Source: an uncultured Thermoanaerobaculia bacterium
GTDB lineage: Bacteria; Acidobacteriota; Thermoanaerobaculia; Thermoanaerobaculales; Sulfomarinibacteraceae
DNA length: 64,000 nt
NCBI GenBank assembly: GCA_964423595.1
Contig: CAYRFI010000001.1
Coordinates: forward strand, 21,598 to 85,597
Direction of reading: 5' to 3'
The notes beneath the pieces are model-generated. The model ran no database searches. It saw only the letters and a list, made by a program, of their open reading frames with translations, and was not told the DNA's origin. The stretch's first letter is position 1. Every line of letters begins with the position of its first letter. Of this stretch, positions 1-64,000 are shown one piece after another. The position numbers were made by a program, and so were the translations under genes.

Positions 1-2
1 GC

Positions 3-314
3 ACCATCCCAGACGAGGAGCTTTTCCGGTCGTACGAGGACGAGTTCCACGGCGTCCTGATGAACAAGGCGACACGCAAGCGTCACTCCAACGTGCTCTA
101 CCACGTGCTCGGCTACCTCAAGAACGTTCTCGATCCATTCGAAAAGCGGGAAGCGGTGGCGTTGATCGAAGACTATCGCAACGATCTCGTACCGCTTGTG
201 GTTCCAATTACTCTTCTCCGCCACCACATCGCCAAGCACGGGGTCGACTACATGCGGGGCCAGCTCTACCTCGAGCCGCATCCGCGGGAGCTCATGCTGC
301 GCAACCGCGTCTGA
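3..314 (+). CDS. 3' part of a YbgA-like DUF1722 protein (5' end lies upstream of the window)
   Basis: Frame is open from base 3. The C-terminus HVLGYLKN...LVPLVVPITLLRHHI...YLEPHPRELMLRN resembles the E. coli YbgA C-terminal region as I recall it. Stop TGA at 312-314. Confidence 0.55.
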   Translation, partial: TIPDEELFRSYEDEFHGVLMNKATRKRHSNVLYHVLGYLKNVLDPFEKREAVALIEDYRNDLVPLVVPITLLRHHIAKHGVDYMRGQLYLEPHPRELMLRNRV

Positions 315-390
315 GCACCATACCCCTGGTCGAGGGTTCATTTGACGCACAGCCCTTGCGGTCCGGTTTTCCAATCCGCAGCCACTCTGT

Positions 391-485
391 AACCGCGAAG
401 ACGCGAAGAGCGCAAAGACCGTCACGAAGGAAAACTCGAGATATCACCTTTGCGCTTTCTTTGCGTCTTTGCGTCTTTGCGTTTT
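391..485 (+). repeat. Long imperfect hairpin built from about 8-nt periodic repeats (GACGCNAA / TTTGCGTC arms)
   Basis: Left arm AACCGCGAAGACGCGAAGAGCGCAAAGACC (391-420) pairs with right arm CCTTTGCGCTTTCTTTGCGTCTTTGCG (447-473). There is an 8-bp core GCGCAAAG/CTTTGCGC plus a roughly 15-bp extension whose only non-Watson-Crick positions are G-U when folded as + strand RNA. Confidence 0.7.
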
Positions 486-545
486 CAACGAGGTACCCTT
501 AGCGGTAGCTGCCTTGTCAACGCGACAACGAAAAACGCAACAAAT

Positions 546-567
546 GGGCGGAGCCTTGACTCCGCCC
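546..567 (-). terminator. Terminator-like hairpin 3' of the gene remnant
   Basis: GGGCGGAG-N6-CTCCGCCC, followed on the - strand by a T-rich run (ATTTGTTGCGTTTTT). It parallels the hairpin downstream of the intact paralog at 5985-6003. Confidence 0.45.
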
Positions 568-590
568 ATTCTCTCCGGAGGGGGAGGGAC

Positions 591-680
591 TCTACGTCTC
601 GGGATGAGCTCGAAGGGCTTGAACGCCGAAATGATCGGCTGCACGGCATTGACCCGCAGCTCGACGGGCCAGTCGGACAC
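591..680 (-). pseudogene. Remnant of the 3' end of a Spy/CpxP-like gene (paralog of 6028-6477)
   Basis: CGGGATGAGCTCGAAGGGCTTGAACGCCGAAATGATCGGCTGCACG (600-645) closely matches 6037-6082. It encodes ...VQPIISAFKPFELIPRR versus ...VQPIIPAFKLFELIPRR. The stop codon position is mutated (TCT instead of TCA on the + strand) and no N-terminal part is present. Confidence 0.45.
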
Positions 681-780
681 CCTCGGACAAGAGCACCGGT
701 GTCCCGCGGGGCGCCCTGAGCGCGCGTTCCGACAGCCCTGCTATAGTGGTGGGAGGAAACAGATCTCAAAAGCGGAATTC

Positions 781-2697
781 ATGGCACGCCTCAAGACGCT
801 CAGGCGCCTCCTGGTGGTGGGGAACTCGCCGAACATCGCGCAACGCGCGCGGGAGCTGCTCGTGAAGGACGGGTACCGTCCCGCCGACTTGGAGGTGGTC
901 ACGACGCTGCGGCACGCGCGCGAGGCGCTCGCTGCGGCGGAGTGGGACGCGGTCCTCCTCGAGCTCGACCTCCCCGACAGCCGCGGCCTTGACACGCTGC
1001 GCGCCATCCTTGTGGCGGACGACGCTCTCCCGGTGGTCGCCCTGACCGATCACGCCGACCGCGAGCTTGCGGTGGCGGCGCTCGCCGAAGGGACGCAGGA
1101 CTTCGTGGTGACGACCGACCTCAGTGCCTCTTCCATGGGGCGGATTCTCGAGGATGCGGTCGCCCGCAAGACGGCCGAGAAAAGGCTGAAGCGGAGCGAG
1201 GCCCGATACCGGCTGCTGACGGAGCACGCCCTCGATCTGATCTGGATGATGAGTCCCGACCTCGAATTCACCTACGTCAGCCCCGCGATCACTGCCCTGA
1301 GCGGTTATACGCCGGAGGAGGTCGTCGGCACGCGGCTCGCCCAGTATGTTGCACCCCACGATTTCGAGGCGCTGCTCGCAATTGTGGCCGAAGAGCTCGC
1401 ACGATACCCCGAAGATCGTGGGGTGATCGCCTCCACAACCCTCATCGCCAAGGATGGGGAGCAGGTCCCGGTCGAGGTTCACGCCAAGTTCGTCCGGGAC
1501 GAGGACGGCGCGCCCGTCGCGCTGCACGGAATTGCGCGCAACATCAGCGAGCGGAATCGCGCTGAAACGGAACGTCGGCTGCTGCAGACGCAGCTCGCCC
1601 ACGCCCAGAGGATGGAGTCGATCGGTCGGCTGGCGAGCGGGGTCGCCCACGACTTCAACAACCTGCTGCAGGCCCTCACCGGGACCATCCAGGCGTTGCG
1701 GCGGCGCGGCGCCGACGCCTCTGACTTCGAATCGGACCTCGCCCACCTCGATCTGCTGGTGGAGCGAGGCTCGCGGCTCACCCGTCAACTGCTCATGTTC
1801 TCGCGCCGTGACGCCGAGCGCCCGATCGCTTTGGACCTCAACCGGTTGTTGAGTCACAACGCGAACATGCTTCGCCGCCTGCTGCCGGAGACAATCGAGA
1901 TTCAACACGAGCTGTGTGACCAGCCACTGGGCATCATGATCGATCCGGGGCGCATCGAGCAGGTGGTCGTGAACCTGGCGGTCAACGCCGCGGACGCCAT
2001 GCCGGTCCACGGCCGTCTCACCTTCCGCACCGGTGCCGATCACGGCTCGGCCCTGCTCGAAGTGGAGGACACGGGGACCGGCATCCCGGACGACCTCCAC
2101 GACAAGGTGTTTGATCCGTTCTTCACCACCAAGGAAGCCGGTACAGGCACCGGGCTCGGGCTGTCGGTGGTGCGCGGCATCGTCACCGAGGCAGGCGGCA
2201 CGATCGACCTCGGCACCACGCCGGCCGGCGGCACCATGTTCACGGTCAGGCTGCCACTGCTCGACGCCAAGGGACAGCTCACCCCGGTCCCCGGAACCGG
2301 CGGCATCGTGCGCGGCAGAGGCGAGCGCGTGCTGGTGGTGGACGACGACGAGAACGTCCGTACGGGGATCGAGCAGATGCTGAAGCTGCTCGGCTACCAC
2401 GTCGTCGCCGCCGACGGCCGGCAGGGCGCCCTCGCCGCGGTGGCCGAGGGTTCCTTCGGCCTGCTGCTCACCGACATGGTGCTCGCCGACGGCAGCGGGA
2501 TCGAGATTGCCACCGAGCTCCAGTCACACCAGCCCGGCCTGCCAGTGGTTCTGATGTCCGGCTACAGCCCCGAGATCGCGGACAGCGGCTCCCTTCTGGA
2601 ACGCAGCTTTTTGCAAAAGCCTTTCACCCTCGAGCTCTTGGCGCAGGCGGTACGAGCGGCGCTGGATGAGGGAGCAGCCGGGGACGAGGGTTGTTGA
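781..2697 (+). CDS. Hybrid sensor histidine kinase (REC-PAS-HisKA-HATPase-REC)
   Basis: Start chosen at [14 protein letters not shown] (REC domain, ...[13 protein letters not shown]...). Also present: a PAS region, the H-box [16 protein letters not shown], the ATPase motifs DTGTGIP and GTGLGLS, and a C-terminal REC ([10 protein letters not shown]...[13 protein letters not shown]). The longer ORF from 469 runs through the repeat region. Confidence 0.85.
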
Positions 2698-2720
2698 ACT
2701 GTTCGTCTGGGGGGAGTCTT

Positions 2721-5708
2721 ATGTCCGACAAGGAAACCACTGGGCCATCACCGCGGTTCGCGCCGGCGGGCGCCGTGATCGGCGTCCTCATCGCGATGGT
2801 AGTGGTAATCGTCGGTGCCGGGTCGTGGTTCTACGTTTCCCAGCGGCATTCGATCCAGCTCAAGGTCGAAAACGACCTGACTGCCATCGCCGAGCTGAAG
2901 CTGGGCCAGATCCAGGAGTGGAGGGCCGAACGGCTCGACGACGCGGAGCTGCTGGGCACCGACCCGATGTTCGTTCGAGCGGCCGTGAGTTTTCTCAGTT
3001 CAGCCAACAGCGGCGACCGCGAGGCGCTCCTGGGCAGGTTCCGCGCGGTGGCCGCGGCGCGGAAATACGAGGAGATCGCGCTGTTTGCCGCCGACGATCC
3101 GACCACCAGCACCCGGGGTCTCGTCCTCCACCCAAGCCTTTCCCTCGCCGATAACCTGCACGAGCTCCACCCCGACGCGGTTACCGCCGTTGCCGTCGCC
3201 CTGGGCGAGGGGCGCCCGGCCTTCTCCGATCTGCACCGAGGACCGTCGGGGCTCCCGCCTCACCTCGATATCGTCGCGCCGCTCGTCGACCCCGGGGGGA
3301 GCGGAAAGCCGCTCGGTGCGGTCGTCCTTCGCAGCGATGCTGCCGATTACCTCTACCCTCTCATCCAATCCTGGCCGGTCTCGAGTCGTACCGCCGAAAC
3401 CCTGCTCGTGCGCCGCGACGGCGATCAGGTCCTCTTCTTGAACGATATCCGTCACCGGAAGAAAGCCGCGCTCGAGCTCCGCCTCCCCGCGGACCAATCC
3501 GACCTACCGGCGGCAATGGCGATCGGCGGCGCCGAGGGGTTCGTCCACGGGTGCGACTACCGCGGCATCGAGGTGCTTGCCGTCGCGCGGGTCGTTCCGG
3601 AGACGAGCTGGCACATGATTACGAAGGTCGACCGGGAGGAGGCCCTCGCTGACTGGGAGAGGCGCGCCCCCCTCATTCTCGCGCTGCTGGCCGGGTTGGT
3701 GATCACCGCCGTTTCGACGACTCTATTGCTCTGGCAGCGCAACGCCAAGTCCTACTTCAAGACCCTGTACGAGACCGAGGCGGCGCACCGCCTCACCGAG
3801 GCCCGATACACTGCCACCCTGCTGAGCCTCGGCGACGGCGTGATCGCCGCCGACCCCGAGGGCCGGGTCGAACTGATGAACCCGGTTGCCGAGGAGCTGA
3901 CCGGCTGGCCCCAGGCCGAGGCCCGGGGCCGGACGATCGACGAGGTCTTTCGGATCGTAAGGGAGACAGACAGGGCGCCGGCCGAAAGCCCGGTTGAGAA
4001 GATCCTCCGCGAGGGCCGCATCGGCGGGCTCGCGAACCACACCCTGCTGGTCGCGCGAGACGGCTCCGAACGCCCGATCGCCAACACCGGCGCACCGATT
4101 CGCGACCCAGAGAACCAGGTCTTCGGCGCGGTCATCGTGTTCCGCGATCTGACCGAGGAGCGCAACGCGATCGCCGAGCTGCGCGACGGCGAGCGGCGCT
4201 ACCGGCTGCTCGCCGACAACACCCTGGATGTGATCTGGCAGATGGACCTCGAGGCCCGCTTCACCTATGTCAATCCCGCGATTCAACAGCTGTTCGGTTA
4301 TGCGCCCGAGGAGTTCATCGGGACCTCGCTCGCCGACCACTGCGACCCAGAGCACCTCGAGGAGCTCCTGAAAGTCATCGCTCACCAGCTCGAAGCGCTT
4401 GGTGATCACGATGGTGTTGTCGTCGAGACCGTCATGCTCCATCGTGACGGCCACGAAATCCCCGTCGAGGTGCACGGCAAAGTCCTGACCGACGAGTCCG
4501 GCGCACCGGTCGCGTTACAGGGCACGACGCGCGACCTCGGCGAACGCAAGCGGTTCGAGGATCAACTGCTGAAGTCGCAGAAGCTCGAGGCCGTGGGCCG
4601 GCTGGCGGGCGGGGTCGCCCACGACTTCAACAACATGCTTCAGGCCATCGTCGGCCACACCGAGATCGCCATTGAAAAGGGCGGCGGCGATGCCAGCCTC
4701 CTCGCCACCCTGCAGGAGATCCTTGAGGCCGCCCGTCGTTCCGCGGACCTCACCCGCCGGCTCCTCGGGTTCGCCCGCCGCCAGCCCACCCAGCCCGCGG
4801 TGCTCGACCTCAATGACGCCGTCGCTCGTATGCTGACGATGCTGCGTCCGATCATCGGCGAGGACATCGACTTGCTGTGGAAGCCGGGCGACGGGCTGTG
4901 GCCGGTGTTCCTCGACCCGTCACAGCTGGACCAGATACTGACAAATCTGGCGGCCAACGCCCGCGACGCCATCGCCGGTGTCGGCAAGGTCGTCATCGAA
5001 TCGGCCAACGCCAGCTTCGAAGCCGAATACTGCGCCGGTCATGCCGATGTGAAACCCGGTGAGTACGTGATGCTGGCGGTGAGCGACAACGGCTGCGGCA
5101 TGGACCGCGAGACCCTCGATCACGTCTTCGAACCTTTCTACACCACCAAGGAAAAGGGGGCGGGGACCGGTCTCGGGCTCGCCACGGTGTACGGCATCGT
5201 GCGTCAGAACGCAGGCTTCGTCAACGTCTACAGTGAGCCCGACGGAGGCACCACGTTCAAGATCTACCTCCCCAGGTGCCGGAAGGATCAGACCGAGGCG
5301 CCGTTTTCCGGCCGAACCCAGGCGTCCTACCCGCGCGGTGACGAGACTGTGCTGGTCGTCGAGGACGAACCGTCGATCCTGAGCATGTGCCAGCAGATGT
5401 TTGAACGGCTCGGCTACTCGGTGCTCACCGCGGGGACCCCCGGCGACGCGTTACGCACCGTGGAGGAGTACCGGGGCCCCATCCACCTCCTCCTCACCGA
5501 CGTCGTGATGCCGGAGATGACCGGCCTCGAGCTCGCGCACACCTTGCAGGAATCCAACACCGCCCTGAAGTGCCTTTACATGTCGGGTTACACCGGTAGT
5601 GCCGTCGCGCAACGGGATATCCTGGACCAGGGCCTGAAATTCATCCAGAAGCCGTTCAGCCTCAACGACCTCGCCGACAGAGTCCGCGAGGTGCTCGACG
5701 AATCCTAG
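2721..5708 (+). CDS. Hybrid sensor histidine kinase with periplasmic Cache-like domain, PAS repeats and C-terminal REC
   Basis: ATG 2721 is preceded by GGGGAG. Two TM helices flank a roughly 280-aa extracytoplasmic region (..DYRGIEVLAVARVVPETSWHMITKVD..). Two or three PAS domains, the H-box [29 protein letters not shown], and a REC (VLVVEDEPSI..LLLTDVVMPEMTG). Stop TAG at 5706-5708. Confidence 0.85.
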   Translation: MSDKETTGPSPRFAPAGAVIGVLIAMVVVIVGAGSWFYVSQRHSIQLKVENDLTAIAELKLGQIQEWRAERLDDAELLGTDPMFVRAAVSFLSSANSGDREALLGRFRAVAAARKYEEIALFAADDPTTSTRGLVLHPSLSLADNLHELHPDAVTAVAVALGEGRPAFSDLHRGPSGLPPHLDIVAPLVDPGGSGKPLGAVVLRSDAADYLYPLIQSWPVSSRTAETLLVRRDGDQVLFLNDIRHRKKAALELRLPADQSDLPAAMAIGGAEGFVHGCDYRGIEVLAVARVVPETSWHMITKVDREEALADWERRAPLILALLAGLVITAVSTTLLLWQRNAKSYFKTLYETEAAHRLTEARYTATLLSLGDGVIAADPEGRVELMNPVAEELTGWPQAEARGRTIDEVFRIVRETDRAPAESPVEKILREGRIGGLANHTLLVARDGSERPIANTGAPIRDPENQVFGAVIVFRDLTEERNAIAELRDGERRYRLLADNTLDVIWQMDLEARFTYVNPAIQQLFGYAPEEFIGTSLADHCDPEHLEELLKVIAHQLEALGDHDGVVVETVMLHRDGHEIPVEVHGKVLTDESGAPVALQGTTRDLGERKRFEDQLLKSQKLEAVGRLAGGVAHDFNNMLQAIVGHTEIAIEKGGGDASLLATLQEILEAARRSADLTRRLLGFARRQPTQPAVLDLNDAVARMLTMLRPIIGEDIDLLWKPGDGLWPVFLDPSQLDQILTNLAANARDAIAGVGKVVIESANASFEAEYCAGHADVKPGEYVMLAVSDNGCGMDRETLDHVFEPFYTTKEKGAGTGLGLATVYGIVRQNAGFVNVYSEPDGGTTFKIYLPRCRKDQTEAPFSGRTQASYPRGDETVLVVEDEPSILSMCQQMFERLGYSVLTAGTPGDALRTVEEYRGPIHLLLTDVVMPEMTGLELAHTLQESNTALKCLYMSGYTGSAVAQRDILDQGLKFIQKPFSLNDLADRVREVLDES

Positions 5709-5888
5709 CCCGCATTATTCATGAAGTCTCTACTGCGGGCGACGATGCACAACACCCCGCGGTGTTTTCTCGCCTCGGGGTGCTCCACGTACCGTCAAGT
5801 ACGCGTCCGCGCCCCTCAGGTCGCAAACCCCACGGGGAATGGCACCTCGCCGCCCTCGCGACGAGACCTCATGAATAATGCGGGCTAG
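5705..5888. mobile_element. MITE copy A (176-bp element 5709-5884 plus 4-bp CTAG direct repeats)
   Basis: Perfect terminal inverted repeats CCCGCATTATTCATGA...TCATGAATAATGCGGG. Flanked by CTAG (5705-5708) and CTAG (5885-5888). No coding capacity. By my base-by-base comparison it is identical to the reverse complement of 58451-58626. Confidence 0.85.
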
Positions 5889-5970
5889 GCTGATTCGAAC
5901 CGTGGTGGTTTCAGCCGCCAACCGTGATGACACGGGGCCGCGATCAGCCAGAACTGCGCCTGCTGCATGG

Positions 5971-6003
5971 ACACACAATAAACAGCGGGGCTTGAGGCCC
6001 CGC
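5971..6003 (-). terminator. Rho-independent-type terminator of the Spy-like gene
   Basis: GCGGGGC-TTGAG-GCCCCGC (5985-6003), followed on the - strand by TGTTTATTGTGTGT. It lies 25 nt past the stop at 6028. Confidence 0.6.
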
Positions 6004-6027
6004 CGTCGGCCACCGGAGGGGGAACGT

Positions 6028-6477
6028 TCAGCGCCGCGGGATGAGCTCGAAGAGCTTGAAGGCCGGGATGATCGGCTGTACGTCGTCGGCGCGGGCGACA
6101 AAATGGAGCTTTCGCGCCTGTGCCTCGTCGAGCAACGCCACAAAGTCCTCGTGGTAGATGAGGTGGACCTCGACGAGCTGCTCCGTGAGGTCACGGCGCT
6201 CGATGAATAGCGCACCCACTTCGGCCGGGTCCGGCTCTTCCACCTCGAACAGCGCGTCGATCTCCTCCTGGACAGCAGCAATCGCCTCCTTGAGAGGTTG
6301 CTCCGCGTCGCGGTGGATCTGATAGATCACATCCCACGCAGCGGCCTGTTCGGGGGTCAGACTGAGGAAGGCGACCACGGCGTTGTGGGACGCCTCGACG
6401 ATCGGCGGCGGCTCCTCCTGGGCGAATACCGGTGTCACCAATACAAGTGCAATCAGCGCAGCCAAGATCTTCTTCAT
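6028..6477 (-). CDS. Periplasmic Spy/CpxP-family (LTxxQ) protein
   Basis: Start at MKKILAALIALVLVTPVFAQE (signal peptide), preceded by GGAGAGA. LTxxQ-like motifs LSLTPEQAAAW and LDEAQARKL; helical acidic protein of 149 aa. Confidence 0.6.
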   Translation of the reverse strand: MKKILAALIALVLVTPVFAQEEPPPIVEASHNAVVAFLSLTPEQAAAWDVIYQIHRDAEQPLKEAIAAVQEEIDALFEVEEPDPAEVGALFIERRDLTEQLVEVHLIYHEDFVALLDEAQARKLHFVARADDVQPIIPAFKLFELIPRR

Positions 6478-6560
6478 CTGTCTCTCCTTTCCTTCAAATT
6501 CAGCTTTGTTTGAGTGATCACTCCGCGTCATGGCGTTCTGACGGAGGAATCCGCAGCAGG

Positions 6561-6611
6561 TTGACAGGCGCTTTTCGAGGATCTATCGTTGTTCTAGATA
6601 GAACGTTCTAG
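6561..6611 (+). promoter_or_regulatory. Sigma70-like promoter with overlapping palindromic operator upstream of tetR and the BMC operon
   Basis: TTGACA (6561-6566), 17 nt, TATCGT (6584-6589). Palindrome GTTCTAGATAGAAC (6591-6604), nested TCTATC...GATAGA (6582-6602), and a third GTTCTAG at 6605-6611. Confidence 0.5.
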
Positions 6612-6641
6612 TTATTTTGATCTTTTTCTGCTGGAGAACCC

Positions 6642-7316
6642 TTGGGGCCGCGTCAAACCACAACCCGGGAACGCCTGATCACCACCGCCGCCGAGCTCTT
6701 TCGGCGCCAGGGTTATGCCCACACCGGGGTCAATCAGATCATTCAGGAGGCAAACGCGACCAGCGGCAGCTTTTACCACTTCTTTCCGGCCAAGGAGGAT
6801 CTGCTGCTGGCGGTGGTCGATCACATCGCCGAAGTCTTCGAAACCGGGATCTTCGATCCCGCCGCGGATCGATCCGATGACCCCATCGAGGAGATCTTCA
6901 TGATCCTCGATCTCTACCGTCGGCAGCTCGACGACGGTGGCTTCACCTTCGGTTCACCGATGGCAAGCCTGTCGGCCGAGGTTTCGGAAAATCACCCTGA
7001 GGTCAGGGCCAGGCTGGCCGAGATCTTGAGCTCATGGACCGGCCGCATCGAGGAGTTGCTGCGGAATGCGGGGGAGCGCCTGCCGAGGAGCATCGATCGC
7101 AGCGCCCTCGCCCAGCTCATCGTCTGCACGATGGAGGGCGCAGTCCTCGGCACCCGTTTGCGGCGCAGCCTGGCGCCCTTCGATGCGTCCGTGGGTCAGC
7201 TCCGAACCTACCTCGATCTTCTCGACAGCCGGAAGGAGCACCACGCGACTGTCCCGGCCGCGAGAAGGGTGCCTTCGGTCTCGCGGCCACAGCCTGCGGA
7301 TTGGAGAAGCTGGTGA
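6642..7316 (+). CDS. TetR/AcrR-family transcriptional regulator
   Basis: N-terminal HTH TRERLITTAAELFRRQGYAHTGVNQIIQEANATSGSFYHFFPAKEDLL. TTG start. Stop TGA at 7314-7316 overlaps the GTG of the next gene (GTGA). Confidence 0.85.
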   Translation: MGPRQTTTRERLITTAAELFRRQGYAHTGVNQIIQEANATSGSFYHFFPAKEDLLLAVVDHIAEVFETGIFDPAADRSDDPIEEIFMILDLYRRQLDDGGFTFGSPMASLSAEVSENHPEVRARLAEILSSWTGRIEELLRNAGERLPRSIDRSALAQLIVCTMEGAVLGTRLRRSLAPFDASVGQLRTYLDLLDSRKEHHATVPAARRVPSVSRPQPADWRSW

Positions 7317-7900
7317 ACAGCATTGACAACCATGCCGGCAACCCAGCTATCACGGAGGAAGAGATCCGACAGTTGGTGAGCGTGGTGGTCGACGAGGCGA
7401 TGGCCGTCAAAAGGACAGACGCGCCGAAAAACCCCGAGACCATCGCCATCGGCGCTGACCACGCCGGATACGAGCTCAAGCAGGCGATCACCGAACACCT
7501 GCGTCAGCAGGGCCTCGCCGTTCACGATTGCGGGTGTGTCAACACCGAGGCGGTCGATTACCCTGACTTCGCGCATGCGGTCGCAAACCTGGTTGGCACC
7601 GGCGTCTGCCGGTGGGGCATCATCGTTGACGGCGCCGGTATCGGCTCGTGTATCGTCGCCAACAAGGTGCCCGGGGTGCGCGCCGCCCTCTGCTACGACC
7701 TCTCGTCGGCCCGTAACAGCCGTGAGCACAACCACGCCAACGTCCTCACCCTCGGTGCCGGATTGATCGGTATGGGCCTCGCGCGTCAGATCGTCGACGA
7801 GTGGCTGGCCACGCCGTGGGGCCCGGACCGTCACGCGCGCCGGGTGGCCAAGATCACCGACATCGAGCACCGCTACCTGCGGCCGGGAGCCGAAGCATGA
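7313..7900 (+). CDS. rpiB: RpiB/LacA/LacB-family sugar-phosphate isomerase with N-terminal extension (putative encapsulation peptide)
   Basis: Core IAIGADHAGYELKQAITEHL...GIIVDGAGIGSCIVANKVPGVRAAL...REHNHANVLTLGA. About 45 extra N-terminal residues include the amphipathic EEEIRQLVSVVVDEAMAV. The GTG 7313 start is inferred from the GTGA overlap; an internal ATG start (at MAVKRTD) would lack the extension. Confidence 0.8.
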   Translation: MNSIDNHAGNPAITEEEIRQLVSVVVDEAMAVKRTDAPKNPETIAIGADHAGYELKQAITEHLRQQGLAVHDCGCVNTEAVDYPDFAHAVANLVGTGVCRWGIIVDGAGIGSCIVANKVPGVRAALCYDLSSARNSREHNHANVLTLGAGLIGMGLARQIVDEWLATPWGPDRHARRVAKITDIEHRYLRPGAEA

Positions 7901-8727
7901 TCGATCGCAACGAGCTCATCGAGGCCGTCACCCGCCAGGTGCTGGCGACTCTCGCCGGCCAACCCGCCGACCAGGGTCTGGAAAACGCACCCCAGGTGGT
8001 GGCCAACGGCGCCGCCCGCCTCGGCTACTGCGGCGCCGCCGCCGCCGTGCCGAAGGACCTGGCGCAGTACATCGACCACACCCTGCTGCGGCCCGACGCC
8101 TCCTCTGCCGATATCGATCGTCTCTGCGACGAGGCGGCGGAGTACGGGTTTGCCGCGGTCTGCATCAACCCCTCATGGGTGGCGCGAGCCAAGAAGCGCT
8201 TGCGCGGTTCCAACATCACGGTGGCCTCGGTGGTTGGCTTCCCTCTCGGCGCCAACACCCCCGAGATCAAGGCGATGGAGGCGCGCCGAGCGCTGCGGGA
8301 CGGCGCGCGTGAGATCGACATGGTGATCAACATCGGCGCCCTCAAAGGCGGCGAGCATGACCTCGTGCGGCGTGACATCGCCGGCGTGTCGGACGCCTGC
8401 CGCGAGGTCGGGGCGCTCAATAAGGTGATCATCGAGGCCGCGTATTTGACCGACGAGGAGAAGGTGATCGCGTGCCGGCTCGCGGTCGCCGGGCGCGCCC
8501 ACTACGTCAAGACCTCGACCGGCTTCGGGCCGGGCGGGGCAACTGTATTTGACGTTGCTCTGATGCGCGAGGTCGTCGGCGCCAAGGTTGGCGTCAAAGC
8601 GGCCGGCGGCATCCACACCGCGGCCGAGGTGCGCGAGATGATCACCGCCGGGGCGACGCGCATCGGGGCGTCGGCCGGCGTCCGCATCGTCTCGGGTGAG
8701 GAAGGAGAGTCCGGTGGACAATATTGA
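7897..8727 (+). CDS. deoC: Deoxyribose-phosphate aldolase with N-terminal extension (putative encapsulation peptide)
   Basis: Core ..[38 protein letters not shown]...VKTSTGF...VKAAGGI. About 50 extra N-terminal residues start [25 protein letters not shown] overlap with the rpiB stop. Confidence 0.85.
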
Positions 8728-9340
8728 CCTTCGCTCTTACGTTTTCCTGGATTCGCTGCAGCCCCAGTACGCGGCGTTCCTCGGCACCGTCGCACAGGGC
8801 TTCCTGCCGCTGGCCGGCGACGCTTCGCTGTGGGTGGAGATCTCGCCGGGGATCGAGATCAACCGGCTCACCGACGTCGCCCTCAAGGCGACCCACGTGC
8901 GGCCCGGGATGCAGATCGTCGAACGCTTCTATGGCCTGCTCGAGGTGCACTCCGAGTCACAGGCCGACACCCGCGCAGCCGGCGCCGCCATCCTGGCGGA
9001 GATCGGGCTCGAGGAGAAGGACCGCCGCAAACCGAAAATCCTCTCGAGCCAGGTCATCCGCCACCTCGACGACCACCAGGTGCAGCTCATCAACCGCATG
9101 CGGCACGGCCACATGATCATCCCCAAGCAGACCCTGTACGTGCTCGAGGTCGAACCGGCGGCCTACGCGGCGCTCGCGGCCAATGAGGCCGAGAACGCCG
9201 CCGAGATCAACATTCTCGAGGTGCGGGCCTTCGGCTCGATGGGCCGGGTCTACCTCGGTGGAGAGGAGCGGGATATCGATGTCGGGTGGCGCGCGGCGGT
9301 CGCCGCCATCGAGGGCGTGGAAGGAAGAGAAGAAAAGTGA
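8714..9340 (+). CDS. Tandem-domain BMC shell protein (BMC-T type)
   Basis: Two BMC-like halves: ..[31 protein letters not shown].. and ..[39 protein letters not shown]... GTG 8714 is preceded by GAAGGAGAG. The alternative GTG 8696 overlaps deoC more. Confidence 0.65.
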
Positions 9341-9343
9341 TCA

Positions 9344-9378
9344 CGATTTCGGATTTCGGATTTCGGATTTCGGATTTG
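9344..9378 (+). repeat. Heptanucleotide tandem repeat (GGATTTC, about 4.7 copies) in the leader of the BMC-H gene
   Basis: CGATTTC GGATTTC GGATTTC GGATTTC GGATTTG, directly after the stop at 9338-9340. Including the SD (GAAAGGAG), the 9341-9406 spacer has six GGA motifs. Confidence 0.9.
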
Positions 9379-9406
9379 GTTCTCGGATGCGAGAAAGGAG
9401 TTTTCG

Positions 9407-9724
9407 ATGGCTGAAGCGTTGGGAATGATCGAGTGCCGGGGATTTGCGGCTGTCGTGGAGGCCGCCGACGCCATGGTCAAGGCGGCCAAGGTCGAGCTGG
9501 TGTCGTATGAGAAGACTGGCGGCGGCTACGTCACCGCTATCGTGCGCGGCGACGTCGCCGCGGTCAAGGCCGCGGTCGAGGCCGGTATCCGCGGCGCCGA
9601 GACCATCGGCGAAGTGGTGTCGACCCATGTCATTGCCCGCCCCCACACCAACATCGACCTCGTCCTGCCCCTCGGCCGCGCCGAAGAGGCGGCCGGCGAA
9701 ACCAAGGCCAAGGGCAAGCGCTGA
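9407..9724 (+). CDS. BMC-H hexameric shell protein (PduA/EutM-like)
   Basis: [60 protein letters not shown] is the canonical single BMC domain. SD GAAAGGAG lies upstream. Confidence 0.92.
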
Positions 9725-10038
9725 TGCTGCTCGGGCGAGTGGCCGGCACCCTGGTCGCGAGCCGCAAGGACGAGGGCCTCCAGGGCCAGAAGTTCCTGGT
9801 TGTGCGCGAGCTCGGGGTAGACGGCAAGGAGACCGGTGGTCACGTGGTGGCGGCGGACTCGGTCGGCGCGGGTGTCGGCGACGTGGTGCTGTGGGCCTCT
9901 GGTTCGTCGGCGCGGCAGACCGAGTACACCCGCGACCGCCCGTGTGACGCGGTCATCATGGCCATCGTCGATAGCTGGGAGGTCGGCGGCGAGGAGATCT
10001 ACCGCAAGACCCCGGCCGGCGGCGAGTGGGCGAGCTGA
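9724..10038 (+). CDS. BMC-P pentameric vertex protein (EutN/CcmL family), paralog 1
   Basis: [30 protein letters not shown]...[25 protein letters not shown] overlaps the preceding TGA. Confidence 0.88.
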
Positions 10039-10053
10039 CGATCGAAACGGGCG

Positions 10054-10086
10054 CGGTCGAGGACGAGGAGCGATGAACCTCGACCG
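10054..10086 (+). promoter_or_regulatory. Intra-operon stem-loop with a 5-codon mini-ORF, upstream of the aldehyde dehydrogenase
   Basis: Perfect 9-bp stem CGGTCGAGG / CCTCGACCG with a 15-nt loop ACGAGGAGCGATGAA. ATGAACCTCGACCGGTGA (10073-10090) encodes MNLDR. A second SD, TGGAGG, lies 8 nt before TTG 10106. Confidence 0.5.
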
Positions 10087-10105
10087 GTGACTGGAGGCGC
10101 AGCAG

Positions 10106-11548
10106 TTGCAAGCAGCATTTGACCAGCAGGAGATCGCGGCCGTCGTCGAACGCGTGCGGCTGAAGCTTCGCGGCCATACGGAAGTGCCGCCCACCGCCAT
10201 GGTCGACCGACAGGATGTCGCCGGCGATGGCATCTATCCGGATGTCGACTCCGCGGTGGCGGCGGCACGGACGGCGTTCGAAGCGTACCGATCGATGGGA
10301 CTGAAAAAAAGGCACCGCATCATCGATGCGGTGCGTAGTGCCATGCGCGACAGGGCTGGAGAGCTGGCGAACATGGCGCGTGAGGAGACCGGCATCGGCC
10401 GCGCCGAGGACAAGCTGCTCAAAAACCTCCTTGTCACCAACAAAACGCCCGGTCCTGAGGACCTCGAGCCCCGGGTGTGGTCGGGCGATCAGGGTCTGAC
10501 CGTTACCGAGTACGCGCCTTTCGGCGTCATCGGCGCCATCACCCCGACCACCAACCCGACCGCGACGATCATCAACAACTCCATCGCCATCGTCTCGGCA
10601 GGCAACGCCGTGGTTTTCAACGCCCATCCCAACGCCAAAAGGGTCTCGGTCCAGAACGTCCGCTGGCTGAACCAGGCCATCGTCTCGGCCGGTGGCCCGC
10701 CCGACCTCGTCACCGCGACCCCGGAGCCGACAATCGAGAGCGCCCAGCGGCTCATGAACCACCCACAGGTCCGGATTTTGATGATCACCGGCGGACCGGG
10801 CGTGGTGAAGGAGGCGCAAAAAACCCGCAAGAGGTCGATCTGCGCCGGTCCCGGCAATCCACCGGTGGTGGTCGACGTCAACGCTGACCTCGAGCTCGCA
10901 GGGCGAGAGATCGTGCGCGGCGCGTCATTCGATAACAACGTGATCTGCACCGACGAGAAGCTCGTCATTGTCGTGGACACCGCGGCCGACGAGCTGCTGC
11001 GGCAGATGCGGACCAACCACGCCTACCTGCTCAAGGCGTACGAGCTCAAAAAGCTCGAGCGGGTGATCTTCTCGGAGATCGGCGAGCCGGGCAAACCGGG
11101 CCGGATCAACTCACGCTGGATCGGCCAGAACGCCGGGACAATTCTCTCCGAGATCGGGATTCAGGCCGGGGACGATCTCCGCCTGGTGCTCGCCGACGTG
11201 CCGCCTGAGCACTCCCTGGTGTGGACCGAGCAGATGATGCCGGTGATGCCGGTGGTCCGGGTCCGCACCGTCGACGAGGCCATCGACCTGGCAATCCAGG
11301 CCGAGCACGGCTGCGGCCATACCGCCTCGATCTACTCCCGCGACGTCAACGCCATCACCAGCATGGCGCGTGACATCGATGTCTCGATCTTCGTCGCCAA
11401 CGCCGCCAATCTCGCCGGTCTCGGCGACGGTGGAGAGGGCTACACCTCTTTCTCCATCGCCAGCCCGACCGGCGAAGGGCTGACCCGACCACGCAGCTTC
11501 TCCCGTGATCGCCGGATGACCGTCGCCGGTGGTCTGAGGATCGTCTGA
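10106..11548 (+). CDS. CoA-acylating aldehyde dehydrogenase (PduP/EutE-like) with N-terminal encapsulation-peptide-like helix
   Basis: Catalytic-Cys region KRSICAGPGNPPVVVD; ALDH fold throughout (FGVIGAITPTTNP, NAHPNAK). The N-terminus (M)QAAFDQQEIAAVVERVRLKLRG is amphipathic. TTG start. Confidence 0.85.
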   Translation: MQAAFDQQEIAAVVERVRLKLRGHTEVPPTAMVDRQDVAGDGIYPDVDSAVAAARTAFEAYRSMGLKKRHRIIDAVRSAMRDRAGELANMAREETGIGRAEDKLLKNLLVTNKTPGPEDLEPRVWSGDQGLTVTEYAPFGVIGAITPTTNPTATIINNSIAIVSAGNAVVFNAHPNAKRVSVQNVRWLNQAIVSAGGPPDLVTATPEPTIESAQRLMNHPQVRILMITGGPGVVKEAQKTRKRSICAGPGNPPVVVDVNADLELAGREIVRGASFDNNVICTDEKLVIVVDTAADELLRQMRTNHAYLLKAYELKKLERVIFSEIGEPGKPGRINSRWIGQNAGTILSEIGIQAGDDLRLVLADVPPEHSLVWTEQMMPVMPVVRVRTVDEAIDLAIQAEHGCGHTASIYSRDVNAITSMARDIDVSIFVANAANLAGLGDGGEGYTSFSIASPTGEGLTRPRSFSRDRRMTVAGGLRIV

Positions 11549-12138
11549 TGCAGCCGGCTATTGCATTGCTCGAGTTCAACTCTATCGCCATCGGGATGCG
11601 GGCCGGCGACGCCATGGTCAAACGCGCCCCTGTCGAGGTCACCTATGCCGGCACCGTTCATCCGGGTAAATACCTGGTGCTGGTCGGCGGTGACGTCGCG
11701 TCGGTCGAGGAGAGTTACGTCGCCGGCCTCTCCGCCGGCGGCGACGCCGTGGTCGATCGGATCTTCCTGCCGTCCGCCCACCCGGATATCGCACGTTACC
11801 TGCGCGGAATGCGCGGTCGGGTCACCGGCGAAGCGATCGGGATCGTCGAGACCACAACCGTCGCCGCAACCATCGGCGCCGCCGACCGCGGCCTCAAGGG
11901 CGCCGACGTGGATCTGGTCGAACTCAAGCTCGCCGACCGGCTCGGCGGCAAGGCCTATTGCGTCTTTTCGGGCACCGTCGCCGACGTCGAGGCGGCGGTC
12001 GAGGTCGGCGTCGATCACCTTGACGACCCATCCATGTTGGTCGCCCAGGTCGTGATCCCCGACTTCCACGACGAGATGCTGGCCAACCTCGAGGCGGCGA
12101 CCGAGTTCTCCTCGCGCATCAGCGGCGGCAGGGGTTAG
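11548..12138 (+). CDS. Tandem-domain BMC shell protein (BMC-T, Haliangium T1-like)
   Basis: Domain 1 AIALLEFNSIAIGMRAGDAMVKRAPVEV..GKYLVLVGGDVASVEES; domain 2 IGIVETTTVAATIGAADRGLKGADVDLVELKLADRLGGKAYCVFSGTVADVEAAVE. ATG overlaps the preceding TGA. Confidence 0.85.
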   Translation: MQPAIALLEFNSIAIGMRAGDAMVKRAPVEVTYAGTVHPGKYLVLVGGDVASVEESYVAGLSAGGDAVVDRIFLPSAHPDIARYLRGMRGRVTGEAIGIVETTTVAATIGAADRGLKGADVDLVELKLADRLGGKAYCVFSGTVADVEAAVEVGVDHLDDPSMLVAQVVIPDFHDEMLANLEAATEFSSRISGGRG

Positions 12139-12297
12139 CGTGCTTCGCGCGACTGCGAAGCTCCGACCACGTCGTGTGCAGGCGAGACGCCTGCACCACA
12201 AGAGGGAAGGATTGTGGTGCGGCCGTCTCGACCGCACAAATATTGGCACCATCTTGCGGCCCTCGCTACGCGAGGTCACGAGGAGCGTAGTGTAGAT
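12139..12297 (+). other. 159-nt structured spacer inside the BMC operon (five consecutive stem-loops)
   Basis: Stems GCTTCGC/GCGAAGC (12142-12161), GTGCAGGCG/CGCCTGCAC (12176-12196), CCACAA/TTGTGG (12196-12217), GTGCGG/CCGCAC (12217-12237) and CCTCGC/GCGAGG (12261-12275). The 3' part resembles the inner end of the MITE (GGCACC..GCCCTCGC.ACG.GAG). Confidence 0.6.
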
Positions 12298-12573
12298 ATG
12301 GAACTCGGGAGGGTCACAGGGACAGTGGTCGCGACGACGATCTACGACGGTCTCGAAGGCGCCCGACTCTTGATCGTGCAGCCGCTCGACCGCAAGCTTC
12401 GACCGCGCGGACGGCCGGTTGTTGCCGCCGACGGGGTCGCGATGGCCGCGCCTGACGACCTGGTCACCTTTGTTTCGAGCCGCGAGGCCTCGCTGGCTCT
12501 GCCGCCGCCACCCGGTCCGGTCGACCACGCCATCGTCGGCATCGTTGATGCGGTCGAGGAGTGGTCACAGTGA
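12298..12573 (+). CDS. BMC-P pentameric vertex protein, paralog 2
   Basis: MELGRVTGTVVATTIYDGLEGARLLIVQPLD...AADGVAMAAPDDLVTFVSSREA. SD AGGAGCG lies upstream. The longer ORF from 12214 runs through the hairpin spacer. Confidence 0.8.
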   Translation: MELGRVTGTVVATTIYDGLEGARLLIVQPLDRKLRPRGRPVVAADGVAMAAPDDLVTFVSSREASLALPPPPGPVDHAIVGIVDAVEEWSQ

Positions 12574-12863
12574 AGATCGGACGCGTCGCCGGCACCGTGG
12601 TCTCGACCATCTGCTCGCCGGTCTTCGAAAACCGGAAACTGCTCTTTGTCGACCTGCTCGACCTCGATGGCAACGGGACCGGCGGGGATGTCATCGCGGT
12701 GGACGCCGTCGGCGCCGGCGCCGGCGAGACCGTGCTCGTGCTCGACGAGGGCAACGGCGCGCGTCAGGTGCTCGAAGCCCCCGACGCGCCGGTGCGGGCG
12801 GTGGTTGTTGGCGTCATCGACGAGATCGAGACCCTCAGAACCTCACCCGTGCGAAGACGCTGA
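12570..12863 (+). CDS. BMC-P pentameric vertex protein, paralog 3
   Basis: (V)KIGRVAGTVVSTICSPVFENRKLLFVDLLD...AVDAVGAGAGETVLVLDEGNGARQ. GTG 12570 overlaps the preceding TGA (GTGA). Confidence 0.8.
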   Translation: MKIGRVAGTVVSTICSPVFENRKLLFVDLLDLDGNGTGGDVIAVDAVGAGAGETVLVLDEGNGARQVLEAPDAPVRAVVVGVIDEIETLRTSPVRRR

Positions 12864-13248
12864 CGTCGTTGATGTCCATCTTGACGGCGCCGTCGACCAG
12901 GTTACCTTCGGCAGTATAGATGCCCGCCCAATCGACGTCGATGGTGACCAGGTTGTCGCCGACCTTGACGCTCAGCAAGCCGAGACCGGTGAGGAAGCGC
13001 CAGTGCTCGGAGAACAGGCGCCGATACTCGAAGTAGAGGTAGGGTAGCGGACCGCTCCCCTTGGCCTCGGCGGTGCCTTCTCCTTCAGTGAAATCGCTTT
13101 GCCACGCCAGCGTCGCCTTGAGGTCCATCCAGCGGACACCGACCCGGTGTCGCTTGGCGATCTGCCACTGGAGGGCAAGCGTGGGTTCGTTGCCCACCAC
13201 GGTGCAGACCGCAGCTGTCGCTACGTAAGCGATGGAAAGTGAGGTCAT
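12835..13248 (-). CDS. Hypothetical small protein with an outer-membrane beta-signal-like C-terminus
   Basis: Alternating beta-strand-like sequence ending ..DINDVSVFARVRF. The N-terminus is only weakly signal-like. Overlaps the convergent BMC-P gene by 29 nt. Confidence 0.35.
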   Translation of the reverse strand: MTSLSIAYVATAAVCTVVGNEPTLALQWQIAKRHRVGVRWMDLKATLAWQSDFTEGEGTAEAKGSGPLPYLYFEYRRLFSEHWRFLTGLGLLSVKVGDNLVTIDVDWAGIYTAEGNLVDGAVKMDINDVSVFARVRF

Positions 13249-13331
13249 GGCGTCGGCGCTCCAGGAATCACCGGGTTACTGTACCGCGCCCCGGATGCCG
13301 GTCGTGTGACGGCTCAGCCCGGAGGGCAAAA

Positions 13332-13367
13332 CCGGAAGGGCGAAGCCGGAAGGGCGAAGCCGGATGC
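13332..13367. repeat. 14-nt tandem repeat (CCGGAAGGGCGAAG x2 plus a partial copy)
   Basis: 13332-13345 and 13346-13359 are identical, followed by CCGGATGC. Lies in the divergent intergenic region upstream of gabD. Confidence 0.85.
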
Positions 13368-13406
13368 TATAACACCAGTCGAGAACGCGATACGGGGGAT
13401 CACACC

Positions 13407-14864
13407 ATGCAACTCACCGACAGTACGTTGTTGAAAACCCGGGCCTTGGTTGGCGGCACGTGGATCGACGCCGACGACGGCGCGACCTTTGCCGTGACCA
13501 ACCCGGCGACTGGCGAGGTCGTTGCGGAGGTGGCGAAATGCGGCGGCGGCGAAACCCGCCGCGCCATCGAGGCGGCAGAGCGGGCCCAGATCGAGTGGCG
13601 GCAGAAGACGGCCGCAGAGCGCTCAAATCTCCTCAGGCGGTGGTTCGAGCTGATGATGGAGCACCAGGAGGACCTGGCGCGGGTCATGACCGCGGAGCAG
13701 GGCAAACCACTCTTCGAATCGCGAGGCGAGATCGCCTACGGCGCGAGCTACATTGAGTGGTTTGCCGAGGAGGCCAAACGGATCTATGGCGACGTCATAC
13801 CTCCGCCTGCCACCGACCGCCGAATCGTCGTTATCAAGCAGCCGGTCGGCGTCGTGGCGTGCATCACGCCGTGGAACTTCCCCAACGCCATGCTCGCGCG
13901 CAAGGTCGGCGCCGCGCTGGCCGCCGGCTGCACGGCGGTGTGCAAGCCCGCGACCGCAACGCCACTCTCTGCCCTGGCGATGGCCGAGCTCGCCGATCGC
14001 GCCGGCATCCCCCCGGGCGTGATCAACGTCGTCGCCGGACGCACCGGCGCCATCGGCGATGAGCTCACCTCCAACCCCACCGTCCGCAAGCTGACCTTTA
14101 CCGGCTCGACCGAGGTCGGCAAAAAGCTCGTTGAGCAATGCGCTGGGACCATGAAGCGGACCTCGATGGAGCTTGGCGGCAACGCACCCTTCATCGTCTT
14201 TGACGACGCCGATTTCGAAACGGCGGTCAAGGCCACCCTGGCCAGCAAGTACCGTAACGCCGGCCAGACCTGCGTCTGCGCCAACCGCGTCCTGGTCCAG
14301 GAAAGCGTCATAGAGGAGTACTCCGAGATGCTGGCCGAGGCGGTGGCCGAGTTCAAGCTCGGCAACGGCGCCGACGAGGGCGTGACCATGGGCCCGCTGA
14401 TCGACGATGCCGCGGCAGACAATGTCGTCGCCATGATCGAGGACGCAGCTGCGAAAGGAGCCAAGGTCATGCTTGGCGGCGGCCGCTCGAAGCTCGGTGG
14501 GAGCTTCGTCGAGCCGACCATTCTCTCAGGGGTCACCAGCGACATGCGGGTCTTCCGCGAGGAGATCTTCGGGCCGGTGTCGCCGCTGGTTTCGTTCAGC
14601 ACCGAGGAGGATGCGATCGCGATCGCCAACGACACCCAGTTCGTGCTCGCGGCCAACTTCTGCACGCGCGATATCGGCCGTATCTGGCGCGTCGCCGAAG
14701 GCCTCGAGTACGGCATCATCGGCATCAACGAGGGCGTCATTTCCAACGCCATGGCCCCCTTCGGCGGCATCAAGGAGTCCGGCAACGGCCGTGAGGGCTC
14801 CAAGTACGGCCTCGATGATTACCTCGAGATCAAGTACCTGTGCATCGGTGGTATCGACGGGTAG
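13407..14864 (+). CDS. gabD: NAD(P)+-dependent succinate-semialdehyde dehydrogenase (GabD-like, non-acylating ALDH)
   Basis: MQLTDSTLLKTRALVGGTWIDADDGATFAVTNPATGEVVAEV..., ITPWNFP, FTGSTEVGK, ELGGNAP, catalytic-Cys region GQTCVCANR. Start chosen at the ATG preceded by a G-rich stretch. Confidence 0.88.
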   Translation: MQLTDSTLLKTRALVGGTWIDADDGATFAVTNPATGEVVAEVAKCGGGETRRAIEAAERAQIEWRQKTAAERSNLLRRWFELMMEHQEDLARVMTAEQGKPLFESRGEIAYGASYIEWFAEEAKRIYGDVIPPPATDRRIVVIKQPVGVVACITPWNFPNAMLARKVGAALAAGCTAVCKPATATPLSALAMAELADRAGIPPGVINVVAGRTGAIGDELTSNPTVRKLTFTGSTEVGKKLVEQCAGTMKRTSMELGGNAPFIVFDDADFETAVKATLASKYRNAGQTCVCANRVLVQESVIEEYSEMLAEAVAEFKLGNGADEGVTMGPLIDDAAADNVVAMIEDAAAKGAKVMLGGGRSKLGGSFVEPTILSGVTSDMRVFREEIFGPVSPLVSFSTEEDAIAIANDTQFVLAANFCTRDIGRIWRVAEGLEYGIIGINEGVISNAMAPFGGIKESGNGREGSKYGLDDYLEIKYLCIGGIDG

Positions 14865-14874
14865 GCCGGGGGGT

Positions 14875-15039
14875 TCAGCTCGCAGCGCGGGTCGGAATCT
14901 CGTCCAGCGCATCGGCGAGCTTTTGCCGCGCGTGCCACAGGTCAAAGGCGCTCTGTATGTTCAGCCACAGCTCGGGGCCGTTGCCGCAGTACTTCCCGAG
15001 TCTCGCCCTCATCAAACTCAAACGTGATGGGTCTATCAT
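14875..15039 (-). pseudogene. Truncated HigA/XRE-type antitoxin remnant (C-terminal half only)
   Basis: ..RLSLMRARLGKYCGNGPELWLNIQSAFDLWHARQKL.. matches the ..A.RLS..FG.SPEFWLNLQ..YDL.. tail of HigA antitoxins. The HTH-containing N-terminal half is missing or overlapped by the opposite-strand gene starting at 15049. No toxin partner. Confidence 0.45.
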
Positions 15040-15048
15040 TATTCCACC

Positions 15049-18000
15049 ATGCGAAAGGTGAGACGTCTCGCGGCCGTCGTTCTGACGACGGTTGCAGCGG
15101 TCGCGATCGGCCTGTGGCTGGCGCGCGACCAGCCTCGCCGTATCGTGCAAGCGGCGCTGGCCGAACGTCTCGGTGCCGAGGTCTTGGTCGGCAACCTGCA
15201 CATCGAGGGTCTGAACGAGATCCGGCTCGGTCAGGTCGTGATTCGGATGCGCGCCGCGCCCGGCCTGCGGGAGATCCGCATCGCCGAAATCGTGGCCCGA
15301 GGTGCCGTCGGCGACATGTCCAGGGGTCGTTTCCAGTCCCTGCGATTGGTCGGCGTCGAGGTCATAGTGGACCCGGCTGCCGGCGCCGTGTGGCCGACCG
15401 CTGTCGGAAAGTCGGCGAGTCCCGCAGTGGCGCGGCTCGTACTCGTCGGCGGCCGCCTCACGCTGCTCTCGCCCGACGGTGACAGCGACATCGATTTCAC
15501 GGCTGACCTGAACGGCCTCGGAATTGTGCCGACCGGGACCGTGACGTTCACCGGCGACCGGCTGCAGCTCGATCCCCTGCTCCGGCTGGCTGGCCTCGAC
15601 CTTCCCGACAGCCTGCGGCATACTCACGTCGACGGCCTTGTCGGCGAGCTTCGTCTGGCCGCGGACCAACCGCGGTTCGCACTCAGTGCTTGTGTCGACC
15701 GAATTTCGTTGGCGGGTCGGCCAATGGACGCCGTGGCGCGGCTCGACGGTAACGTGGTCGAGGAGGCGCCGGGCGTCGTCCGCGTCGTGCTGGTGCCGTC
15801 GCTGCCGTCGGTCGGCGAGGCGCGAATCGAGGCGACGCTCGCGACATCACCGTGGAGGGTGAGGTGGTTGCGGGCCCTGGCCAACGAGATCGACGCCGCT
15901 GTCTGGTCGCTCCCACCGCTCGATCTGCCCCCGGGCTGGAGCGTGGTCGGCGGCACGATCGACCTGGAGGTTGGCGGCGATCCAGCAAGCGGGCTGGCCG
16001 TCGATGTCACGGCCCACGATCTCGACATCGTCGGTTCGGTGCCCCTTCGCGGCAACCTCGCGGGGAAGGGTGAGGTTCGGATCAACGACGCCGGGACCCC
16101 GACCGGCCGGATCGAACTCACCGGCCGGATCACGAGGCTGCCCACCGAGACCGCTCCGAACACTGTACTCGACGCCGTGCTCCCGACGACGTTAGACGCG
16201 AGGGTCGAACTGCCCTCCGAAGGTCGTCCCGTCTCCGGTTCCCTGAGGCTGGCCACCGCCGCGGCGGGCGACCTCGAGGTGACGGGCACAGCAGCGCTCG
16301 GGGCATCGGCGCCGCTCGACGCCCGCTGGAGCTGGAGCGGAGGCGATCTCGAGCATCTGGTGGACTGGTTCGCCACGGATGCAGCAGCGTTGATACCCGG
16401 GGGCCTCGTTGTGGCGGGCGAGGTGGCGGCCCGCGGACGGCTCGGCGGCAGCCTCACGGCGCCGACCGTGTCCGGAGAGGCGTGGGTCCACAATCTCGCC
16501 GTTCGCTCGCGCGGCGCAGCAGCCGCCGGTACGCCCGGCTGGCGGCTCTCCGGCGAACACCCGGTCGCCCGCTTTGCGTGGACGCGCGGGAAACCGACGA
16601 TCGAACTCGAGGTGCCCGACACCCGGCTGATCGTCGCGATCGATCCCCTGGATCCGGTGCCGGTCGCCCTGCAAGCGTCGGCGACTAGGGACACGGTGAG
16701 TGGCGGGGTAGGGCTCCGACAGGTGGTCGTCGACGCCGGCAGCCTGGGCACGGCCCGTCTCGAGGGGGACTGGCAACCTGCCGCGGCCGCGTCCGTCCGG
16801 CTGGCGGTACGGGTCGACGACCTGAGCGGCTGGCTGTCGCTTGCCGCGCCGGTTCTCGGCGACTCGCTGAGCGACGCCAACGCCTCCGGGCGCGTGACGC
16901 TCGAGCTGGAGGCGACGAGAGACGACACCGGGTGGAATCTCGACGGTCCCATCGAGGTGGCGGGAGCCGGTCTCAGCGCGGCTGACGGGAGCCGCGTGAT
17001 GGAAGGGCTCGAAGCGACGGCACAGCTGAAGGGCGCCGCCGGTTCGAGCGGCGGCCTGAGAGCGAACGTCGCCGCCACTCTGGGCGGATTCCAGCTCCTG
17101 TGGGGCACCCACTTTGCCGATTTCACCGGCCGCCAGGCGGTGGTGAAAATCGACGCGGATCGGGGTCCGGGCGGCGTCGCGGCGGTGACGGTGCAGCTCG
17201 AGCTGCGTCCCCAGGCCGCCCTGACAGGAACGGTCCGGATCGCCGCCGGAGCACCGGCCACCTGGGAGGAATCGCTGACGGTCACGGACATCGGTGGTTT
17301 CTGGGAGCGCTACGTCACGGTGCCATTCCAGGGCACCCTCGGCGCTGCGGGAAGCCTTCGACTCGAGGGCGGCGAGTTCCGGACGCGACTGAACGGCACA
17401 ATCGGCGGGGTGGTGACCGTGACCGGAGATGCGGAGCTGGACCGGCTGTCGATCGCTTCCGTGGATGACGGCTCGAACGTGGAGAATCTCCAGATCCAAC
17501 TTCCGGTGGACCTCGGTTGGGCCGAGGGCGGTGCGACGGAAGAAGGGCAACCGCACCGGGGCTCGTTCAAATTCGACAACGCGTCCGTGGGCGGAGTGGA
17601 GCTGTCGGCTACCGCGACCGAGCTCAGTGTTCTCGGGGACACCGTGACTGCGATCGGCGGCCTCCACCTCCCGGTCTTCGGCGGCGAGGTGGTGCTCGAA
17701 AATGTCGAGTTCGCCGAACTTGCACGATCGAGTCGCCACCTGGCGGCTTCGGTCGGGCTGGTCCGTATCAGCCTTACTGAGGTGGCACGGGCGCTCGGTC
17801 TGCCGCCGCTCGCGGGCGATGTCACGGGCCGCTTCCCTCGCGTGCTTTACAGCAACGGCATTCTGACAGTGGACGGGACGGGCGAGCTGTCCCTGTTCGG
17901 CGGCACGGTGACGATGCGCGGGATCACCGGCTCCGACCTGCTCACCCGCTATCCTCGCCTGAAGTTCTCGGCCGACTGGCGGGACATCGACCTCGCGCAG

Positions 18001-18450
18001 CTGACCCGCACCTTCGACTTCGGAGCGATGAGCGGCATCGTCGAGGGCCAGCTCGTCGACTGCGAGATCTTCCGCGACGTCCCGATCGGATTTCGTGGCG
18101 TTCTCCGGTCGGTACCCCGCAAGGGAGTGCCGCGGCGGATCTCGCTGAAGGCGGTCAACAACATCGCGATCGTCGGCACGGGCAGCGGCCTCGGGTTCCT
18201 CGATCGCGGCCTTCGCCGGTTCATCAGCAGTTACGCGTACCATTCCATCGGTATCGAAATGGCCCTGTCGAACGACCACTTCCTGCTTCGCGGTCTCGAG
18301 CGCCGGGGCGATCGGGAGCTGTTCGTCAAGGGCAGGTTTCCCCTGCGGCTCGACGTCGTCAACGTCCAGCCGGGCATGACGGTGTCGTTCCGGACCATGA
18401 TCCAGCGCCTCCGCACCCTTGACGTGACGACCGTGACGACGCAACCTTAG
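15049..18450 (+). CDS. YdbH-like AsmA-family giant envelope protein (putative intermembrane lipid-transfer protein)
   Basis: N-terminal anchor MRKVRRLAAVVLTTVAAVAIGLWLA. Long Gly/Val/Leu/Ala-rich beta-rich body. The C-terminal region ..GDVTGRFPRV..GELSLFGGTVTM..DWRDIDLAQLT..GIVEGQL.. is YdbH-like as I recall it. Genomic context with a YnbE/YdbL homolog immediately downstream. Confidence 0.6.
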   Translation: MRKVRRLAAVVLTTVAAVAIGLWLARDQPRRIVQAALAERLGAEVLVGNLHIEGLNEIRLGQVVIRMRAAPGLREIRIAEIVARGAVGDMSRGRFQSLRLVGVEVIVDPAAGAVWPTAVGKSASPAVARLVLVGGRLTLLSPDGDSDIDFTADLNGLGIVPTGTVTFTGDRLQLDPLLRLAGLDLPDSLRHTHVDGLVGELRLAADQPRFALSACVDRISLAGRPMDAVARLDGNVVEEAPGVVRVVLVPSLPSVGEARIEATLATSPWRVRWLRALANEIDAAVWSLPPLDLPPGWSVVGGTIDLEVGGDPASGLAVDVTAHDLDIVGSVPLRGNLAGKGEVRINDAGTPTGRIELTGRITRLPTETAPNTVLDAVLPTTLDARVELPSEGRPVSGSLRLATAAAGDLEVTGTAALGASAPLDARWSWSGGDLEHLVDWFATDAAALIPGGLVVAGEVAARGRLGGSLTAPTVSGEAWVHNLAVRSRGAAAAGTPGWRLSGEHPVARFAWTRGKPTIELEVPDTRLIVAIDPLDPVPVALQASATRDTVSGGVGLRQVVVDAGSLGTARLEGDWQPAAAASVRLAVRVDDLSGWLSLAAPVLGDSLSDANASGRVTLELEATRDDTGWNLDGPIEVAGAGLSAADGSRVMEGLEATAQLKGAAGSSGGLRANVAATLGGFQLLWGTHFADFTGRQAVVKIDADRGPGGVAAVTVQLELRPQAALTGTVRIAAGAPATWEESLTVTDIGGFWERYVTVPFQGTLGAAGSLRLEGGEFRTRLNGTIGGVVTVTGDAELDRLSIASVDDGSNVENLQIQLPVDLGWAEGGATEEGQPHRGSFKFDNASVGGVELSATATELSVLGDTVTAIGGLHLPVFGGEVVLENVEFAELARSSRHLAASVGLVRISLTEVARALGLPPLAGDVTGRFPRVLYSNGILTVDGTGELSLFGGTVTMRGITGSDLLTRYPRLKFSADWRDIDLAQLTRTFDFGAMSGIVEGQLVDCEIFRDVPIGFRGVLRSVPRKGVPRRISLKAVNNIAIVGTGSGLGFLDRGLRRFISSYAYHSIGIEMALSNDHFLLRGLERRGDRELFVKGRFPLRLDVVNVQPGMTVSFRTMIQRLRTLDVTTVTTQP

Positions 18451-18478
18451 GGAGTTTCCCGAAACGGAGGACACGAAG

Positions 18479-19111
18479 ATGAAACGCTCGATCGCAATCG
18501 GACTCGGGTGCGCCGCCGCCGTGGTGGCGTGCATCACCATCAACGTCTACTTCCCGGAAGCGGCGGTCAAGGAGCTGGCGCAGCAGATCGAGGACGAGGT
18601 GCAGAGAAAAGCGGTGAGCGAGCCCTCGCCGACCCCGGCTCCCGAGCCGACGCCGACGCCGGTAGCGGAGTCCAACATGGCCACGCACGAGAGCCTGCTG
18701 TCGTGCGTCCTCTCCCTCGGCGCGACCACTGCGTATGCGGCGCAGGACGAGGTCGCGGCGCCCGAGATCACCAACCCGGCGATCCGCAAGATCATCGACT
18801 CACGCGCCACGCGGCTCGGGGCGATCAACGCTCTCAAGGCGAGTGGCGTGATCGGCGAGGGCAACCAGGCCCTGCTCGTGGTCCGCAACCTCGATGCGAT
18901 TCAGGGGCTGAAGGAACGGGCCGACGCGCAGAAGTTGATCAAGGACGAGAACGCCGATCGCGAGCAGCTGTTCAAGGAGATCGCCGCAGCCAAGAACGTC
19001 GATCTCGCCCAGTTGCCGCAGATCCGCACCACCTATGCCGAGACCCTGCGGGAGAATGCGCACCCCGGCGACTGGATCCAGCTACCCGACGGAAGCTGGA
19101 CACAGAAGTAA
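18479..19111 (+). CDS. Fusion ORF: YnbE-like lipoprotein plus YdbL (DUF1318)-like periplasmic protein
   Basis: N-terminus MKRSIAIGLGCAAAVVAC|ITINVYFPEAAVKELAQQIEDEV (lipobox VVAC, YnbE-like ITIN motif), then a Pro/Thr linker and an internal signal-like segment MATHESLLSCVLSLGATTAYA. The C-terminus ..GVIGEGNQALLVVR...KLIKDENADREQLFKEIA...PGDWIQLPDGSWTQK is the DUF1318 signature. Confidence 0.7.
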   Translation: MKRSIAIGLGCAAAVVACITINVYFPEAAVKELAQQIEDEVQRKAVSEPSPTPAPEPTPTPVAESNMATHESLLSCVLSLGATTAYAAQDEVAAPEITNPAIRKIIDSRATRLGAINALKASGVIGEGNQALLVVRNLDAIQGLKERADAQKLIKDENADREQLFKEIAAAKNVDLAQLPQIRTTYAETLRENAHPGDWIQLPDGSWTQK

Positions 19112-19313
19112 ACAGCCGCCGCTCAGCTGCCGAGTTTCTCGTCGAGGGTCATACCGGGGGAATCGGAGCCGTCCTCGGGAGGTCGTCACCTTTTGACTGA
19201 TCGGGCCGGCGATGTACGGCGCATGAGCATACCAAACTCTCAATCAAAGGTCGCCTGTGGTGTGTGGTTTACGGCAAATGACGGCCGGGTCTTTCGATGC
19301 GCCGAATCCATGT

Positions 19314-21410
19314 TCATCGACGAGATTCACCACTCTGGGCGAGGTACTCGCGGATCGCGCGAAGGTTGCGCTCTGCCCCTGCGTGGCCCGGCATCCCCGC
19401 CGCGGCTTGCGCGAGGTTGCGCTCAGCCTCTACGTACCGGCCCATCTCGGCCAGCAGCAGCCCCAGCGAGTAAGCTACATCGTACTGCTCCGGGTAGGTC
19501 TGGAGGATCAAGCGCAGCAGGGCCTCCGCCTCGTCGTTGCGGCCCTGTGCGTTGAGCAACACCGCGAGGTTGGCCTTGGCCGGGTAGAAGAGATCGTCGA
19601 TCGAGATCGCCATCCGGTAGTACCGCTCGGCCTCGGCCGCGTCACCGAGACGGGCCGCCAGGTTGCCGAGGTTGTGGCCGGCGAATGCGAAGTCGAGCGA
19701 GTACTCCATGGCCTTCCGATACTCGGCCAACGCTGCGGCGAGAGCCTCGCGCTGATAGGGTTTCAACAGCTGATCCGGTATATCCGCAAGCTGCACCGCC
19801 GCTTGCATCCGCACCGCCCGCATCGGATCGAAGAGGAGGGGCGCGACCAGCTCGACGAACTCCTCGGGCGAGGATGCGACGACGCTCGAAACCGCCGTGT
19901 GGCGCATCAGCGGCTCGGGGTCGGCGAGAGCGATGGCAAAGGCGCGGGTGCTCTCCTCGTCCGGATACTGCCCGAGCAGCGACAGCGCGGTCGCGCGGAC
20001 GATCGCAGGATAGAGGGCGTCGCCGGCGAGCCGCACGAGTTTGTCCCTCGCCGCCGGCCGGCCCTCGCGACCGGCGGCGAGGGTCGGTCCGTAGTGCGGC
20101 TTCTTGGCCTGGCCGTACCATTTGGTGAACGCGTCCACCGACCAGCTCAGCGGCCGGTCATCGTGACAACCGCCCCGGGAGCAGGCGTTGGGGGTGGCGA
20201 GCGTCTGGCTGAGGTCGGGTCGTGGCACGCGCAGGCTGTGGTCGGCTCGCTCGTCGATGACCATGTAGGGCCGCTCGGGCATGTGGCATTTGACGCAGAG
20301 GGAGCCGTCGGAGGGCCTGCCCTCGTAGACCTTTTTGTGGAAGTGATGGTCCGGGGTGTCGTAGGCGTCGGCCCGGTGGCACTGGAGACAGAGGTCGTTG
20401 CCCTCGAACTTGAGCTTCAGACTATGGGCGTCGTGGCAGTCCGTGCATCGCACGTCGTTGGCGTACATCTTGGATTGAGTGAATGAACCCCACACGTAAA
20501 CTTCATCGAGGATCTGGCCGTCGGCATAGTAGAGGCCCTCGTCGATCAGCGACGGCAGATGACTGTCGAGCAACGCGGTGGTCGTGTGGTCCCAGTCGCC
20601 GAGCTCCGAGCGGCGTGAATGGCAGGGGGCGCAGAGCTCGACCTGCTCCCGCGAGCTGATGCCGCCGGTATGCAAGATCAGGCCGTAGTCGTCGATCTCG
20701 GGCCGCGCCATCGGCTGGATCTCGGCCCACGCCACGTGGTCCGAGCCGGGGCCGTGGCAGGCCTCGCAGCTGACGTCGATCTCGGACCAGGTGGTATTGT
20801 AGGCGTTCGACGCCGCGTCGAAGTTCTTCCGCAGATCGGTGGAGTGGCACTCGGCGCACATGCCGTTCCAGTTCTGCGCCGCGCGGGTCCAATGGAGCCA
20901 ATCGTCGGGCGGGATCACCGTGTCCGGGTAGAGGTCGAGCCACTCTCCAAGATCCGTGTCCCAGGCGATGGTCAGGCACTGCAACCGTCCGCCGGGAAAC
21001 GGCACCAGATACTGTTGCAGCGGCTCGTGGCCGAAGGTGTGGGTGATCTCGAAGTCGGCCATTTCACCGTCGGGGCCCTGGGTGTTGACGAAAAAGCGGC
21101 CGCCTCGCGTGAAGAACGTCGACGTAATGCCCTTCGACGTGAAGGCAATGTTGTCAAAACCGGCGAGCACCGTGTCCTCGGTGGCCACGTCCATCGCGAG
21201 GTCGTGGTCCGAGCCCCGCCAGCTCGCAAAGGCCGACTCGTGGCACGGCCAGCAGGTCTCGCGCCCGACGAAGATCGGGCCGCTCTCAGCCGGCTCCATG
21301 CCGGCTTCCGCTCTCCCGTTTCGGATCACCCACACCGGAACACTGAGAACGATCACCGCCGTCGCGGTGACGCCAATCAGTTTCCATCTATCGAGGGTGG
21401 TGTTCGTCAC
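19314..21410 (-). CDS. Membrane-anchored multihaem c-type cytochrome fused to HEAT-like and TPR repeats
   Basis: Seven CXXCH motifs (CWPCH, CAECH, CEACH, CAPCH, CTDCH, CLQCH, CVKCH) plus one CX4CH (CSRGGCH). N-terminal TM helix IGVTATAVIVLSVPVWVI. C-terminal TPRs (..AERYYRMAISID..NDEAEALLRLILQ..). GTG 21410 overlaps the Rieske stop (GTGA); the track ORF extends to 21518. Confidence 0.8.
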   Translation of the reverse strand: MTNTTLDRWKLIGVTATAVIVLSVPVWVIRNGRAEAGMEPAESGPIFVGRETCWPCHESAFASWRGSDHDLAMDVATEDTVLAGFDNIAFTSKGITSTFFTRGGRFFVNTQGPDGEMADFEITHTFGHEPLQQYLVPFPGGRLQCLTIAWDTDLGEWLDLYPDTVIPPDDWLHWTRAAQNWNGMCAECHSTDLRKNFDAASNAYNTTWSEIDVSCEACHGPGSDHVAWAEIQPMARPEIDDYGLILHTGGISSREQVELCAPCHSRRSELGDWDHTTTALLDSHLPSLIDEGLYYADGQILDEVYVWGSFTQSKMYANDVRCTDCHDAHSLKLKFEGNDLCLQCHRADAYDTPDHHFHKKVYEGRPSDGSLCVKCHMPERPYMVIDERADHSLRVPRPDLSQTLATPNACSRGGCHDDRPLSWSVDAFTKWYGQAKKPHYGPTLAAGREGRPAARDKLVRLAGDALYPAIVRATALSLLGQYPDEESTRAFAIALADPEPLMRHTAVSSVVASSPEEFVELVAPLLFDPMRAVRMQAAVQLADIPDQLLKPYQREALAAALAEYRKAMEYSLDFAFAGHNLGNLAARLGDAAEAERYYRMAISIDDLFYPAKANLAVLLNAQGRNDEAEALLRLILQTYPEQYDVAYSLGLLLAEMGRYVEAERNLAQAAAGMPGHAGAERNLRAIREYLAQSGESRR

Positions 21411-21901
21411 CAGCGCACCACCTGCGACGCTACGAAGCTCTGCCGCCGAATCGACTTTCTGATATCCACTTTGACGATATCGTTCTCGATCCGCACCGAA
21501 AAGATGTCCAGCGGCCACGGCGCCGGCGGGCTCAGAACATCACCGGTGATGTCGAAGGAGGACGCGTGGCACGGACACACGAAGCGATCCTCCTCTGCGA
21601 TCCACGGCACGGTGCAGCCGAGGTGGGTGCACTCGCGGTGGAGGGCCAGGAAGCCGCCATCAGCCAGCCGCGCCAGGTAGAACCTGCCCTCCGGGAAGGC
21701 GGTCACGGAGCCTGGCTCGAATCGATCCACCGGCCCGGCAACAACGATCGAGTCGGCGGCTTCATCCGTCCTCCGGCGCCGCCGGGGCTTGAAGAAATCG
21801 CCGACGATCCACACCACCTCGGCGAGCGCCACCCCCCCGAGCAGCAGCCACGCTTTGCCGAGGAATCGCCTCCGAGACGGTTCGGGAAGCATGTCGTTCA
21901 C
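21407..21901 (-). CDS. Rieske 2Fe-2S subunit of a cytochrome bc-type complex
   Basis: Twin-arginine signal SRRRFLGKAWLLLGG. Cluster ligands CTHLGCTV...CPCHASSF. GTG start. Confidence 0.88.
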   Translation of the reverse strand: MNDMLPEPSRRRFLGKAWLLLGGVALAEVVWIVGDFFKPRRRRRTDEAADSIVVAGPVDRFEPGSVTAFPEGRFYLARLADGGFLALHRECTHLGCTVPWIAEEDRFVCPCHASSFDITGDVLSPPAPWPLDIFSVRIENDIVKVDIRKSIRRQSFVASQVVRW

Positions 21902-21936
21902 GAGGTCTCTCCAACCAACGCCTGGCTCAAAAAGGA

Positions 21937-22040
21937 ACGCACAGACGCAGAGACGCGGAGACGCAGAGAAGATCTTTTCTGTCTGAGGCTTTCCTCACCA
22001 AAAAGATTCTCTGCGCCTCTGCACCTCTGCGCCTCTGCGT
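21937..22040 (-). repeat. Long imperfect hairpin of about 8-nt periodic repeats between cyt b and the Rieske gene
   Basis: Arms ACGCACAGACGCAGAGACGCGGAGACGCAGAGAAGATC (21937-21974) and GATTCTCTGCGCCTCTGCACCTCTGCGCCTCTGCGT (22005-22040). Three CTCTGCG/CGCAGAG blocks pair. Most non-Watson-Crick positions become G-U on the - strand, which is the transcribed strand. Confidence 0.7.
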
Positions 22041-22068
22041 TGAAATCAAAAGGCGACACATCACCTCA

Positions 22069-23463
22069 TCACCCCCAGGGCCAGGTGAGGGCCATGCCGG
22101 GGCCCCGGAACCAGACGCCAGTCACGGTCAGCACCGCCAACCCGACGAAAAAAAGGACAAAGACTGCCTGCACGACCTCCCCTTTGCTCGCACCAAACCT
22201 CTTGATCAACAGACTCCTGAAGCCGAACACCGCCGCGCCCACCAACACCAGCGGCACCAGACCCCGCCCGACCAAGGTCGGCAGCCCCGCACCCGGCTGC
22301 AGCACCAGCTCATCGAGGAGGATCAGGACCGGCGTCACACCCAGACCGAACGCGGCCGCCAACCCTACGGTGCGCCGGCCGGTGGCGGACAGAAACCAGG
22401 GGCCGGACAGCTCTTCGGGGTATCGCAGATAGGGAATGACCAACAGGGCCAGGGCAACCAGCGCAGGGATGACGACCACTGCGATCAGAGGGTGGAAGTG
22501 GAGCTGCAGCTCCTGGAGGCCGACAAAGTACCACGGCGCCTTGGCCGGGTTGGTGCTCATCCCGGGGTTTGCCGGCGCTCCGAGCGGCGCATCAACGAAG
22601 ACCGACAGGACGACGACGAACGCGATCAAGGCAAGGGCCGCGGCGAGCTCTCGCATCATGAGCTCTGGCAGTGTCAAGACGTTTTCGGATTTCTCGTCCG
22701 TTATCTCGTTGTCCGGGCGCGGGTCAACGACGCCTCCAGCCTTGCGCACCCGCCAGAAGTGAAAGCCCATCAGCAGCACGAGGGCGACCGGCACCAGGGT
22801 TGTGTGAAAGGAGTAGAAGATGACCAGGGTCGCCGACCCGATTTCGGAACCACCGCGCGCCATGCTCTGCAACCACCCGCCAATCCACGGCACGTAGCTG
22901 AACATTCCGGTGCAGATTGTGACGGCCCAGTAGGCGAGCTGGTCCCAGGGTAGGAGGTAGCCGGTGAAGTTGGCGGTCAGGACCCCCGCCAGCAAGGCGA
23001 GGCCGATCACCCAGTTGAAACGCCGCGGACCGTGGAATCCTCCGGTGAAGAAGACCCGCAGAAGATGAAGAAGGACCACAGCGACAAGGATGTTGGCGCT
23101 CCAGTGGTGGATGTTTCGCACCAGACCGCCGAAGAGGAACTGATCCTGGAGACCGATGACCGAGTCGTACGCCCGCTCCGGGCTCGGCTCATAGGCCAGC
23201 ATCAGCAGCACGCCGGTGCAGATCATGAGTCCGATCAGGGTCAGCGAGCTGCCGCCGAGGCCGAAGGTGTGGGTGTAAGCGAGCGTGTTGCGACGAACCT
23301 GCACCGGCCGCATATGGAGAACGAAGATTCCGAGAATTGTGCGCCGACGTTCACGGTCCGTCCGCGGTCGTATCGGCCGCGGAAAAATCGATCGCCAGAT
23401 ATCCGCCAGGAGGCTCGGTCGGCCTTGATCCTCATCGTCGGTGGGAGGTTTCGAACCCGACAT
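22069..23463 (-). CDS. Cytochrome b (fused b6/subunit-IV-type) of a bc-type complex
   Basis: ..THTFGLGG.., ..NIHHWSANILVAVVLLHLLRVFFTGGF.. (haem His pairs), ..FTGYLLPWDQLAYWA.., ..KAPWYFVGLQELQ... Start placed at MSGSKPP (23463); the track ORF extends to 23586. Confidence 0.85.
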   Translation of the reverse strand: MSGSKPPTDDEDQGRPSLLADIWRSIFPRPIRPRTDRERRRTILGIFVLHMRPVQVRRNTLAYTHTFGLGGSSLTLIGLMICTGVLLMLAYEPSPERAYDSVIGLQDQFLFGGLVRNIHHWSANILVAVVLLHLLRVFFTGGFHGPRRFNWVIGLALLAGVLTANFTGYLLPWDQLAYWAVTICTGMFSYVPWIGGWLQSMARGGSEIGSATLVIFYSFHTTLVPVALVLLMGFHFWRVRKAGGVVDPRPDNEITDEKSENVLTLPELMMRELAAALALIAFVVVLSVFVDAPLGAPANPGMSTNPAKAPWYFVGLQELQLHFHPLIAVVVIPALVALALLVIPYLRYPEELSGPWFLSATGRRTVGLAAAFGLGVTPVLILLDELVLQPGAGLPTLVGRGLVPLVLVGAAVFGFRSLLIKRFGASKGEVVQAVFVLFFVGLAVLTVTGVWFRGPGMALTWPWG

Positions 23464-23579
23464 CCCGCCGAATATAGCAAGCACAGCGACCGTTCGCCGG
23501 TTTGGCCGGCTGGGCCCCGTTGCTACAATCTCTTCACCGACACCGTGAACAGCCGGGGTGGAGGCATGGGAGAACGCTG

Positions 23580-25211
<1,632 letters not shown>

Positions 25212-25215
25212 AGAG

Positions 25216-26139
25216 ATGATGGGTCGAACACCAGCGCTCAGCCTGTTCGTGATAGCGACCGCGGCCTTCAGCTGCGGCGGGCCGGCGGCGGTCAATTCAT
25301 CGGAGGAGACGGAGGGTGCTCCGACAGCCTTCGAGCTCGCCAACGCCACCTTCTCCGGCATCATGGACCAACCCGTGACCCTCACCGACGGGCGTTGGGA
25401 GGGTGAGCCGTACGTCGAAGGTGGGGCATCACGTCCTGCGGTCGGCCTGGTCGACCACTTCATTCTCACCGGAGACCTCGATAAAGACGGACACGAAGAG
25501 GCGGCGGCGCTCCTCTGGGAGAGCTCGGGAGGCTCGGGTAACCGCCTCTATCTGGCGGTCATGGCTCGCCGCGACGGGGACATCGTCACCCTCGGCACGA
25601 GCATGATCGGCGATCGGGTCCAGATTCGGTCGGGCACAATCGACGACGGCAGGATCACCCTCGACCTCGTCCGGGCGGGCCCTGAGGACGCCGCGTGTTG
25701 CCCGACCGAGAAAGCGATGGTCACCTGGGTCCTCGGCGAGGGCGGCCTGTCCCGGAGCGCTGACGAGACCACAGGGACGTTGTCGCTTGTCGACCTCGAA
25801 GGTCACGGATGGCGGCTGATCGAGCTCGGCCGAGGGCATTCACTGCCAGAAGACGTCGAGATCAGCATGGTCTTCCGGGACGACAGGATCTCGGGCAACA
25901 GCGGCTGCAATGACTACTTCGCCGGAGTCACGACACCAAGGCCGGGTGAGCTCGGGTTCAACGGCATGGGCGCCACCCGAAAGGCCTGCCCGGAGCCGCT
26001 GATGGATCTCGAACGGCATTACCTCTCGACCCTCGCCGGCGCCACGGGCTACACCTTTCTGGCCGGCCGTCTGGCCCTCAGTTGCGACACTGACGAAGGA
26101 CCTGTGACGTTGATCTATACGCCTCGAGCTGACGGTTAA
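25216..26139 (+). CDS. Secreted or lipoprotein with C-terminal META (HslJ-like) domain
   Basis: MMGRTPALSLFVIATAAFSCGG signal. C-terminal ..ISGNSGCNDYFAGV...FNGMGATRKACPEPLMDLERHYLSTLAGATGY.. is typical of the META domain. Confidence 0.65.
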   Translation: MMGRTPALSLFVIATAAFSCGGPAAVNSSEETEGAPTAFELANATFSGIMDQPVTLTDGRWEGEPYVEGGASRPAVGLVDHFILTGDLDKDGHEEAAALLWESSGGSGNRLYLAVMARRDGDIVTLGTSMIGDRVQIRSGTIDDGRITLDLVRAGPEDAACCPTEKAMVTWVLGEGGLSRSADETTGTLSLVDLEGHGWRLIELGRGHSLPEDVEISMVFRDDRISGNSGCNDYFAGVTTPRPGELGFNGMGATRKACPEPLMDLERHYLSTLAGATGYTFLAGRLALSCDTDEGPVTLIYTPRADG

Positions 26140-26822
26140 AACCAAGTGCTAATCTCCTCCATGCCCTTTTTGGGAATCTCCGGCACCTCGCAATCGGGGT
26201 GTGGATAGCCGACTGGAAACAGAATATAAGGACGCTCGTTATCCGGCCGGTCGAGAATCCCGGTCAGAAATCGCATCGGTTGCGGGGTGTGGGTGAGTGT
26301 GGCGAGACCCATTTGATGGATGGCCGCGATAAACAGCCCGCAGGCGATACCGACGCTTTCGTTGACGTAATAATTGGTGAGCTTCGACCCATCGGCATCG
26401 ACCGCGTGGATCTGCTTGAAGACCACCACCAGCCATGGCGCGATCTCGAGGAAGGGCTTGCGCCAATCGGTGCCGAGCGGCGCCAGCGCCTGCAGCCACT
26501 CCGCGGTCGCCCGTCCCCCTTCGTAAAACTCCCTCTCTTCGGCCTCGGCGCCGCGGCGGATCTCCGCCTTGATCGCCGGGTCAGAGACCACTGCGAAATG
26601 CCAAGGTTGGCGGTTGGCCCCCGACGGTGCGGTATTTGCGACCGCGATCGCCGTCTCGATGAGTTCGCGAGGGACAGGGTCGGGTGCGAAATCGCGCACC
26701 GAACGGCGGCGGGTCATGAGCTCCCGAAAGCTGTCACCTCGGGCGGCCATTTCTTCTTCCGACAGGCGCTCGAATTTCAGGGGGATGGGGCGATACATTT
26801 GGTGACTCATAGGCGCAAGCAT
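26136..26822 (-). CDS. Nitroreductase-family flavoprotein
   Basis: ..RRSVRDFAPDPVPRELIETAIAVANTAPSGANRQPWHFAVV... The start may be one of the downstream Met codons (MSHQMYRP). Its stop overlaps the convergent stop in a TTAA palindrome (26136-26139). Confidence 0.75.
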   Translation of the reverse strand: MLAPMSHQMYRPIPLKFERLSEEEMAARGDSFRELMTRRRSVRDFAPDPVPRELIETAIAVANTAPSGANRQPWHFAVVSDPAIKAEIRRGAEAEEREFYEGGRATAEWLQALAPLGTDWRKPFLEIAPWLVVVFKQIHAVDADGSKLTNYYVNESVGIACGLFIAAIHQMGLATLTHTPQPMRFLTGILDRPDNERPYILFPVGYPHPDCEVPEIPKKGMEEISTWF

Positions 26823-27016
26823 ACAGGGACCCCATCATCGCTCCGCCAAGGCTCCTCGAACGCCAGGCGTGACGCGGTCACGGCATTGCGACCGCGCGGC
26901 GGTTGTGGCAGACTGCATCCACACGAGCCCACTGCGACCGACCGGAACGGATCCGCCGGGTTGAAGAGACGACGGAGGGTCCGGGCGTCCGGTCGGCACC
27001 GCGACAAAGAGGAGGA

Positions 27017-28447
27017 ATGATGAAAAGAGGCATGTCGTACATCGTACTGATCTTCGCCATGGTGATGCTGACCCAAGCCTGCGCATCGTCACGATCGAAG
27101 TTGAGCTTCGAGCCAGGCGCAATCGACACCGATACATATGTTCGTAAGGTCGATCAGTTCGTCGTGATTGCGGACGGCTCGCTTTCGATGACCGATCGTT
27201 GGCAAGGTCAACGAAAGCTCGGGGTTTCCGAGGACTTCTTGATCAGCCTCAACCAGACGGTACCCGATCTCGGCTACGACGGAGGGCTGCGAACCTTCGG
27301 GCGTGGGCTCTGCAAGAGCGAGGGGAAAACGGTTTCGATCATCGAAGTCGGTGAGTACCTCACCTCGTCGTTCGGTGATGGCGTTGCGAGGTTCAACTGC
27401 GCCAACGGCACCAGTCCCCTCAACCTCGCCCTCGACGCCGCCGGGGCTGATCTTTATAAAAGGGACTCGAGGACGGCAATCGTCATCGTCAGCGACGGTC
27501 TCGACATGGGCAAAAAGGAAGTGGCCGCCGCCGAGGGCCTCGCATCCGCGTTTGGCGAAAACCTCGAGATCTACGCGGTCCAGATCGGCGACAGCAACAA
27601 AGGACGTGAGCTTCTCGAAAAGGTGGTTGCCGCAGGTGGTTCCGGCTATCTCAAGCCCGCGAGCAAGCTGACGACTTCCCGGGCGATGGCTCAATTCGTC
27701 GCCGACGTCTTCCTGTGGCCCGATTCCGACGGCGACGGTGTTGCTGACCACATCGATCAATGTCCGGACACCCCAAAGGGCGTTGAGGTTGACGCGGTGG
27801 GTTGCCCGATCGATTCCGACGGTGATGGTGTCCCCGATTACCTCGACAAGTGCCCCGGCACCCCCAAGGGCGTCGAAGTTGACGCCAAGGGCTGCCCGAT
27901 CGACTCCGACGCCGACGGTGTGCCCGACTACCTCGACAAGTGCCCCGGCACCCCCGGCGGCACCAAGGTCGACACCAAGGGCTGCCCGGTCGATTCCGAC
28001 GGCGACGGCGTTCCCGACTCTCTCGACAAATGTCCCGGCACGCCCAGGGGCGTCCCGGTCGATGACACCGGTTGCCCGATCGCGGGTATCGAGGTGGCTG
28101 GCGACGAGTGGTCCGTGAGAGGCCAAGTGCTCTTCGACCTCAACCGTGCCACCATCAAGCCCGAGGCGGCAGAGGTCCTGCTCCGGGTCGCCAACTTCCT
28201 CAAGAAGAACCAGCAGTACACGGTCGAGATCCAGGGCAACACGGACAGCACCGGAGCTCTGGCCTGGAACATGAAGCTCTCCGAGATGCGGGCCGACGCG
28301 GTGAAGCAATTCCTCGTGACCGACGGCGTCACGGCCGATCGTTTGACCACCAAGGGCTTTGGACCCAACGAACCCCTCGCGCCCAACAACACCGCCGAGG
28401 GCCGGGCCAGGAACCGCCGGGTTGACTTCAAACCCACGATGCGCTGA
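27017..28447 (+). CDS. Outer-membrane lipoprotein: vWA-like domain, four thrombospondin type-3 repeats and an OmpA C-terminal domain
   Basis: AGGAGG SD. MMKRGMSYIVLIFAMVMLTQAC lipobox. MIDAS-like DGSLSM. Repeats DSDGDGV(A/P)D..D(Q/K)CP(D/G)TP(K/R)GV.VD..GCP x4. OmpA motif ..NTDSTGALAWNMKLSEMRADAV...GRARNRRVDF. Confidence 0.85.
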   Translation: MMKRGMSYIVLIFAMVMLTQACASSRSKLSFEPGAIDTDTYVRKVDQFVVIADGSLSMTDRWQGQRKLGVSEDFLISLNQTVPDLGYDGGLRTFGRGLCKSEGKTVSIIEVGEYLTSSFGDGVARFNCANGTSPLNLALDAAGADLYKRDSRTAIVIVSDGLDMGKKEVAAAEGLASAFGENLEIYAVQIGDSNKGRELLEKVVAAGGSGYLKPASKLTTSRAMAQFVADVFLWPDSDGDGVADHIDQCPDTPKGVEVDAVGCPIDSDGDGVPDYLDKCPGTPKGVEVDAKGCPIDSDADGVPDYLDKCPGTPGGTKVDTKGCPVDSDGDGVPDSLDKCPGTPRGVPVDDTGCPIAGIEVAGDEWSVRGQVLFDLNRATIKPEAAEVLLRVANFLKKNQQYTVEIQGNTDSTGALAWNMKLSEMRADAVKQFLVTDGVTADRLTTKGFGPNEPLAPNNTAEGRARNRRVDFKPTMR

Positions 28448-28472
28448 CCGTACACGAAAACTGATAATCCAA

Positions 28473-28502
28473 ACGACCCGGCTCCGCGCCGGGTCGTTTT
28501 TT
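28473..28502 (+). terminator. Rho-independent terminator
   Basis: ACGACCCGG-CTCCGCG-CCGGGTCGT followed by TTTTT. Confidence 0.85.
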
Positions 28503-28533
28503 CTGCCGATTTATACGTATATATACCGCGAAC

Positions 28534-29349
28534 ATGGTTTCCACCCGAACCCTGATGGCGCTCGCCACAATGTTAGCGATCGCCTTTCCAGCCTTCGGTC
28601 AGGACGGCGGGACCTCAACCTTTCATCCATTTGCCTTCGGCTTCACCGGCGGTGATTCCGGTGTGCCGGACACCAAGGTCTACGATGTCCGAATTCCAGC
28701 CAGCTTCAAGATTTTCGCGGCCGACGATGACGACTGGGGCTTGCGGATTCGGCTCGTCGTCTACGTAGGAGTCTATGACTTCACCGTCGAAGACGCAATC
28801 GATTTCAACTACAGATTCCAGTCCCTTGCCGCGACTCCAGGAGTCGAGTTCCTCGTCCCGGTGGGTGGGGGCTGGATCCTCAAGCCCTTTGCCGAGATCG
28901 GCTACGGCCGCGATTTCGACGACGATCTCGATTTCAGTGTGTGGTCGATCGGCATGCGAAGCATCGCCACCTGGGCGGTCAAGAAATCGGACCTCAGCTT
29001 CGGCACCGAGCTGAAGTACCTGTCGACCTTCACTGCGACCGACGCCGTGGATAGTGACTTCGGAGAGATCCGGCTCGGTTTCGACGCGCGCCAACCGCTG
29101 CCGTTCACTGTTGGAGGGAACCAGGCCGACCTCAGTGGCTATTACATACGTCGCCAGTACGTCGACGCTCTTATCGCCCGTGAGGATCGCGAAGCTCTCG
29201 AAATCCAGTACACTAATGAAATCGGCTTCACCTTTGGCACCACACCAAAGGTCAAGCTCTGGTTCGTCCCGCTGCCGCGGATCGGAATCGGTTACCGCTT
29301 CGGCCCGAACATCAAGGGCGTGCGCCTCAATTTCGGATTCCCGTTCTAG
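28534..29349 (+). CDS. Outer-membrane beta-barrel protein (hypothetical)
   Basis: Signal peptide MVSTRTLMALATMLAIAFPAFG|QD. Amphipathic beta-strand pattern. C-terminal beta-signal ..VRLNFGFPF. AT-rich promoter-like region upstream. Confidence 0.7.
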   Translation: MVSTRTLMALATMLAIAFPAFGQDGGTSTFHPFAFGFTGGDSGVPDTKVYDVRIPASFKIFAADDDDWGLRIRLVVYVGVYDFTVEDAIDFNYRFQSLAATPGVEFLVPVGGGWILKPFAEIGYGRDFDDDLDFSVWSIGMRSIATWAVKKSDLSFGTELKYLSTFTATDAVDSDFGEIRLGFDARQPLPFTVGGNQADLSGYYIRRQYVDALIAREDREALEIQYTNEIGFTFGTTPKVKLWFVPLPRIGIGYRFGPNIKGVRLNFGFPF

Positions 29350-29776
29350 CCCGTCTCCGTCTCCGTGCCCGACGGCGTTCGTCCGACCGTTTCTTGAATC
29401 GTTTCAGATAGACGAAGCATCTTTGGAACCGCGAAGACGCAAAGAACGCAAAGTTGATCTTTAACTTTTGCCCTGGAATCAACGACAGGAACTCCGGCGC
29501 CAGGTCTTAAACATCCCCTTCTCTCAGAAACTCTTGGTGGGAGGTCGGGCGGGTGGTGGCCAACAAGAGTTTCTGAGGGTGGGTGGGCGGGGGGAGAGGG
29601 CGGGACGTCCTGCGAGCTTCAACTGCATTTCGCTTGATCTTCCCCGGACGACGGGCTCGCCGAAGGCGAGCCGCGGGCGAGATCCGAGGACCGACGAGAG
29701 TGAGCTCTCGGAGGACCGAGGATCGAGAACGCGATGTGGCGGTCGTCCGTCGGGAACGGGAACGGAAACGGGCTAG
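29346..29776. mobile_element. 423-bp MITE-like non-coding insertion (29350-29772) flanked by CTAG direct repeats
   Basis: Imperfect 26-bp terminal inverted repeats CCCGTCTCCGTCTCCGTGCCCGACGG (29350-29375) and, reverse-complemented, CCCGTTTCCGTTCCCGTTCCCGACGG (29747-29772), 22/26 identical. CTAG at 29346-29349 and 29773-29776. Internal 13-bp inverted repeat TCAGAAACTCTTG/CAAGAGTTTCTGA (29524-29576). No credible ORF. Confidence 0.6.
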
Positions 29777-30270
29777 AACGTGTACAGCAGTCTGATTGTC
29801 CAGCTCTGGTAGTTGAGGTCGCCGTTGATGTTGTTGAAGAGAAGCTCGGCCTTGAGCTTGCCGAAGAACTCGATACCACCACCGAGACCCCAGGTGCCCC
29901 CGCCGCCGAAATCTCCGTCAAGAATGGTGGACACCGACATGTCGGCGTAACCGAAACGGCCAGCAACGTACGCCGGCCCGAAGAAGAATCGACCGATGGC
30001 GTAGATCTGATAGTAGCTGGCGTCGAGGTCGACGGTGCTCGCGCTACGGTCGAACCCGTACTCGAGGCCGACCCCGAGCTCGATCAAGGGGACCTTGAAA
30101 GCGAGCTCCAGCCCCAGGGTATAGCCCGTGTTCGAGCTGAAACTGACGCCCCCGAGGTCGAAATCACCGCCGAAATCTGCGCCGAGGGCCAGATTGAGGT
30201 CGAAGGCGTCGGCGGGCACCGCAGCGATGAGAACCACACAAACAACCATGAGAACGGTGCGACGAATCAT
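29773..30270 (-). CDS. Small outer-membrane beta-barrel protein (OMP_b-brl/OmpW-like)
   Basis: Signal MIRRTVLMVVCVVLIAAVPADA|FD. Gly/aromatic-rich strands. C-terminal beta-signal ..WTIRLLYTF. Confidence 0.75.
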   Translation of the reverse strand: MIRRTVLMVVCVVLIAAVPADAFDLNLALGADFGGDFDLGGVSFSSNTGYTLGLELAFKVPLIELGVGLEYGFDRSASTVDLDASYYQIYAIGRFFFGPAYVAGRFGYADMSVSTILDGDFGGGGTWGLGGGIEFFGKLKAELLFNNINGDLNYQSWTIRLLYTF

Positions 30271-30533
30271 CGATCCTCCCTTCTCGAGGGAACCCTAACA
30301 CGGCTCGCGCATGGAGAGTCGGACTCCGTACCCCAAAGTCTGAGATCGACGTCAAATGTGTTCTGGATCACATCAGCAATCCCACCCGGCCGTGAGAGAA
30401 TCGCCGAAACCAGCGGATGGGATTGCATCATCATCGGCTTCACGAGTCCGACGGTGCCATGACATCCCGCCGCGGTTGCCAGGCGCCTCGAACGAATAAA
30501 GTCTGAATTGGAGGGAAATATCGAGAAGATCCC

Positions 30534-30562
30534 TTGACAATCGAAAAACGGATCGATACGTT
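30534..30562 (+). promoter_or_regulatory. Sigma70-like promoter of the small-peptide operon
   Basis: TTGACA (30534-30539), 17 nt, TACGTT (30557-30562), in a locally AT-richer stretch about 30 nt upstream of SD GGAGGG and ATG 30593. Confidence 0.45.
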
Positions 30563-30592
30563 TACCGCAACTAGCATGATGGAGGGTGGATC

Positions 30593-30793
30593 ATGTCGAA
30601 AAGGAAATTGGGTGTCTTGGTCATCGCGATCATGATTGTCGGCGCAATCGTGCCGGCCCTGATCGCACCCAGTCTCTCTGAGGCTGCGGTTCAAAAGGTG
30701 GGATGGATGGTCTATACACCAAACCATCCCAACGGCTGCGCTCCGCTACCGTTTGACTGCTACGTCATCTGGGTGTACCCGGATACTCCCTGA
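30593..30793 (+). CDS. 66-aa exported or membrane-anchored peptide with two Cys
   Basis: MSKRKLGVLVIAIMIVGAIVPALIAPSLSEA|AVQKVGWMVYTPNHPNGCAPLPFDCYVIWVYPDTP. Strong SD, positively charged n-region, hydrophobic core and an AxA-like site. The mature part is Trp/Tyr/Pro-rich. No family recognised. Confidence 0.55.
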   Translation: MSKRKLGVLVIAIMIVGAIVPALIAPSLSEAAVQKVGWMVYTPNHPNGCAPLPFDCYVIWVYPDTP

Positions 30794-30800
30794 CCGGAAT

Positions 30801-30821
30801 CCGTCAGCGTCAACCTGACGG
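30801..30821 (+). promoter_or_regulatory. Stem-loop between the peptide gene and downstream genes (possible leaky terminator or attenuator)
   Basis: CCGTCAG-CGTCAAC-CTGACGG, 8 nt after the stop. No T-tract. The next SD (AGGTGAG) follows. Confidence 0.45.
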
Positions 30822-30839
30822 AACCAATCAGGTGAGTCT

Positions 30840-31913
30840 ATGCGGCACGCCCTAAGGGTTGTTGTGGTATGTGCCGGCGTAGCGCTCCTCTGCGCCGGCG
30901 TGCTGGCGTCGCCGGCTGACAAGGTCGAGCCCTCCTGTACGGCTCGGCCGGTGAGTCTCGAGAGCCCCGCGTATATGATCGTCGACGCGGTGGTTCGTGG
31001 CGACCGCCTGCTCCTACCCGACTACACAAAAGGGCTGCGCGAGGTAGATCTTCGGACGGGCAAGGACCTTCGATCGGTCTTGCCCATGGGCACCCAGCAG
31101 GGCGAGGTCTCCGGACCTCAGCATCTGGGTTGCGGTTCGGGCCGGTGCGTGGTCTTCGGCGACCGATACTTCTGGGTCTATTACGACTCGAGCTTCCGGT
31201 TCCTCCACGAATATCCGGGCATGAAGAGCACCGCCAGCGGCCAACCGCTGGTGTTTCCGGACCGCATGGTGATTTACGGCATTGCCAGCCCGGACGTCTC
31301 GGGTGGTGGCACGCCCTATCTCTTCATCCAGTACGACGATGGAGAGATCGTGCCGCTTCAGGAGTACCCGGCGTCCATGCCCGTACTGGAGACAGTCAAG
31401 CGAATTCACTTTCAGGGCATCACGACGGGAGGGTTGGCGGCGCTGCCGGATGGTGGCTGGGCCTTCGTGGATCCACGCAGCTACTCGGTTTTCGTCTTCG
31501 ACAAGAACGACCGCCTCACCAAGGCGTGGCGCGGCACCAACCCTCGATTCAGGGCACCGAACTGGGGGGCCTCACCCGAGGTTCACGACGATTCCGGCCG
31601 CCAACGATACTCGCAGTGGCAGCTTGCACAGCCACTGGTCAAGCGACCGGTTCCGCTCGGAGACGATCTCCTCGCATTTGTCGTTGGGCTCCCCGACGGT
31701 CCGCTGCTGCAGCGCCACGAGCTCGATATCTACAGGACGAATGGCGAGCCCATCGCGGTCGGCCTTCCCATAGATGGTGTCCGCGCCGGCCGGTTGATCA
31801 TCGCCGACGCCGGGGCCGGTCGCCTGGTTCTGGTGGGACAGCAGACTTGGGAGCCTTCAGCCATGACCACCGTTTGGCAGGTCGAGGTGCCGACGATAGA
31901 GCGCACACAGTAG
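30840..31913 (+). CDS. Secreted hypothetical protein, beta-propeller-like
   Basis: Signal MRHALRVVVVCAGVALLCAGVLA. Repeated strand-rich segments of about 45-50 aa (..RYFWVYYDSSFRF.., ..GWAFVDPRSYSVFVFDKN.., ..LLAFVVGLPDG.., ..RLIIADAGAGRLVLVG..). No family recognised with certainty. Confidence 0.55.
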   Translation: MRHALRVVVVCAGVALLCAGVLASPADKVEPSCTARPVSLESPAYMIVDAVVRGDRLLLPDYTKGLREVDLRTGKDLRSVLPMGTQQGEVSGPQHLGCGSGRCVVFGDRYFWVYYDSSFRFLHEYPGMKSTASGQPLVFPDRMVIYGIASPDVSGGGTPYLFIQYDDGEIVPLQEYPASMPVLETVKRIHFQGITTGGLAALPDGGWAFVDPRSYSVFVFDKNDRLTKAWRGTNPRFRAPNWGASPEVHDDSGRQRYSQWQLAQPLVKRPVPLGDDLLAFVVGLPDGPLLQRHELDIYRTNGEPIAVGLPIDGVRAGRLIIADAGAGRLVLVGQQTWEPSAMTTVWQVEVPTIERTQ

Positions 31914-31932
31914 TCGAAATCTGGAGAATATT

Positions 31933-34900
31933 ATGAAAGGTACCACGGTCGTCATCTTCGCAGGGTTGGCGATGGCGGTGGGCATTGCTGCATTCGGCAC
32001 TGAGGTGATCGGGCCCGATGGCACGGTCCTCTCCGATGTCCTGACGGTTCCAGCCGGCGACGACACGACGTGGGTTCGTGTCGGTCTCGGCGCACCGGTT
32101 GCAGTTGTTCCCGACGCCGAAGGAAACCTCCAGCTGCCGAGCCTGGCAACGGCCGACTATCTCGTTCAGGACGCGGTCAGCGGCGAACCGATCGAAAACG
32201 GTTCGTTGTCCTGGCAGGTGGCAGGGGCTCCCGACGAGCTCGCCAGCGCGACCTGGAGTAACGCCGGCGGACTGCTCGACCTCGGCTGCCACGGTGACGA
32301 GCGAGTTATCTTCTCGGCCCCCGGTTACGCTCCGACTGCCGACCGCGTGGTGGCAGACGGCCGCCGCCACACGGTGTTGCTGCAACCCCAGGGGGCGATC
32401 ACCATCGAGCTCGACCCTGCGATCGAAGCTCGGATGTGGTTGGCCCGTGAGGATCAGATCGATGTCCTCACGCTTTTCACCAATGTCGCATCCAAACACG
32501 AGATCGCTGAAGACGGGAAGATCGACATCCCCGACCTCGACCTCGACGCCTCCTACGTCGGCGTCGTTGTCGCTCAGGGCATGGCCCCCGCCGTGACCAC
32601 GTTCCGCGATTTCTCGAATCCCATCTCGGTGCATCTCGTTGATGGTCTCGGCGTTTCGGGCGTCGTCCTCGACGATGAAGGCGAGCCTGTGACCGGAGCG
32701 AAGATCGACGTCCTCGGCGAGATTGCCGAGCTCGACAGCTTCCGCTACAGCCAGCGCGGCGCCAGCTCTCCGGAAGGGCTCTTTTCGCTGAGCGGCCTCC
32801 TCCCGGGCATGGTTCGGGTGCGCGCCTGTGCGGAGGATCGCGCGTGCGCTGAAGTCGCGGTTGAACTCGACGATGGTGTGGTCAACGAACCGGTCACGCT
32901 CGAGCTCATCCCCGGTCGAGACGTCCTGCTGGTGGTCGAAAACGAGATCGGTGAGCGAGCAGCCAAGGCCATTCTCTACTTCAACGATCGCGTCTACCAG
33001 ACCGACGGCAACGGCCAACTGCGCGTTCAGGGACTGACGCGCCACACCACCATCCCGGTCAAGATCTTCGGCTCGGGCTTCGGGATGTGGGAGGGCGCCT
33101 TCTCGACCGATCAGGAACGGGTGGTCATCACCGTTCCCGGCGGCGGCGTCATCGAGCAGCAGATCCTGTCGGCTCGTCGTTTCTCCCCGGAAGAGGTCAT
33201 CGTGCGTTGGCAGGCCTATACCGCCAGCGGACGCGAGGGCAAATCGGGCAAGGGCACCTGGGATGCGGAGCTGGGCATCGCCCGCGCCTCGGGTCTCGAG
33301 GCCGGCACCTACTCGCTGTCGGTGCGCCTTCCCGGTTCGGCAACCATGGTTTCGGAGCGCATCGAAGTGGCCCTGGGCGAAGAAGTGGCGCTTGCACCGG
33401 TCGTTCCCGATCGCGGGCTCGCCATCTCCGGGCGGGTGCTCGACGCTGAAACCCTGCAGCCGCTCCCCGGTGCACGGGTCAAGTGCGAACCTGGATCGCC
33501 CGCGGTCTTCCGCGCGCCCGAGTTGCTCGGCGACGTGCCGAGCACGCTGACCGACACCGACGGGATGTTCCTCCTCGAGGGGCTCGACGCCGGCACCTGC
33601 CGGGCGATCGTCAACGCCTCGGGGTTTGCGACCTGGCGTCTCGACGGGGTTGAGCCAGACGAGATCGGCTTTGACATCGGTGACGTTGAGATGGATGCCG
33701 GGATGACGATCGTCGGCCAGGTCTACGACCGTATGGATCGTCCCGTCACCGGCGCCGTGGTCGAGATCACCGAAGCGGCTGCCTATGCCTACTTCGCCGA
33801 AACCAAGGTTCGCACAGACCATGACGGCTATTTCCGGGCCGAGCGCGTGCCGGTCGGCCGCTGGAAGGTGACCGCCAGCCATGGCCAGGAAAAGGCCTCC
33901 GAAACGGTCGAGGGCGACGCCCAGCAGACCGTGGTCGCCGACCTCATGCTCGGCGGCATCCGGATCGAGGGCGAGATCTGGCTCGGCGACGATCGGGCGC
34001 CCGGTGGCACCCTGGTGTTGACCACCGAAGGGGCGCAGGCGCCCGGCGTGGTGGTGATGATGCAGCGCGTCACCGACGAGTGCCAGATCTTCGGTATCGA
34101 TCAACAGCCTCTGCAGTTTGTCGTCGGTCCCGACGGTCGGTTCGGCGGATCTGGGCTGACCGTCGGTCGCTACTACGCCTCCTACACGCCGCCGGGATCC
34201 GGCACGGCGCCGATCACCAAGGTCCTCATGGTGCCGCAGGTCGAAACCTACCAGTGCGCGATCCAGTACTCCGACGCGGCGGTCGAGGGCTATGTCATCG
34301 ACAGCGACCGAAATCCGGTCGCCGGGGCATCGGTCCTGGCGAGCGTTGGTGACGGCGTTCAGGACGTGACGGCTTTTACCGATGCGGAGGGACGCTTCTT
34401 CGTGCGCGGCCTCGAGCCCGGCCACCTGGTGCTGACCGCCAGCCACACCGATTTTGCCCCGTCGAACCCGTCGGAGCTCGATATCCGCGACGGCAGCGCC
34501 GAGGGACCGATCGTGCTCGAGCTGCTGCCGCAGGACGGTGCCAGCATCATGCTCGCGGTCAACACCGCCGCGGGCTCGGCCGGCGGCGCGCCCGTCTACC
34601 TGGTAGGACCAGAGACCTCGACCGGTATGACCGACGGCGGTGGGTTCGCGACCTTCTCCGGTATTCCGGCAGGGTCCTATCGGCCGTGCGGCATTGCCTA
34701 CGGCGGAGCCACGGGCTGCGGTCCGAGTCTGATGGTCGACAATGGAGAACAGCTCCAGGCCCAGCTCGACCTCGGCCAGGGTGGATACGTGGATATCTAC
34801 CTGGATGACAACATGAGCGGCATCCATGCGAAACGGGGCGTGGCGATGGCCGCCTCCACACGCGGGCCGTCGATCCGCGTCATGACCGCCGACGGTGTCG

Positions 34901-35073
34901 ACCTCTCGAGCCTGCTCTTCATGGCCAACCCGCCGCAGCAGATGAGCGGTGGCGTTCGTATCGGACCGTTGCAGGCCGACGATTACATCGTCTCGGTCAA
35001 CACCGAGGTGGGACTGCGGCAGGGCCAGGTCAGGGTCCGCGACGGCGAAGGGGTTTCGCTCGACCTGCGGTAG
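31933..35073 (+). CDS. 1046-aa exported protein with multiple carboxypeptidase-regulatory-like (CarboxypepD_reg) beta-sandwich domains
   Basis: N-terminal anchor MKGTTVVIFAGLAMAVGIAAF. Repeated units such as ISGRVLDAETLQPLPGARVKC...TDTDGMFLLEGLDAGTCRAIVNASGF, IVGQVYDRMDRPVTGAVVEI...TDHDGYFRAERVPVGRWKVTASHG and VEGYVIDSDRNPVAGASVLA...TDAEGRFFVRGLEPGHLVLTASH. Confidence 0.75.
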   Translation: MKGTTVVIFAGLAMAVGIAAFGTEVIGPDGTVLSDVLTVPAGDDTTWVRVGLGAPVAVVPDAEGNLQLPSLATADYLVQDAVSGEPIENGSLSWQVAGAPDELASATWSNAGGLLDLGCHGDERVIFSAPGYAPTADRVVADGRRHTVLLQPQGAITIELDPAIEARMWLAREDQIDVLTLFTNVASKHEIAEDGKIDIPDLDLDASYVGVVVAQGMAPAVTTFRDFSNPISVHLVDGLGVSGVVLDDEGEPVTGAKIDVLGEIAELDSFRYSQRGASSPEGLFSLSGLLPGMVRVRACAEDRACAEVAVELDDGVVNEPVTLELIPGRDVLLVVENEIGERAAKAILYFNDRVYQTDGNGQLRVQGLTRHTTIPVKIFGSGFGMWEGAFSTDQERVVITVPGGGVIEQQILSARRFSPEEVIVRWQAYTASGREGKSGKGTWDAELGIARASGLEAGTYSLSVRLPGSATMVSERIEVALGEEVALAPVVPDRGLAISGRVLDAETLQPLPGARVKCEPGSPAVFRAPELLGDVPSTLTDTDGMFLLEGLDAGTCRAIVNASGFATWRLDGVEPDEIGFDIGDVEMDAGMTIVGQVYDRMDRPVTGAVVEITEAAAYAYFAETKVRTDHDGYFRAERVPVGRWKVTASHGQEKASETVEGDAQQTVVADLMLGGIRIEGEIWLGDDRAPGGTLVLTTEGAQAPGVVVMMQRVTDECQIFGIDQQPLQFVVGPDGRFGGSGLTVGRYYASYTPPGSGTAPITKVLMVPQVETYQCAIQYSDAAVEGYVIDSDRNPVAGASVLASVGDGVQDVTAFTDAEGRFFVRGLEPGHLVLTASHTDFAPSNPSELDIRDGSAEGPIVLELLPQDGASIMLAVNTAAGSAGGAPVYLVGPETSTGMTDGGGFATFSGIPAGSYRPCGIAYGGATGCGPSLMVDNGEQLQAQLDLGQGGYVDIYLDDNMSGIHAKRGVAMAASTRGPSIRVMTADGVDLSSLLFMANPPQQMSGGVRIGPLQADDYIVSVNTEVGLRQGQVRVRDGEGVSLDLR

Positions 35074-35082
35074 TCGGTGATG

Positions 35083-35108
35083 AAAAAGCGGGGCCATGCC
35101 CCGCTCTT
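35083..35108. terminator. Bidirectional terminator between convergent genes
   Basis: AAAAAGCGGGGC-CAT-GCCCCGCTCTT (stem 35087-35105), with an A-run on one side and a T-rich run on the other. Confidence 0.8.
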
Positions 35109-35139
35109 GATCTCTCGCCCGGTCGATATCGGTGCGTGG

Positions 35140-35481
35140 TCAGACTGAAAAGGACTTGACCGCCAGCGCCTCGTCGTCGAACATCTCGAAGACGCCGACC
35201 AGTTGCGCCATGGTCAGCAGCTTGCGCGCCTTGATGTTGACGTTCAGCAGCTTGACCGCAGCTTCGTTGGAGGTTGCGGTCACCTTGCAACGGATGAGCT
35301 CGCCGAGACCCGATGAATCGATTGTCGTCACGCCATCGAGATTGATCACCACGTGCTTGCCGCCATTCTCGAGCTCCTCGACGAGAGTCTCTCGAAGAAC
35401 GACATCGCCCTTGCCGATCGTGAGCTTGCCGTTGAGGTCAAAAATCGCGACATCACCGACCTTGCGTTTTGTGATCTCCAT
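35140..35481 (-). CDS. STAS-domain anti-sigma-factor antagonist (SpoIIAA-like)
   Basis: MEITKRKVGDVAIFDLNGKLTIG...HVVINLDGVTTIDSSGLGELI...KLLNVNIKARKLLTMAQL. No cognate anti-sigma kinase is adjacent. Confidence 0.8.
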   Translation of the reverse strand: MEITKRKVGDVAIFDLNGKLTIGKGDVVLRETLVEELENGGKHVVINLDGVTTIDSSGLGELIRCKVTATSNEAAVKLLNVNIKARKLLTMAQLVGVFEMFDDEALAVKSFSV

Positions 35482-35847
35482 GTCAGTCCCCTTGGGCTCA
35501 TGCAACGGGCGCGCCCGCGCCGAGCGTGGAAAAGTCGAGATATTATCGCACAATCACGCCGAAAAGCCAGCCCTGCGCATTTTCTGTCTCATCGATCCAT
35601 TCCACTCCCCAACTCTTTTGGGTGGGTAAATTCGAATTCCGTCGGTTGCGGGCGCATTCATCGTTCCGACGTGAATTCCTGCGTCGGCCAGGAATAATAA
35701 CCGCGCTGCGGTGATTTTTTCATTCAGATCGACAGTGTTCCACTGTCATCAGTTGACGCCGGTAGGGAACACAACAAACACGGCGGAACCCCTCTTCCGC
35801 CTTTCGCGCCCGCGTCTTTCACGGCGCGGGCGTTTCTTTGTCCCCAG

Positions 35848-35877
35848 CCCGTCTCCGTTTCCGTCTCCGTGCCCGAC
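35848..35877 (+). repeat. Hexamer-array motif CCCGT(YTCCGT)3GCCCGAC
   Basis: CCCGTCTCCGTTTCCGTCTCCGTGCCCGAC. The same motif, with different unit numbers, forms the ends of the 29350-29772 element and recurs inverted at 38612-38647. Confidence 0.75.
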
Positions 35878-35888
35878 TGAATTCGAAC

Positions 35889-35944
35889 CACCAAGACGCC
35901 AAGTGCACCAAGCAAACCTTGGCTTCCTTGGTGCTTTGGTGGTG
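35889..35944 (-). repeat. Periodic-repeat hairpin 3' of nhaA (CACCAAG variant of the hairpin family)
   Basis: GCACCAAG (35905-35912) pairs with CTTGGTGC (35927-35934), and CACCAA (35889-35894) pairs with TTGGTG (35936-35941). It begins 14 nt after the nhaA stop on the - strand. Confidence 0.65.
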
Positions 35945-35957
35945 AACCCGGCGACGT

Positions 35958-37271
35958 CTACCCCTTTGGTAGAGATCTCGACAGGAAGATGTAGCCCAGA
36001 ATTCCCGACGTCAGCGACGCGGCGAGGATTCCGATTTTGGCGGTCACAATCAGCAGCTCGTTGTCGAAGGCGAGGTCGGTGATGAAGAGCGACATGGTGA
36101 AGCCGATTCCCGCCAGACATCCAACACCGACAACCTGCGCCCACGTCACCACCTCGGGAAGGGCGCCGCGGCCGCTTTTCACGACCAGCCAGCTCAAGAG
36201 GCCGATGCCGACCGGCTTTCCGACCACCAGACCGATGATGATACCGAGAGCGACCGGGTTCGCGAGCACCCTCATCAGGTCGCCACCGATCGCCACGCCC
36301 GCGTTGGCCAAGGCAAACAGAGGCAGGATCAACCACACCTGGACTGGATGCAGGTAATGCTCGAGAACCAGCCCCGCGGGCAGCGTATCCTCAGCCCGAG
36401 CATGGATGCTCTCCACGATATCGAGCTGCTCGCGATCGCTGATCAATGAGTGTTCGGAGAGCTCCATCTTCTTGATGCGATCCAAACGCTCTTCGGTCTC
36501 GTCGATGAACCGGTGGGGATCGACTCGCGGGCGGACCGGTATGACCATCGCCATCAAAATCCCGGCCACCGTGGCGTGTATGCCCGAGGAGAACACCGCC
36601 AGCCAGACGCCAATAATCAGCAGGTAGAGGATCCCTTTCCGCAGCCGTGCCCGGATCGCGACAAACAACAGCACCAACAAGAACGCGGCGACTCCGAGGG
36701 AAATGATGTCGATCTTCTCGGTGTAGAAAATGGCGATCACCGCCACCGCACCGAGATCGTCGGCAATTGCCACTGCGGTCAGAAACACCTTCAGACCGAG
36801 CGGTGCCCGGGTCCCGAAAATGGCGAGAACACCGAGAGCGAAGGCGATATCGGTGGCCATGGGGATGCCCCAACCACGAGTGCCCTCGCCACCGAGGTTG
36901 ACGACCGCGAAGAGCACCGCCGGTACCACCATGCCACCAACCGCCGCGGCCACCGGAAGGGCCGCCTTTCGGAAGGACGAGAGCTCACCAACCACCAGTT
37001 CGCGTTTGATCTCGAGACCGACGACAAAGAAGAAGACCACCATCAGGCCGTCGTTGATCCAGTGGTGGAGCGAGAGCTTGAAAGACGCGTCGCCCCACGA
37101 AACGCCGATATAAGTGTGGAGCAGATCGAAGTAGCTTTCGGCCCACGGCGAATTGGCCCACACCAGAGCCACTACGGTGGACGCCATCAGGAGGATGCTG
37201 CCGGTCACCTCGGATTTGACAAACCAGTCGAACCAGCCCCGGTAGCCACCCTGGTTGCTCTCTGAACTCAT
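35958..37271 (-). CDS. nhaA: Na+/H+ antiporter NhaA
   Basis: ..LHHWINDGLMVVFFFVVGLEIKRELVVGEL.. and ..AIADDLGAVAVIAIFY.. are NhaA signatures. About 12 TM helices; 437 aa. Confidence 0.92.
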   Translation of the reverse strand: MSSESNQGGYRGWFDWFVKSEVTGSILLMASTVVALVWANSPWAESYFDLLHTYIGVSWGDASFKLSLHHWINDGLMVVFFFVVGLEIKRELVVGELSSFRKAALPVAAAVGGMVVPAVLFAVVNLGGEGTRGWGIPMATDIAFALGVLAIFGTRAPLGLKVFLTAVAIADDLGAVAVIAIFYTEKIDIISLGVAAFLLVLLFVAIRARLRKGILYLLIIGVWLAVFSSGIHATVAGILMAMVIPVRPRVDPHRFIDETEERLDRIKKMELSEHSLISDREQLDIVESIHARAEDTLPAGLVLEHYLHPVQVWLILPLFALANAGVAIGGDLMRVLANPVALGIIIGLVVGKPVGIGLLSWLVVKSGRGALPEVVTWAQVVGVGCLAGIGFTMSLFITDLAFDNELLIVTAKIGILAASLTSGILGYIFLSRSLPKG

Positions 37272-37314
37272 GTTTCGCCTCCCGATAGAGTGCCGAAATG
37301 ATAGCCTAACAAGA

Positions 37315-37338
37315 ACGGCGGCGCTTTCGCGCCGCCGT
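37315..37338 (-). terminator. Terminator hairpin downstream of the solute-binding protein gene
   Basis: ACGGCGGCGC-TTTC-GCGCCGCCGT (10-bp stem). A second hairpin CTTTTCGC/GCGAAAAG at 37357-37377 directly abuts the stop. Confidence 0.6.
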
Positions 37339-37377
37339 TTCCGAACTGTTACTCAGCTTTTCGCGACCAGCGAAAAG

Positions 37378-38154
37378 TTATGGGAGCTGAATGAGCCAGC
37401 CTCCGTCCTCGAACCACTTCTTCTCGAGCGCGTCGAGCAGGCCGATACCTTCGAGGGCGCCGAGATAATTGGTCACCATGTTGATGAAGAGCGAGTCGCC
37501 CGGCGCGAGGGCGATACCGATTGGCTTGATTGTCATCGGCTCGGCCAAGGTGGCCAGACCGGCATCCGGGAAGCGCATCTGCGACAGGGGACAGATCGGG
37601 AAGTCCGCCACCATCGCGTCGGCCTTGCCGTCCAGCACCATCTGCACACCCGCGTCATAATCATCGACCGGAAGGTAGGTGGTCCTCTCGAGCACCGTCT
37701 GCACGAACTTTTCGCTCGTCGATCCCTTGAGCGCGGTGATCTTGATGGACGAGCGATCGATCTCCTCGGCGTCTTTGAGTGCCGCCAGGGTCGACGACTT
37801 GGTGAGGATCGACTTGCCCGACACGATGTAGGGCCCGACGAAGGCCGCCTTGAGGTTGCGCTGTGGGGTCATGGTCATGCCCGACATGATGGCGTCGTCG
37901 ATCTCGCCCTTCTCGAGGGCCGGTAGTAGCTCACCAAAGGGCTTCTGGACGCATTCCACTTTGACGCCCATGGCGCGTCCGGCCAGGATGTTGGCAAGAT
38001 CGACCTCATAGCCGATCAGCGATCCCGATTTGGAAACCACCGTGAACGGCGGTTGGGTGCCGGACATACCGACCCTGAAGGTGCCGCTCTCGACGATGCG
38101 GCTGAGAACCGGCGCGTTGTCGGCGGCAACGGCGTCGGCCGCGCGCCCGAGCAA
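37378..38154 (-). CDS. Periplasmic amino-acid-type ABC substrate-binding protein (family 3 SBP); true start uncertain
   Basis: ..FRVGMSGTQPPFTVVSKSGSLIGYEVDLANILA...DAIMSGMTMTPQR...KADAMVADFP... The open frame continues upstream as a KKRSFVLFAIALLALLG signal peptide (to 38196) behind an AAGGAGG SD, but has no ATG/GTG/TTG there. Confidence 0.75.
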   Translation of the reverse strand: MLGRAADAVAADNAPVLSRIVESGTFRVGMSGTQPPFTVVSKSGSLIGYEVDLANILAGRAMGVKVECVQKPFGELLPALEKGEIDDAIMSGMTMTPQRNLKAAFVGPYIVSGKSILTKSSTLAALKDAEEIDRSSIKITALKGSTSEKFVQTVLERTTYLPVDDYDAGVQMVLDGKADAMVADFPICPLSQMRFPDAGLATLAEPMTIKPIGIALAPGDSLFINMVTNYLGALEGIGLLDALEKKWFEDGGWLIQLP

Positions 38155-38306
38155 GGCGAGGAGAGCAATAGCGAACAGAACGAACGAGCGCTTCTTAAAT
38201 TGCCTCCTTGATGTGTCGGGCCCGGCGTTCGCCGGCGCCTCAATTCTTGAACAATGTGCTAGCGAGGACGATTCCCTTTTTCAGTGCGGCCTGAAGAATA
38301 GCGCAT

Positions 38307-38566
38307 ATGAAAACGACGTGCACATTTCGATCTGTTTTCTTCGTATGGCTGCTGATCATGGCAGCTGCAAATCACACCGCGTCAGAAGAGCTGACAGGTA
38401 CACGACCCGGTGTTGACGGCCAGCCTCTGACCGTCAGCAGCACCCTCTTTCTCCTCGATGTGTCGAAGATCGAGCCGGCGGAGCCGTCGCGTTGAACAGG
38501 CTCTCGAGGTGGGCGTTCCCGGCGGCATTTATGCTCCTCATCGTGTGGTCGTTCTGGTTGGCGTGA
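38307..38566 (+). pseudogene. Pentameric ligand-gated ion channel (pLGIC) remnant with a large internal deletion
   Basis: N-terminal piece MKTTC..VWLLIMAAA..GQPLTVSSTLFLLDVSKIE (start of the extracellular domain, compare GLIC ..EPLTVNTGIYLIECYSLD..), stop at 38493. In the +1-shifted frame, 38492-38566 encodes NRLSRWAFPAAFMLLIVWSFWLA*, matching the pre-M4/M4 motif (IDR.SR..FP..F). About 250 aa between them are missing. Confidence 0.5.
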
Positions 38567-38611
38567 GTTCACGGTCCTCAAACCCTCAGAACCTACAGCT
38601 CATAGCCCCGC

Positions 38612-38647
38612 GTCGGGCACGGAAACGGAGACCGAGACAGGTACGGG
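38612..38647 (-). repeat. Hexamer-array motif (inverted copy, 4 units)
   Basis: The reverse complement reads CCCGTACCTGTCTCGGTCTCCGTTTCCGTGCCCGAC. Confidence 0.7.
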
Positions 38648-38715
38648 GGTGGAGCGTTCCTTGACCGGTCCGATGACCGGCTTCTCCGGCGGGCCGGCCG
38701 CGAAGGACCGGCGAT

Positions 38716-38904
38716 TCAGCCATTGTCCCGCCTATCCCGCACCATCCGCAGGATCCGCACATCTTCGCGGTGCCGGGGGTGGTCGATCCTTCTTTTGATG
38801 GTGATGAGACTGTCGAGGTCGATCCAATACGCGTACGCTCAGCCGTACATGCCCTCGATCCGTCGTCGCCATGCGTCCGCGAAATCGAGTTCGACCGTAT
38901 CCAC
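38716..38904 (-). pseudogene. C-terminal fragment of a nucleotidyltransferase-like (AbiEii/MNT-type) protein with an in-frame stop
   Basis: The - strand reads VDTVELDFADAWRRRIEGMYG*AYAYWIDLDSLITIKRRIDHPRHREDVRILRMV... The pattern ..F..AW.RR......v.v.sLe.LI..K...gR.kD..D...L is typical of the C-terminal half of such proteins. In-frame TGA at 38839-38841; no N-terminal catalytic part. Confidence 0.35.
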
Positions 38905-38907
38905 GAT

Positions 38908-39117
38908 TCACGGCTCCTCGTGTGCGGCCTCGACCAGCTTCACTTCTCGTCGAATCGCAACCAACGCCGACAGGTGTTCTTCGGGTGTACGCCGCTGCCA
39001 GAATTCGAGGTCTCGCGCCTCAGCGTCTTCGGGCGACCGAACGACGTTGGCGACGATGATCTCGCGTCGACGCCGGCTCCGGTCTTCAAGGGTTTCTGTC
39101 GGAATTATCATTATCAT
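38908..39117 (-). CDS. Hypothetical 69-aa ORF (possibly another gene fragment)
   Basis: MIMIIPTETLEDRSRRRREIIVANVVRSPEDAEARDLEFWQRRTPEEHLSALVAIRRE... The motif EA...D.EFW...TPEERL is seen in small antitoxin-like or accessory proteins. Low-GC upstream region. Weak support. Confidence 0.3.
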   Translation of the reverse strand: MIMIIPTETLEDRSRRRREIIVANVVRSPEDAEARDLEFWQRRTPEEHLSALVAIRREVKLVEAAHEEP

Positions 39118-39275
39118 CAGTATTTTAGCTCATTTGAGAGGATGTGTCCCGCGTGCCTGGTCCACCCACCCACCCTCCGCAAGAAGACCGTGGATCAACC
39201 CTGAGTACTACAACAGCCCATGGAATCCCTGCTAATGTTCCTGCGGAAGAGCATGTCTTGTCACGGGGGAAATCC

Positions 39276-42200
39276 ATGAGAAAGTTCGCCACTCTGTTCA
39301 TCATCTGCACATTGGCGCTGCCGTTGGCTGCGGCCGAAGAAGAAGAACCGGTCAAGGGCATGACCGCGAAGGCCTTCGAGGGCCTCGAGTTCCGTAGCAT
39401 CGGCCCGGCGTTGATGTCTGGGCGGATCGCGGACATCGCCATCCATCCGGCCGATTTCAGCACCTGGTACGTGGCGGTTGCATCGGGTGGCGTTTGGAAG
39501 ACCACCAACTCCGGCACAACCTGGACGCCGATCTTCGACAAAGAAAAATCGTACTCGATCGGCTGTGTCGTGCTCGACCCGTCCAATCCGGAAATCGTTT
39601 GGGTCGGCACCGGCGAGAATGTCGGCGGTCGTCACGTCGCTTTCGGCGACGGTGTCTACCGGAGCGACGATGGCGGGGCGAACTGGAAAAACATGGGGTT
39701 GAGGGATTCGCAGCACATCTCCGAGATCATCGTTGACCCCACCGACTCGAACACGGTCTATGTCGCCTCCCAGGGGCCGCTATGGTCGCCGGGCGGTGAT
39801 CGTGGTCTGTTCAAGACCACCGACGGCGGCGCCACCTGGGGCGACGTCCTGTCGGACGGAGAGTGGACGGGCGTCACCGATGTCGTCATGGATTCGCGCG
39901 ACCCGCAGGTCCTTTACGCGGCCACCTGGCAACACCAACGGACGGTGGCGGCGGTCATCGATGGCGGTCCTGAGTCGGGGATCTATCGAACCGACGACGG
40001 CGGCGGCCATTGGACGCGCCTCAAACAGGGCCTCCCAAAGGGCAACATGGGCAAGATCGGCCTCGCCATCTCACCCCAGAACCCAGATGTCGTTTACGCC
40101 GTGATCGAGCTCGACAACCGCAAGGGCGGAACCTGGCGCAGCGCCAACCGCGGTGCGAGCTGGGAGAAGCGTTCCGACGCCGTCTCCGGCGGCACCGGGC
40201 CTCACTACTACCAGGAGCTCGAGGCGAGCCCCCACGCCTTCGACCGCATCTACATCATCGACGTCCGGATGCAGGTCTCGGACGACGGCGGCACGACCTT
40301 CCGGCGGGTCAAGGAGACCGCTAAGCACTCGGACAACCACGCCCTCGCTTTCCGGCCCGACGACCCGAACTGGTTGCTCGCCGGCACCGACGGCGGGATC
40401 TACGAGAGCTTCGACCTCGCCGGGAGCTGGCGCTTTATCGCCAATCTGCCGGTGACCCAGTTCTACAAGCTGGCGCTGGACGATGCGAAGCCCTTCTACA
40501 ACGTCTACGGCGGCACCCAGGACAACAACACACAGGGCGGGCCGACCCGGACCGACAGCGTCAACGGTATTCGCAACGCCGACTGGTTCATCACCCTCTT
40601 TGCCGACGGGTACCAGCCGGCGGTCGAGCCCGGCAACCCCGACATCGTCTACTCCGAGTGGCAGGAGGGCAACCTGGTCCGCACCGACCGCACGACCGGC
40701 GGCATCGTCTACATCCAGCCCCAGCCCGAGCCCGGCGACCCGCCCGAGCGTTTCAACTGGGACGCTCCGATTCTGATCAGCCCACACTCGCCGACCCGGA
40801 TCTACTACGCCTCGCAGCGAGTGTGGCGCTCGGATGATCGCGGCGACAGCTGGAAACCGATCAGCCCCGACCTGACAAGGAACCAGGACCGGATGCTGCT
40901 GCCGGTCATGGGCCGCCAATGGAGCTCGACCGCACCGTGGGATTTCGTCGCGATGTCCGCGTACGACACCATCACCTCGCTCGCCGAATCGCCCGTCCAG
41001 GAGGGCCTGCTCTGGGCCGGCACAGACGACGGCCTGCTGCAGGTGAGCGGCGACGGCGGCGAAAACTGGAAGGCGATTCCGGTCGGCGACCTTCCGGGCG
41101 TTCCGGAAACGGCCTTCGTCAACGACATCAAGGCCGACCTCTTCGATGCCGACACGGTCTACGTCTGTCTCGACAATCACAAGTACGGCGACTTCAAACC
41201 CTATCTCATGAAAAGCACTAATCGCGGCCGCAGCTGGAAATCGATCGCCGGCGATCTGCCCGATCGCCACCTGGTGTGGAGAGTGGTGCAGGATCACGTC
41301 AAACCGGGGCTGCTCTTCGCCGCCACCGAGTTCGGGGTTTTCTTCACGGTCGAAGGCGGCGGGAAATGGGTTCGGCTCCCGGGTGGCGTGCCCACGATCG
41401 CCTTTCGCGACCTCGCCATTCAGCGGCGAGACAACGACCTCGTCGGCGCTTCCTTCGGACGCGGCTTCTACGTGCTCGACGACTACACGCCGCTGCGCCA
41501 GATCAGCGACGAGGCGATGGAGCAGGCGGCCCTTCTCTTCCCTGTTCGAAATGCCCCCTGGTATTTCCAGCGCCGGCCGCTCGGCGACGACGGCCAGGCC
41601 TCGCAGGGAGCCGCCTATTACATAGCCGACAACCCACCCTTCGGAGCGGTCTTTACCTATCACCTCGCGGATGGTCTGAAATCACTCGAGGAACAACGGC
41701 GCGAGGGGCAGAAGAAGCTCGAAAAGGAGTGGAAGGACACCCCCTACGTCGGCTTTGACGAGCTCGAGCGCGAGCGGCGGCAGCCAAAAGCCGCCATCCT
41801 GCTCACGGTTCGTGACAGCGAGGGCGACGTCGTCCGCACCCTCACGGGCCCGGCCAAGGCCGGCTTCCATAGGGTCGCGTGGGACCTCAGCTACCCAACC
41901 ACCGCCGCTATCGAGAGAGTCGTGAGTGAGCGCTGGGGAGGCCGCCCCGACCGCGACGACTCGGGCTTCATGGCGCCACCCGGGACCTACACGGTGACGA
42001 TGTCGAAACGGGTGGACGGTCAGGTGACCGATCTCGCGGGACCGATGGCTTTCGAGGTCGTGCGGGTTTTCGAGGGCGCCCTCGAGGGATCTTCGCCGAC
42101 CGACGCCGCCGAATTCATGCGACAGGTCGCCGAGCTGCAACGCAGCGTCACCGCGGCCGACGAGGCCATGGAGCTCGCATTCAAAACCGTCGAGGAGCTC

Positions 42201-42566
42201 GAGAGAGCGCTGGCGCGCTCCACGACCGATCCCGGGACCCTCGACACCGAGCTCGAGGCGCTCAGGCAAAAGCTTTACGAGCTCGACCAGGCCTTGTCCG
42301 GAAATCGTACGATCGGTGAGATGGGCCATCCCCAGGTGCCGACCGTTTCCGGACGACTTCGGGTGGCATCCATGAGCGGTGGCATGTCGGACTATGGCCC
42401 GACTGCCACCCACCGGCGCTCGTTCGAAATCGCCCGCGAAGAGTTTGCGGAGATCGAGGTCAGCCTCAAGCAACTCCTCGACGACGATCTGCCGGCCCTC
42501 GAGGCCAAGATGGAAGCGGCCGGTGTTCCATGGACTCCGGGAAGACCTTTGCCGGAGATTCGCTGA
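39276..42566 (+). CDS. Secreted BNR/Asp-box repeat protein, sortilin/VPS10-like double beta-propeller
   Basis: Signal MRKFATLFIICTLALPLAAA. Repeated Asp-boxes: GGVWKTTNSGTTW, YRSDDGGANW, FKTTDGGATW, YRTDDGGGHW, WRSANRGASW, VSDDGGTTF, VSGDGGENW, MKSTNRGRSW. Confidence 0.8.
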   Translation: MRKFATLFIICTLALPLAAAEEEEPVKGMTAKAFEGLEFRSIGPALMSGRIADIAIHPADFSTWYVAVASGGVWKTTNSGTTWTPIFDKEKSYSIGCVVLDPSNPEIVWVGTGENVGGRHVAFGDGVYRSDDGGANWKNMGLRDSQHISEIIVDPTDSNTVYVASQGPLWSPGGDRGLFKTTDGGATWGDVLSDGEWTGVTDVVMDSRDPQVLYAATWQHQRTVAAVIDGGPESGIYRTDDGGGHWTRLKQGLPKGNMGKIGLAISPQNPDVVYAVIELDNRKGGTWRSANRGASWEKRSDAVSGGTGPHYYQELEASPHAFDRIYIIDVRMQVSDDGGTTFRRVKETAKHSDNHALAFRPDDPNWLLAGTDGGIYESFDLAGSWRFIANLPVTQFYKLALDDAKPFYNVYGGTQDNNTQGGPTRTDSVNGIRNADWFITLFADGYQPAVEPGNPDIVYSEWQEGNLVRTDRTTGGIVYIQPQPEPGDPPERFNWDAPILISPHSPTRIYYASQRVWRSDDRGDSWKPISPDLTRNQDRMLLPVMGRQWSSTAPWDFVAMSAYDTITSLAESPVQEGLLWAGTDDGLLQVSGDGGENWKAIPVGDLPGVPETAFVNDIKADLFDADTVYVCLDNHKYGDFKPYLMKSTNRGRSWKSIAGDLPDRHLVWRVVQDHVKPGLLFAATEFGVFFTVEGGGKWVRLPGGVPTIAFRDLAIQRRDNDLVGASFGRGFYVLDDYTPLRQISDEAMEQAALLFPVRNAPWYFQRRPLGDDGQASQGAAYYIADNPPFGAVFTYHLADGLKSLEEQRREGQKKLEKEWKDTPYVGFDELERERRQPKAAILLTVRDSEGDVVRTLTGPAKAGFHRVAWDLSYPTTAAIERVVSERWGGRPDRDDSGFMAPPGTYTVTMSKRVDGQVTDLAGPMAFEVVRVFEGALEGSSPTDAAEFMRQVAELQRSVTAADEAMELAFKTVEELERALARSTTDPGTLDTELEALRQKLYELDQALSGNRTIGEMGHPQVPTVSGRLRVASMSGGMSDYGPTATHRRSFEIAREEFAEIEVSLKQLLDDDLPALEAKMEAAGVPWTPGRPLPEIR

Positions 42567-42778
42567 GCACCATCAGCGCGAAGGAACTAGCGCCTGGGGC
42601 TCACGCCCCAGGCTAAGCATCTGCCGCCGCTCCGCGGCTCGCTCATAGCGCCAATCACCCGGTCCGAGCCCCCGCAGGGGGCGACAGATGGATAGCCCGG
42701 GGTGTAAACCCCGGATCTAGCGCAACATCTTTGATGGCCCCCCGGCCTAAGCCCCGGGTTGCGGGGTGCCTGAGGGGC
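42567..42778. repeat. GC-rich multi-hairpin intergenic element
   Basis: Successive stems GCCTGGGG/CCCCAGGC, GCCCCC/GGGGGC and CCGGGG/CCCCGG. One frame reads GLTPQAKHLPPLRGS and another SPGCKPRI, strings that I recall seeing in spurious ORFs over repeat elements in other GC-rich genomes (recollection only). Confidence 0.5.
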
Positions 42779-44506
42779 CTACGCCAGCCCCTCGACGCGG
42801 GCGGTCATCTCTCCAACCCGGTCGGAGAGATTGCCGAGCTGATCGCGCTCGCCGGCGAGACGCTCCGATTCCGAGCGCACGAACCGGGTGTAGGGCGCGA
42901 TGGTTTCAGCGAGGCGCCTCTGCCCCCGCTCGGCCTCGCGATCGAAGTGAGCAGACAGCGCAGCCATCAGCTCCCGGCGCAGGGTCGCAATCTTTTGCTT
43001 GAGCTCCGCCTTGGCACGGCGGCGTCGGTGCGGCAAGACAAACAGACCGAGCACGGCCATCAGACCGGCCGCGGTCAGCCCCGTGATATCGGCCGCTGTC
43101 GAGCTCGCGGCCAGCGCCACCGCAGCACTGAGGCCAACCGCTCCAACCTCGAGGACCGCAGTCGATGTCACGGCCCTCTGCACGTCCTCCGCCATTCGCC
43201 GTGCCTCGCCGGCGCGGTCGTAGGAGGCGAGGCCGTCGCGAGCCGCGCGCCCGACGGTTTCCAGAAGTCGCGCACGGTCGGCCTCGAACCGTCCCCCGAC
43301 CTCACCCACCATGCGGTCGGCGTGGGCCGCCACCCGACGGTTGACGTGGTTGACGACGTTCTGCCAGTGAGCGAGCTCGGAATCCACGAGCCAGTCGATC
43401 AAGGAGTCGACCTTGGTCTCGACCGCCTCCGGAGCTCCCGCAACCACCTCGCTCTCGAACCGCGCCGTGAGATCCGACTTGTCGAAGAGCTTGGGCAGGC
43501 GGTTGAGGCGGATGGTGTTGTCGAAGAACTCGGTCCCCCGCTGCTCCATGCCGTGCAGGACATTGTCGATGTCTGACAGGCGGAGCTCGAACTCGTGGCG
43601 GACGTCTTCACCCCAGGTCCCAGACTGTTGTTCGATATCATCGATCGTGCGGAGGTCGGCACTCACGAGCTCGAGCCGCCCGTTGACCTTGCCCAGGGTG
43701 CCACCGAGCAGATGCGCGGCGACACCGAGAGGGTTGCCGAGCTTGAGCCGCAGCAGCTCGCCGCTGTCGAGAGTGTCACGGAGGAAGGACTCGACGGCCG
43801 GTAGACCGCTCGCCGTGCGCGCCGCTTCATCTTCGGCCTCGACCGCCCGCAGGGCGGACACTGGGAAGACCTCAGGGTCGACGCCGAGAAGACGCCCGGC
43901 GTTCTTTGAAACGTACGTCACCACCTCGGCCACCTCGTCCTCGGAGCGCAGGATGTCGATCTTGTTGACCACCATCGCCACCTTCTTGCCCCACTGGCGT
44001 ATGGCTTCGAGAAACACCCGTTCGCTCTCCGACAACGGCCGGTCGGAGGAGGTCACAAAAATCACCAGGTCGGCGCGTGGAACGTAATCGGTGGTCAGGG
44101 CCTCATGTGCACGATCAAGGGCGTTGGTGCCCGGTGTATCGACGATCGTCAACTGGCGAAGAGTTTCGACCGGTGCAGTAATCCTTTCGCCGACCGAACC
44201 GATCGGTTCGCGCAAGAGCTCGTCGCCCCAAACGATGTGGTGGATCTTCGAGGTCGTCGGAGTGACACCCTCGGCCAGCACTTCCCGGCCGAGGAGGGCG
44301 TTGATGAGGGCGCTCTTGCCGGCGTTAAACTCGCCCACCACCACCAGCAGGAAGAGCTCATCGAGCTGGTTCACCGAGTCTGCCAGGGCGCTGAGCTCCC
44401 CGGCTGGAGTCTCGCTGCGCTCGAGCCCGGCCTTGACATCGGCCAAGAGCGAGCGCTCGCTCTCGAGAAGCTCCTTCTGGTCAGCGTTCAGAATCGGTTC
44501 AAGCAC
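42779..44506 (-). CDS. Bacterial dynamin-like GTPase
   Basis: P-loop VVVGEFNAGKSALINALLG, G2/G3 ..TPTTS.. and TIVDTPGTNAL, G4 VVNKID. C-terminal hydrophobic paddle AVLEVGAVGLSAAVALAASS..LMAVLGLFVL. GTG start. Confidence 0.85.
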   Translation of the reverse strand: MLEPILNADQKELLESERSLLADVKAGLERSETPAGELSALADSVNQLDELFLLVVVGEFNAGKSALINALLGREVLAEGVTPTTSKIHHIVWGDELLREPIGSVGERITAPVETLRQLTIVDTPGTNALDRAHEALTTDYVPRADLVIFVTSSDRPLSESERVFLEAIRQWGKKVAMVVNKIDILRSEDEVAEVVTYVSKNAGRLLGVDPEVFPVSALRAVEAEDEAARTASGLPAVESFLRDTLDSGELLRLKLGNPLGVAAHLLGGTLGKVNGRLELVSADLRTIDDIEQQSGTWGEDVRHEFELRLSDIDNVLHGMEQRGTEFFDNTIRLNRLPKLFDKSDLTARFESEVVAGAPEAVETKVDSLIDWLVDSELAHWQNVVNHVNRRVAAHADRMVGEVGGRFEADRARLLETVGRAARDGLASYDRAGEARRMAEDVQRAVTSTAVLEVGAVGLSAAVALAASSTAADITGLTAAGLMAVLGLFVLPHRRRRAKAELKQKIATLRRELMAALSAHFDREAERGQRRLAETIAPYTRFVRSESERLAGERDQLGNLSDRVGEMTARVEGLA

Positions 44507-44530
44507 GTGGGCATCTTAGCGCGAACACGA

Positions 44531-44638
44531 GGGCTTGAGGCGTGGGACTTGAGGCCTGATGTCTCGATCACCACACCCATAAGCCCTCACGCAATGGGCT
44601 GGGTGGGCGGGCAAGCCCCAAGCCACGGGTCTCAAGCC
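44531..44638 (-). repeat. Periodic-repeat long hairpin (CTTGAGG variant) between ggt and the dynamin gene
   Basis: GGGCTTGAGGCGTGGGACTTGAGGC (44531-44555) pairs in blocks with GCCCCAAGCCACGGGTCTCAAGCC (44615-44638): GGCTTGAG/CTCAAGCC, CGTGG/CCACG and CTTGAGGC/GCCCCAAG, the last with one A-C that becomes G-U on the - strand. Confidence 0.6.
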
Positions 44639-46336
44639 TCAGTATCCTGCTGCCATCCCGTCCTTCCTCGACTCCGTGGCGCCGGCGAGGACCCCGGTCT
44701 CCGGGTCGCGGTGGATGAGTTGGTAGCCACCAAAGGCCACCGGGTTGGTCTCCTGGATCGTGTGGCCCCTTCTTTCGAGGTCGCGGTAGACCTCGGGCGG
44801 CAGGCCCTTTTCCAGGTGGAGGACGCCACCCGAAGTCATTATCGTGCCCGTCGGCTGAGACGATCCTTCGTGGTAGAACCTCGGCGCGTCCCCGGCCTCC
44901 TGGAAATTCATTCCGAAATCCACCAGGTTGACGACAATCTGGACGTGCCCCTGTGGTTGCATGCCGCCCCCCATCAGACCGAAGGCGGTGTCCGGAGTCC
45001 CGTTCCACCCCATGAAGGCCGGGATGATCGTGTGGAAGGGCCGCTTGCCGGGCTCGAGGGCATTGGGATGCTCTGGGTCGAGACTGAAGAGGGCGCCCCG
45101 GTCCTGGATGCCGATTCCGACGTCTGGCACCACGTAGCCGGACCCGAAACCGGTGTAGTTGGACTGGATCAGCGACACCAACATGCCGTTTTTATCCGCC
45201 GTCACCAAAAAGGTGGTGTCGCCGTGGTCGAGCGCGGGGTTGCCGGGCTCGACGGTCTTGGCGGCCCGTTCCATGTCGATGAGCTTCGCCCGCTCGGCGG
45301 CGTAGCCTTTGTCGAGCAGTCCCTCGACCGGGACGTCGACGAAGGACATGTCCGCGTAATAGCGGGCGCGATCTTCAAACGCGACCTTTTTGGCCTCGAT
45401 CATCAGGTGCCAGAAATCAGTGCTGTCCCGCCCCATGGCCGCAACGTCGAAGCCCTCGAGGATGTTGAGCATCTGCAGTGCCGCCAGGCCCTGCGGGTTG
45501 GGCGGCAGTTCCCAGATCGTCAATCCCCGATAGGTCGTCGAGATCGGCTCGACCCACTCGCTCGTGTGGCTTGCAAAATCCGCCATCGAGAAGAATCCCC
45601 CGACCCCGTTGGAGAAGGCGATGATCTGCTCGGCAATTTCACCCTTGTAGAAAACATCGCGGCCACCAGCCGCGAGGCGATCGAGCGTGTGGGCGAGAGC
45701 CGGGTTGGCGAAGATCTCGCCCTCGGCCGGCGCCTTGCCACCAGGCATGAAGACCTCGGCGAAACCCGGCGTGTCCTTGAAGTGGGGGACGCTGCGCGCC
45801 CAACCGCCGGCGATCACCTGCGGCACCGGCGCCCCCTCGCGTGCGAGCTTTGCCGCCGGGGCCAGAAGGTCCTTCATCGGCAATCGGCCGAACTTCCCGT
45901 GGAGCTCGAACCAGCCGTCGGCACATCCCGGAACCGTCCACGAATAGACCGAGTAAACCGGGATGGTGCCGTCTTCTTCCGCGGGCACCTTGTCGATCGA
46001 CAACGACGCCGGCGCGCGGCCGGAGGCGTTGAGCCCGTAAAGCTGCTCGGTCTCGGGGTCCCAGACCATGGCGAAGAGATCCCCACCGAGACCGTTTGCG
46101 GTCGGTTCCAGAAAACCCAGGGCTGCGTTGACGGCGATGGCGGCGTCCACCGCCGAGCCCCCCGCCTTGAGCACATCGAGGCCAACCTGAACCGCCAACG
46201 GGTGGGCGGCGGCGACCATGCCATGGCGGGCGTAGGTCACCGACCGGGTACCGAAGGCACGGCCCTCTGGACGATCCGCGGCCGATGCAACCGTAGCTGC
46301 GGCAACGAGCAACACGGCGACAAAAACACGATGCAT
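44639..46336 (-). CDS. ggt: Gamma-glutamyltranspeptidase
   Basis: Signal MHRVFVAVLLVAAATVASA. The autoprocessing site ..HGDTTFLVTADKNGMLVSLIQSNYTGFGSG.. and ..GLMGGGMQPQGH.. are GGT hallmarks. Confidence 0.9.
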   Translation of the reverse strand: MHRVFVAVLLVAAATVASAADRPEGRAFGTRSVTYARHGMVAAAHPLAVQVGLDVLKAGGSAVDAAIAVNAALGFLEPTANGLGGDLFAMVWDPETEQLYGLNASGRAPASLSIDKVPAEEDGTIPVYSVYSWTVPGCADGWFELHGKFGRLPMKDLLAPAAKLAREGAPVPQVIAGGWARSVPHFKDTPGFAEVFMPGGKAPAEGEIFANPALAHTLDRLAAGGRDVFYKGEIAEQIIAFSNGVGGFFSMADFASHTSEWVEPISTTYRGLTIWELPPNPQGLAALQMLNILEGFDVAAMGRDSTDFWHLMIEAKKVAFEDRARYYADMSFVDVPVEGLLDKGYAAERAKLIDMERAAKTVEPGNPALDHGDTTFLVTADKNGMLVSLIQSNYTGFGSGYVVPDVGIGIQDRGALFSLDPEHPNALEPGKRPFHTIIPAFMGWNGTPDTAFGLMGGGMQPQGHVQIVVNLVDFGMNFQEAGDAPRFYHEGSSQPTGTIMTSGGVLHLEKGLPPEVYRDLERRGHTIQETNPVAFGGYQLIHRDPETGVLAGATESRKDGMAAGY

Positions 46337-46379
46337 GGCGACCTCCGCTGGCCGCCCATGTTACTCCATCTGGAGAGCC

Positions 46380-46850
46380 TCAAACGCCTTCGAGGACGAC
46401 CTCTTCGTACTCGAGCTCGAAGCGGTGCTTGTGCTTGGCCTCCTCTCCGGCAAGGGAGGTGAAGACGGCGGCCAGATTGGGGTCATCGGTCGCCTCGGCC
46501 AGCCCTTTGTAAAGCTTCTGGGCTGCCTGCTCCGCCTTGATCGCGACGATCAGCCCCTCGGCATAGGTCAGGGCGGCAGTGGGCTCGCGCTCGACCAGGT
46601 GTTCGGCGATGCCGAGGTCCTGCACCTGGTGAATGGTCAGGGCCGGCAGCTCGCCTGCCTTGATGCTCTCGAGGTGGCGTCGGTGACCATCCTCCTCCTT
46701 TGCAAACTCGAGGAAAACCTCCCGCATCCCCGGGCGATTCGCCAGATCCGCAAGATCGTTGTAGAGCGCCGCAGCCTCCTCTTCCCTGGAGATGGCATAG
46801 TCGAGGATTTCGTCGATATCGGCGAAGCCCATTTCGTCCCCCTGTTCCAC
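46380..46850 (-). CDS. Ferritin-like/rubrerythrin-family protein
   Basis: Two ExxH-type helices: ..FAKEEDGHRRHLES.. and ..LAGEEAKHKHRFELEYEE... Confidence 0.7.
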   Translation of the reverse strand: MEQGDEMGFADIDEILDYAISREEEAAALYNDLADLANRPGMREVFLEFAKEEDGHRRHLESIKAGELPALTIHQVQDLGIAEHLVEREPTAALTYAEGLIVAIKAEQAAQKLYKGLAEATDDPNLAAVFTSLAGEEAKHKHRFELEYEEVVLEGV

Positions 46851-46928
46851 TCTGTATTGCCGAGAGTCGCTAGGCTCAAGTTACGTCCCGGCGGCGGGTT
46901 TCGCAAGCCAGTGCTCGTCACTGCTACC

Positions 46929-47666
46929 ATGACCGCTGAGATGCAGAACGGATCAATACTCGTCGATATCGCCAGGGACCTTGGCGAGAACGTGGGCCGC
47001 CTCAGGTTCACGCCTCCGGTGACCCACGTTTACAACCCGCTGGATTACGCGTGGCAGGCTCACAGTCAGTACCTCGAGCGGTATGGCGATGGACCCAAGG
47101 AAGTCCTTTTCCTCGGTATGAATCCCGGACCCTGGGGAATGGCTCAGACCGGCGTACCCTTCGGTGAAGTCGGCGCCGTGCGTGACTGGCTCGGAATTGA
47201 TGCCGAGATCCGGCGGCCGAAACACGAGCACCCGAAGAGGCGGATCATGGGCCTCGCCTGCGCCCGTTCCGAGGTCAGCGGCGGCCGGCTGTGGGGATGG
47301 GCGCGCGACGTGTTCGGCACTCCAAAGCGTTTCTTCGAACGATTCTTCATCGCCAACTATTGCCCTCTGGCCTTCCTCGAGGAGAGCGGCCGAAACCGTA
47401 CCCCGGACAAATTGCCGGCAGCGGAAACAGAGCCTCTTCTCGATGTCTGCGACCGTGCGCTCCGACGAACCGTCGAACATCTGCAACCCGAAATGGTTAT
47501 TGGCATCGGGGCCTTCGCCGAAGCGCGCGCCCGGGCCGCGCTTGACGACATCGAAATTGCCATTGGACGCATCCTCCACCCGAGCCCTGCGAACCCTGCC
47601 GCCAACCGCGGCTGGAGCGAGCGTGCCACCGTCGAGTTGCGAGAGCTGGGCGTGACCCTGCCCTGA
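46929..47666 (+). CDS. SMUG1-type (family 3) uracil-DNA glycosylase
   Basis: Motifs FLGMNPGPWGMAQTGVPFG and ILHPSPANP. Start at MTAEMQNG; the longer track ORF from 46335 is antisense to the previous gene. Confidence 0.8.
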   Translation: MTAEMQNGSILVDIARDLGENVGRLRFTPPVTHVYNPLDYAWQAHSQYLERYGDGPKEVLFLGMNPGPWGMAQTGVPFGEVGAVRDWLGIDAEIRRPKHEHPKRRIMGLACARSEVSGGRLWGWARDVFGTPKRFFERFFIANYCPLAFLEESGRNRTPDKLPAAETEPLLDVCDRALRRTVEHLQPEMVIGIGAFAEARARAALDDIEIAIGRILHPSPANPAANRGWSERATVELRELGVTLP

Positions 47667-47728
47667 GATCGAGACCCCGATTCCCCTTTGGGGCTGGTTT
47701 TTCGCTATTCTGTCTTCACGGAGTTGTC

Positions 47729-48127
47729 ATGCGCTGGAAATATTCGTGCCCCCATTGCGAAGCCCCGCTCAACCCGGAAAAACGGGTGGTGTTGCAAGCC
47801 GAATGCGGTGATCGCCGGTTCCTCGCCGGACTTCATCCCCAGCCCGGCAACTACGAAGTCGAGCTGCCGCCCGGTGAGGAGATGTCCCCTGGGAGTCGCT
47901 GGGAGTTCTTCTGCCCGGTATGCGAGAAGAGCCTGGTTTCCGAGCTTTCCGAGGATCTCTGCGCCCTCGACGTGACAGCACCGGGGGACACGCACCGGGT
48001 CTACTTTTCGCGCATCGCCGGCGAGGAGGCGACTTTTGTGGTCTCGGCTGAAGGCCTGCTCAAGGACTACGGCATCCACACCGACCGGTACCTCGAGCGT
48101 CTCGTCCACGCGAAGTACATGCGGTAA
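47729..48127 (+). CDS. Hypothetical zinc-ribbon-like protein
   Basis: Two CxxC pairs (CPHCEAPL ... CPVCEKSL); 132 aa. No family recognised. Confidence 0.5.
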   Translation: MRWKYSCPHCEAPLNPEKRVVLQAECGDRRFLAGLHPQPGNYEVELPPGEEMSPGSRWEFFCPVCEKSLVSELSEDLCALDVTAPGDTHRVYFSRIAGEEATFVVSAEGLLKDYGIHTDRYLERLVHAKYMR

Positions 48128-48177
48128 AAGCGCGCAGCTCGTTCTGATCCCGATCCCGAAAAGCGTATTCTCTACCG

Positions 48178-49233
48178 ATGAACATCGCGGTACTGACTTC
48201 CGGTGGGGTGGACTCCTCGGTTGCGCTGATGCGTCTGGTCGAGGAGGGCGGACACGACCTCTCCGCCTTTTACCTCAAGATCTGGCTCGAGGACGAGATG
48301 GCCTTCCTCGGCTCGTGCCCGTGGGAGGAGGATCTCGAGTTCGTGCATTCGGTCTGTGACGCCACGGGAGTGCCGCTCGAGGTCGTTTCGCTCCAGCAGG
48401 AGTATCTCGGCACAGTGGTCGCCTATGCCCTTTCGGAGCTCGAGGCCGGCCGCACACCGAGCCCCGACGTGCTGTGCAACCGGATGATCAAGTTCGGTGC
48501 GTTTGTCGATCGCATTGGTGACCGCTTCGAGCGAGTCGCCTCGGGCCACCACGCCCGGGTCGAAGAGCGGAACGGTCGTTTTCATCTCTTGCGCGGTGCC
48601 GACCCGAAAAAGGACCAAACCTACTTTCTGTGCCAGCTCGCCCAGGAACAGCTCGCGCGATGTCTCTTCCCGATTGGTGATCTCACGAAAGCGCGGGTCC
48701 GGGAAGAGGCACACCGCTTCGGGCTTGCCAACGCCGATCGACCCGACAGCCAGGGCATCTGTTTCCTCGGTCGCGTCCCCTTCGACGACTTCGTGCGCCA
48801 CCACCTCGGCGATCGTCCCGGAGAAATCCGCCGAGCTTCAACCGGAGAAGTCCTCGGTTTGCACCACGGAACGTGGTTCCACACCATCGGCCAGCGCCGC
48901 GGCCTTGGTCTCTCCGGTGGACCGTGGTACGTCGTCGGCAAAGACCTCGGCGACAATCTCATCCTGGTTGCCCATGCTGACGAGCTTGCCGACTACGCCC
49001 ACCGCCTCTTTCGGATTGCCACACCGCACTGGATCGCCGACCCGCCGAAACGGTCCGACCTGACAGTGAGGATCCGCCACGGCGAACGTCTCGACGCGTG
49101 CTCCATATCTTCCGGCAGCGACGGATCGACGACCGTGGAGTTTGGCAACACCGCCGACCCCGGGATCGCACCCGGCCAGTTTGCGGCGCTCTACGATGGG
49201 GAGGAGTGTCTGGGCGGCGGCGTGATCGAGTAG
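48178..49233 (+). CDS. mnmA: tRNA 2-thiouridine(34) synthase MnmA
   Basis: PP-loop MNIAVLTSGGVDSSVAL, then ..KDQTYFLCQL.., ..DSQGICFLG.. and a C-terminal beta-barrel region. Confidence 0.9.
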   Translation: MNIAVLTSGGVDSSVALMRLVEEGGHDLSAFYLKIWLEDEMAFLGSCPWEEDLEFVHSVCDATGVPLEVVSLQQEYLGTVVAYALSELEAGRTPSPDVLCNRMIKFGAFVDRIGDRFERVASGHHARVEERNGRFHLLRGADPKKDQTYFLCQLAQEQLARCLFPIGDLTKARVREEAHRFGLANADRPDSQGICFLGRVPFDDFVRHHLGDRPGEIRRASTGEVLGLHHGTWFHTIGQRRGLGLSGGPWYVVGKDLGDNLILVAHADELADYAHRLFRIATPHWIADPPKRSDLTVRIRHGERLDACSISSGSDGSTTVEFGNTADPGIAPGQFAALYDGEECLGGGVIE

Positions 49234-49271
49234 GGCCGCACCAGGTAGGCACTCCGTGCTTCGACGGGCAT

Positions 49272-49353
49272 GGTGCCACTCTTCGTATTGTTCGCGAGCA
49301 ACGCGTCACCGGATCGAGAAGCGAAACATTCGAACAATGCGAAGAGTGGCACC
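49272..49353. repeat. 82-nt hairpin with a 23-bp stem in a convergent intergenic region
   Basis: GGTGCCACTCTTCGTATTGTTCG (49272-49294) versus CGAACAATGCGAAGAGTGGCACC (49331-49353), with 22/23 positions complementary and a 36-nt loop. Further GC hairpins follow (49449-49481). Confidence 0.75.
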
Positions 49354-49598
49354 GGCGTCATCGATGCCCCGACGCGCGTCTCGCCCTCGCCACACCTGAA
49401 ACCTTTTTGGGAATGATACGTAGGATCATTATCAACAACCTCCTTCGGCCGGCGGCCCCGGACCCCCCGCGGGGCCGTCGGCGTCTCCGCCCACCCATCC
49501 AGTAGCCAGTACCGAACCACCCACCCAGTGACGAGTGATCAGTTCCTGTCTGCGATGCACCACTGGTTACTTGATTGCTGGGCGGGTGGGAGACGACG

Positions 49599-50978
49599 TC
49601 AGTCGTCGAGGGAAGGTTCAATGCCGAGGCGGTGGATCATCTCGTTGAGGGTAGTGGGGCTCAGCTTGAGGAGCCCGGCAGCGCGCCGCTGGACGCCGCC
49701 CGACCGCTTGAGAGCCTCGCGGATGAGATGTTCCTGGAACTCCGCCACCGACGCGCGAAAATCGGTGCCGCCGGCTGGGAAAACGGTCATCGCCTGTTTC
49801 GAAGAAGGCTCGTTCCGTACCACCTGGGGCAGCTCGTCAATCTCGATCGAGTTGCCCCGGCACAGCACGACCGCCCGCTCAACGGCGTTTTCGAGCTCCC
49901 GCACGTTGCCCGGCCAGTGATAATCGGACAGAGCGTCCATGGCCTCCGGCGAAAAACCGTCGACCGCGCGTTGATTTTCCTCGCTGTAAATCCGCAGAAA
50001 GTGGGTCGCCAAGAGGGGAATGTCTTCGCGCCGTTCGCGGAGAGGCGGCATTTCGATGGTAATAACGTTGAGGCGGTAGTAGAGGTCCTCGCGGAATTCG
50101 CCGTTTTGAACTTTCTGCCAGAGATCGGTGTTGGTGGCGGCCACCAGGCGGGCGTCCACCGCCTTGGCTTCGACGCTGCCCACGCGACGGATCTCTCGTT
50201 CCTGGATCACCCGCAGCAGCTTGGTCTGAGTGTCCATAGAAATCGTTCCGACCTCGTCGAGAAAAAGGGTGCCGTTGTGGGCGGCCTCGAACAGCCCCTT
50301 GCGGGCGTTGATGGCTCCGGTGAAGGCGCCCTTAACATGGCCGAACAGGGTCGATTCCAAGAGGTCGGCGGGAATCGCGGTGGTGTGCACGGGGACAAAC
50401 GGCCCATCCCCTCGAGGGCTGAGTCGATGGACGGCTCGTGCCACCAACTCCTTGCCAGTGCCCGATTCTCCAACCACGAGAATGGTGGAGCGGGCCGGAG
50501 CGGCACGGCGCATGAGCTCGAAGACCTCTTCAATCCGCCTGCTGGTGCCGACGATCTCGCCCATTCCGTCGAGCCGGGTTCGCAGCTCGATGTTCTCGGC
50601 CAGCAGCGCACGCCGCTCGGCCGCTCGGTGCACCAGGTGCAGCACCTCTTCGTTCTTGAAGGGCTTCGGGACATAGTGAAAGGCACCCCGCCGCATCGCT
50701 TCTATGGCGGACTCGACCGATGAGTAGGCGGTGATCACGACCACCGGCAGGCGGGGATCGAGCTCCTTGATGTCAGGCAGCAGATCGAGACCGGATCGGT
50801 CGGGCAGCATCAGATCCAGGAGGACGACGTCGACCTCTTCCTCGCGCAGGATCTGCAGCCCGTCCGCGGCGGTCGTCGCCTGCAGATAGTCAAAGCCGTC
50901 GCCCTTCAGGAGCGACCCCAGCACGTCCTGAAGGACTGGCTCGTCGTCGATTACGAGGACGGTTCCGTTTCCTGCCAT
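49599..50978 (-). CDS. Sigma54-dependent response regulator (NtrC family)
   Basis: REC (VLVIDDEP...LLDLMLPDRSG), AAA+ (VVGESGTGKELVARAVH, GAFTGA, ESTLFGH) and a C-terminal Fis-type HTH (..RRAAGLLKLSPTTLNEMIHRLGI). Confidence 0.9.
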   Translation of the reverse strand: MAGNGTVLVIDDEPVLQDVLGSLLKGDGFDYLQATTAADGLQILREEEVDVVLLDLMLPDRSGLDLLPDIKELDPRLPVVVITAYSSVESAIEAMRRGAFHYVPKPFKNEEVLHLVHRAAERRALLAENIELRTRLDGMGEIVGTSRRIEEVFELMRRAAPARSTILVVGESGTGKELVARAVHRLSPRGDGPFVPVHTTAIPADLLESTLFGHVKGAFTGAINARKGLFEAAHNGTLFLDEVGTISMDTQTKLLRVIQEREIRRVGSVEAKAVDARLVAATNTDLWQKVQNGEFREDLYYRLNVITIEMPPLRERREDIPLLATHFLRIYSEENQRAVDGFSPEAMDALSDYHWPGNVRELENAVERAVVLCRGNSIEIDELPQVVRNEPSSKQAMTVFPAGGTDFRASVAEFQEHLIREALKRSGGVQRRAAGLLKLSPTTLNEMIHRLGIEPSLDD

Positions 50979-53629
50979 CGTTGAAGCCTGATCGTTGCGC
51001 AGGCGCCGCCGTGCTCCAGATTCTCGAGCCCGATTTCGCCGCCAAGTTGCGCGATCATATCACGCGTGATGGCGAGGCCGAGGCCGGTCCCGCCACGTTC
51101 TGTCTTGGTCGTGAAAAATGGTTCGAAGACCTTTTCACCAACCTCTTCGGGCACGCCGGGCCCGGAATCTTCGACCCGGATCTCGGCCCAATCGGTATCT
51201 CCTTCGACGAAGAACCGAACGACGCCGTCAGGCGGCGACGCCTCGATGGCGTTGCGGACCAGATTCCCGATTGCAAGTTCCAGCGGCCCGACAGATGCCC
51301 ACACCATCACCGGCTCTCCGGCCTCCGACACCTCGAGCCTCTCCTCGGCGCCCAGAGACCGCGCGGCGTCCTGAGCCGCTCGCACGGCGACTGTGGCCAC
51401 ATCGAGAACCATTCGACTGTCAGTTGAATCACGCACCATGGCGCGCAGATTGGAGACGATCCGCGAAACGCGAAAGCTCTGGTCAACGAGCTTCGAGACA
51501 ACGGTTGCCCGGGGATCGTCCTCCGGCGTCATTTTCCCGAGCATCTGAGCAAATGACGAGATTCCGGTGAGAGGGGTATTGATCTCGTGCGCGAGACCTG
51601 AGGCGAGACGGCCAAGGCCGGCGAGACGTTCCTGCTCGCGCATCCGGTCCTGAAGATCACGCAACTCGCTGACGTCCTGAAGCACGACTACCCTGCCGTT
51701 GAAGCTGCCGCTGTCGAGCTCGAGGACCGACACCGCCAAAATGACCCTCCGTGGAGGATCGGAGAACGTGCGGGCTTCGGTATTGACCGCGTGGACAGGG
51801 AGCTCGCCGCGCCATTCCTCGGGCAGGTCGACCAGGCTCCCGAGACCGAGACCGACCAGCGCCCCCGCTTTTCGGCCGAAGATGCCGGCGGCCTGCCTAT
51901 TGGCCGAAAGGATGTGGGCCGCAGCATCGCAGACCAGAATCGCCGCGGCCGAGGACTCGATGATTCGCTGGGTATTGGTGTGGAGGATCCGATACTCTTC
52001 GGCCTGGTGCCGGAGGTCGTCCAGATATCGTGCGCTTTCCAGGGCGAGCGCTGCTTGGGCGACAAATGTGGCAACCACCTCCTCTCCCTCCGATCCGAGG
52101 GGAAAGACCCCACGACGTAACCCGAGGTACAGCAGTCCGTGCACGATCCCGACGCGCTCGAGCGGCACCCGCACGGCATAGCCGAGTGTCGCCAGAGGGG
52201 CTTCGTACTCTCCGGGAAAATCCGTTTCGGGAACCTTCCCGGGCAGCCGCATCGGCAAAAGATCCTCGTCACCCGTGATGCGCTCGAAGCTCTCACCGGG
52301 AGTGAGCAAATAGGTCGCCACCAGATCGAACGCGAGACCTTCAGTCAATGTTTCCGACAGTCTTATGAGGACCTCGCGCGGGTCGGTCACCCGCGCCAGC
52401 TCACGACTTGCCCCGGTGAGCAACGACCGGGGCGCTGGCCGCCCCTGGTGGAGCCACTGATCGAGGAATCGCTCGACCCGCAAGCGAACCGGTTGTAACA
52501 GCACCACCAACAGAACGCCGGTGGCGAAAGCAAAGAGGTTACGGAGTGAACCCAGACCACCTGCGTATCTCAGGAGAAGGTGATTCGTGAGGGCGAAGAT
52601 GAAGCCGCCGGTGACGACTACCAGAGTCGCCGAGAGAGAGTCGCGACTGATTGGCTCGAGATCCCACAGGCGGTGACCCTTGAGTGCCGCCACCCAGGTC
52701 AAAGGAATGGCGCTGATTGGAAAGACCGCAAGCCATGAAAACGGCTCGAACGGAATACCAACCCATCGCGGGATCATGACCAGCACGAGAAACGGCGCCA
52801 GACCGACGAAGAGCCCGAGGGCGGCCCACTCGATCTGGCGCCGGATGCGCACCTCCCGGCCCGCCGTCCGCCAACGCCAGATCTGGAGGATGACGCCAAA
52901 TATCATCGATGACACGAAGAGGACCCTGAGCAGCGATGCCACGGCCGGCCACCATGCTTCGGCGTCCGCGAAGAAGACCGTCACCGCGGAAACTGCCGTA
53001 GCCGTCAGGGTCAAGAGGTCCCACATCCGCATCGACCGGTCGCGCTCGGGGAAGATAGCGAAGAACCTTACGATCAGGAACGGCAGGGCCGCCCCAACGC
53101 CGCGTCGAATGATCTGGAAGAGGAGTTCGGCGGAGGCGATGCGGTTGGGGACTGCTCCGAGAATCAGCGCCGCAACAGCGAGCAACAAAAAGGTCGCCGC
53201 CTCTCTTCTTCGGGTGCCCCACACCGCAACAAGTGCGCAACCCAGCCCGAGAAATCCGACCGCGGTCCGCGCGAGATAGACCGAGTTGAATTTTGGCGGA
53301 GGCGAGCGGAACCGACGCACCGAGATGGTGCCGTCGGCACGGCGAATCCTTAGATCGTGTTCTTCCCCGCCGGCGAGCATGAACGCTGGATCGTCCAACC
53401 GTTGAATCGATACACCATCGACCTCGATCACGGTGTCGCCCTCGATGAGACCCGAGGCCTCGGCGGTCGACCCGGTCGGGACCTCGTTGATCACCAACCC
53501 CTCCTCGACCCAGGAAACCGGAAAGTCGAGGCGATAAAAGCTCCGTACCGTGCGAATCAGGGATGTCCCTGACACGATCACGACAAAGACGGCGATCAAA
53601 GTCAGAAGAATGCGTTTCGTACGCATCAC
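50951..53629 (-). CDS. Polytopic sensor histidine kinase with an N-terminal extracytoplasmic PDZ domain
   Basis: TM1, then PDZ (..GLVINEVPTGSTAEASGLIEGDTVIEVDGVSIQ..), about 7 further TM helices, GAF/PAS-like regions, the H-box GRLASGLAHEINTPL, and ATPase motifs DSGPGVP and GTGLGLA. 28-nt overlap with the ntrC-like gene. Confidence 0.8.
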   Translation of the reverse strand: MMRTKRILLTLIAVFVVIVSGTSLIRTVRSFYRLDFPVSWVEEGLVINEVPTGSTAEASGLIEGDTVIEVDGVSIQRLDDPAFMLAGGEEHDLRIRRADGTISVRRFRSPPPKFNSVYLARTAVGFLGLGCALVAVWGTRRREAATFLLLAVAALILGAVPNRIASAELLFQIIRRGVGAALPFLIVRFFAIFPERDRSMRMWDLLTLTATAVSAVTVFFADAEAWWPAVASLLRVLFVSSMIFGVILQIWRWRTAGREVRIRRQIEWAALGLFVGLAPFLVLVMIPRWVGIPFEPFSWLAVFPISAIPLTWVAALKGHRLWDLEPISRDSLSATLVVVTGGFIFALTNHLLLRYAGGLGSLRNLFAFATGVLLVVLLQPVRLRVERFLDQWLHQGRPAPRSLLTGASRELARVTDPREVLIRLSETLTEGLAFDLVATYLLTPGESFERITGDEDLLPMRLPGKVPETDFPGEYEAPLATLGYAVRVPLERVGIVHGLLYLGLRRGVFPLGSEGEEVVATFVAQAALALESARYLDDLRHQAEEYRILHTNTQRIIESSAAAILVCDAAAHILSANRQAAGIFGRKAGALVGLGLGSLVDLPEEWRGELPVHAVNTEARTFSDPPRRVILAVSVLELDSGSFNGRVVVLQDVSELRDLQDRMREQERLAGLGRLASGLAHEINTPLTGISSFAQMLGKMTPEDDPRATVVSKLVDQSFRVSRIVSNLRAMVRDSTDSRMVLDVATVAVRAAQDAARSLGAEERLEVSEAGEPVMVWASVGPLELAIGNLVRNAIEASPPDGVVRFFVEGDTDWAEIRVEDSGPGVPEEVGEKVFEPFFTTKTERGGTGLGLAITRDMIAQLGGEIGLENLEHGGACATIRLQRWQETEPSS

Positions 53630-53878
53630 ACAAGTATAGGCACAACAGTACGATATGGGCTCGAAAAATGGCTCAGTCGTCGAATTGCCGAGACGAGCCC
53701 TTCGTCTCCATTCCCAGAGGTCCTTTCACCACGATACGAGATTCAAGATACAGGATCTGCCCACCCACCCCGAGGGGGAGAGACCATTTTTGATCTTGCA
53801 TTTTGGATATTGCATCCATCAATCGGATACTGGAGCGGGCTGCGTCAGGGAAATAGACGGGGCAGCTACCGGAGAAAT

Positions 53879-54913
53879 TCAAGCACCAAGGGCGCGATCG
53901 CTGTTTCCGACCTCGTATGGTCGATCAACTGTGATGACGCCGGCAAGGAGCATGTCCCTGACTGCGAGACCAATCTGTCCCCGACTGAACGGCAGCAGCT
54001 CGGTCAAGAGCCCCCATCCACACGGTTGGGCAGAAAGCTGGTGCCAGATCTGTTCGACAAGATCGGAATCGGGCTCCGAGTTCCATACCAGATGTCCGGC
54101 AGATGGGCGAAGGAAGGCGGTCTCCGGAACTGTAACCGCGAAGTGAGCGAATTCGTCCTGAATTCGCGCCGCCTCGATGAGCAACGGCTGTAACGGGAGG
54201 TACTGATCGGTTTCAGCTGGTGACGACAGGTTCGAAAACCTGAAGGTCCCCTGTTGCGGTGGTGAGTTCAAGATTTCCAGAAACGCCTCGGGGCCGGCGA
54301 GATTTCCGCAGAGGATGCGTCCGATCATCTTGCCCCGGGTGTGGATTGCGCCGAAGGTGTTGCCCTCCTGGTCGTTCACCTCGAGCACCCCTGTGGCGCC
54401 CGACTCGACGACGGTCTGGAGGATCGCCGGAAGATCGAAGTGCTCGAGCTTGCCGCGGAGATTGCTCCCGCTGTGCGCGCCGAGGTTGGCCACGGTCCCT
54501 TCGAGGCGCCGCGCCAGGCTTTGCAGATAGTGGAGAGCGAAATCTCGCGAGGTATAGAGTTGACGAAGCAAGACTGGACGCGGCCACTGCAGAGTGGTCC
54601 CTCCCTCGGGAAAGTGGGCCATGGAGTTGAAGGCGGTGCCGGTGAGGACCTTGGCCTCGGACATCGTCGATCCCGCTCCGATATAGGCCACCGGTTGCAG
54701 CCCGATCTCCCGGCTCTCCTCTCGACAGATCTCGACCACGCCATCAAGCACCAGGTAGAGGGCCGCCGGCACCTCACCGGGGCGAAAAAGCACACCCCCG
54801 GCCGGTTGCACATCAACCCCGCCGAGTCGTGCCAAAGACATCTGCTCGTCAGGGGGCATACCGTGAAAAAATGGGCAATCCCTGATCGCCCGCACGAGAT
54901 CCTCGAAGAGCAT
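53879..54913 (-). CDS. Cyclic-nucleotide-binding-like domain protein with a DUF4388 (PatA-N-like) domain
   Basis: The N-terminus ..CPFFHGMPPDEQMSLARLG...LFRPGEVPAALYLVLDGVVEI.. shows the CAP_ED fold pattern. The middle ..GKLEHFDLPAILQTVVESGATGVLEVNDQEGNTFGAIHTRGKMI.. is the DUF4388 signature. Confidence 0.65.
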   Translation of the reverse strand: MLFEDLVRAIRDCPFFHGMPPDEQMSLARLGGVDVQPAGGVLFRPGEVPAALYLVLDGVVEICREESREIGLQPVAYIGAGSTMSEAKVLTGTAFNSMAHFPEGGTTLQWPRPVLLRQLYTSRDFALHYLQSLARRLEGTVANLGAHSGSNLRGKLEHFDLPAILQTVVESGATGVLEVNDQEGNTFGAIHTRGKMIGRILCGNLAGPEAFLEILNSPPQQGTFRFSNLSSPAETDQYLPLQPLLIEAARIQDEFAHFAVTVPETAFLRPSAGHLVWNSEPDSDLVEQIWHQLSAQPCGWGLLTELLPFSRGQIGLAVRDMLLAGVITVDRPYEVGNSDRALGA

Positions 54914-55031
54914 TTCGAATTTGTATCACAAATCGCCCTGATGTGTTCAACCGATGACCAATTCAGAGGGCTGGCGCCCCAGTATTTTCGCTGAAACCCA
55001 CTCTCGGTCAGCCACCAGATACAATGGGGGG

Positions 55032-57368
55032 ATGGCACGCGACGAGAAGACCGCGGATGCTTTCCGGCAGGTGCTGCAGGAAGAGCTCCGCAACCCCGTC
55101 TATCTGACGCAGACGGAGGTTGACGGCGGTTGGTGCGATCTCTTCCCCGTGCTCGCGGCGTCGCTACCCGCCCCATTCCCCATCTTCGGGCGCGACGAAG
55201 AAAAGGTCGTCACATGGGGCTATCCGTTGCTCCTCTCGGAGGGGGTGCTCAAGCTGCGACGCGACCTCGAAGCCCTGGTCGAAGCCGAGGCGGAGTACCG
55301 ACTTCGCTCGCAAATCGGTGACGGCGACGACAAGCAGCGGATGATGACCCACCGTGACCGCTACCACAGGTCCATTTCTGCAACCTTGGAAAACGTCGTC
55401 ATGAACGACTACCACCGGGGGCTGGTGGATCTCTTTCTTCTCTTTCACACAGGCGAGGTCACGCGGGCCCTTGCAAAGGTGTCAAAGGCGGTCAATGGGC
55501 CGTATTCCGGCCCCGTGCGAGATGATGGCTACGACATACGCCAGGCCATCGCCACGGTCATCGCCGATCTCCTGCGACGTGCCGCGCTGACTGCAGTCGA
55601 CCATCTCAAACAGCTGGCAAGGGTGCAGGTCACCCCTGCTCTTACCCCACTGCTCGGTATCATCTGCCAGGACCAGTTGCTCCTCATCGATTCCCGTCCG
55701 CCGCAAGAGCTCTCTCAGCTCAGCTCGTATATGCAGGCGCGATTTCGACAGAAGGCCGAGGCCGTGGTCGAAGCCAACAACGAGGTGCTCGAGCGCCTCC
55801 GCGATCTGGTGGCACGAAGACCTGAGGTTGGCAGTCTCCTCCGGCTGGCGGTCGGCTCGAGTCTCAAGCTCGATCGACCTGAGTCCTTGCTTGAACCAAA
55901 GCTCTTAGACGCCATCCAAACCGCCGGACTCGCGGACACTCTGCACCTTTCGGTGATGCAGATCGACCTCCTGCACGACCTCGGTCTCCGGCTCAAGACG
56001 TTCGAGCTGCTCGCCGCATTGAGAAGACGCATACTGCCCATGCAGCGACAGGGAACAACCCTCGTGCTCAAGGGACGCTCCTCGGCGACACCAATTGCCA
56101 AGACCACCCGCCCCTACGATTTCACTGCGCCCGGCGTCGTCGACTCCTCGGTCCGCCGTTTCGGGCTGATCTACGATCTTTCGAACTTCACCACCGTCCT
56201 CGAAGAGGTCCGCAAAGCCGGGCGGATGGCCGAAGAGCGGGCGCTCCAATTCATGTATGTGTTTCAAAACCGCCTCGAGGCGATTCGCCTACGGCGTCGT
56301 CTGACCTTCGAGAAGTTCCTCGGCGACGGCGCTTTCTACACCTCACGGCGAGCCGTTCGGGTGATTGCGGCAGCGTGCGAAATCCAGCAGGTCTACGAGC
56401 AGCTCCGAAACATCGGCTTCCCGTTCAATCACGGCGTTCGCATCGCTCTCAACTTCGGCGTCTACCGCCTGCTTCCAATGTTGCATCCGGGCCCGGAGGC
56501 GAAGAGATTCGAGTTCTTCGGTCACGGCATTGTCGAGCTTGCACGCCTGACCACCGGCAAGAGCGCGCGCGAGGTCTCCGACATCGCCGAGTTTCTCGTT
56601 CATTCCGGCTATGACCCCGGGGAGGTCGATCTCTTCCTGTCACCGTTGGCCTCTGTCCGCAGCGGACAGGAGCAGATCTCGACCCGATCGTATGCCGCCA
56701 CCATCGACGGTCATGGCGAACTGGTCAACGAGGGCATCGTCGTCGCGATGCCATTCATCGAGGAGCTCGAGCTCGAGATGGAGATTTCGACTCTTGAGGT
56801 GACGACCTTCGACAGCCTCCGATGGGTGTTTTTCCCCGTTGATCCAGGAATGCCCGACACCCTGTATGTTGGCCTCCGTTATCTCGGAGTGGCCCGGCTC
56901 AAGGGTCTTCCACCCCAGGAGTTGGCGGAAGCGATCGTGTTGACGCAGACGCCGGAGGATCGCGAGGAGATCCCGTTCAAGGGTTCGCTTGTCGGCATTC
57001 TCCGTCACCACACCCAGGGCGCCCAGTCGCCGAGGGACGACTCGCCGACCACGGAAGAGACCATCGAAACAAATCTCCTGGTCATCACCTACCTGCTCGA
57101 GGATGGAAGGAGAAAGTGGATCTTCGGCGAATACAGGGATTCGGACGACGTTCTCCTGCACGCGATTCAGGTGCCCATTCAAACACCGGAGCTCAAGCCC
57201 GGGGAACCGATGGAAATGTGGCTCTTCCGTAATCGATTCGAACTCGCCAGGATTTACGAAAGCCTTCGGCGCGAGTCCGCAGGCATGGCGACCCCCCTGG
57301 CCACCCTCCGCAGCCGCCCGGGATATCTGGCGTGTTTCCTGGCGGCTCCGCATCGGGCCCTGGGATAG
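55032..57368 (+). CDS. 778-aa hypothetical protein with a central class-III nucleotidyl-cyclase-like (CHD) domain
   Basis: FGLIYDLSNFTTVLEE (F.D..GFT-like metal Asp), EKFLGDGAFYTS (GD metal Asp), VRIALNFGVY, FFGHGIVELARLTTG (G..VN.A.R-like, with Asn replaced by Glu). The N-terminal ~390 aa and C-terminal ~200 aa are unrecognised. Start at MARDEKT. Confidence 0.5.
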   Translation: MARDEKTADAFRQVLQEELRNPVYLTQTEVDGGWCDLFPVLAASLPAPFPIFGRDEEKVVTWGYPLLLSEGVLKLRRDLEALVEAEAEYRLRSQIGDGDDKQRMMTHRDRYHRSISATLENVVMNDYHRGLVDLFLLFHTGEVTRALAKVSKAVNGPYSGPVRDDGYDIRQAIATVIADLLRRAALTAVDHLKQLARVQVTPALTPLLGIICQDQLLLIDSRPPQELSQLSSYMQARFRQKAEAVVEANNEVLERLRDLVARRPEVGSLLRLAVGSSLKLDRPESLLEPKLLDAIQTAGLADTLHLSVMQIDLLHDLGLRLKTFELLAALRRRILPMQRQGTTLVLKGRSSATPIAKTTRPYDFTAPGVVDSSVRRFGLIYDLSNFTTVLEEVRKAGRMAEERALQFMYVFQNRLEAIRLRRRLTFEKFLGDGAFYTSRRAVRVIAAACEIQQVYEQLRNIGFPFNHGVRIALNFGVYRLLPMLHPGPEAKRFEFFGHGIVELARLTTGKSAREVSDIAEFLVHSGYDPGEVDLFLSPLASVRSGQEQISTRSYAATIDGHGELVNEGIVVAMPFIEELELEMEISTLEVTTFDSLRWVFFPVDPGMPDTLYVGLRYLGVARLKGLPPQELAEAIVLTQTPEDREEIPFKGSLVGILRHHTQGAQSPRDDSPTTEETIETNLLVITYLLEDGRRKWIFGEYRDSDDVLLHAIQVPIQTPELKPGEPMEMWLFRNRFELARIYESLRRESAGMATPLATLRSRPGYLACFLAAPHRALG

Positions 57369-57370
57369 AG

Positions 57371-57441
57371 GGCTTTACGGCTTTACGGCTATCAGGCGCC
57401 GTCTTCGCCCGATGCTGGATGCTCGATGCTGGACTCTCGAT
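57371..57441. repeat. Two short tandem repeats (GGCTTTAC x2.5 and GATGCTG-like heptamer x4)
   Basis: GGCTTTACGGCTTTACGGCT (57371-57390); GATGCTG GATGCTC GATGCTG GACTCTC GAT (57411-57441), followed by CCGCCCACCCATCCA, which is also present at 49487-49501. Confidence 0.8.
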
Positions 57442-57486
57442 CCGCCCACCCATCCAAAAACACGAAGACGGATACGCGCACGGAAC

Positions 57487-58419
57487 TCATTTCTCAAGCG
57501 CTTCTTCGAGGATCTTCTGATAGCTCTTGAAACGGTGCTCGGCGATCTCGCCCACTTGAACTCCTGCGAGGACCGCGCAATCCGGTTCGTGGTCGTGGGT
57601 GCAATCGGGAAAGCGGCAGTCGCGGCTCCGGCTCGCAATCTCCGGAAAGGCCGCATCGAGCTCCTCTCGTGTGGCCTCCCACACTCCGAACTCTTTGAGA
57701 CCCGGAGTGTCAACCACGAATCCCCCGTATGGCAACGGCATGAGCTCGGCAACCGAGGTGGTGTGCTTCCCCTTGCCAGTGCCTTCCGAAAGCTCACCCA
57801 CCTTGAGTCGAAACCCGGGATAGACCGCGTTGAGAAGCGACGACTTGCCGGCGCCGGAGGGACCACAGAAGAGAGTAGTGCGATCCACCAGCATCCGCTT
57901 GACAACCCCCAGGCCCCAGCCGGTGCGCGCTGATACCAGGAGCACGCGATTGTCGAGGTGAGAATAGGCCGGCAGCCATTGTTGGACCTCCTCGAGCCCC
58001 TGGTCGGTCTTGTTGATCGTAATGACCGCTTTGATTCCCGCCAAACGACATGCGACCAGGAAGCGATCCAGGAGACCCGGTTTGGGCGCCGGTTCGCGGG
58101 CAGCGAAGACAAGCAGGGCCTGGTCGACATTCGCCACCAGTATCTGGGCGCGGTTCTTCGACGGTGCCTTGCGAAGAAGGCAATTGCGGCGAGCGTTGAC
58201 GGCGGTAATGACTCCGTTCTCGGCCCGCATCTCCACGGCCACCGAATCACCGACGACCAGGCGAGCTGCTGTCGGCGTTCCGCCCTCCCAGTTGAGGCGT
58301 CGCCGAGACGCAACCACGAGGGTCTCGTCTCCGACTTGCACTCGGACCAACGGGCCGTGCATTGCGATGACTGTGCCGTCGAGAATTCTCATGTCGGCGG
58401 AGAGTATAGCTAACATCAA
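57487..58419 (-). CDS. rsgA: Ribosome small-subunit-dependent GTPase RsgA (YjeQ)
   Basis: Circularly permuted GTPase: ..ITINKTDQ.., GPSGAGKSSLLNAV, ..DTPGLKEF... Zinc knuckle CRFPDCTHDHEPDCAV. Confidence 0.9.
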   Translation of the reverse strand: MMLAILSADMRILDGTVIAMHGPLVRVQVGDETLVVASRRRLNWEGGTPTAARLVVGDSVAVEMRAENGVITAVNARRNCLLRKAPSKNRAQILVANVDQALLVFAAREPAPKPGLLDRFLVACRLAGIKAVITINKTDQGLEEVQQWLPAYSHLDNRVLLVSARTGWGLGVVKRMLVDRTTLFCGPSGAGKSSLLNAVYPGFRLKVGELSEGTGKGKHTTSVAELMPLPYGGFVVDTPGLKEFGVWEATREELDAAFPEIASRSRDCRFPDCTHDHEPDCAVLAGVQVGEIAEHRFKSYQKILEEALEK

Positions 58420-58446
58420 GGGCTTCTCAGAATGAGGCGTTCTCGC

Positions 58447-58630
58447 TTAGCCCGCATTATTCATGAGGTCTCGTCGCGAGGGCGGCGAGGTGCCATTCCC
58501 CGTGGGGTTTGCGACCTGAGGGGCGCGGACGCGTACTTGACGGTACGTGGAGCACCCCGAGGCGAGAAAACACCGCGGGGTGTTGTGCATCGTCGCCCGC
58601 AGTAGAGACTTCATGAATAATGCGGGTTAG
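58447..58630. mobile_element. MITE copy B (176-bp element 58451-58626 plus 4-bp TTAG direct repeats), inverted relative to copy A
   Basis: Same TIRs CCCGCATTATTCATGA...TCATGAATAATGCGGG. Flanked by TTAG (58447-58450) and TTAG (58627-58630). The internal sequence is the exact reverse complement of 5709-5884 by my comparison. Confidence 0.85.
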
Positions 58631-58797
58631 CTCTGATGCCACCGGCCGTCGACGTGAGGGGTCATGAGTCAAGAGTCAAGACGGGCCCGATTATTTCGAG
58701 CCTTGAGGCTGCATATCCGACACACCCTTCACTTTTAACTCTTGATACGTAACCTGTTGCGGCCACGCGCCAGCGAGAACCAGACGCGCTGAACGAG

Positions 58798-61700
58798 CTA
58801 CTCCGTAACGCGCTCCAGCCGTGGGGGGCGGGTGGTCAGCTCGTCGATTGCCTGACAGAAGCGCGCGAAGGCTCGGTAGTTCTCCGGCGCGACCGTCTGT
58901 GCGGGCAGCTCGACGCGCAGCACCGACCGCTGGGTACCATCGACCGGCTCGAGCGTCTCGCTGACCGATCCCCACTCGGCATCGAGTCGTCGCGGATGCC
59001 TCTTTATCGGCGCCCATCCAGGCGGTGGCACGAGGTCAAGCTGGATTCTGCGCTCGATCGGCACCCGTATCATCACGGGATAGATGCGCTCCGGCAGGCG
59101 CGCCAGCATCGGCACCACCGGGTTGGCGAGAATCAGGCTTCGACACACGAGCTCGCCGTCCTCCGCGTCACACGCACCGGGAACGGTGATATCGAGATGG
59201 ATGGTCGCGCCATCCTCGGTCTTCTCGATTTCGCCATCGACCGTATCGGCTCCAGAAAACATGGAAAGTGCCATCTGCCGGTAGACCATACCGACCTGAT
59301 CCTCCGGAACGCTCTCCACCCTTTCGAGAAGCCTGGCGGCCTGACCGCCCCGAAGCGGCATGGTGAAGGCTATGTGCGCGCCACCATCGGCGTCGACGGT
59401 CGCGCGCACGGCAAACTCGTCGACCAGATCCGGGTTGGAAAAGGTCGGCAATTTTTCGATGCGCACCACCGGCTGACGGGGATTGGAAAGCGGCAACACC
59501 AGTCCGTCACTTCCCTGGAAAAGGACATGGATCGAGCCGACCCCGCGGCGTTCCTCGCGGCTGTCAAACCAGATCTCGTCACCGCCATGGGTTACGCGCA
59601 GCAGAGCCACCGGAAAGGCGTCGAGCGTCGGCACCTGGAGACGTTGATCTCGGTCGGTCCAGGGTCGGGTCAGGACAAGGTCGACATCCCACCCCGCCTC
59701 CACGAGCACGGCGGCGACGATACCGAGGCGGTTGCCGCGGCGGCGGCTGAAGCTTTCTCCGGCTGTTTCTGCCACCGAAATCTCAGCGTCCCCCCTGTCA
59801 ACGGTTTCCACCAGCGCATCGACCAGAGATTCGAGCTGCTCCTCGGGCGTCTCGCCGACCAGTACCTCCCGCTCCCACGCCCGGAGCTCCGGCGACGATC
59901 TCAGGATCGGCAACACCCGGTCGCGCACGGCGTCACCCACGTCCTGCCAGCTGACCCCGAATCCGTAGTTGAGCCATGGCATCAGGTCCTGGGCGGGTGG
60001 AGCGAAGGGTTCGGTCGGCATCGGCGGCACGTCCTCCGCCCGCCAATACAGCATCCGCAGGCCCTGCCACTCCTTCTCGCTGCGTTCCAGCCCCTCGAAG
60101 TTGCCGTCCACTTGAATATCCACCTCGGGCGGCACCAGCAGGATGTACTCGGAAAGACCGAAGGCGCGGTCGGGATCGGCAAAACGGTAGATGTAGGGCG
60201 GCAGGTGACCGTCACGCGATGCGCCCGTGGGACCGACCCAGGCCACATACTCTTCCTCGACCACGTCACCGGGTTCGACATCCGAGAGGGTGATACTGCC
60301 CTGACCCGGCTGGAGATCGCTCGGCACCACGAATTCGCCATCCGGTTTGAGGACTCTGATCTTGAAAACGTGGGCGTCCGGCAATGGCTGCAGCATCGAC
60401 GCTCGCCGCGCACCCACCGGCGTGTTAGCTCGGGTCAGCCCGTGATAGTAGTAGATGCTCGACCCGTCAGCGAATATCCGTTCCACCGCCTGGTCGAGAA
60501 GCAGCACAGCATCGACGTCTGCTCCGAGATCGCGATACTTACCGATGAAGTCGTGACCGTCGACGGCAAAGGGCGTGAAGAAAGGCTCGCTCCCGTTGCG
60601 CCACGACAACGTCAGGAGACGAAGATTCGATGGGTTCCGCTCGAGGGCGCCAGCGAGCGCAACATCCAGCGCCCCGCGGTCTTCGCCAGCCAACAGCAAT
60701 CCGAGCTCGTCGAAGATCCTGAGATCTCCCCATCGATTCCGTGCCTGCTCGAGCTCAGTGCGAGCAGCCTCGACATTTCCGTTCTCGAGGAGGAGGGTCA
60801 CCAACTGGACGTCGAGATCCGGGTCCAGAACTTCCGGTGCCAGACTTGCGGTCGCGGCCGCTGCTTCACCGACAAGACAGCTCGATGCCATCTGACCAAT
60901 CCACCGAGTCTCGATCGGGGTCGCAACGGCCAACGCGCGCAGCAGGGATCCCCGTTCACGCCACCGTTCGAGAGAGGCCAGGACCTCGAGCTGAAGATCG
61001 GTAACGGCAAGAGAACCCGGGAGGTCCGCTTCCAGCTGAGTGAGACCCTCCTCGGCTTCGCGCACCCAGCCCCTCCTGACCGTCTCACGGACCCAGGCTC
61101 GCAGTACGCGTGAATCGTTGGGGTAGTCGGTTACCAGTTGATCGATGATGTTTTCAGCGTCCTCGCTGCGTCCCTCACGTATCGCTATCGACCGCTCCAA
61201 GAGGCGCGAACCTGGAATGCCGCTCGCCTCCCTGAGGAGCTGACTGATGTTGCGAGCGCGATCAACTCCAGGCACCCCATTATCAGTCGCTATGAAATGG
61301 CGGGCCAGGGCAAGTGCCACCCACGGATTATCGGGATCGACCACACGGGCGCGATCAATCCACCGGTACTCGTCTTCCGGATCGCTGCGACCGCGCGCCA
61401 ACTGCGCGGCGAGAAGATACTCGGGCACCGGAGCATCCCCGTCCTGGAGGCGCCGCGAGAGCTCGGCGGAGGCAGGCGGCAGCGCGGCAGTGATTTCGGA
61501 GGCCGCCCAATTTTCATCAGCTCGATCGACCCTGGTCAGGCTCCTGGTTGGGTGCCCCTGGTCGTCGAGCACGCTGACGCGAACTTTCGGACCATCGGGC
61601 GACGCAACCTCCAGCCGCAGCCGGTGCACACCCCGAGCGAGGCGCAGGCGGTACCACGCGACTCCTGGATCTACCTGGCCGCAATATCGACGCTGATCGA

Positions 61701-62319
61701 CCGGGTGCCCGTCGACCTCGAGGTTGTAGCCCCCCCGCGCCTCGACCACCATCCAGCCGGTCGTCTCGGCAGCCACCTGCAAGGTCCACGAAACAAGAAA
61801 GACACCGTCAGCCATCATGGCCCGGGGCGGCCCGTGCCACGCGTCGGCGGTCCGCATCAGCAAACGGAACGGACCTGCCGGATCGGACCACATGGTACCG
61901 AGAGGCGGCAGATCCGAATCCAGCGGCACCACGTCGCGTTCCAGATCGAGGGTGCTGAAAACACCGAAAGCGCCTGCCATTTCGGCGGTTGCCAGCGCAC
62001 CGGCAGGAGGACGAGCCCCGAGGCTGGCCGCCACCTGCTCGAGAACAAACCCGAGTTCCGGATCGCGACCGTTGTCGGCGGCCGCCAACACCTCTTCCGG
62101 TTCCGGGAGGTCTTCGATATTGGCGAGCCACCAGGAGGCGGCCGCCAAAGCATCGGCACTGCCCGGGTCTGCGGCGATGGTCTGTAAGGCGAGTTCACGC
62201 GCGCTGTCGAGATCAAACTCCATCCCCGCCTGCCATACCTCCCACCACCCGGCGTTGACCGTGAGCGATGAAGCACAACAGACGACGATCAGGAGTGCGC
62301 GGCGCCACACAGTGATCAT
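58798..62319 (-). CDS. 1173-aa exported protein with TPR-like N-terminal half and DUF3857/DUF3858-like region
   Basis: Signal MITVWRRALLIVVCCASSLTVNA. Helical repeat region. ..SSIYYYHGLTRANTPVG...HVFKIRVLKPDGEFVVPSDL...EPGDVVEEEYVAWV.. resembles DUF3857. ATGA overlap with the upstream gene. Confidence 0.55.
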   Translation of the reverse strand: MITVWRRALLIVVCCASSLTVNAGWWEVWQAGMEFDLDSARELALQTIAADPGSADALAAASWWLANIEDLPEPEEVLAAADNGRDPELGFVLEQVAASLGARPPAGALATAEMAGAFGVFSTLDLERDVVPLDSDLPPLGTMWSDPAGPFRLLMRTADAWHGPPRAMMADGVFLVSWTLQVAAETTGWMVVEARGGYNLEVDGHPVDQRRYCGQVDPGVAWYRLRLARGVHRLRLEVASPDGPKVRVSVLDDQGHPTRSLTRVDRADENWAASEITAALPPASAELSRRLQDGDAPVPEYLLAAQLARGRSDPEDEYRWIDRARVVDPDNPWVALALARHFIATDNGVPGVDRARNISQLLREASGIPGSRLLERSIAIREGRSEDAENIIDQLVTDYPNDSRVLRAWVRETVRRGWVREAEEGLTQLEADLPGSLAVTDLQLEVLASLERWRERGSLLRALAVATPIETRWIGQMASSCLVGEAAAATASLAPEVLDPDLDVQLVTLLLENGNVEAARTELEQARNRWGDLRIFDELGLLLAGEDRGALDVALAGALERNPSNLRLLTLSWRNGSEPFFTPFAVDGHDFIGKYRDLGADVDAVLLLDQAVERIFADGSSIYYYHGLTRANTPVGARRASMLQPLPDAHVFKIRVLKPDGEFVVPSDLQPGQGSITLSDVEPGDVVEEEYVAWVGPTGASRDGHLPPYIYRFADPDRAFGLSEYILLVPPEVDIQVDGNFEGLERSEKEWQGLRMLYWRAEDVPPMPTEPFAPPAQDLMPWLNYGFGVSWQDVGDAVRDRVLPILRSSPELRAWEREVLVGETPEEQLESLVDALVETVDRGDAEISVAETAGESFSRRRGNRLGIVAAVLVEAGWDVDLVLTRPWTDRDQRLQVPTLDAFPVALLRVTHGGDEIWFDSREERRGVGSIHVLFQGSDGLVLPLSNPRQPVVRIEKLPTFSNPDLVDEFAVRATVDADGGAHIAFTMPLRGGQAARLLERVESVPEDQVGMVYRQMALSMFSGADTVDGEIEKTEDGATIHLDITVPGACDAEDGELVCRSLILANPVVPMLARLPERIYPVMIRVPIERRIQLDLVPPPGWAPIKRHPRRLDAEWGSVSETLEPVDGTQRSVLRVELPAQTVAPENYRAFARFCQAIDELTTRPPRLERVTE

Positions 62320-64000
62320 GGCGCCTCCAATCGCCGCCCCAGGTGTCGCTCGACCGTCACCAGGAACTCTCGCAATCCAGAGACGTCCCCCGCATCGTAA
62401 ATCCCTGCCTCAAAATGTAATTGGCCATCGACCCGGTAGCCGTTGCTCAGACTCTTTGGAGTGATCTTCAGCGAACCATATGCGGTGTTCAGCTCGACCT
62501 CAGCCGGTGTACTTTTGGGTGGGCGACCGAGATCGACTTCGAGTGTCCACTCGAGGTCGGGTCGCACATCGATCTTCAAAGGCCCGTGACGGGTCCCGCC
62601 GGGTACCATCCGCGCCGCCCAATCGAGCTTCCCGGGGTATGTGCCGACGCCCCCGCCGCTCGCCAGCGCGGTCTTTGCGATCGTGCCTTCGATTTCGACG
62701 ATCGTCGGATCTCGGCCGGGTACCAGCTGCAGCGTGGGGTCCCCGGTCAGCTGTGCCCCGGGAAACTGTTCCTGTAACCAGCGCGCGAACCGCTGCGGGT
62801 CACGACTGCCACCAAACCGCCCCCGCCGGACATCGGCCGCTTCACCGGTGTCGCGAGTCTCGATCGTGATCGCTACGTCGGAGGCGTCGCCGGGCCCGAG
62901 AGCGAAGCGTATTTTTGTACCCCCCGCACCGACAACCGGCGAGAACTGCGGTCGGCTCTGTGATCCATCGACGACCAGAACAAATGCGCCCTGGTCTATC
63001 GATGGCGGTGGAAAAACCGCGTGACCCGTGGCGGTGCCGTCGAGCCACAAGTCGTCTTCGGGGAGATAGACGATTGCGTGGTTGAAAACCTCGAGAACTG
63101 CGAGATCGTTGCTGACCGGGCCGAGATCAGCACTCCGAATCATCACCATGCGTGCCGGCACACCGATGACGTCAAGCAGCGCCACCAACAGCGCAGCCTT
63201 GTCCTTGCAGTCGCCGATGCGATGGTGGAGCACCCAATCCGCCGAAAAGGGCCGATAACGATGTTCGCCAAACTCGAGCCCAACGTAACGGATATCGTTG
63301 GTCACAAAACGATAGAGACGCCTGATTCGATCGAGACGATCGTCGACACCATTGACCAAGCGAAACGCGGTTTCTTCCACCTGCTCCGATATCCGCACCC
63401 TCGACGCCACGTGGCGCCCGTACCAATCCGCCAAAGCACCCCACTGCGGATGGTTGGAGTAGACCAGGTAGGGCGTCACCATGAGCTGCGGTGCGGCCGG
63501 AACGTCGGACGGGATCGCCGGAAGATCGCGCCATTCCCAACGCAGGCGAACGACACCGGAGTCGTCTTCTTCGCGCACCGGCTCGCCGTCAAGGTTGGCA
63601 ATCTCCCACTCCGGAAGAACTGCACCCGGACCCACCAACTCGACCTCCATCAACGCCACCGGGACCCCTCGGCCGAGGAGAATCAACCCGCCGTTGTACG
63701 GACCGGTCTCGTTGGCCTCGTCGGTCTCGGAGAGAACGTAAGCAACCTCGACGAGGTCTCCGTCTTCAAGCTCGTCAAATTGCAGGACCCTCAGTCGTGT
63801 GTCGTAGTAGAGGTTGAATTCGGGCTCTGACAGGCGGGGGGTGTCGCCCTGGCGGGCGCCGATTTCGGAGCCGTCGCGACGCAGGATTCTCGCGCGCAAC
63901 ACGCGCAGGCGTTGATTTTCAGCAACGTGGGCGATCTGTTGGTTGCGGAGCTCGTCAGCGCGAGCCGCATCGGTGATCAAGAACACCTGCTGAACCCTCT
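62316..64000 (-). CDS. DUF3857 plus transglutaminase-core protein (5' end beyond the window)
   Basis: ..VLHHRIGDCKDKAALLVALLDVIGVPARMVMI.. is the transglutaminase Cys core. The N-terminal part is DUF3857-like (..LRARILRRDGSEI...GDLVEVAYVLSE..). The frame stays open to the window edge. Confidence 0.7.
   Translation of the reverse strand, partial: RVQQVFLITDAARADELRNQQIAHVAENQRLRVLRARILRRDGSEIGARQGDTPRLSEPEFNLYYDTRLRVLQFDELEDGDLVEVAYVLSETDEANETGPYNGGLILLGRGVPVALMEVELVGPGAVLPEWEIANLDGEPVREEDDSGVVRLRWEWRDLPAIPSDVPAAPQLMVTPYLVYSNHPQWGALADWYGRHVASRVRISEQVEETAFRLVNGVDDRLDRIRRLYRFVTNDIRYVGLEFGEHRYRPFSADWVLHHRIGDCKDKAALLVALLDVIGVPARMVMIRSADLGPVSNDLAVLEVFNHAIVYLPEDDLWLDGTATGHAVFPPPSIDQGAFVLVVDGSQSRPQFSPVVGAGGTKIRFALGPGDASDVAITIETRDTGEAADVRRGRFGGSRDPQRFARWLQEQFPGAQLTGDPTLQLVPGRDPTIVEIEGTIAKTALASGGGVGTYPGKLDWAARMVPGGTRHGPLKIDVRPDLEWTLEVDLGRPPKSTPAEVELNTAYGSLKITPKSLSNGYRVDGQLHFEAGIYDAGDVSGLREFLVTVERHLGRRLEAP

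Follow-up and report, generated by a model that had tools for sequence, protein, structure and literature searches.

Introduction

Elements of the IS1380 type are better known as mobilisers of resistance genes (ISEcp1). Among the described members, IS1247 has a length of 1672 bp (IR 16/13, DR 5; PMC3281130). An outward promoter is known for ISEcp1 and ISPme1 (PMC9330008), and the family serves as the prokaryotic outgroup of piggyBac (PMC10813416, PMC10140906).

The 64-kb stretch of DNA analysed here (the window) contains two widely separated non-coding repeats. It is highly probable that one and the same 176-bp MITE occupies both loci, its ends being recognised by an IS1380-family DDE transposase. 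With the insertion sequences IS1247, ISEcp1 and ISPme1 the MITE has in common terminal inverted repeats (TIRs) of ~16 bp starting with CC(CG) and a 4-bp target-site duplication, the range of the family being 4-5 bp. The full-length partners measure ~1.65 kb and encode a single PF13701/NF033539 transposase of 440-470 aa. Unlike these insertion sequences, the two elements of the window lack a transposase and consist of a non-coding hairpin of 176 bp.

Structure and insertion sites of the two copies

Copy A (5709-5884, + strand) has a GC content of 63% and no meaningful ORF. Copy B (58451-58626, - strand), located 52.6 kb away, is its exact reverse complement, in agreement with the preliminary description: 176 of 176 bases agree, and chance cannot give an exact match of this length. 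The pair is also the longest inverted repeat that a repeat search detected within the window (186 nt with flanks, 99%). A second repeat pair, at 35.8-38.6 kb, encloses ORFs for NhaA and a solute-binding protein.

The TIRs, CCCGCATTATTCATGA, occupy positions 5709-5724 and 5869-5884 in copy A and 58451-58466 and 58611-58626 in copy B. They are perfect in both copies (16/16) and match at 21 of 22 positions when extended. Copy A is flanked by CTAG on the left (5705-5708) and on the right (5885-5888), copy B by TTAG on the + strand (58447-58450 and 58627-58630); re-reading the sequence confirmed both the repeats and the flanks as previously described. The whole element forms one long imperfect hairpin with predicted energies of -101.6 and -121.4 kcal/mol for the two strands (z = -10 and -11). 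The only ORF overlapping the MITE (5730-6281, - strand) had no Pfam match, and at gathering thresholds Rfam gave no match at either copy; the sole Rfam match, Acido-Lenti-1, lies at 42.6 kb. Promoter and terminator scans inside the MITE predicted neither an intrinsic terminator nor an outward promoter of the kind found in ISEcp1 and ISPme1. A length under about 600 bp, the lack of coding sequence, the TIRs and duplications that differ between the copies together characterise the element as a bacterial MITE.

Copy A is located in a 319-bp spacer between two convergent genes, a hybrid PAS histidine kinase with a receiver domain (2691-5708, + strand) and the gene of an LTXXQ/Metal_resist (Spy/CpxP-like) periplasmic protein (6028-6531, - strand). 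The TAG stop codon of the kinase (5706-5708) lies inside the left CTAG, as had been noted before, and the encoded protein is unaltered. A terminator-like hairpin followed by a T-run (5981-6007, - strand) is native to the LTXXQ gene and lies outside the MITE. Copy B is found between rsgA, encoding the ribosome small-subunit GTPase (57487-58416, - strand), and a DUF3857/TPR protein gene upstream of it (58798-62319, - strand). Its end is 30 bp upstream of the start of a 309-aa RsgA (58416) and 54 bp upstream of the start of a 301-aa RsgA (58392), which most homologues use. The promoter scan returned a single weak sigma-70-like site between copy B and rsgA, in native sequence. The synteny of the DUF3857/TPR gene and rsgA is kept in relatives without the MITE. 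Neither copy disrupts a gene, and the consequence at the level of the locus is modest.

Age of the copies

The complete identity of the copies had been taken as a sign of very recent or ongoing mobilisation. This claim is unproven, since 100% identity equally fits gene conversion or consensus assembly. It is quite possible, although we would not call it probable, that the copies are old and were made identical by gene conversion, or that a multi-copy repeat was polished to a consensus. None of the recovered strains of ~99.9% identity lacks the insertion at either site, and the site-A copies in three other samples (L143, L144 and L146) deviate from the window sequence at two positions, 82 and 99. 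The 176-bp element accounts for two of the nine SNPs in 12 kb (odds ratio 19, p = 0.007). At least three MITE haplotypes occur in one sample, a hint of either more copies or strain variation. However, such patterns are inseparable from strain mixtures in metagenome assemblies. Moreover, old copies are compatible with the MITE explanation, and a greater age weakens only the claim of recency.

Possible inversion of the intervening segment

The preliminary description also pointed out that the two copies could serve for homologous inversion of the 52.6 kb between them. A perfect inverted identity of 176 bp is a sufficient RecA substrate. That the pair acts as an active recombination switch, flipping the segment from the BMC locus to rsgA, is nevertheless improbable. 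Two observations fit such a switch. The contig L156 starts with AATCCTAG, the left flank of site A, continues through the MITE and proceeds with CTAAGCGAGA..., the rsgA flank of site B, which is the predicted recombinant junction; and a copy in a Planctomycetota MAG (L013) has the flanks TTAG...CTAA expected from recombination between copies. However, the junction is supported by 8 nt only, the reciprocal junction was not seen, and the sample of L156 contains the parental kinase-MITE-LTXXQ contig as well as several MITE haplotypes, which an assembler can mis-thread. Strain mixing or an assembler chimera explains the 8 nt equally well. The GC skew has no break at the copies, and its course over both of them is a signal neither for nor against inversion. 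Thus, inversion is unproven: a single contig end fits it, and an assembler path fits that end equally.

Family of the associated transposase

A search for an insertion sequence with matching TIRs was successful in other contigs, where six elements of 1.4-1.7 kb share the MITE ends. Five of the six have YTAR duplications and contain an ORF of 440-473 aa (L121, L085, L031, L049 and L084), and the columns of the acidic residues and of the motif Y-x2-R-x3-E-x3-K are invariant in all five transposases. Two of the ORFs were scanned. They matched PF13701 with E-values of 4e-139 and 3e-122 (464 and 408 bits, cutoff 34.7) and NF033539, the IS1380 model, with 372 and 359 bits (cutoff 180), while the NCBIfam scan of the same two transposases gave no match to the IS5 model and only sub-threshold matches to IS4/IS701. 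Inverted repeats of about 15 bp starting with CC, a duplication of 4-5 bp and matches above cutoff to PF13701 and NF033539 thus point to IS1380 as the parent family.

Related ends are present in annotated IS1380 elements. In Pseudomonas putida KF715 (plasmid pKF715A) CTAG is followed by CCCGCATT..., in Acidovorax temperans (plasmid pEP1) by CCCGGAT..., and a third annotated element with TTAA flanks has the end CCCGGCTTATTCATGA, which agrees with the MITE end in 14 of 16 positions. At the DNA level, plasmids yielded no match to a full-length element, and the transposases associated with the MITE end are less than 40% identical to any plasmid-borne IS1380. The end CCCG-N-TTATTCATGA is kept among transposases that are only 26-40% identical. 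The full-length elements have in common with the MITE only a terminus of ~17 bp, their interiors being unrelated, so that no single insertion sequence can be named from which the MITE would derive by deletion. A further element, L130, has ~40 bp loosely in common with the MITE and no intact ORF. No IS1380 transposase is encoded within the 64-kb window. Consequently, mobilisation must occur in trans, and the earlier interpretation of a non-autonomous MITE, with TIRs and a 4-bp YTAR duplication, is upheld.

The attribution of the MITE to the IS5 group, in contrast, has to be abandoned. It was derived from the YTAR duplication as a mark of an IS5-subgroup transposase. IS5-group ends start with GG or GA, whereas the MITE ends start with CCCG. 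The 4-bp YTAR duplication is the textbook signature of the IS5 subgroup (ISfinder), and the duplications at the window copies are real. However, the full-length elements recovered with these ends all encode IS1380-family transposases, and CTAG followed by CCCG also occurs in the annotated IS1380 elements. An origin from IS5 is therefore very unlikely and effectively refuted. A 4-bp YTAR duplication therefore cannot serve as a diagnostic mark of IS5, the same target being used by an IS1380 clade.

Verification of the insertions

Site A is spanned through both flanks, from the kinase across the MITE to the LTXXQ gene, by three JGI contigs from different samples at 99.9% identity. Site B is empty in L168 and L169, whose alignment to the window is gapless once 180 bp, the MITE plus 4 bp, are taken out (87% identity for L168); RsgA of the relative with the empty site is 96% identical, and the empty orthologous site reads CTGC on the gene strand. 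No empty orthologous site A was found, the relatives with ~80% identical LTXXQ proteins having other neighbours there. Although short-read contigs do break within the element (L001 ends at the hairpin apex, Logan contigs 26-30 nt inside the element ends) and L156 has a hybrid end, the contigs crossing site A, those reaching site B from both sides, the matching duplication of its own at each copy and the precise empty site B make it extremely improbable that the copies arose through collapse or duplication of a repeat or through a false join of contig ends, and we regard the MITE as real.

Census of the end sequence and its target

More than 120 metagenome contigs contain the end sequence, and so do MAGs from several phyla; in most cases it belongs to a hairpin MITE of 120-290 bp. 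Identical 4-bp flanks are present in 43 of 91 complete elements (CTAG 18, CTAA 10, TTAG 9, TTAA 6), which bears out the expected YTAR pattern. YTAR is found on both sides in 67 of the 91, a number subject to ascertainment bias since the metagenome scan demanded YTAR on one side. Among these 67 pairs, 43 are identical against an expectation of 29% (p = 4e-9). The flanks of the other 48 of the 91 elements are not identical, most differing by one transition; this is consistent with decay and also with a shuffling of flanks via recombination. Readings of the duplication as 2 bp (TA, IS630-like) or 3 bp (TAR) were rejected, as the outer bases covary in copies of opposite orientation. In 13 of 43 cases (~30%) the duplication supplies the stop of an open frame with 100 codons or more, compared with 15.6% of control YTAR sites. 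The location on stop codons follows from the TAG/TAA within the target motif. Within this widespread environmental MITE family, the pair in the window is an unremarkable representative.

Discussion

The following mechanism very probably accounts for both loci. A non-coding hairpin passenger would keep only the 16-bp ends that the transposase recognises. This transposase, presumably encoded elsewhere in the genome, would bind the ends and insert the element at YTAR via a 4-nt staggered cut, and repair would duplicate the tetranucleotide, giving CTAG at site A and TTAG at site B. The duplication at copy A would thereby regenerate the stop codon of the kinase, and copy B would land just upstream of rsgA. 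Since YTAR always includes TAG or TAA on each strand and is rare inside genes of this genome with its 64% GC, tolerated insertions should gather at stop codons and in spacers. A function for the host is not required by the MITE explanation.

More tentatively, the conserved end may define a piggyBac-like, YTAR-targeting clade of IS1380 that has given rise to hairpin MITEs in very large numbers and across phyla, with a preference for stop codons; we consider this possible rather than probable. The carriers of these MITEs would be uncultured Acidobacteriota, Planctomycetota, Nitrospirota and others from sediment and soil. The inverted pair in the window might in addition flip the 52.6-kb segment with the microcompartment locus. 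Literature searches with the end sequence, and with IS1380 plus CTAG, gave no papers, and we found none that describes MITEs derived from IS1380. Besides the correction of the family assignment from IS5 to IS1380, the census documents that uncultured environmental phyla contain abundant miniature derivatives of IS1380-type elements. Short-read assemblies are interrupted by these repeats at foreseeable positions, and the repeats tend toward stop codons.

Correia, RUP, ERIC and Nezha MITEs resemble the element in length (100-300 bp), TIRs, duplication and foldback over the whole length, as well as in an intergenic or gene-end location and many copies; the parent family and the target motif are different. 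With IS5-subgroup elements and their MITEs it has in common the 4-bp YTAR duplication and a small TIR element that is mobilised in trans, whereas its ends and the family of its associated transposase are different. The likeness to IS5 is convergence in target choice and not membership.

The ends of piggyBac are CCCTAGAAAG, and like those of the MITE they begin with CCC...GGG. In both systems the duplication comprises 4 bp around a central TA (TTAA for piggyBac, YTAR here), and TTAA accounts for 6 of the 43 identical duplications. In piggyBac, however, TTAA specificity is combined with a DDD transposase with a C-terminal cysteine-rich domain and a eukaryotic host, whereas the window MITE has a broader YTAR target, a bacterial host and an associated transposase of the IS1380 type. 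Thus, piggyBac is a relative in mechanism class only, and the resemblance in the 4-bp target and the CCC/GGG ends offers a bacterial handle on the evolution of target choice.

Structure and genomic context of the MITE pair

Copy A (5709–5884) and copy B (58451–58626) of the 176-bp miniature inverted-repeat transposable element (MITE) are exact reverse complements in a base-by-base comparison (176/176 bases), and a repeat search found no longer inverted repeat in the window. The inverted repeats at their ends are perfect over 16 bp (CCCGCATTATTCATGA) and match at 21/22 positions on extension; the flanks are CTAG/CTAG (copy A) and TTAG/TTAG (copy B), as the preliminary description had it. The entire MITE folds into a single imperfect hairpin (−101.6 and −121.4 kcal/mol for the two strands; z = −10 and −11 relative to shuffled sequences), a feature absent from that description. 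A and B are a genuine, well-formed MITE pair.

Copy A sits within a 319-bp spacer, bounded by a hybrid PAS histidine kinase with receiver domain (2691..5708, plus strand; ORF and domain search) and by the convergent LTXXQ/Metal_resist gene (6028..6531, minus strand), whose terminator-like hairpin (5981–6007) lies outside the MITE. Since the TAG stop of the kinase (5706–5708) sits inside the left CTAG, the protein is unaffected, and the claim that the duplication spares this stop was borne out. Copy B separates rsgA from the DUF3857/TPR gene (58798..62319), both on the minus strand. From its end, the longer rsgA start lies 30 bp downstream, and the start favoured by most homologues 54 bp downstream. 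Promoter and terminator scans predicted neither an outward promoter nor an intrinsic terminator within the MITE, and Rfam contained no match to it.

The kinase gene overlaps an adjacent gene of the same type (469..2697; together 469–5708), and the two share a 77-nt stretch, 82% identical, around the HisKA box. A bacterial microcompartment locus (6642–15000) comprises TetR, RpiB, DeoC, CsoS1D-like and BMC shell proteins, EutN and two aldehyde dehydrogenases. Its gene order next to the LTXXQ gene is conserved in relatives of about 80% identity (contigs L143, L149 and L153 compared); the neighbour beyond that gene is variable (a kinase, an ABC transporter or Lon). The window also holds an Acido-Lenti-1 sRNA (RF01687; 42593–42639, plus strand; 47.4 bits, gathering score 37) and at least three tandem 90-bp repeats of 73–79% identity (27721–28080) inside ORF 26903..28447. 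Homologues of its proteins carry the names Acidobacteriota and Thermoanaerobaculales. These names and the sRNA point to an acidobacterial origin.

Authenticity of the insertions

Independent metagenome contigs were recovered via exact-protein look-ups. JGI contigs from three separate samples (L143, L144 and L146), 99.9% identical to the window, run continuously from the kinase through the MITE into the LTXXQ gene, including both flanks. Site B was reached from both directions, by one contig from rsgA (L156) and by another from DUF3857 (L160). Short-read contigs often break within the MITE, either at the hairpin apex (L001) or 26–30 nt into the ends (Logan contigs), which is the expected behaviour of a multi-copy palindromic repeat. 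In a relative with 96% identical RsgA (L168, L169) the DUF3857-rsgA synteny is kept and the MITE is absent. Aligned to the window minus the MITE and one 4-bp repeat, these contigs show no gap (233/268 identical), with CTGC at the place of the window's CTAA; they thus have a classical empty site for copy B. Other relatives (L162–L167) likewise lack the MITE. An assembly artefact is ruled out by the contigs spanning site A in three samples together with the gapless empty site at B.

Assignment to IS1380

Complete elements with this type of end, defined by ends paired within 2 kb, numbered 91 among the matches listed. Of these, 85 are MITE-sized (73–640 bp, median 190) and six are long (1.4–1.7 kb). 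Five of the long elements contain single ORFs of 440–473 aa. The two transposases that were scanned matched PF13701 (E = 4e-139 and 3e-122) and the NCBIfam IS1380 equivalog (372 and 359 bits, cutoff 180); NCBIfam gave no IS5 match to them, the sole others being sub-threshold IS4 and IS701. All five are mutually 34–40% identical, with invariant acidic residues and an invariant Y-x2-R-x3-E-x3-K block. Hence, a search for insertion sequences with matching ends in metagenome and genome loci led to IS1380, and the IS5-group membership that had been read from the YTAR (CTAG, CTAA, TTAG or TTAA) duplication fails. Here the duplication belongs to an IS1380 clade and is no IS5 signature, since both the transposases with these ends and the annotated elements described below are IS1380.

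Among the matches listed, YTAR stands on both sides of 67/91 elements and 43 have identical 4-bp flanks (CTAG 18, CTAA 10, TTAG 9, TTAA 6); 43/67 compares with 29% expected under independent flanks (p = 4e-9). A TA-only or TAR-only duplication is excluded by oppositely oriented elements that are flanked by TTAG...TTAG.

When species-representative genomes were scanned with a 20-nt pattern of the end, 16 loci matched. About ten are 158–174 bp elements in one Planctomycetota MAG, and the remainder come from Nitrospiraceae, Acidobacteria, Sulfomarinibacteraceae and other MAGs. At least 120 metagenome contigs contain the end sequence next to a YTAR, and one IMG/VR contig has a copy. In Planctomycetota MAG JACQFD01 one family member of 174–178 bp (L013:2171–2352) has inverted rather than direct flanks (TTAG...CTAA), the pattern expected after recombination of two inverted copies. 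The closest match to the subterminal sequence of the MITE beyond its own population is a hairpin remnant of about 58 bp in a Sulfomarinibacteraceae MAG (L007:7390–7450); the first 27 nt of this remnant are identical to one window-MITE end (CCCGCATTATTCATGAGGTCTCGTCGC).

Between the window MITE and the recovered full-length elements, similarity is confined to the terminal ~17 bp. Nothing closely related to the interior of the MITE occurs in about 1 Mb of fetched loci, except at the same two sites in sister populations. Consequently, it belongs to a superfamily that is defined by the ends of its members, and it is not demonstrably derived by deletion from a known IS. No transposase was found within the 64-kb window; we infer a resident autonomous partner.

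Target choice and stop codons

YTAR contains TAG or TAA on both strands. It is rare in the window (42 sites in 64 kb, four of them the duplications of the two MITEs), with CTAG at 0.28 and TTAG, CTAA and TTAA at 0.5–0.6 of the Markov-2 expectation. Among the matches listed, 13/43 elements whose duplications are intact lie on a stop codon that ends an open frame of 100 codons or more; on those contigs, control YTAR sites do so in 15.6% of cases (odds ratio 2.3, p = 0.018). Because YTAR holds a stop, is rare, and the family shows this excess, the landing on the kinase stop is a recurrent, expected outcome of target choice and purifying selection, not a special adaptation.

Another MITE-like element, 423 bp long and unrelated to the pair (29346–29776; CTAG, CCCGTCTCCGTCTCCGTGCCCGACGG...CCGTCGGGAACGGGAACGGAAACGGG, CTAG), has imperfect inverted ends of about 26 bp, also starting CCCG, and a CTAG duplication whose left copy holds the TAG stop of ORF 28534..29349. 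Its end motif has seven matches in the window (0.24 expected) and none in 161 other loci; solo copies at 35848–35877 (plus strand) and 38612–38641 (minus strand) flank NhaA and a solute-binding protein gene.

Recency and inversion

Very recent or ongoing mobilisation, as proposed earlier, is not established, since several causes fit the data. Every near-identical strain recovered carries the MITE at both sites. The site-A copy in L143, L144 and L146 differs from the window at MITE positions 82 and 99 (5790 and 5807), so that the 176 bp hold 2/9 of the differences in 12 kb (odds ratio 19, p = 0.007). SNPs between these near-identical populations are thus about 19 times as dense in the MITE as in the 12-kb flanks, and one sample contains at least three MITE haplotypes. 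This excess of SNPs and the multiple haplotypes suggest that copies have undergone gene conversion or that strains are mixed. Recent copying, gene conversion and consensus assembly may each account for the 100% identity of A and B.

The perfect inverted identity does supply the proposed substrate for inversion of the intervening 52.6 kb; that the segment actually inverts is, in our view, improbable. One contig (L156:1–190; JGI 3300031359, Ga0307426_1011162) starts with site-A kinase flank (AATCCTAG), followed by the MITE and the site-B rsgA flank. Precisely such a junction is predicted for an A-by-B inversion; alternatively, the contig may be an assembler chimera. However, the kinase flank comprises only 8 nt, the same sample also contains the parental junction, haplotype mixing can mis-thread an assembler, and no reciprocal junction was seen. 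GC skew across the copies gave no signal for or against inversion. In sum, the pair was correctly observed in the preliminary description; its transposon family was mis-assigned and its dynamics over-read.

Comparison with known elements

Annotated IS1380-family elements of cultured bacteria have the same architecture as the window MITE, with a CCCG-type end and YTAR flanks. Examples are a 1655-bp element on pKF715A of P. putida KF715 (CTAG, CCCGCATTTCTCACAG..., CTAG) and a 1627-bp element on pEP1 of Acidovorax temperans (CTAG, CCCGGATATTTCAC..., CTAG). A second pKF715A element has TTAA flanks and an end (CCCGGCTTATTCATGA) that is 14/16 identical to the MITE end. At 308.3–311.7 kb of pKF715A (L171/L172), two different IS1380-family elements, both with CCCG... 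ends and YTAR flanks, lie seven bases apart and adjoin an IS30 transposase gene and a plasmid recA.

Our literature search found no paper describing the breadth of the IS1380-derived MITE superfamily or its piggyBac-like target, and both are of modest wider interest. With its 4-bp target around a central TA and its CCC...GGG ends, the MITE parallels piggyBac, which has a TTAA target and CCCTAG... ends. Among prokaryotes, the accepted outgroup of piggyBac is IS1380 (PMC10813416, PMC10140906).

Follow-up and report, generated by a model that had tools for sequence, protein, structure and literature searches.

Organization of the locus

The window analysed here, a 64-kb stretch of DNA, represents the covered part of the genome of an uncultured lineage of Thermoanaerobaculia (Acidobacteriota). 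Between positions 6561 and 12863 of its + strand lie ten co-oriented, tightly packed genes forming a single operon, in the order tetR, rpiB-like, deoC (DERA), BMC-T(dp), BMC-H, BMC-P, acylating AldDh, BMC-T(s), BMC-P and BMC-P. Six of them code for shell proteins, three for enzymes and one for a TetR regulator. All ten genes placed here by an earlier note on this DNA were recovered by Pfam matches and, in the case of 8714-9340, by CcmP-type matches. The features are as follows:

6561-6589, + strand: sigma-70-like promoter (TTGACA 6561-6566, 17-nt spacer, TATCGT 6584-6589)
6591-6611, + strand: putative TetR operator, half-sites GTTCTA / TAGAAC / GTTCTA, directly downstream of the -10 box
6642-7316, + strand: opening gene of the operon, a TetR-family regulator of 224 aa with a TTG start (Pfam TetR_N 1.5e-13, TetR_C_13_2 8.7e-15)
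7313-7900, + strand: RpiB-like protein, 195 aa (PF02502, LacAB_rpiB, 8e-52)
7897-8727, + strand: deoxyribose-5-phosphate aldolase (DERA/DeoC), 276 aa (Pfam DeoC; TIGR00126 deoC equivalog, 277 bits against a cut-off of 117)
8714-9340, + strand: BMC-T(dp), CcmP-like tandem permuted shell protein, 208 aa (CcmP 4HT5 6e-87; NCBIfam CcmP, 347 bits against a cut-off of 340)
9345-9388, + strand: about 6 tandem copies of the 7-nt unit GATTTCG, in the T(dp)-BMC-H spacer directly upstream of the RBS AAAGGAG (TRF score 67)
9407-9724, + strand: BMC-H hexamer, 105 aa (PF00936 4e-30; standard KAAK and (A)RPH interface motifs)
9724-10038, + strand: BMC-P pentamer 1, 104 aa (PF03319, EutN_CcmL, 1.4e-28)
10106-11548, + strand: CoA-acylating aldehyde dehydrogenase (AldDh), 480 aa (Pfam Aldedh; NCBIfam PRK15398, 610 bits against a cut-off of 403)
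11548-12138, + strand: BMC-T(s), PduT-like tandem shell protein, 196 aa (two PF00936 domains; PduT 3PAC 5.6e-39)
12139-12297, + strand: structured spacer of 159 nt separating BMC-T(s) from the two following pentamer genes, with a long hairpin (MFE -77.2 kcal/mol, z = -4.5)
12298-12573, + strand: BMC-P pentamer 2, 91 aa (PF03319 6e-21; the gene call on the relative L001 is also 91 aa)
12561-12863, + strand: BMC-P pentamer 3, which closes the cassette; 97-100 aa, depending on the start (12561 or 12570) (PF03319 1.5e-22)

Shell proteins

Six proteins make up the shell set: three BMC-P, a single BMC-H, a CcmP-like BMC-T(dp), and a PduT-like BMC-T(s) that lacks the Fe-S cysteine. The six shell genes had been counted correctly before, but the two that had been given the common label BMC_T are of different kinds, T(dp) and T(s), since the 8714-9340 product is CcmP-like and permuted while the 11548-12138 product is PduT-like. 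The check with PF00936 proposed for both products had a divided outcome: the latter contains two BMC domains, whereas the former gives no Pfam match to PF00936 at E<=0.01 and is nevertheless unambiguously a tandem permuted BMC protein by its CcmP and CsoS1D matches. In fact, it aligns with the BMC-T proteins of Haliangium ochraceum (HO) and with CsoS1D at 1e-71 to 2e-55, carries PF27545 (CsoS1D_N) in the JGI precomputed annotation, and keeps the gating Glu-Arg pair (IVER), with FIER of CcmP aligned to VER. In the T(s) protein, a His replaces the pore Cys38 of PduT ('skticpgkf' aligned to 'agtvhpgky'). The HO shell follows the same recipe, with BMC-T(dp) and a BMC-T(s) besides a single BMC-H and three BMC-P, its BMC-T matching the window T(dp) at 1e-71 to 3e-68 and its BMC-T1 (5DIH) the T(s) at 1.6e-25, although the main HO locus contains neither DERA nor RpiB and there are two T(dp) paralogues.

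Taken at face value, the automatic annotation of 8714-9340 as CcmP would imply a carboxysome-related locus, and the product does pass the NCBIfam beta-carboxysome CcmP model and has CcmP as its closest solved relative. Nevertheless, RuBisCO, carbonic anhydrase, CcmM/N and CsoS2 are all missing from the window, and the three enzymes of the locus, DERA, the RpiB homologue and the acylating AldDh, point elsewhere; T(dp) proteins resembling CcmP are on record from SPU2, SPU3, HO and MIC3 loci. A carboxysome, contradicted on these grounds, was rejected with near certainty.

Enzymes of the operon

DERA, the RpiB homologue and AldDh all begin with an N-terminal amphipathic helix and linker of the encapsulation-peptide (EP) kind. 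The DERA has a 52-residue N-terminal extension that is conserved across SPU3-like loci, aligns with DERAs of the PDB (down to 2.6e-75), and keeps the catalytic motifs, including GVKAAGG, with the catalytic Asp/Lys/Lys intact. The same chemistry is found in the cytosolic deo/dra systems (E. coli deoCABD; B. subtilis dra-nupC-pdp with its DeoR repressor); these, however, have no shell, their DERA is without the N-terminal extension, and they include linked nucleoside phosphorylase and phosphopentomutase genes, which are missing from the window. The DERA of an SPU6 compartment has been purified and assayed, and was active (PMC11585597).

Judged by its sequence, AldDh is an acylating enzyme of the PduP/EutE type. 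It aligns with the R. palustris BMC AldDh 5JFL at 2.9e-123, the catalytic Cys included (FDNNVICTDEK against FDNNLPCVAEK), and starts with the EP-like helix QQEIAAVVERVRLKL followed by a variable linker, a pattern conserved in 33 related loci. The ALDH next to the operon (13407-14864), described earlier as GabD-like, is indeed a member of the SSADH/GabD family (685 bits, the cut-off being 646). Pfam, NCBIfam and alignments with structural homologues also bear out the earlier reading of the locus as a metabolosome of the sugar-phosphate-utilising (SPU) class with DeoC, RpiB and acylating AldDh as its sole enzymes.

Probable assignment to SPU3 and distribution

Within this class, the locus is very probably an SPU3-type metabolosome operon working by the published SPU model, an assignment made by composition and gene order and not by the catalogue's own HMM/colour classification. 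The 2021 BMC catalogue enters 31 loci under SPU3 and names Acidobacteria as one of their phyla (Sutter et al. 2021, Nat Commun 12:3809, Supplementary Data 2). According to this source, SPU3 enzymes are AldDh, pfam01791 and pfam02502 only, rpiB stands before deoC, AldDh and DERA bear N-terminal EPs, and the shell combines a BMC-P triplet and one standard BMC-H with a CcmP-like BMC-T(dp) and with a BMC-T(s) that has neither PduS partner nor pore cysteine (Sutter 2021). The present locus agrees with every one of these points, that is, in enzymes, gene order, EPs, shell and host phylum. It differs in that RpiB and DERA are separate and not fused, in that the DERA extension is without the Cys-rich insert of many other SPU3-like loci, and in its regulation, which is treated below.

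The close homologues come from named Thermoanaerobaculales/Acidobacteria MAGs, and the order (RpiB-)DERA-Tdp-H-P-AldDh-Ts-P-P was found in 33 loci, the hosts of which are Thermoanaerobaculia, Acidimicrobiia, Chloroflexota, Woeseiaceae, Lentisphaerae, Calditrichia, Marinimicrobia and Myxococcota. In some of these loci the DERA ORF is long, as would be expected of the RpiB-DERA fusions described for SPU3. The order of the ten-gene cassette is constant while its flanks vary, and synteny with the relatives stops after the gene at 12561-12863.

Promoter, operator and regulator

The promoter matches 10 of 12 consensus positions, and its -35 hexamer, TTGACA, is without change across five lineages. 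The putative operator contains a perfect palindrome, TAGAACGTTCTA (6599-6610), so that the promoter with palindromic operator claimed in the earlier note is confirmed; moreover, the operator core, CGTTCTAG, is unchanged in the window and in L009-L012, five diverged lineages whose surrounding non-coding DNA shares only about 55% identity. We infer that the palindrome is bound by the operon's TetR. This regulator has no NCBIfam equivalog, its top match being AcuR with 86 bits against a cut-off of 247, and among the related loci its gene is present only in the closest relatives (L001-L003 and L009-L012). The tetR stop and the rpiB start share GTGA (7313-7316), a 4-bp overlap repeated in independent gene calls from metagenome contigs; the earlier claim of a co-transcribed regulator is correct. 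Translational coupling of TetR to rpiB, together with the conserved operator, sets this Thermoanaerobaculia sub-lineage alone apart from other SPU3 loci, and is a lineage-local trait. In Chloroflexia SPU3 loci, the place of TetR is occupied by a SorC/DeoR-type sugar-binding regulator (PF04198), a family whose B. subtilis member senses deoxyribose-5-phosphate, which agrees with the substrate proposed below.

Cofactor recycling

A Pfam scan of the 50 ORFs covering the 64-kb window gave no PF06130, PF00465, Zn-ADH, PduS, TPI or class II aldolase, and searches with PduL and FucO seeds over every six-frame segment of the window 40 aa or longer reached a best E of 0.25, the PduL seed being validated by its recovery of PduL 5CUO at 1.7e-50. 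The earlier remark that no PduL or alcohol dehydrogenase could be recognized in these 64 kb was accordingly right. Furthermore, PduL and Fe-ADH were found neither in the window nor within +/-10 kb of any of 90 related loci (33 of them SPU3-like), and the flanks of the SPU3-like loci hold no recurrent enzyme family.

It is an accepted rule that PDU/EUT metabolosomes recycle their cofactors internally. The Salmonella PDU and EUT systems resemble the present one in that a signature enzyme yields a volatile aldehyde within a protein shell, a PduP/EutE-type AldDh converts it to acyl-CoA, and encapsulation peptides are N-terminal; nevertheless, they are without T(dp), and inside their shells CoA is regenerated by PduL or Pta and NAD+ by PduQ or EutG, an enzyme for neither step being encoded here. 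By that rule, this could be a canonical metabolosome with an EP-bearing PduL-type phosphotransacylase (PTAC) and/or an alcohol dehydrogenase (AlcDh) or PduS in a satellite locus, CoA and NAD+ being recycled inside the shell; the visible sequence is only 64 kb of the genome, and PTAC, AlcDh or PduS do occur in some SPU subtypes. Such a satellite locus is, however, improbable, given that PduL, ADH and PduS are all missing from the window and that none of the 90 related loci has these genes within the interval searched. In addition, PTAC is present in almost all SPU1/4/7 loci but atypical of the other subtypes, SPU3 included (PMC11585597; Sutter 2021), satellite loci are, according to the catalogue, uncommon for SPU3, in which T(s) has no PduS partner (Sutter 2021), and PTAC-less SPU loci typically have a BMC-T(dp), as is the case here, acetyl-CoA exit through its pore having been proposed (PMC11585597).

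The preferred SPU3 reading makes the locus an ordinary one, since having no PduL or ADH is the catalogued norm: SPU2 and SPU3 are both entered with the same three-enzyme set, without PTAC, AlcDh or PduS (Sutter 2021). Its earlier description as an unusual, unexplained 'minimal' variant is thus not supported, and neither is the statement that no SPU compartment had been characterized, since SPU6 DERA and RPI have been purified and assayed (Dwyer, Sutter & Kerfeld 2024, Commun Biol 7:1562; PMC11585597). Between them, the SPU3 catalogue entry and this study mean that the questions raised earlier are already in print with working hypotheses.

The RpiB homologue

The RpiB-like protein begins with an encapsulation-peptide-like helix, ITEEEIRQLVSVVVDEAM, and a linker, the N-terminal motif being conserved. 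In its active site, the catalytic Cys is replaced by Asp and a Thr by Ala (VICGTG of C. thermocellum RpiB 3PH3 aligned to IVDGAG), while Asp-His, His-Asn, Arg and the phosphate-binding residues are kept in the same alignment. Asp occupies the Cys position in 66 of 68 SPU-linked RpiB homologues, from both SPU3-like and SPU6-like loci, and the exact DGAG is found in 65.

The Chloroflexi SPU6 compartment (Dwyer, Sutter & Kerfeld 2024) shares with the present locus an N-extended DERA, an EP-bearing RpiB homologue with Asp for Cys, an acylating AldDh, the lack of PTAC, a BMC-T(dp) and a BMC-P triplet. It differs in gene order (RpiB-DERA-P-AldDh-H-Tdp-P-P), in an AldDh of another clade with a C-terminal EP (about 130-160 bits against the window AldDh, compared with 460-870 bits for SPU3-like loci), in a T(dp) of the 'blue' clade, not CcmP-like, and in having no BMC-T(s). 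Purified SPU6 RPI, in which the catalytic Cys is absent, showed little or no ribose-5-phosphate isomerase activity and formed an approximately 1:1 complex with DERA, the kinetics of which were unaltered (PMC11585597). By analogy, the RpiB homologue here would be mainly a DERA-binding partner for core packing, not a ribose-5-phosphate isomerase.

Nevertheless, the near-invariant Asp and DGAG and the retained phosphate-binding and His/Asn residues argue against a purely structural role. An explanation overlapping partly with the preferred one is that the protein is a working enzyme, with Asp as catalytic base, isomerising a sugar phosphate other than ribose-5-phosphate, in which case the true feedstock would be broader than, or different from, deoxyribose-5-phosphate. 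The protein does pass the NCBIfam rpiB equivalog cut-off (146.6 against 138.65 bits), and M. tuberculosis RpiB functions with Glu in place of Cys (cited in PMC11585597). This enzymatic role is, on balance, rather unlikely, as besides the SPU6 results the locus is without transketolase or any other enzyme connecting pentose phosphate to DERA, and LacA, which likewise has Asp at this position, depends on the catalytic Cys of LacB (PMC11585597).

Proposed working of the compartment

Returning to the SPU3 reading, the organelle probably breaks down deoxyribose-5-phosphate from DNA. We infer the shell formation, encapsulation, substrate and cofactor traffic of SPU3 compartments, as well as the individual steps, which are modelled on the published SPU scheme. 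TetR would repress its own operon at the palindromic operator beside the -10 box until a ligand frees it. Deoxyribose-5-phosphate would pass into the shell and be cleaved by DERA to glyceraldehyde-3-phosphate, going out to glycolysis, and acetaldehyde, kept inside, which AldDh would convert with CoA and NAD+ to acetyl-CoA and NADH; the locus encodes no phosphotransacylase, alcohol dehydrogenase or PduS.

Spacer elements

Two non-coding elements lie within the cassette. The spacer at 12139-12297 has no Rfam match, and none of 200 shuffles folds as well; its hairpin is kept in L009 and L011, with one compensatory pair, and is missing in L010. The tandem repeat of the T(dp)-BMC-H spacer also occurs in relatives, with four copies at the same place and a lineage-specific unit.

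Probable assignment of the locus to SPU3

Ten closely packed genes, all on the + strand, occupy positions 6561-12863. Genes predicted independently on eight metagenome contigs encoding the identical BMC-T(s) protein have the same boundaries.

Features of the operon, with coordinates, strand and supporting match
6561-6589, +, promoter-like site (TTGACA, 17 nt, TATCGT)
6591-6611, +, putative operator GTTCTAGATAGAACGTTCTAG, directly 3' of the promoter-like site
6642-7316, +, TetR regulator (Pfam)
7313-7900, +, RpiB/LacAB-family protein (Pfam PF02502, 8e-52)
7897-8727, +, DeoC aldolase (Pfam; deoC equivalog, 277 bits)
8714-9340, +, BMC-T(dp) (CcmP match; no PF00936)
9407-9724, +, BMC-H, single-domain (Pfam PF00936)
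9724-10038, +, BMC-P, EutN/CcmL (Pfam PF03319)
10106-11548, +, AldDh (Pfam aldehyde dehydrogenase; 5JFL, 2.9e-123)
11548-12138, +, BMC-T(s), PduT-like, two BMC domains (Pfam)
12298-12573, +, BMC-P, EutN/CcmL (Pfam PF03319)
12561-12863, +, BMC-P, EutN/CcmL (Pfam PF03319)

The earlier note was right in identifying a sugar-phosphate-utilising (SPU) microcompartment locus, since the DeoC aldolase (DERA), the RpiB homologue, the acylating aldehyde dehydrogenase (AldDh) and the shell genes were all confirmed by family matches. Of the features of the class, a DeoC with an extension, an adjacent RpiB-type protein and an acylating AldDh with an encapsulation peptide (EP) motif are found here. In the 2021 catalogue (Sutter et al. 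2021), SPU3 is described from 31 loci, with host phyla that include Acidobacteria; its enzymes are given as aldehyde dehydrogenase, pfam01791 and pfam02502, with pfam02502 first, and satellite loci as uncommon. According to the same description, the shell is built from a BMC-P triplet, a single standard BMC-H, a CcmP-like BMC-T(dp) and a BMC-T(s) that has neither a PduS partner nor a pore cysteine. The window locus likewise encodes no enzymes beyond AldDh, pfam01791 and pfam02502; phosphotransacylase (PTAC), alcohol dehydrogenase (AlcDh), PduS and triosephosphate isomerase are missing from it, its T(s) has no pore Cys, and no PduS-type domains were found in the window. Since the locus agrees with every testable item, it is, as matched by sequence to the catalogue's written description, a Thermoanaerobaculia SPU3 locus. 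The novelty suggested in the earlier note therefore disappears, as a three-enzyme SPU locus without PTAC and AlcDh is just what the catalogue defines as SPU3, and for the most part also as SPU2.

When the window proteins were mapped onto 82 related loci, two architectures were obtained. Architecture A, (RpiB-)DERA-Tdp-H-P-AldDh-Ts-P-P, includes the window and was found in Thermoanaerobaculia, Acidimicrobiia, Chloroflexota, Woeseiaceae, Lentisphaerae, Calditrichia, Marinimicrobia and Myxococcota. In several of its loci the DERA ORF is long, as would fit the fusions of RpiB and DERA that have been described in SPU3. Architecture B, RpiB-DERA-P-AldDh-H-Tdp-P-P, occurs in Anaerolineae and corresponds to SPU6. 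Its AldDh is distant: the window AldDh scored 460-870 bits against loci of its own architecture and about 130-160 bits against the SPU6-like ones. The complete ten-gene cassette is intact with differing flanks in two relatives (90% and 85% DERA identity), which defines the unit as tetR through the last BMC-P gene.

Other assignments were considered. SPU6 was ruled out because it differs in gene order, in the clade of its AldDh and in where the EP sits, and because a T(s) is present here. SPU2 has a similar three-enzyme set but carries an extra green-clade BMC-P, a T(s) mostly with a pore Cys and other host phyla, so that it fits less well than SPU3. The Acidobacteria-specific ACI type was also discarded, being characterized by a class II aldolase, a hydroxyacid dehydrogenase and an AldDh with a C-terminal EP on a satellite locus. 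A carboxysome was rejected as well, neither RuBisCO nor carbonic anhydrase being found in the 64 kb.

Metagenomes contain many close homologues of the DERA (85-96% identity), with more than 100 near-identical clusters among the matches; the named ones come from Thermoanaerobaculales/Acidobacteria MAGs, and the nearest genomes in a species-level collection are Thermoanaerobaculia MAGs. By itself, the window locus brings little new: it extends SPU3 by one locus, from a lineage often met in sediment metagenomes. It confirms the PTAC-less design of three enzymes and a BMC-T(dp) as a stable cassette whose order is kept across many phyla, and SPU3 is for this reason a good natural test of whether metabolosomes need internal cofactor recycling.

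Shell proteins

The earlier note had proposed checking the two tandem BMC genes by HMM search, with a divided outcome: two BMC domains were called in the 11548-12138 product, while the 8714-9340 product gave no match to Pfam PF00936. Nevertheless, the latter matched beta-carboxysome CcmP (6e-87), as well as HO BMC-T and CsoS1D (1e-71 to 2e-55), among solved proteins, and passed the NCBIfam CcmP model with 347 bits (cut-off 340). These matches identify it as a BMC-T(dp), belonging to the double-stacking permuted tandem type. Its match scores (CcmP 294 bits vs CsoS1D 191 bits) point to the CcmP-like clade, and the gating Glu-Arg pair of the CcmP pore is retained. This points to an annotation pitfall, since PF00936 misses the protein and NCBIfam names it 'beta-carboxysome protein CcmP'; pipelines would either overlook it or call it a carboxysome component with no carboxysome genes in view.

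In the T(s), a His is aligned with PduT Cys38, so that the pore cysteine is missing. The BMC-H is the sole single-domain PF00936 gene, with KAAK and RPH motifs read in its sequence, and of the three PF03319 genes two are adjacent (12298-12573 and 12561-12863) and one stands apart (9724-10038).

Absent enzymes and neighbouring genes

A PDU/EUT-type core has PduL/Pta with its shell genes, together with an NAD+-regenerating alcohol dehydrogenase. In contrast, neither was found in the window, in agreement with the earlier note. A Pfam scan of 50 ORFs covering the 64 kb gave no PduL (PF06130), Fe- or Zn-alcohol dehydrogenase, PduS-type protein, triosephosphate isomerase or class II aldolase. Moreover, all six-frame segments of at least 40 aa were searched with Salmonella PduL, R. 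palustris PduL (5CUO) and E. coli FucO as seeds, the best E-value being 0.25, and the PduL and FucO seeds found nothing in 90 related loci either. The Salmonella PduL sequence matches the solved 5CUO at 1.7e-50 and was thus usable as a seed.

As regards the neighbours, the ALDH at 13407-14864 belongs to the succinate-semialdehyde dehydrogenase family. This GabD-like enzyme was rejected as a member of the system, since it lies beside the cassette in one close relative (L009), is absent from three others (L010-L012) and has no EP-like extension. No enzyme family recurs in the flanks of architecture A, and nucleoside phosphorylase, phosphopentomutase, kinase and transporter genes were all discarded as conserved neighbours of SPU3-like loci. 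The only suggestive flank family there is a SorC/DeoR-type regulator, found in 3 of 129 flank ORFs.

Enzymes of the cassette

The DERA retains the Asp/Lys/Lys motifs and passed the deoC equivalog model (277 bits). A 52-residue N-terminal extension precedes the region matching solved DERAs and is kept in related loci. Over its whole length, the AldDh can be aligned with the acylating AldDh of the R. palustris microcompartment (5JFL, 2.9e-123), with the catalytic Cys in place; its N-terminal motif and variable linker are conserved in related loci, and a CoA-acylating role is predicted. AldDh, DERA and the RpiB homologue each open with an amphipathic motif, one of them being EEEIRQLVSVVVDEA, followed by a poorly conserved linker, and these motifs are kept across the related loci.

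The RpiB homologue (7313-7900) reads IVDGAG vs VICGTG of active RpiBs, which means that the catalytic Cys and Thr have been replaced, and its Asp-His, His-Asn and Arg residues are retained. Among the SPU-linked RpiB homologues of both architectures (L009-L090), Asp stands at the Cys position in 66 of 68 and the exact DGAG in 65. Such a fixed replacement points, at sequence level, to selection and not to decay. The earlier note knew of no SPU compartment characterised experimentally; SPU enzymes, however, have been studied at the bench since 2024. According to Dwyer, Sutter and Kerfeld (PMC11585597), the purified SPU6 RPI forms a complex of about 1:1 with DERA and shows hardly any R5P isomerase activity, if any, which may be due to the missing Cys, and a packaging role was suggested. 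No later SPU study was found in a literature search. The near-universal Asp argues for selection on the site, and an altered catalytic or ligand-binding role for the RpiB homologue is therefore kept as a live rival to packaging.

A Cys-rich insert, approximately C-x2-C-x3-4-C-x3-C, separates the N-terminal helix from the aldolase barrel in many SPU3-like DERAs (L013, L015, L016, L019, L020, L022, L024, L041, L053, L055, L061, L072 and L078), and is missing from the window's lineage and from L009-L012. It may be a metal or Fe-S site, and no mention of it was found in the accessible text of the 2021 catalogue or of PMC11585597.

Proposed working of the compartment

In the SPU scheme set out in PMC11585597, deoxyribose-5-phosphate (dR5P) would enter the shell, where DERA would cleave it into glyceraldehyde-3-phosphate and acetaldehyde, and AldDh would convert the acetaldehyde to acetyl-CoA. 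As there is no PTAC, acetyl-CoA would leave through the BMC-T(dp) pore, as proposed in the same paper, which describes T(dp) as typical of SPU loci without PTAC. The exchange of NAD(H) and CoA through the same pore would be our own addition. Taken together, we regard it as possible, though somewhat doubtful as a joint proposal, that SPU3 compartments, that of the window among them, are 'cofactor-open', keeping only the aldehyde inside with no private NAD+/CoA pool and swapping acetyl-CoA/CoA and NADH/NAD+ with the cytosol via the gated CcmP-like T(dp), and that the Asp-for-Cys RpiB homologue is a functional DERA partner (a sugar-phosphate-binding subunit or an isomerase of altered specificity), not a dead scaffold. 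The T(dp) exit is already in print as a hypothesis; showing both this exit and a real function of the Asp variant would be new.

Putative promoter, operator and regulation

The putative operator contains a perfect palindrome, TAGAACGTTCTA, which was read by eye and then checked by alignment; an automated repeat search of the region returned nothing, the arms being 6 nt. When five diverged relatives were aligned, neither the -35 hexamer nor the operator core CGTTCTAG showed any variation, at a mean column identity of 55%, which supports a functional promoter-operator pair. The rpiB start overlaps the tetR stop (GTGA, 7313-7316), an overlap reported in the earlier note and also called, as 4 bp, in L001 and L009; the deoC start likewise overlaps the rpiB stop (ATGA, 7897-7900). 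From position and conservation, we infer that TetR controls the operon at the putative operator. TetR was seen only in the closest relatives, and its co-transcription and the conserved operator are lineage-local features of the window locus. The compact cassette with its candidate repressor-operator pair could be used for heterologous expression.

In two Chloroflexia SPU3-like loci (L017, 6668-9325; L019, 8315-9373), the SorC/DeoR-type regulator, with a PF04198 sugar-binding domain, lies directly 5' of rpiB on the same strand, the slot taken by TetR in the window. Deoxyribose-5-phosphate releases the B. subtilis member of this family, in keeping with dR5P as the proposed substrate.

Repeats, hairpin and other features

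No Rfam elements were found in the operon at E<=1. About six copies of a 7-nt tandem repeat, GATTTCG, lie after the T(dp) stop and before the ribosome-binding site of BMC-H (9345-9388), in a stretch with 45% GC vs about 65% for the genome. Arrays in this spacer are also present in L009-L012, L021, L049 and L072: close relatives have four copies, each of its own unit (AATCAGG, RTTCGGA, ATTTCGA or AATTCGG), and more distant SPU3-like loci have other heptad arrays, that of L049 and L072 being followed by an inverted copy. The array could set high expression of the major shell protein. Short tandem arrays with 7-14-nt units also lie in other intergenic spacers (394-482, 13319-13364, 21937-22039, 57371-57441 and 58661-58681), so that the operon array may belong to a genome-wide intergenic repeat class. 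Two of these are pairs of arrays inverted relative to each other, CGCGAAGA with TCTTTGCG and ACGCAGAG with CTCTGCGC.

The 159 nt that separate BMC-T(s) from the two adjacent pentamer genes (12139-12297) form, on folding, a long hairpin (-77 kcal/mol, z = -4.5) that has no Rfam match. L009 and L011 retain it, A-U having changed to G-C in a compensatory manner, and L010, where the genes abut, lacks it.

On the - strand, a 137-aa ORF (12835-13248) is convergent with the last BMC-P gene, overlapping it by 29 bp. It matches no family, is called as a gene on metagenome contigs, and its last residues, ...FARVRF, are of the kind that usually closes outer-membrane beta-barrel proteins. Further 3', a 1133-aa ORF (15049-18450), unmatched in both Pfam and NCBIfam, precedes the gene of a DUF1318 protein (18437-19111), a pair also found 3' of the cassette on L001 and L004. 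DUF1318 is the YdbL family, and in E. coli YdbL follows the AsmA-like YdbH; by analogy with this order, the 1133-aa ORF may encode a divergent AsmA-like envelope protein. Finally, at 27721-28082, four 90-nt tandem copies within an OmpA-family gene code for thrombospondin type 3 repeats.

Follow-up and report, generated by a model that had tools for sequence, protein, structure and literature searches.

An SPU3-type microcompartment operon of a Thermoanaerobaculales bacterium with putative N-terminal encapsulation peptides on its three enzymes

A ten-gene cassette on a window of 64,000 nucleotides (the whole stretch of DNA analysed) is best explained as the operon of an SPU3-type bacterial microcompartment (BMC), in which RpiB (RPI), DERA (DeoC) and an acylating aldehyde dehydrogenase (AldDh) very probably each possess a translated N-terminal extension of the encapsulation peptide (EP) type. 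The host of the cassette is a bacterium of the Thermoanaerobaculales (Acidobacteriota). The genes were found in the following order:

6642..7316, + strand, TetR-family regulator (Pfam TetR_N and TetR_C_13)
7313..7900, + strand, RpiB/RPI, 195 aa, GTG start (Pfam LacAB_rpiB, solved RpiBs)
7897..8727, + strand, DERA (DeoC), 276 aa, ATG start (Pfam DeoC; solved DERAs, E=3e-75)
8714..9340, + strand, CcmP-like BMC-Tdp shell protein, 208 aa, GTG start at 8714 (PDB 4ht5, CcmP, E=6e-87)
9407..9724, + strand, BMC-H shell hexamer protein (Pfam BMC, 4e-30)
9724..10038, + strand, BMC-P pentamer protein 1 (Pfam EutN_CcmL)
10106..11548, + strand, AldDh, 480 aa, TTG start (pfam00171)
11548..12138, + strand, BMC-Ts with tandem BMC domains (Pfam BMC, two stretches)
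12298..12573, + strand, BMC-P pentamer protein 2, 91 aa, ATG start at 12298 (Pfam EutN_CcmL)
12561..12863, + strand, BMC-P pentamer protein 3 (Pfam EutN_CcmL)

Six of these are shell genes, with three EutN_CcmL (BMC-P) proteins identified by Pfam. The Pfam search returned no BMC match for BMC-Tdp; its start is preceded by AGGAG. Composition and order of the cassette are kept in four related contigs with differing flanks (L081-L084), where the TetR gene holds the equivalent position and BMC-Tdp is also of 208 aa; homologs of BMC-P protein 2 in related contigs are 91 aa.

A pfam01791 DERA, the signature enzyme of SPU (sugar-phosphate-utilising) loci, adjoins genes for BMC-Tdp, BMC-H and BMC-P, and a pfam00171 acylating aldehyde dehydrogenase is encoded in the same cassette. 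Its only enzymes are AldDh, DERA and RPI, accompanied by one BMC-H, a CcmP-like BMC-Tdp and a BMC-Ts, and neither PduS nor PTAC is among its genes. Since this composition and order fit the published description of SPU3 (enzymes restricted to AldDh, pfam01791 DERA and pfam02502 RPI, RPI preceding DERA, one BMC-H, a BMC-P triplet, a CcmP-like BMC-Tdp and a BMC-Ts, without PduS; PMC8217296 supplementary data 2, PMC11585597), the cassette matches an SPU3-type BMC, the subtype being assigned by gene content and not by the Sutter/Dwyer HMM colour scheme. SPU3 loci are known from Acidobacteria (PMC8217296 supplementary data 2, PMC11585597). N-terminal EPs have been described on SPU AldDh and DERA (Sutter et al. 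2021, PMC8217296 supplementary data 2) and on RPI (Dwyer 2024, PMC11585597). Such peptides are thus part of the published picture of this microcompartment family, to which the locus adds one more ordinary case.

Alignment to solved homologs confirmed the N-terminal extensions that the initial annotation had claimed for all three enzymes, with small changes in length. The RpiB extension is of approximately 42 aa (about 45 in the initial annotation), with the Pfam RpiB domain beginning at aa 44 and residue 2-3 of solved RpiBs falling on aa 43/44. The DERA extension is of approximately 52 aa (previously about 50), residue 3 of solved DERAs falling on aa 53, and that of AldDh is of approximately 41 aa, the truncated BMC AldDh 4c3s aligning from aa 42. 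EP-type extensions are absent from housekeeping homologs, and the comparison with non-BMC RpiB and DERA bore this out, the alignments with solved homologs beginning no earlier than aa 43 and aa 53, respectively. The best PDB matches of AldDh are CoA-acylating dehydrogenases of the BMC type (5jfl, 4c3s), and its catalytic Cys lies within NNVICTDEK. Residues D141 (EIDMV), K205 (VKTSTG) and K234 (GVKAAGG) of DERA align with the motifs of solved DERAs, the catalytic residues of class I DERAs being D102, K167 and K201 in E. coli numbering. The extensions were divided as follows:

7313..7348, + strand, RpiB variable N-terminal tail, aa 1-12 (identity to homologs 0.25, pN/pS 0.96)
7349..7411, + strand, RpiB putative EP helix, aa 13-33, ITEEEIRQLVSVVVDEAMAVK (conservation, AF2)
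7412..7438, + strand, RpiB variable linker, aa 34-42 (disordered in AF2)
7900..7959, + strand, DERA predicted N-terminal helix, aa 2-21 (pN/pS 0.07; AF2 helix 4-19)
7960..7977, + strand, DERA variable linker 1, aa 22-27 (pN/pS 0.49)
7978..8028, + strand, DERA second conserved element, aa 28-44 (pN/pS 0.09)
8029..8052, + strand, DERA linker 2, aa 45-52 (pN/pS 0.33; pLDDT below 50)
10109..10171, + strand, AldDh putative EP helix region, aa 2-22, QAAFDQQEIAAVVERVRLKLR (pN/pS 0.15)
10172..10228, + strand, AldDh variable linker, aa 23-41, including Met32 (pN/pS 0.61)

Values of pN/pS were 0.07-0.15 for the three helices and 0.10-0.13 for the catalytic cores, compared to 0.33-0.96 for tails and linkers, and substitutions in the helices are concentrated at third codon positions. 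Because the helices are as constrained as the cores while tails and linkers drift, the extensions of RpiB, DERA and AldDh are translated. In RpiB, aa 13-32 have an identity of 0.88 and a pN/pS of 0.15, most differences falling on the third base of a codon, and aa 33-42 an identity of 0.47 and a pN/pS of 0.76. Linkers are variable throughout (pN/pS 0.33-0.76), with low pLDDT in those of RpiB and DERA. The EP anatomy of a conserved helix amid variable segments was thereby upheld for all three enzymes, whose genes lie within a shell-gene operon.

The helices themselves are predicted. Hydrophobic moments of the single sequences (0.50-0.65, lower for AldDh) were not above those of shuffles of their own extensions, while family-mean hydrophobicity profiles were periodic at i, i+3/4 and i+7/8 (column-shuffle p 0.02-0.04). 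AF2 placed helices at RpiB aa 15-33 and DERA aa 4-19 with low to moderate confidence (pLDDT 44-63 across both) and disordered flanks. The amphipathic i, i+3/4 helices proposed earlier may be present: the family means show the pattern, single-sequence moments do not, and AF2 predicts a helix for RpiB and DERA. The motif E-[IL]-x-x-[LV]-V, which all three helices had been said to share, holds strictly for RpiB (EIRQLV, aa 17) and AldDh (EIAAVV, aa 9) but not for DERA, whose ELIEAV carries Ala at a position that is Val in 111 of 120 close homologs. As only four strict occurrences were found in approximately 20,700 aa of window ORFs, its recurrence is not attributed to chance, bearing in mind that the motif was defined after the fact. 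Family motifs, conserved across phyla, were also derived, namely [DE]-[IVL]-[RHQ]-x-[IL]-[IV]-x-x-[IV]-[VL] for RpiB (19 separate SPU RpiBs), [DEQ]-[IV]-x-x-[IV]-[IA]-x-[RKQ]-[IVL] for AldDh (25 related AldDh) and [DE]-x-L-[IV]-E-x-[IV]-T-[RHD]-[EQ]-[IV]-[LV] for DERA (28 DERAs).

The extension was present in 38 of 41 DERAs from shell-gene loci (Fisher p = 5e-4). Among 19 DERAs without it, 16 had no shell genes nearby and three were RpiB-DERA fusions with an internal helix. A further 23 extension-bearing DERAs had no shell genes within 8 kb, some being on short contigs or in possible satellite loci, so that the link between the extension and a neighbouring shell operon is not strict.

Each extension comprises a short tail that varies, then a conserved predicted helix (approximately 16-20 residues, bearing a hydrophobic stripe) and, ahead of the catalytic core, a linker that varies as well, DERA being the exception with its second conserved element after the helix. 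This resembles the EPs of PduP, PduD and EutC, described as an amphipathic helix of approximately 18 aa and a poorly conserved linker preceding the core (Fan et al. 2010, 2011, as cited in PMC11585597), with a hydrophobic stripe at i, i+3/4 and i+7. In PduP, moreover, an acidic residue is followed four positions later by a basic residue (E7/R11; PMC12339742), as it is in RpiB (E15/R19) and DERA (E9/R13). Unlike here, the EPs of those systems are carried by other cargo enzymes, and sequence homology is limited to the pattern. In addition, targeting has been demonstrated experimentally for Pdu and Eut peptides, whereas the published SPU work, as far as represented by PMC11585597, has shown it for no SPU EP, the sole published experiment on an SPU extension being a deletion that made SPU6 DERA soluble. 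By analogy with PduP, PduD and EutC, the EP helices would most likely draw RpiB, DERA and AldDh together in one shared core by helix-helix bundling and tether that core to the inner shell face during shell assembly. Bundling between EPs is as good an explanation as the one common shell docking site suggested by the initial annotation; EP binding in grooves between shell tiles is supported (PMC11157265), as is trimeric EP-EP bundling that condenses cargo (PMC12339742). Within the shell, DERA would split deoxyribose 5-phosphate, yielding glyceraldehyde 3-phosphate along with acetaldehyde, and AldDh would convert the acetaldehyde to acetyl-CoA.

The initial annotation had RpiB contributing as well, so that at least two sugar-phosphate steps would take place in the lumen. 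This is now doubtful, as the catalytic Cys of RpiB (E. coli Cys66) is replaced by Asp106 (GIIVDGAGIG, compared to GIVICGTGLG in C. thermocellum RpiB), and Asp occupies this position in 40 of 40 SPU-type RpiBs with a readable motif. The same Cys-to-Asp change is reported for all SPU RPIs, SPU3 included, together with a stable DERA-RPI complex, little or no R5P isomerase activity of the SPU6 RPI and a proposed packaging role (Dwyer et al. 2024, PMC11585597). Going by its sequence, the more likely role of RpiB is to bind DERA as a partner in packaging, and not to provide a second metabolic step. An adaptor role, in which its EP and the stable RpiB-DERA complex bring DERA into the core and DERA performs the sole sugar-phosphate reaction inside, has a little under an even chance of being correct, and would refine rather than exclude the main explanation. 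Natural RpiB-DERA fusions speak for this role. However, M. tuberculosis RpiB is reported to function with Glu in the role of the base, which means that activity could survive a change to Asp. RpiB also keeps the LacAB_rpiB fold, its Pfam match (8e-52) spanning the whole profile, and retains the conserved His (E. coli His99; SREHNHAN aligned to SREHNDAN) along with the other active-site motifs. Purifying selection on its core is strong (pN/pS 0.12), and the RPI assayed was that of SPU6 and not of SPU3. The RpiB linker, of approximately 10 aa, differs from the approximately 75 aa described for SPU RPI with a Chloroflexi example (PMC11585597).

The DERA extension is bipartite and not a helix with a simple linker. 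What had been described as a Gly/Ala/Pro linker proved in part (aa 28-44) to be a conserved and selected element, flanked by variable linkers. Its core, VV..GA.R[LIV], is conserved in distant DERAs (alignment A1), and AF2 gave it a short helix (31-36) with low confidence. Half of the DERA relatives, unlike the DERA described here, carry a Cys-rich insert at the site of linker 1, with at least four Cys between the helix and the second element. A classic EP is shorter and less structured than this extension, and the extension could instead be mainly an interaction or regulatory domain, of which the helix would form one part, that may bind RpiB, oligomerise or, in relatives, bind metal. The constraint on aa 28-44, matching that on the core, and the Cys-rich segments are in keeping with this, as is the retention of the second element in many fusion proteins without an N-terminal helix on DERA itself, phmmer alignments to the DERAs of most fusion proteins beginning within or just before it. 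Extensions of SPU1 DERAs have also been said to 'not resemble EPs' (Sutter 2021, PMC8217296). Nevertheless, we regard such a domain as unlikely, at perhaps one chance among several, for the helix shares hydrophobic periodicity and E-x-x-x-R spacing with known EPs, a variable linker parts it from the second element, and the relief of aggregation upon deletion of the SPU6 DERA extension is typical of EPs. The SPU6 locus of Chloroflexi bacterium GWB2_54_36 (Dwyer et al. 2024) is otherwise similar in having a DERA with an N-terminal amphipathic helix and a further element, and an adjacent, preceding RPI with an N-terminal EP and the Asp substitution. It differs in its DERA extension (approximately 70 aa compared to approximately 52 aa), in an AldDh of another clade with a C-terminal EP, in a BMC-Tdp from a different clade and in a GntR regulator in place of TetR; SPU6-like loci gave weak AldDh matches only.

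Returning to the encapsulation reading, the called starts agree with it. The GTG of RpiB at 7313 has GGAG 6 nt upstream and shares GTGA with the TetR stop, and homologs of 195 aa (including those of L081-L084) are called with the equivalent start. The ATG of DERA at 7897 lies in an ATGA shared with the RpiB stop, GGGAG being 7 nt upstream, and the TTG of AldDh at 10106 has GGAGG 8 nt upstream and is the first start codon past an in-frame TGA at 10088. Translation from RpiB Met30, AldDh Met32 and DERA Val34/35, with the extensions as untranslated leaders, could appeal to the in-frame ATG codons at 7400 and 10199 and to the rarity of TTG as a start, but it is strongly disfavoured and highly improbable given the low helix pN/pS with mainly third-position changes, helix peptides kept across phyla, internal Met codons that are not conserved (RpiB Met30 being I, V or L in 30 of 116 homologs and AldDh Met32 missing from the four relatives L081-L084), the lack of a usable SD ahead of 7400 (where GAGG is a mere 2 nt away) and of 10199, and good SDs with translational coupling at the upstream starts.

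The region at 7313-10180, where the initial annotation had claimed N-terminal helices resembling encapsulation peptides (EPs) on three enzymes, was found to be part of a compact operon on the plus strand.

Genes of the bacterial microcompartment (BMC) cassette
6642-7316, plus strand, TetR regulator
7313-7900, plus strand, RpiB
7897-8727, plus strand, DERA (DeoC-type deoxyribose-phosphate aldolase)
8714-9340, plus strand, CcmP-like BMC-Tdp of 208 aa, matching the carboxysome shell protein CcmP (E=6e-87)
9407-9724, plus strand, BMC-H
9724-10038, plus strand, BMC-P
10106-11548, plus strand, AldDh (CoA-acylating aldehyde dehydrogenase)
11548-12138, plus strand, BMC-Ts (tandem-domain)
12298-12573, plus strand, BMC-P, second copy
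12561-12863, plus strand, BMC-P, third copy

The CcmP-like BMC-Tdp gave no BMC match in a Pfam search of the window ORFs. Its likely start is the GTG at 8714 (giving 208 aa, with AGGAG upstream) and not the first GTG at 8696, and this start overlaps the end of the DERA gene by 14 nt. The closest database relatives were found in Thermoanaerobaculales/Acidobacteriota metagenome bins. As four related contigs (L081-L084) carry ten genes identical in kind and order despite unrelated flanks, the ten-gene cassette was taken to be the unit. Neither PduS nor a phosphotransacylase (PTAC) was identified in or beside it among the scanned ORFs of the window and of these four contigs.

The cassette fits the description of SPU3, a subtype of sugar-phosphate-utilising (SPU) microcompartment, by Sutter et al. 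2021 (PMC8217296), with AldDh, pfam01791 and pfam02502 as enzymes (pfam02502 being first) and a shell of one BMC-H, a BMC-P triplet, a CcmP-like BMC-Tdp and a BMC-Ts without PduS. That study placed N-terminal EPs on AldDh and pfam01791, and recorded SPU3 from phyla that include Acidobacteria. Dwyer, Sutter and Kerfeld 2024 (PMC11585597) described an N-terminal amphipathic helix extension on all SPU DERAs, a typical N-terminal EP, often missed by annotation, on the RpiB-type isomerase of SPU loci (RPI), and an AldDh EP that is N-terminal in every subtype but SPU6. The central point of the initial annotation is therefore already published for the SPU family, and the locus is a routine SPU3-type example, not a new kind of system. 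For this locus, the observation of EP-like N-terminal extensions on all three cargo enzymes was confirmed, with corrections to the shared motif, the make-up of the DERA extension and the role of RpiB, and the initial interpretation was largely right. The cassette is clean and minimal, and could serve for shell and cargo engineering.

RpiB was assigned a GTG start at 7313 (GGAG 6 nt upstream, overlapping the TetR stop as GTGA) and DERA an ATG start at 7897 (GGGAG 7 nt upstream, overlapping the RpiB stop as ATGA). The AldDh start, TTG 10106, has GGAGG 8 nt upstream and is the first start codon past an in-frame TGA at 10088. A tiny ORF of 5 codons (ATGAACCTCGACCGGTGA, 10075-10092) is situated just 5' of this TTG, ending 13 nt before it. 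Alignment to solved RpiBs begins at residue 43/44 of the window protein (their residue 2-3), alignment to solved DERAs at residue 53 (their residue 3) and alignment to the truncated BMC AldDh 4c3s at residue 42. Because the solved homologues align only from these points, the extensions measure approximately 42 (RpiB), 52 (DERA) and 41 (AldDh) residues, near the sizes first proposed.

AlphaFold2 predicted helices at residues 15-33 of RpiB and 4-19 of DERA with disorder on either side, at low to moderate confidence (pLDDT 44-63) and from shallow alignments. The single-sequence hydrophobic moment of each extension was not above that of shuffles of the same extension, and family-mean profiles and an analysis of selection were adopted for this reason. 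A family survey covering 80 DERA loci on one-genome-per-species contigs, with all locus proteins scanned, identified the motif [ST]-[DE]-x-[DE]-[IVL]-[RHQK]-x-[IL]-[IV]-x-x-[IV]-[VL] in separate RpiBs of shell-gene loci, [DE]-x-L-[IV]-E-x-[IV]-T-[RHD]-[EQ]-[IV]-[LV] in the DERA helix and [DEQ]-[IV]-x-x-[IV]-[IA]-x-[RKQ]-[IVL] in the AldDh helix; these motifs could guide reporter-fusion experiments. Family-mean hydrophobicity alternates as hh..hh..hh, and the moment of the mean profiles at 100 degrees exceeded that of column shuffles (p 0.02-0.04), the best angle being 90-95 degrees. The hydrophobic stripe is clearer at the level of the family than in single sequences.

Selection on the extensions was investigated using 116 RpiB homologues at 75-99% identity, with the window sequence as reference, and five codon-aligned loci for pN/pS. 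Residues 13-32 of RpiB (ITEEEIRQLVSVVVDEAMAV) showed 88% identity to the window sequence, compared with 90% for the core, 25% for residues 1-12 and 47% for the linker (33-42). The pN/pS of the helices was 0.15 (RpiB), 0.07 (DERA) and 0.15 (AldDh), with values of 0.10-0.13 for the catalytic cores, 0.33-0.76 for the linkers and 0.96 for the RpiB N-terminal tail; differences within the helices accumulate at third codon positions. Of the 116 homologues, 30 have I, V or L in place of Met30 of RpiB; Met32 of AldDh is missing in all four relatives, and no usable Shine-Dalgarno sequence precedes either codon. Initiation at these internal Met codons, the outcome named at the outset as counting against the extensions, was rejected on this combination of codon selection, unconserved Met codons and missing Shine-Dalgarno sequences, a computational equivalent of the experimental check first proposed. 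The three extensions are translated and constrained, and are not untranslated leaders. For an uncultured lineage of Acidobacteriota, codon selection thereby confirms both translation and constraint of the published SPU EPs, and a practical value lies in correct start-site annotation of BMC cargo.

A motif common to all three helices, E-[IL]-x-x-[LV]-V, had also been proposed. It is matched by RpiB (EIRQLV) and AldDh (EIAAVV), but DERA (ELIEAV) fails the strict form, having Ala instead of Val; since Val is present in 111 of 120 close homologues, the window DERA was interpreted as carrying a V-to-A change. Window ORFs totalling ~20,700 residues contain the strict motif only four times, the RpiB and AldDh helices accounting for two of them. 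Its most suitable reading is as the hydrophobic stripe generic to EPs. The acidic-to-basic i, i+4 spacing of RpiB E15/R19 and DERA E9/R13 resembles that of E7/R11 in the PduP EP, which was shown in a 2025 study to stabilise peptide bundles (PMC12339742).

The extension was found to be associated with shell genes, being present in 38 of 41 DERAs of shell-gene loci (Fisher p = 5e-4). Nineteen DERAs did not align to it, of which 16 are in loci lacking shell genes (Bacillus, Thermococcus and others) and the remaining three are RpiB-DERA fusions with an internal helix instead. For another 23 DERAs with the extension, no shell gene was present within 8 kb, and an Asp-type RpiB often adjoins (loci L010, L012-L015, L018-L020, L025-L027, L036, L043, L047, L048, L050, L063, L067-L069, L071, L073 and L080). 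These may be satellite loci whose microcompartment is encoded at another site, or the shortness of the contigs may have produced an artefact.

A role of the RpiB, DERA and AldDh helices as EPs, inferred from their anatomy, context and analogy, is the reading with the best support. The sole direct data on SPU peptides come from SPU6, in which removing the DERA extension cured aggregation (PMC11585597). With regard to the single shell docking site initially suggested as a possibility, two modes are supported for Pdu peptides: binding in grooves between shell tiles (PMC11157265) and condensation of cargo through trimeric EP-EP bundles (PMC12339742). The suggestion of two luminal sugar-phosphate steps fared poorly: RpiB has Asp106 at the position of the catalytic Cys, as do all readable relatives, and the SPU6 RPI has little or no R5P isomerase activity, yet forms a stable complex with DERA (PMC11585597). 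RpiB thus probably does not supply a second catalytic step. The catalytic residues of DERA (D141, K205, K234) and the catalytic Cys of AldDh are kept, and the luminal chemistry is likely to be the conversion of deoxyribose 5-phosphate to acetaldehyde and then acetyl-CoA.

The DERA extension had been described as a helix followed by a plain linker. That linker holds a constrained element at residues 28-44 (pN/pS 0.09 over the five codon-aligned loci), whose VV..GA.R[LIV] core is kept in distant DERAs. This bipartite arrangement agrees with the helix and further structural element reported for all SPU DERAs (PMC11585597). In many fusion proteins the DERA alignment begins inside or just ahead of the element. 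It is constrained like the catalytic core and kept in many such proteins, and might act as a dedicated adaptor that binds RpiB or the shell. Given that exactly three EP-bearing enzymes are present and that published EP bundles prefer trimers, a heterotrimeric RpiB-DERA-AldDh helix bundle setting a 1:1:1 core stoichiometry is conceivable. The joint proposal, that residues 28-44 (VV..GA.R[LI]G) and not the helix are the family-defining part of the DERA extension and an RpiB or shell adaptor, with such a bundle also possible, is considered rather unlikely.

Half of the extension-bearing DERAs (30/60) were found to have at least four Cys in the ~38 aa that separate the N-terminal helix from the VV..GA.R element. 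Such segments are seen, for example, in the related loci L003 (about 8001-8160), L005 and L011 and in proteins P0249 and P0258, and their sequences include CEDCHGSCAAHS, CADCHGSCAAHC and CSACGLC. This segment is a possible metal or Fe-S site. No Cys is present in the equivalent stretch of the window DERA (7960-7995), and the Thermoanaerobaculales lineage would have lost the segment. These Cys residues are not mentioned in the main text of Dwyer et al. 2024 (PMC11585597), nor does the main text of the SPU papers discuss such a site.

Fusion proteins are common among high-scoring DERA relatives (P0252, P0258 and many DERAs of ~460-500 aa). Two kinds were identified, namely RpiB-DERA (SPU3-type) and an N-terminal Flavoprotein domain (PF02441) followed by the Cys-rich segment and DERA. 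Some SPU-type RpiBs (L013, L020, L023, L026, L036, L041, L047, L060, L067) contain an extra ~50-aa module (ITEDDhRxL..G..L.h...A.hTPLA.D...E..I.L), placed after the EP or N-terminus and before the core, which had no match in a Pfam search; the window RpiB does not carry it.

Directly downstream of the cassette is a second aldehyde dehydrogenase (13407-14864; full-length Aldedh match, 2e-168) without an EP-like extension. It is missing at the same position in the related contigs, and is therefore probably unrelated to the microcompartment. Upstream are two PAS/HisKA/response-regulator hybrid histidine kinases (469-5708) and, divergently oriented on the minus strand, a Metal_resist/LTXXQ periplasmic protein (6028-6531), a gene that is likewise the neighbour of TetR in L081, L083 and L084.
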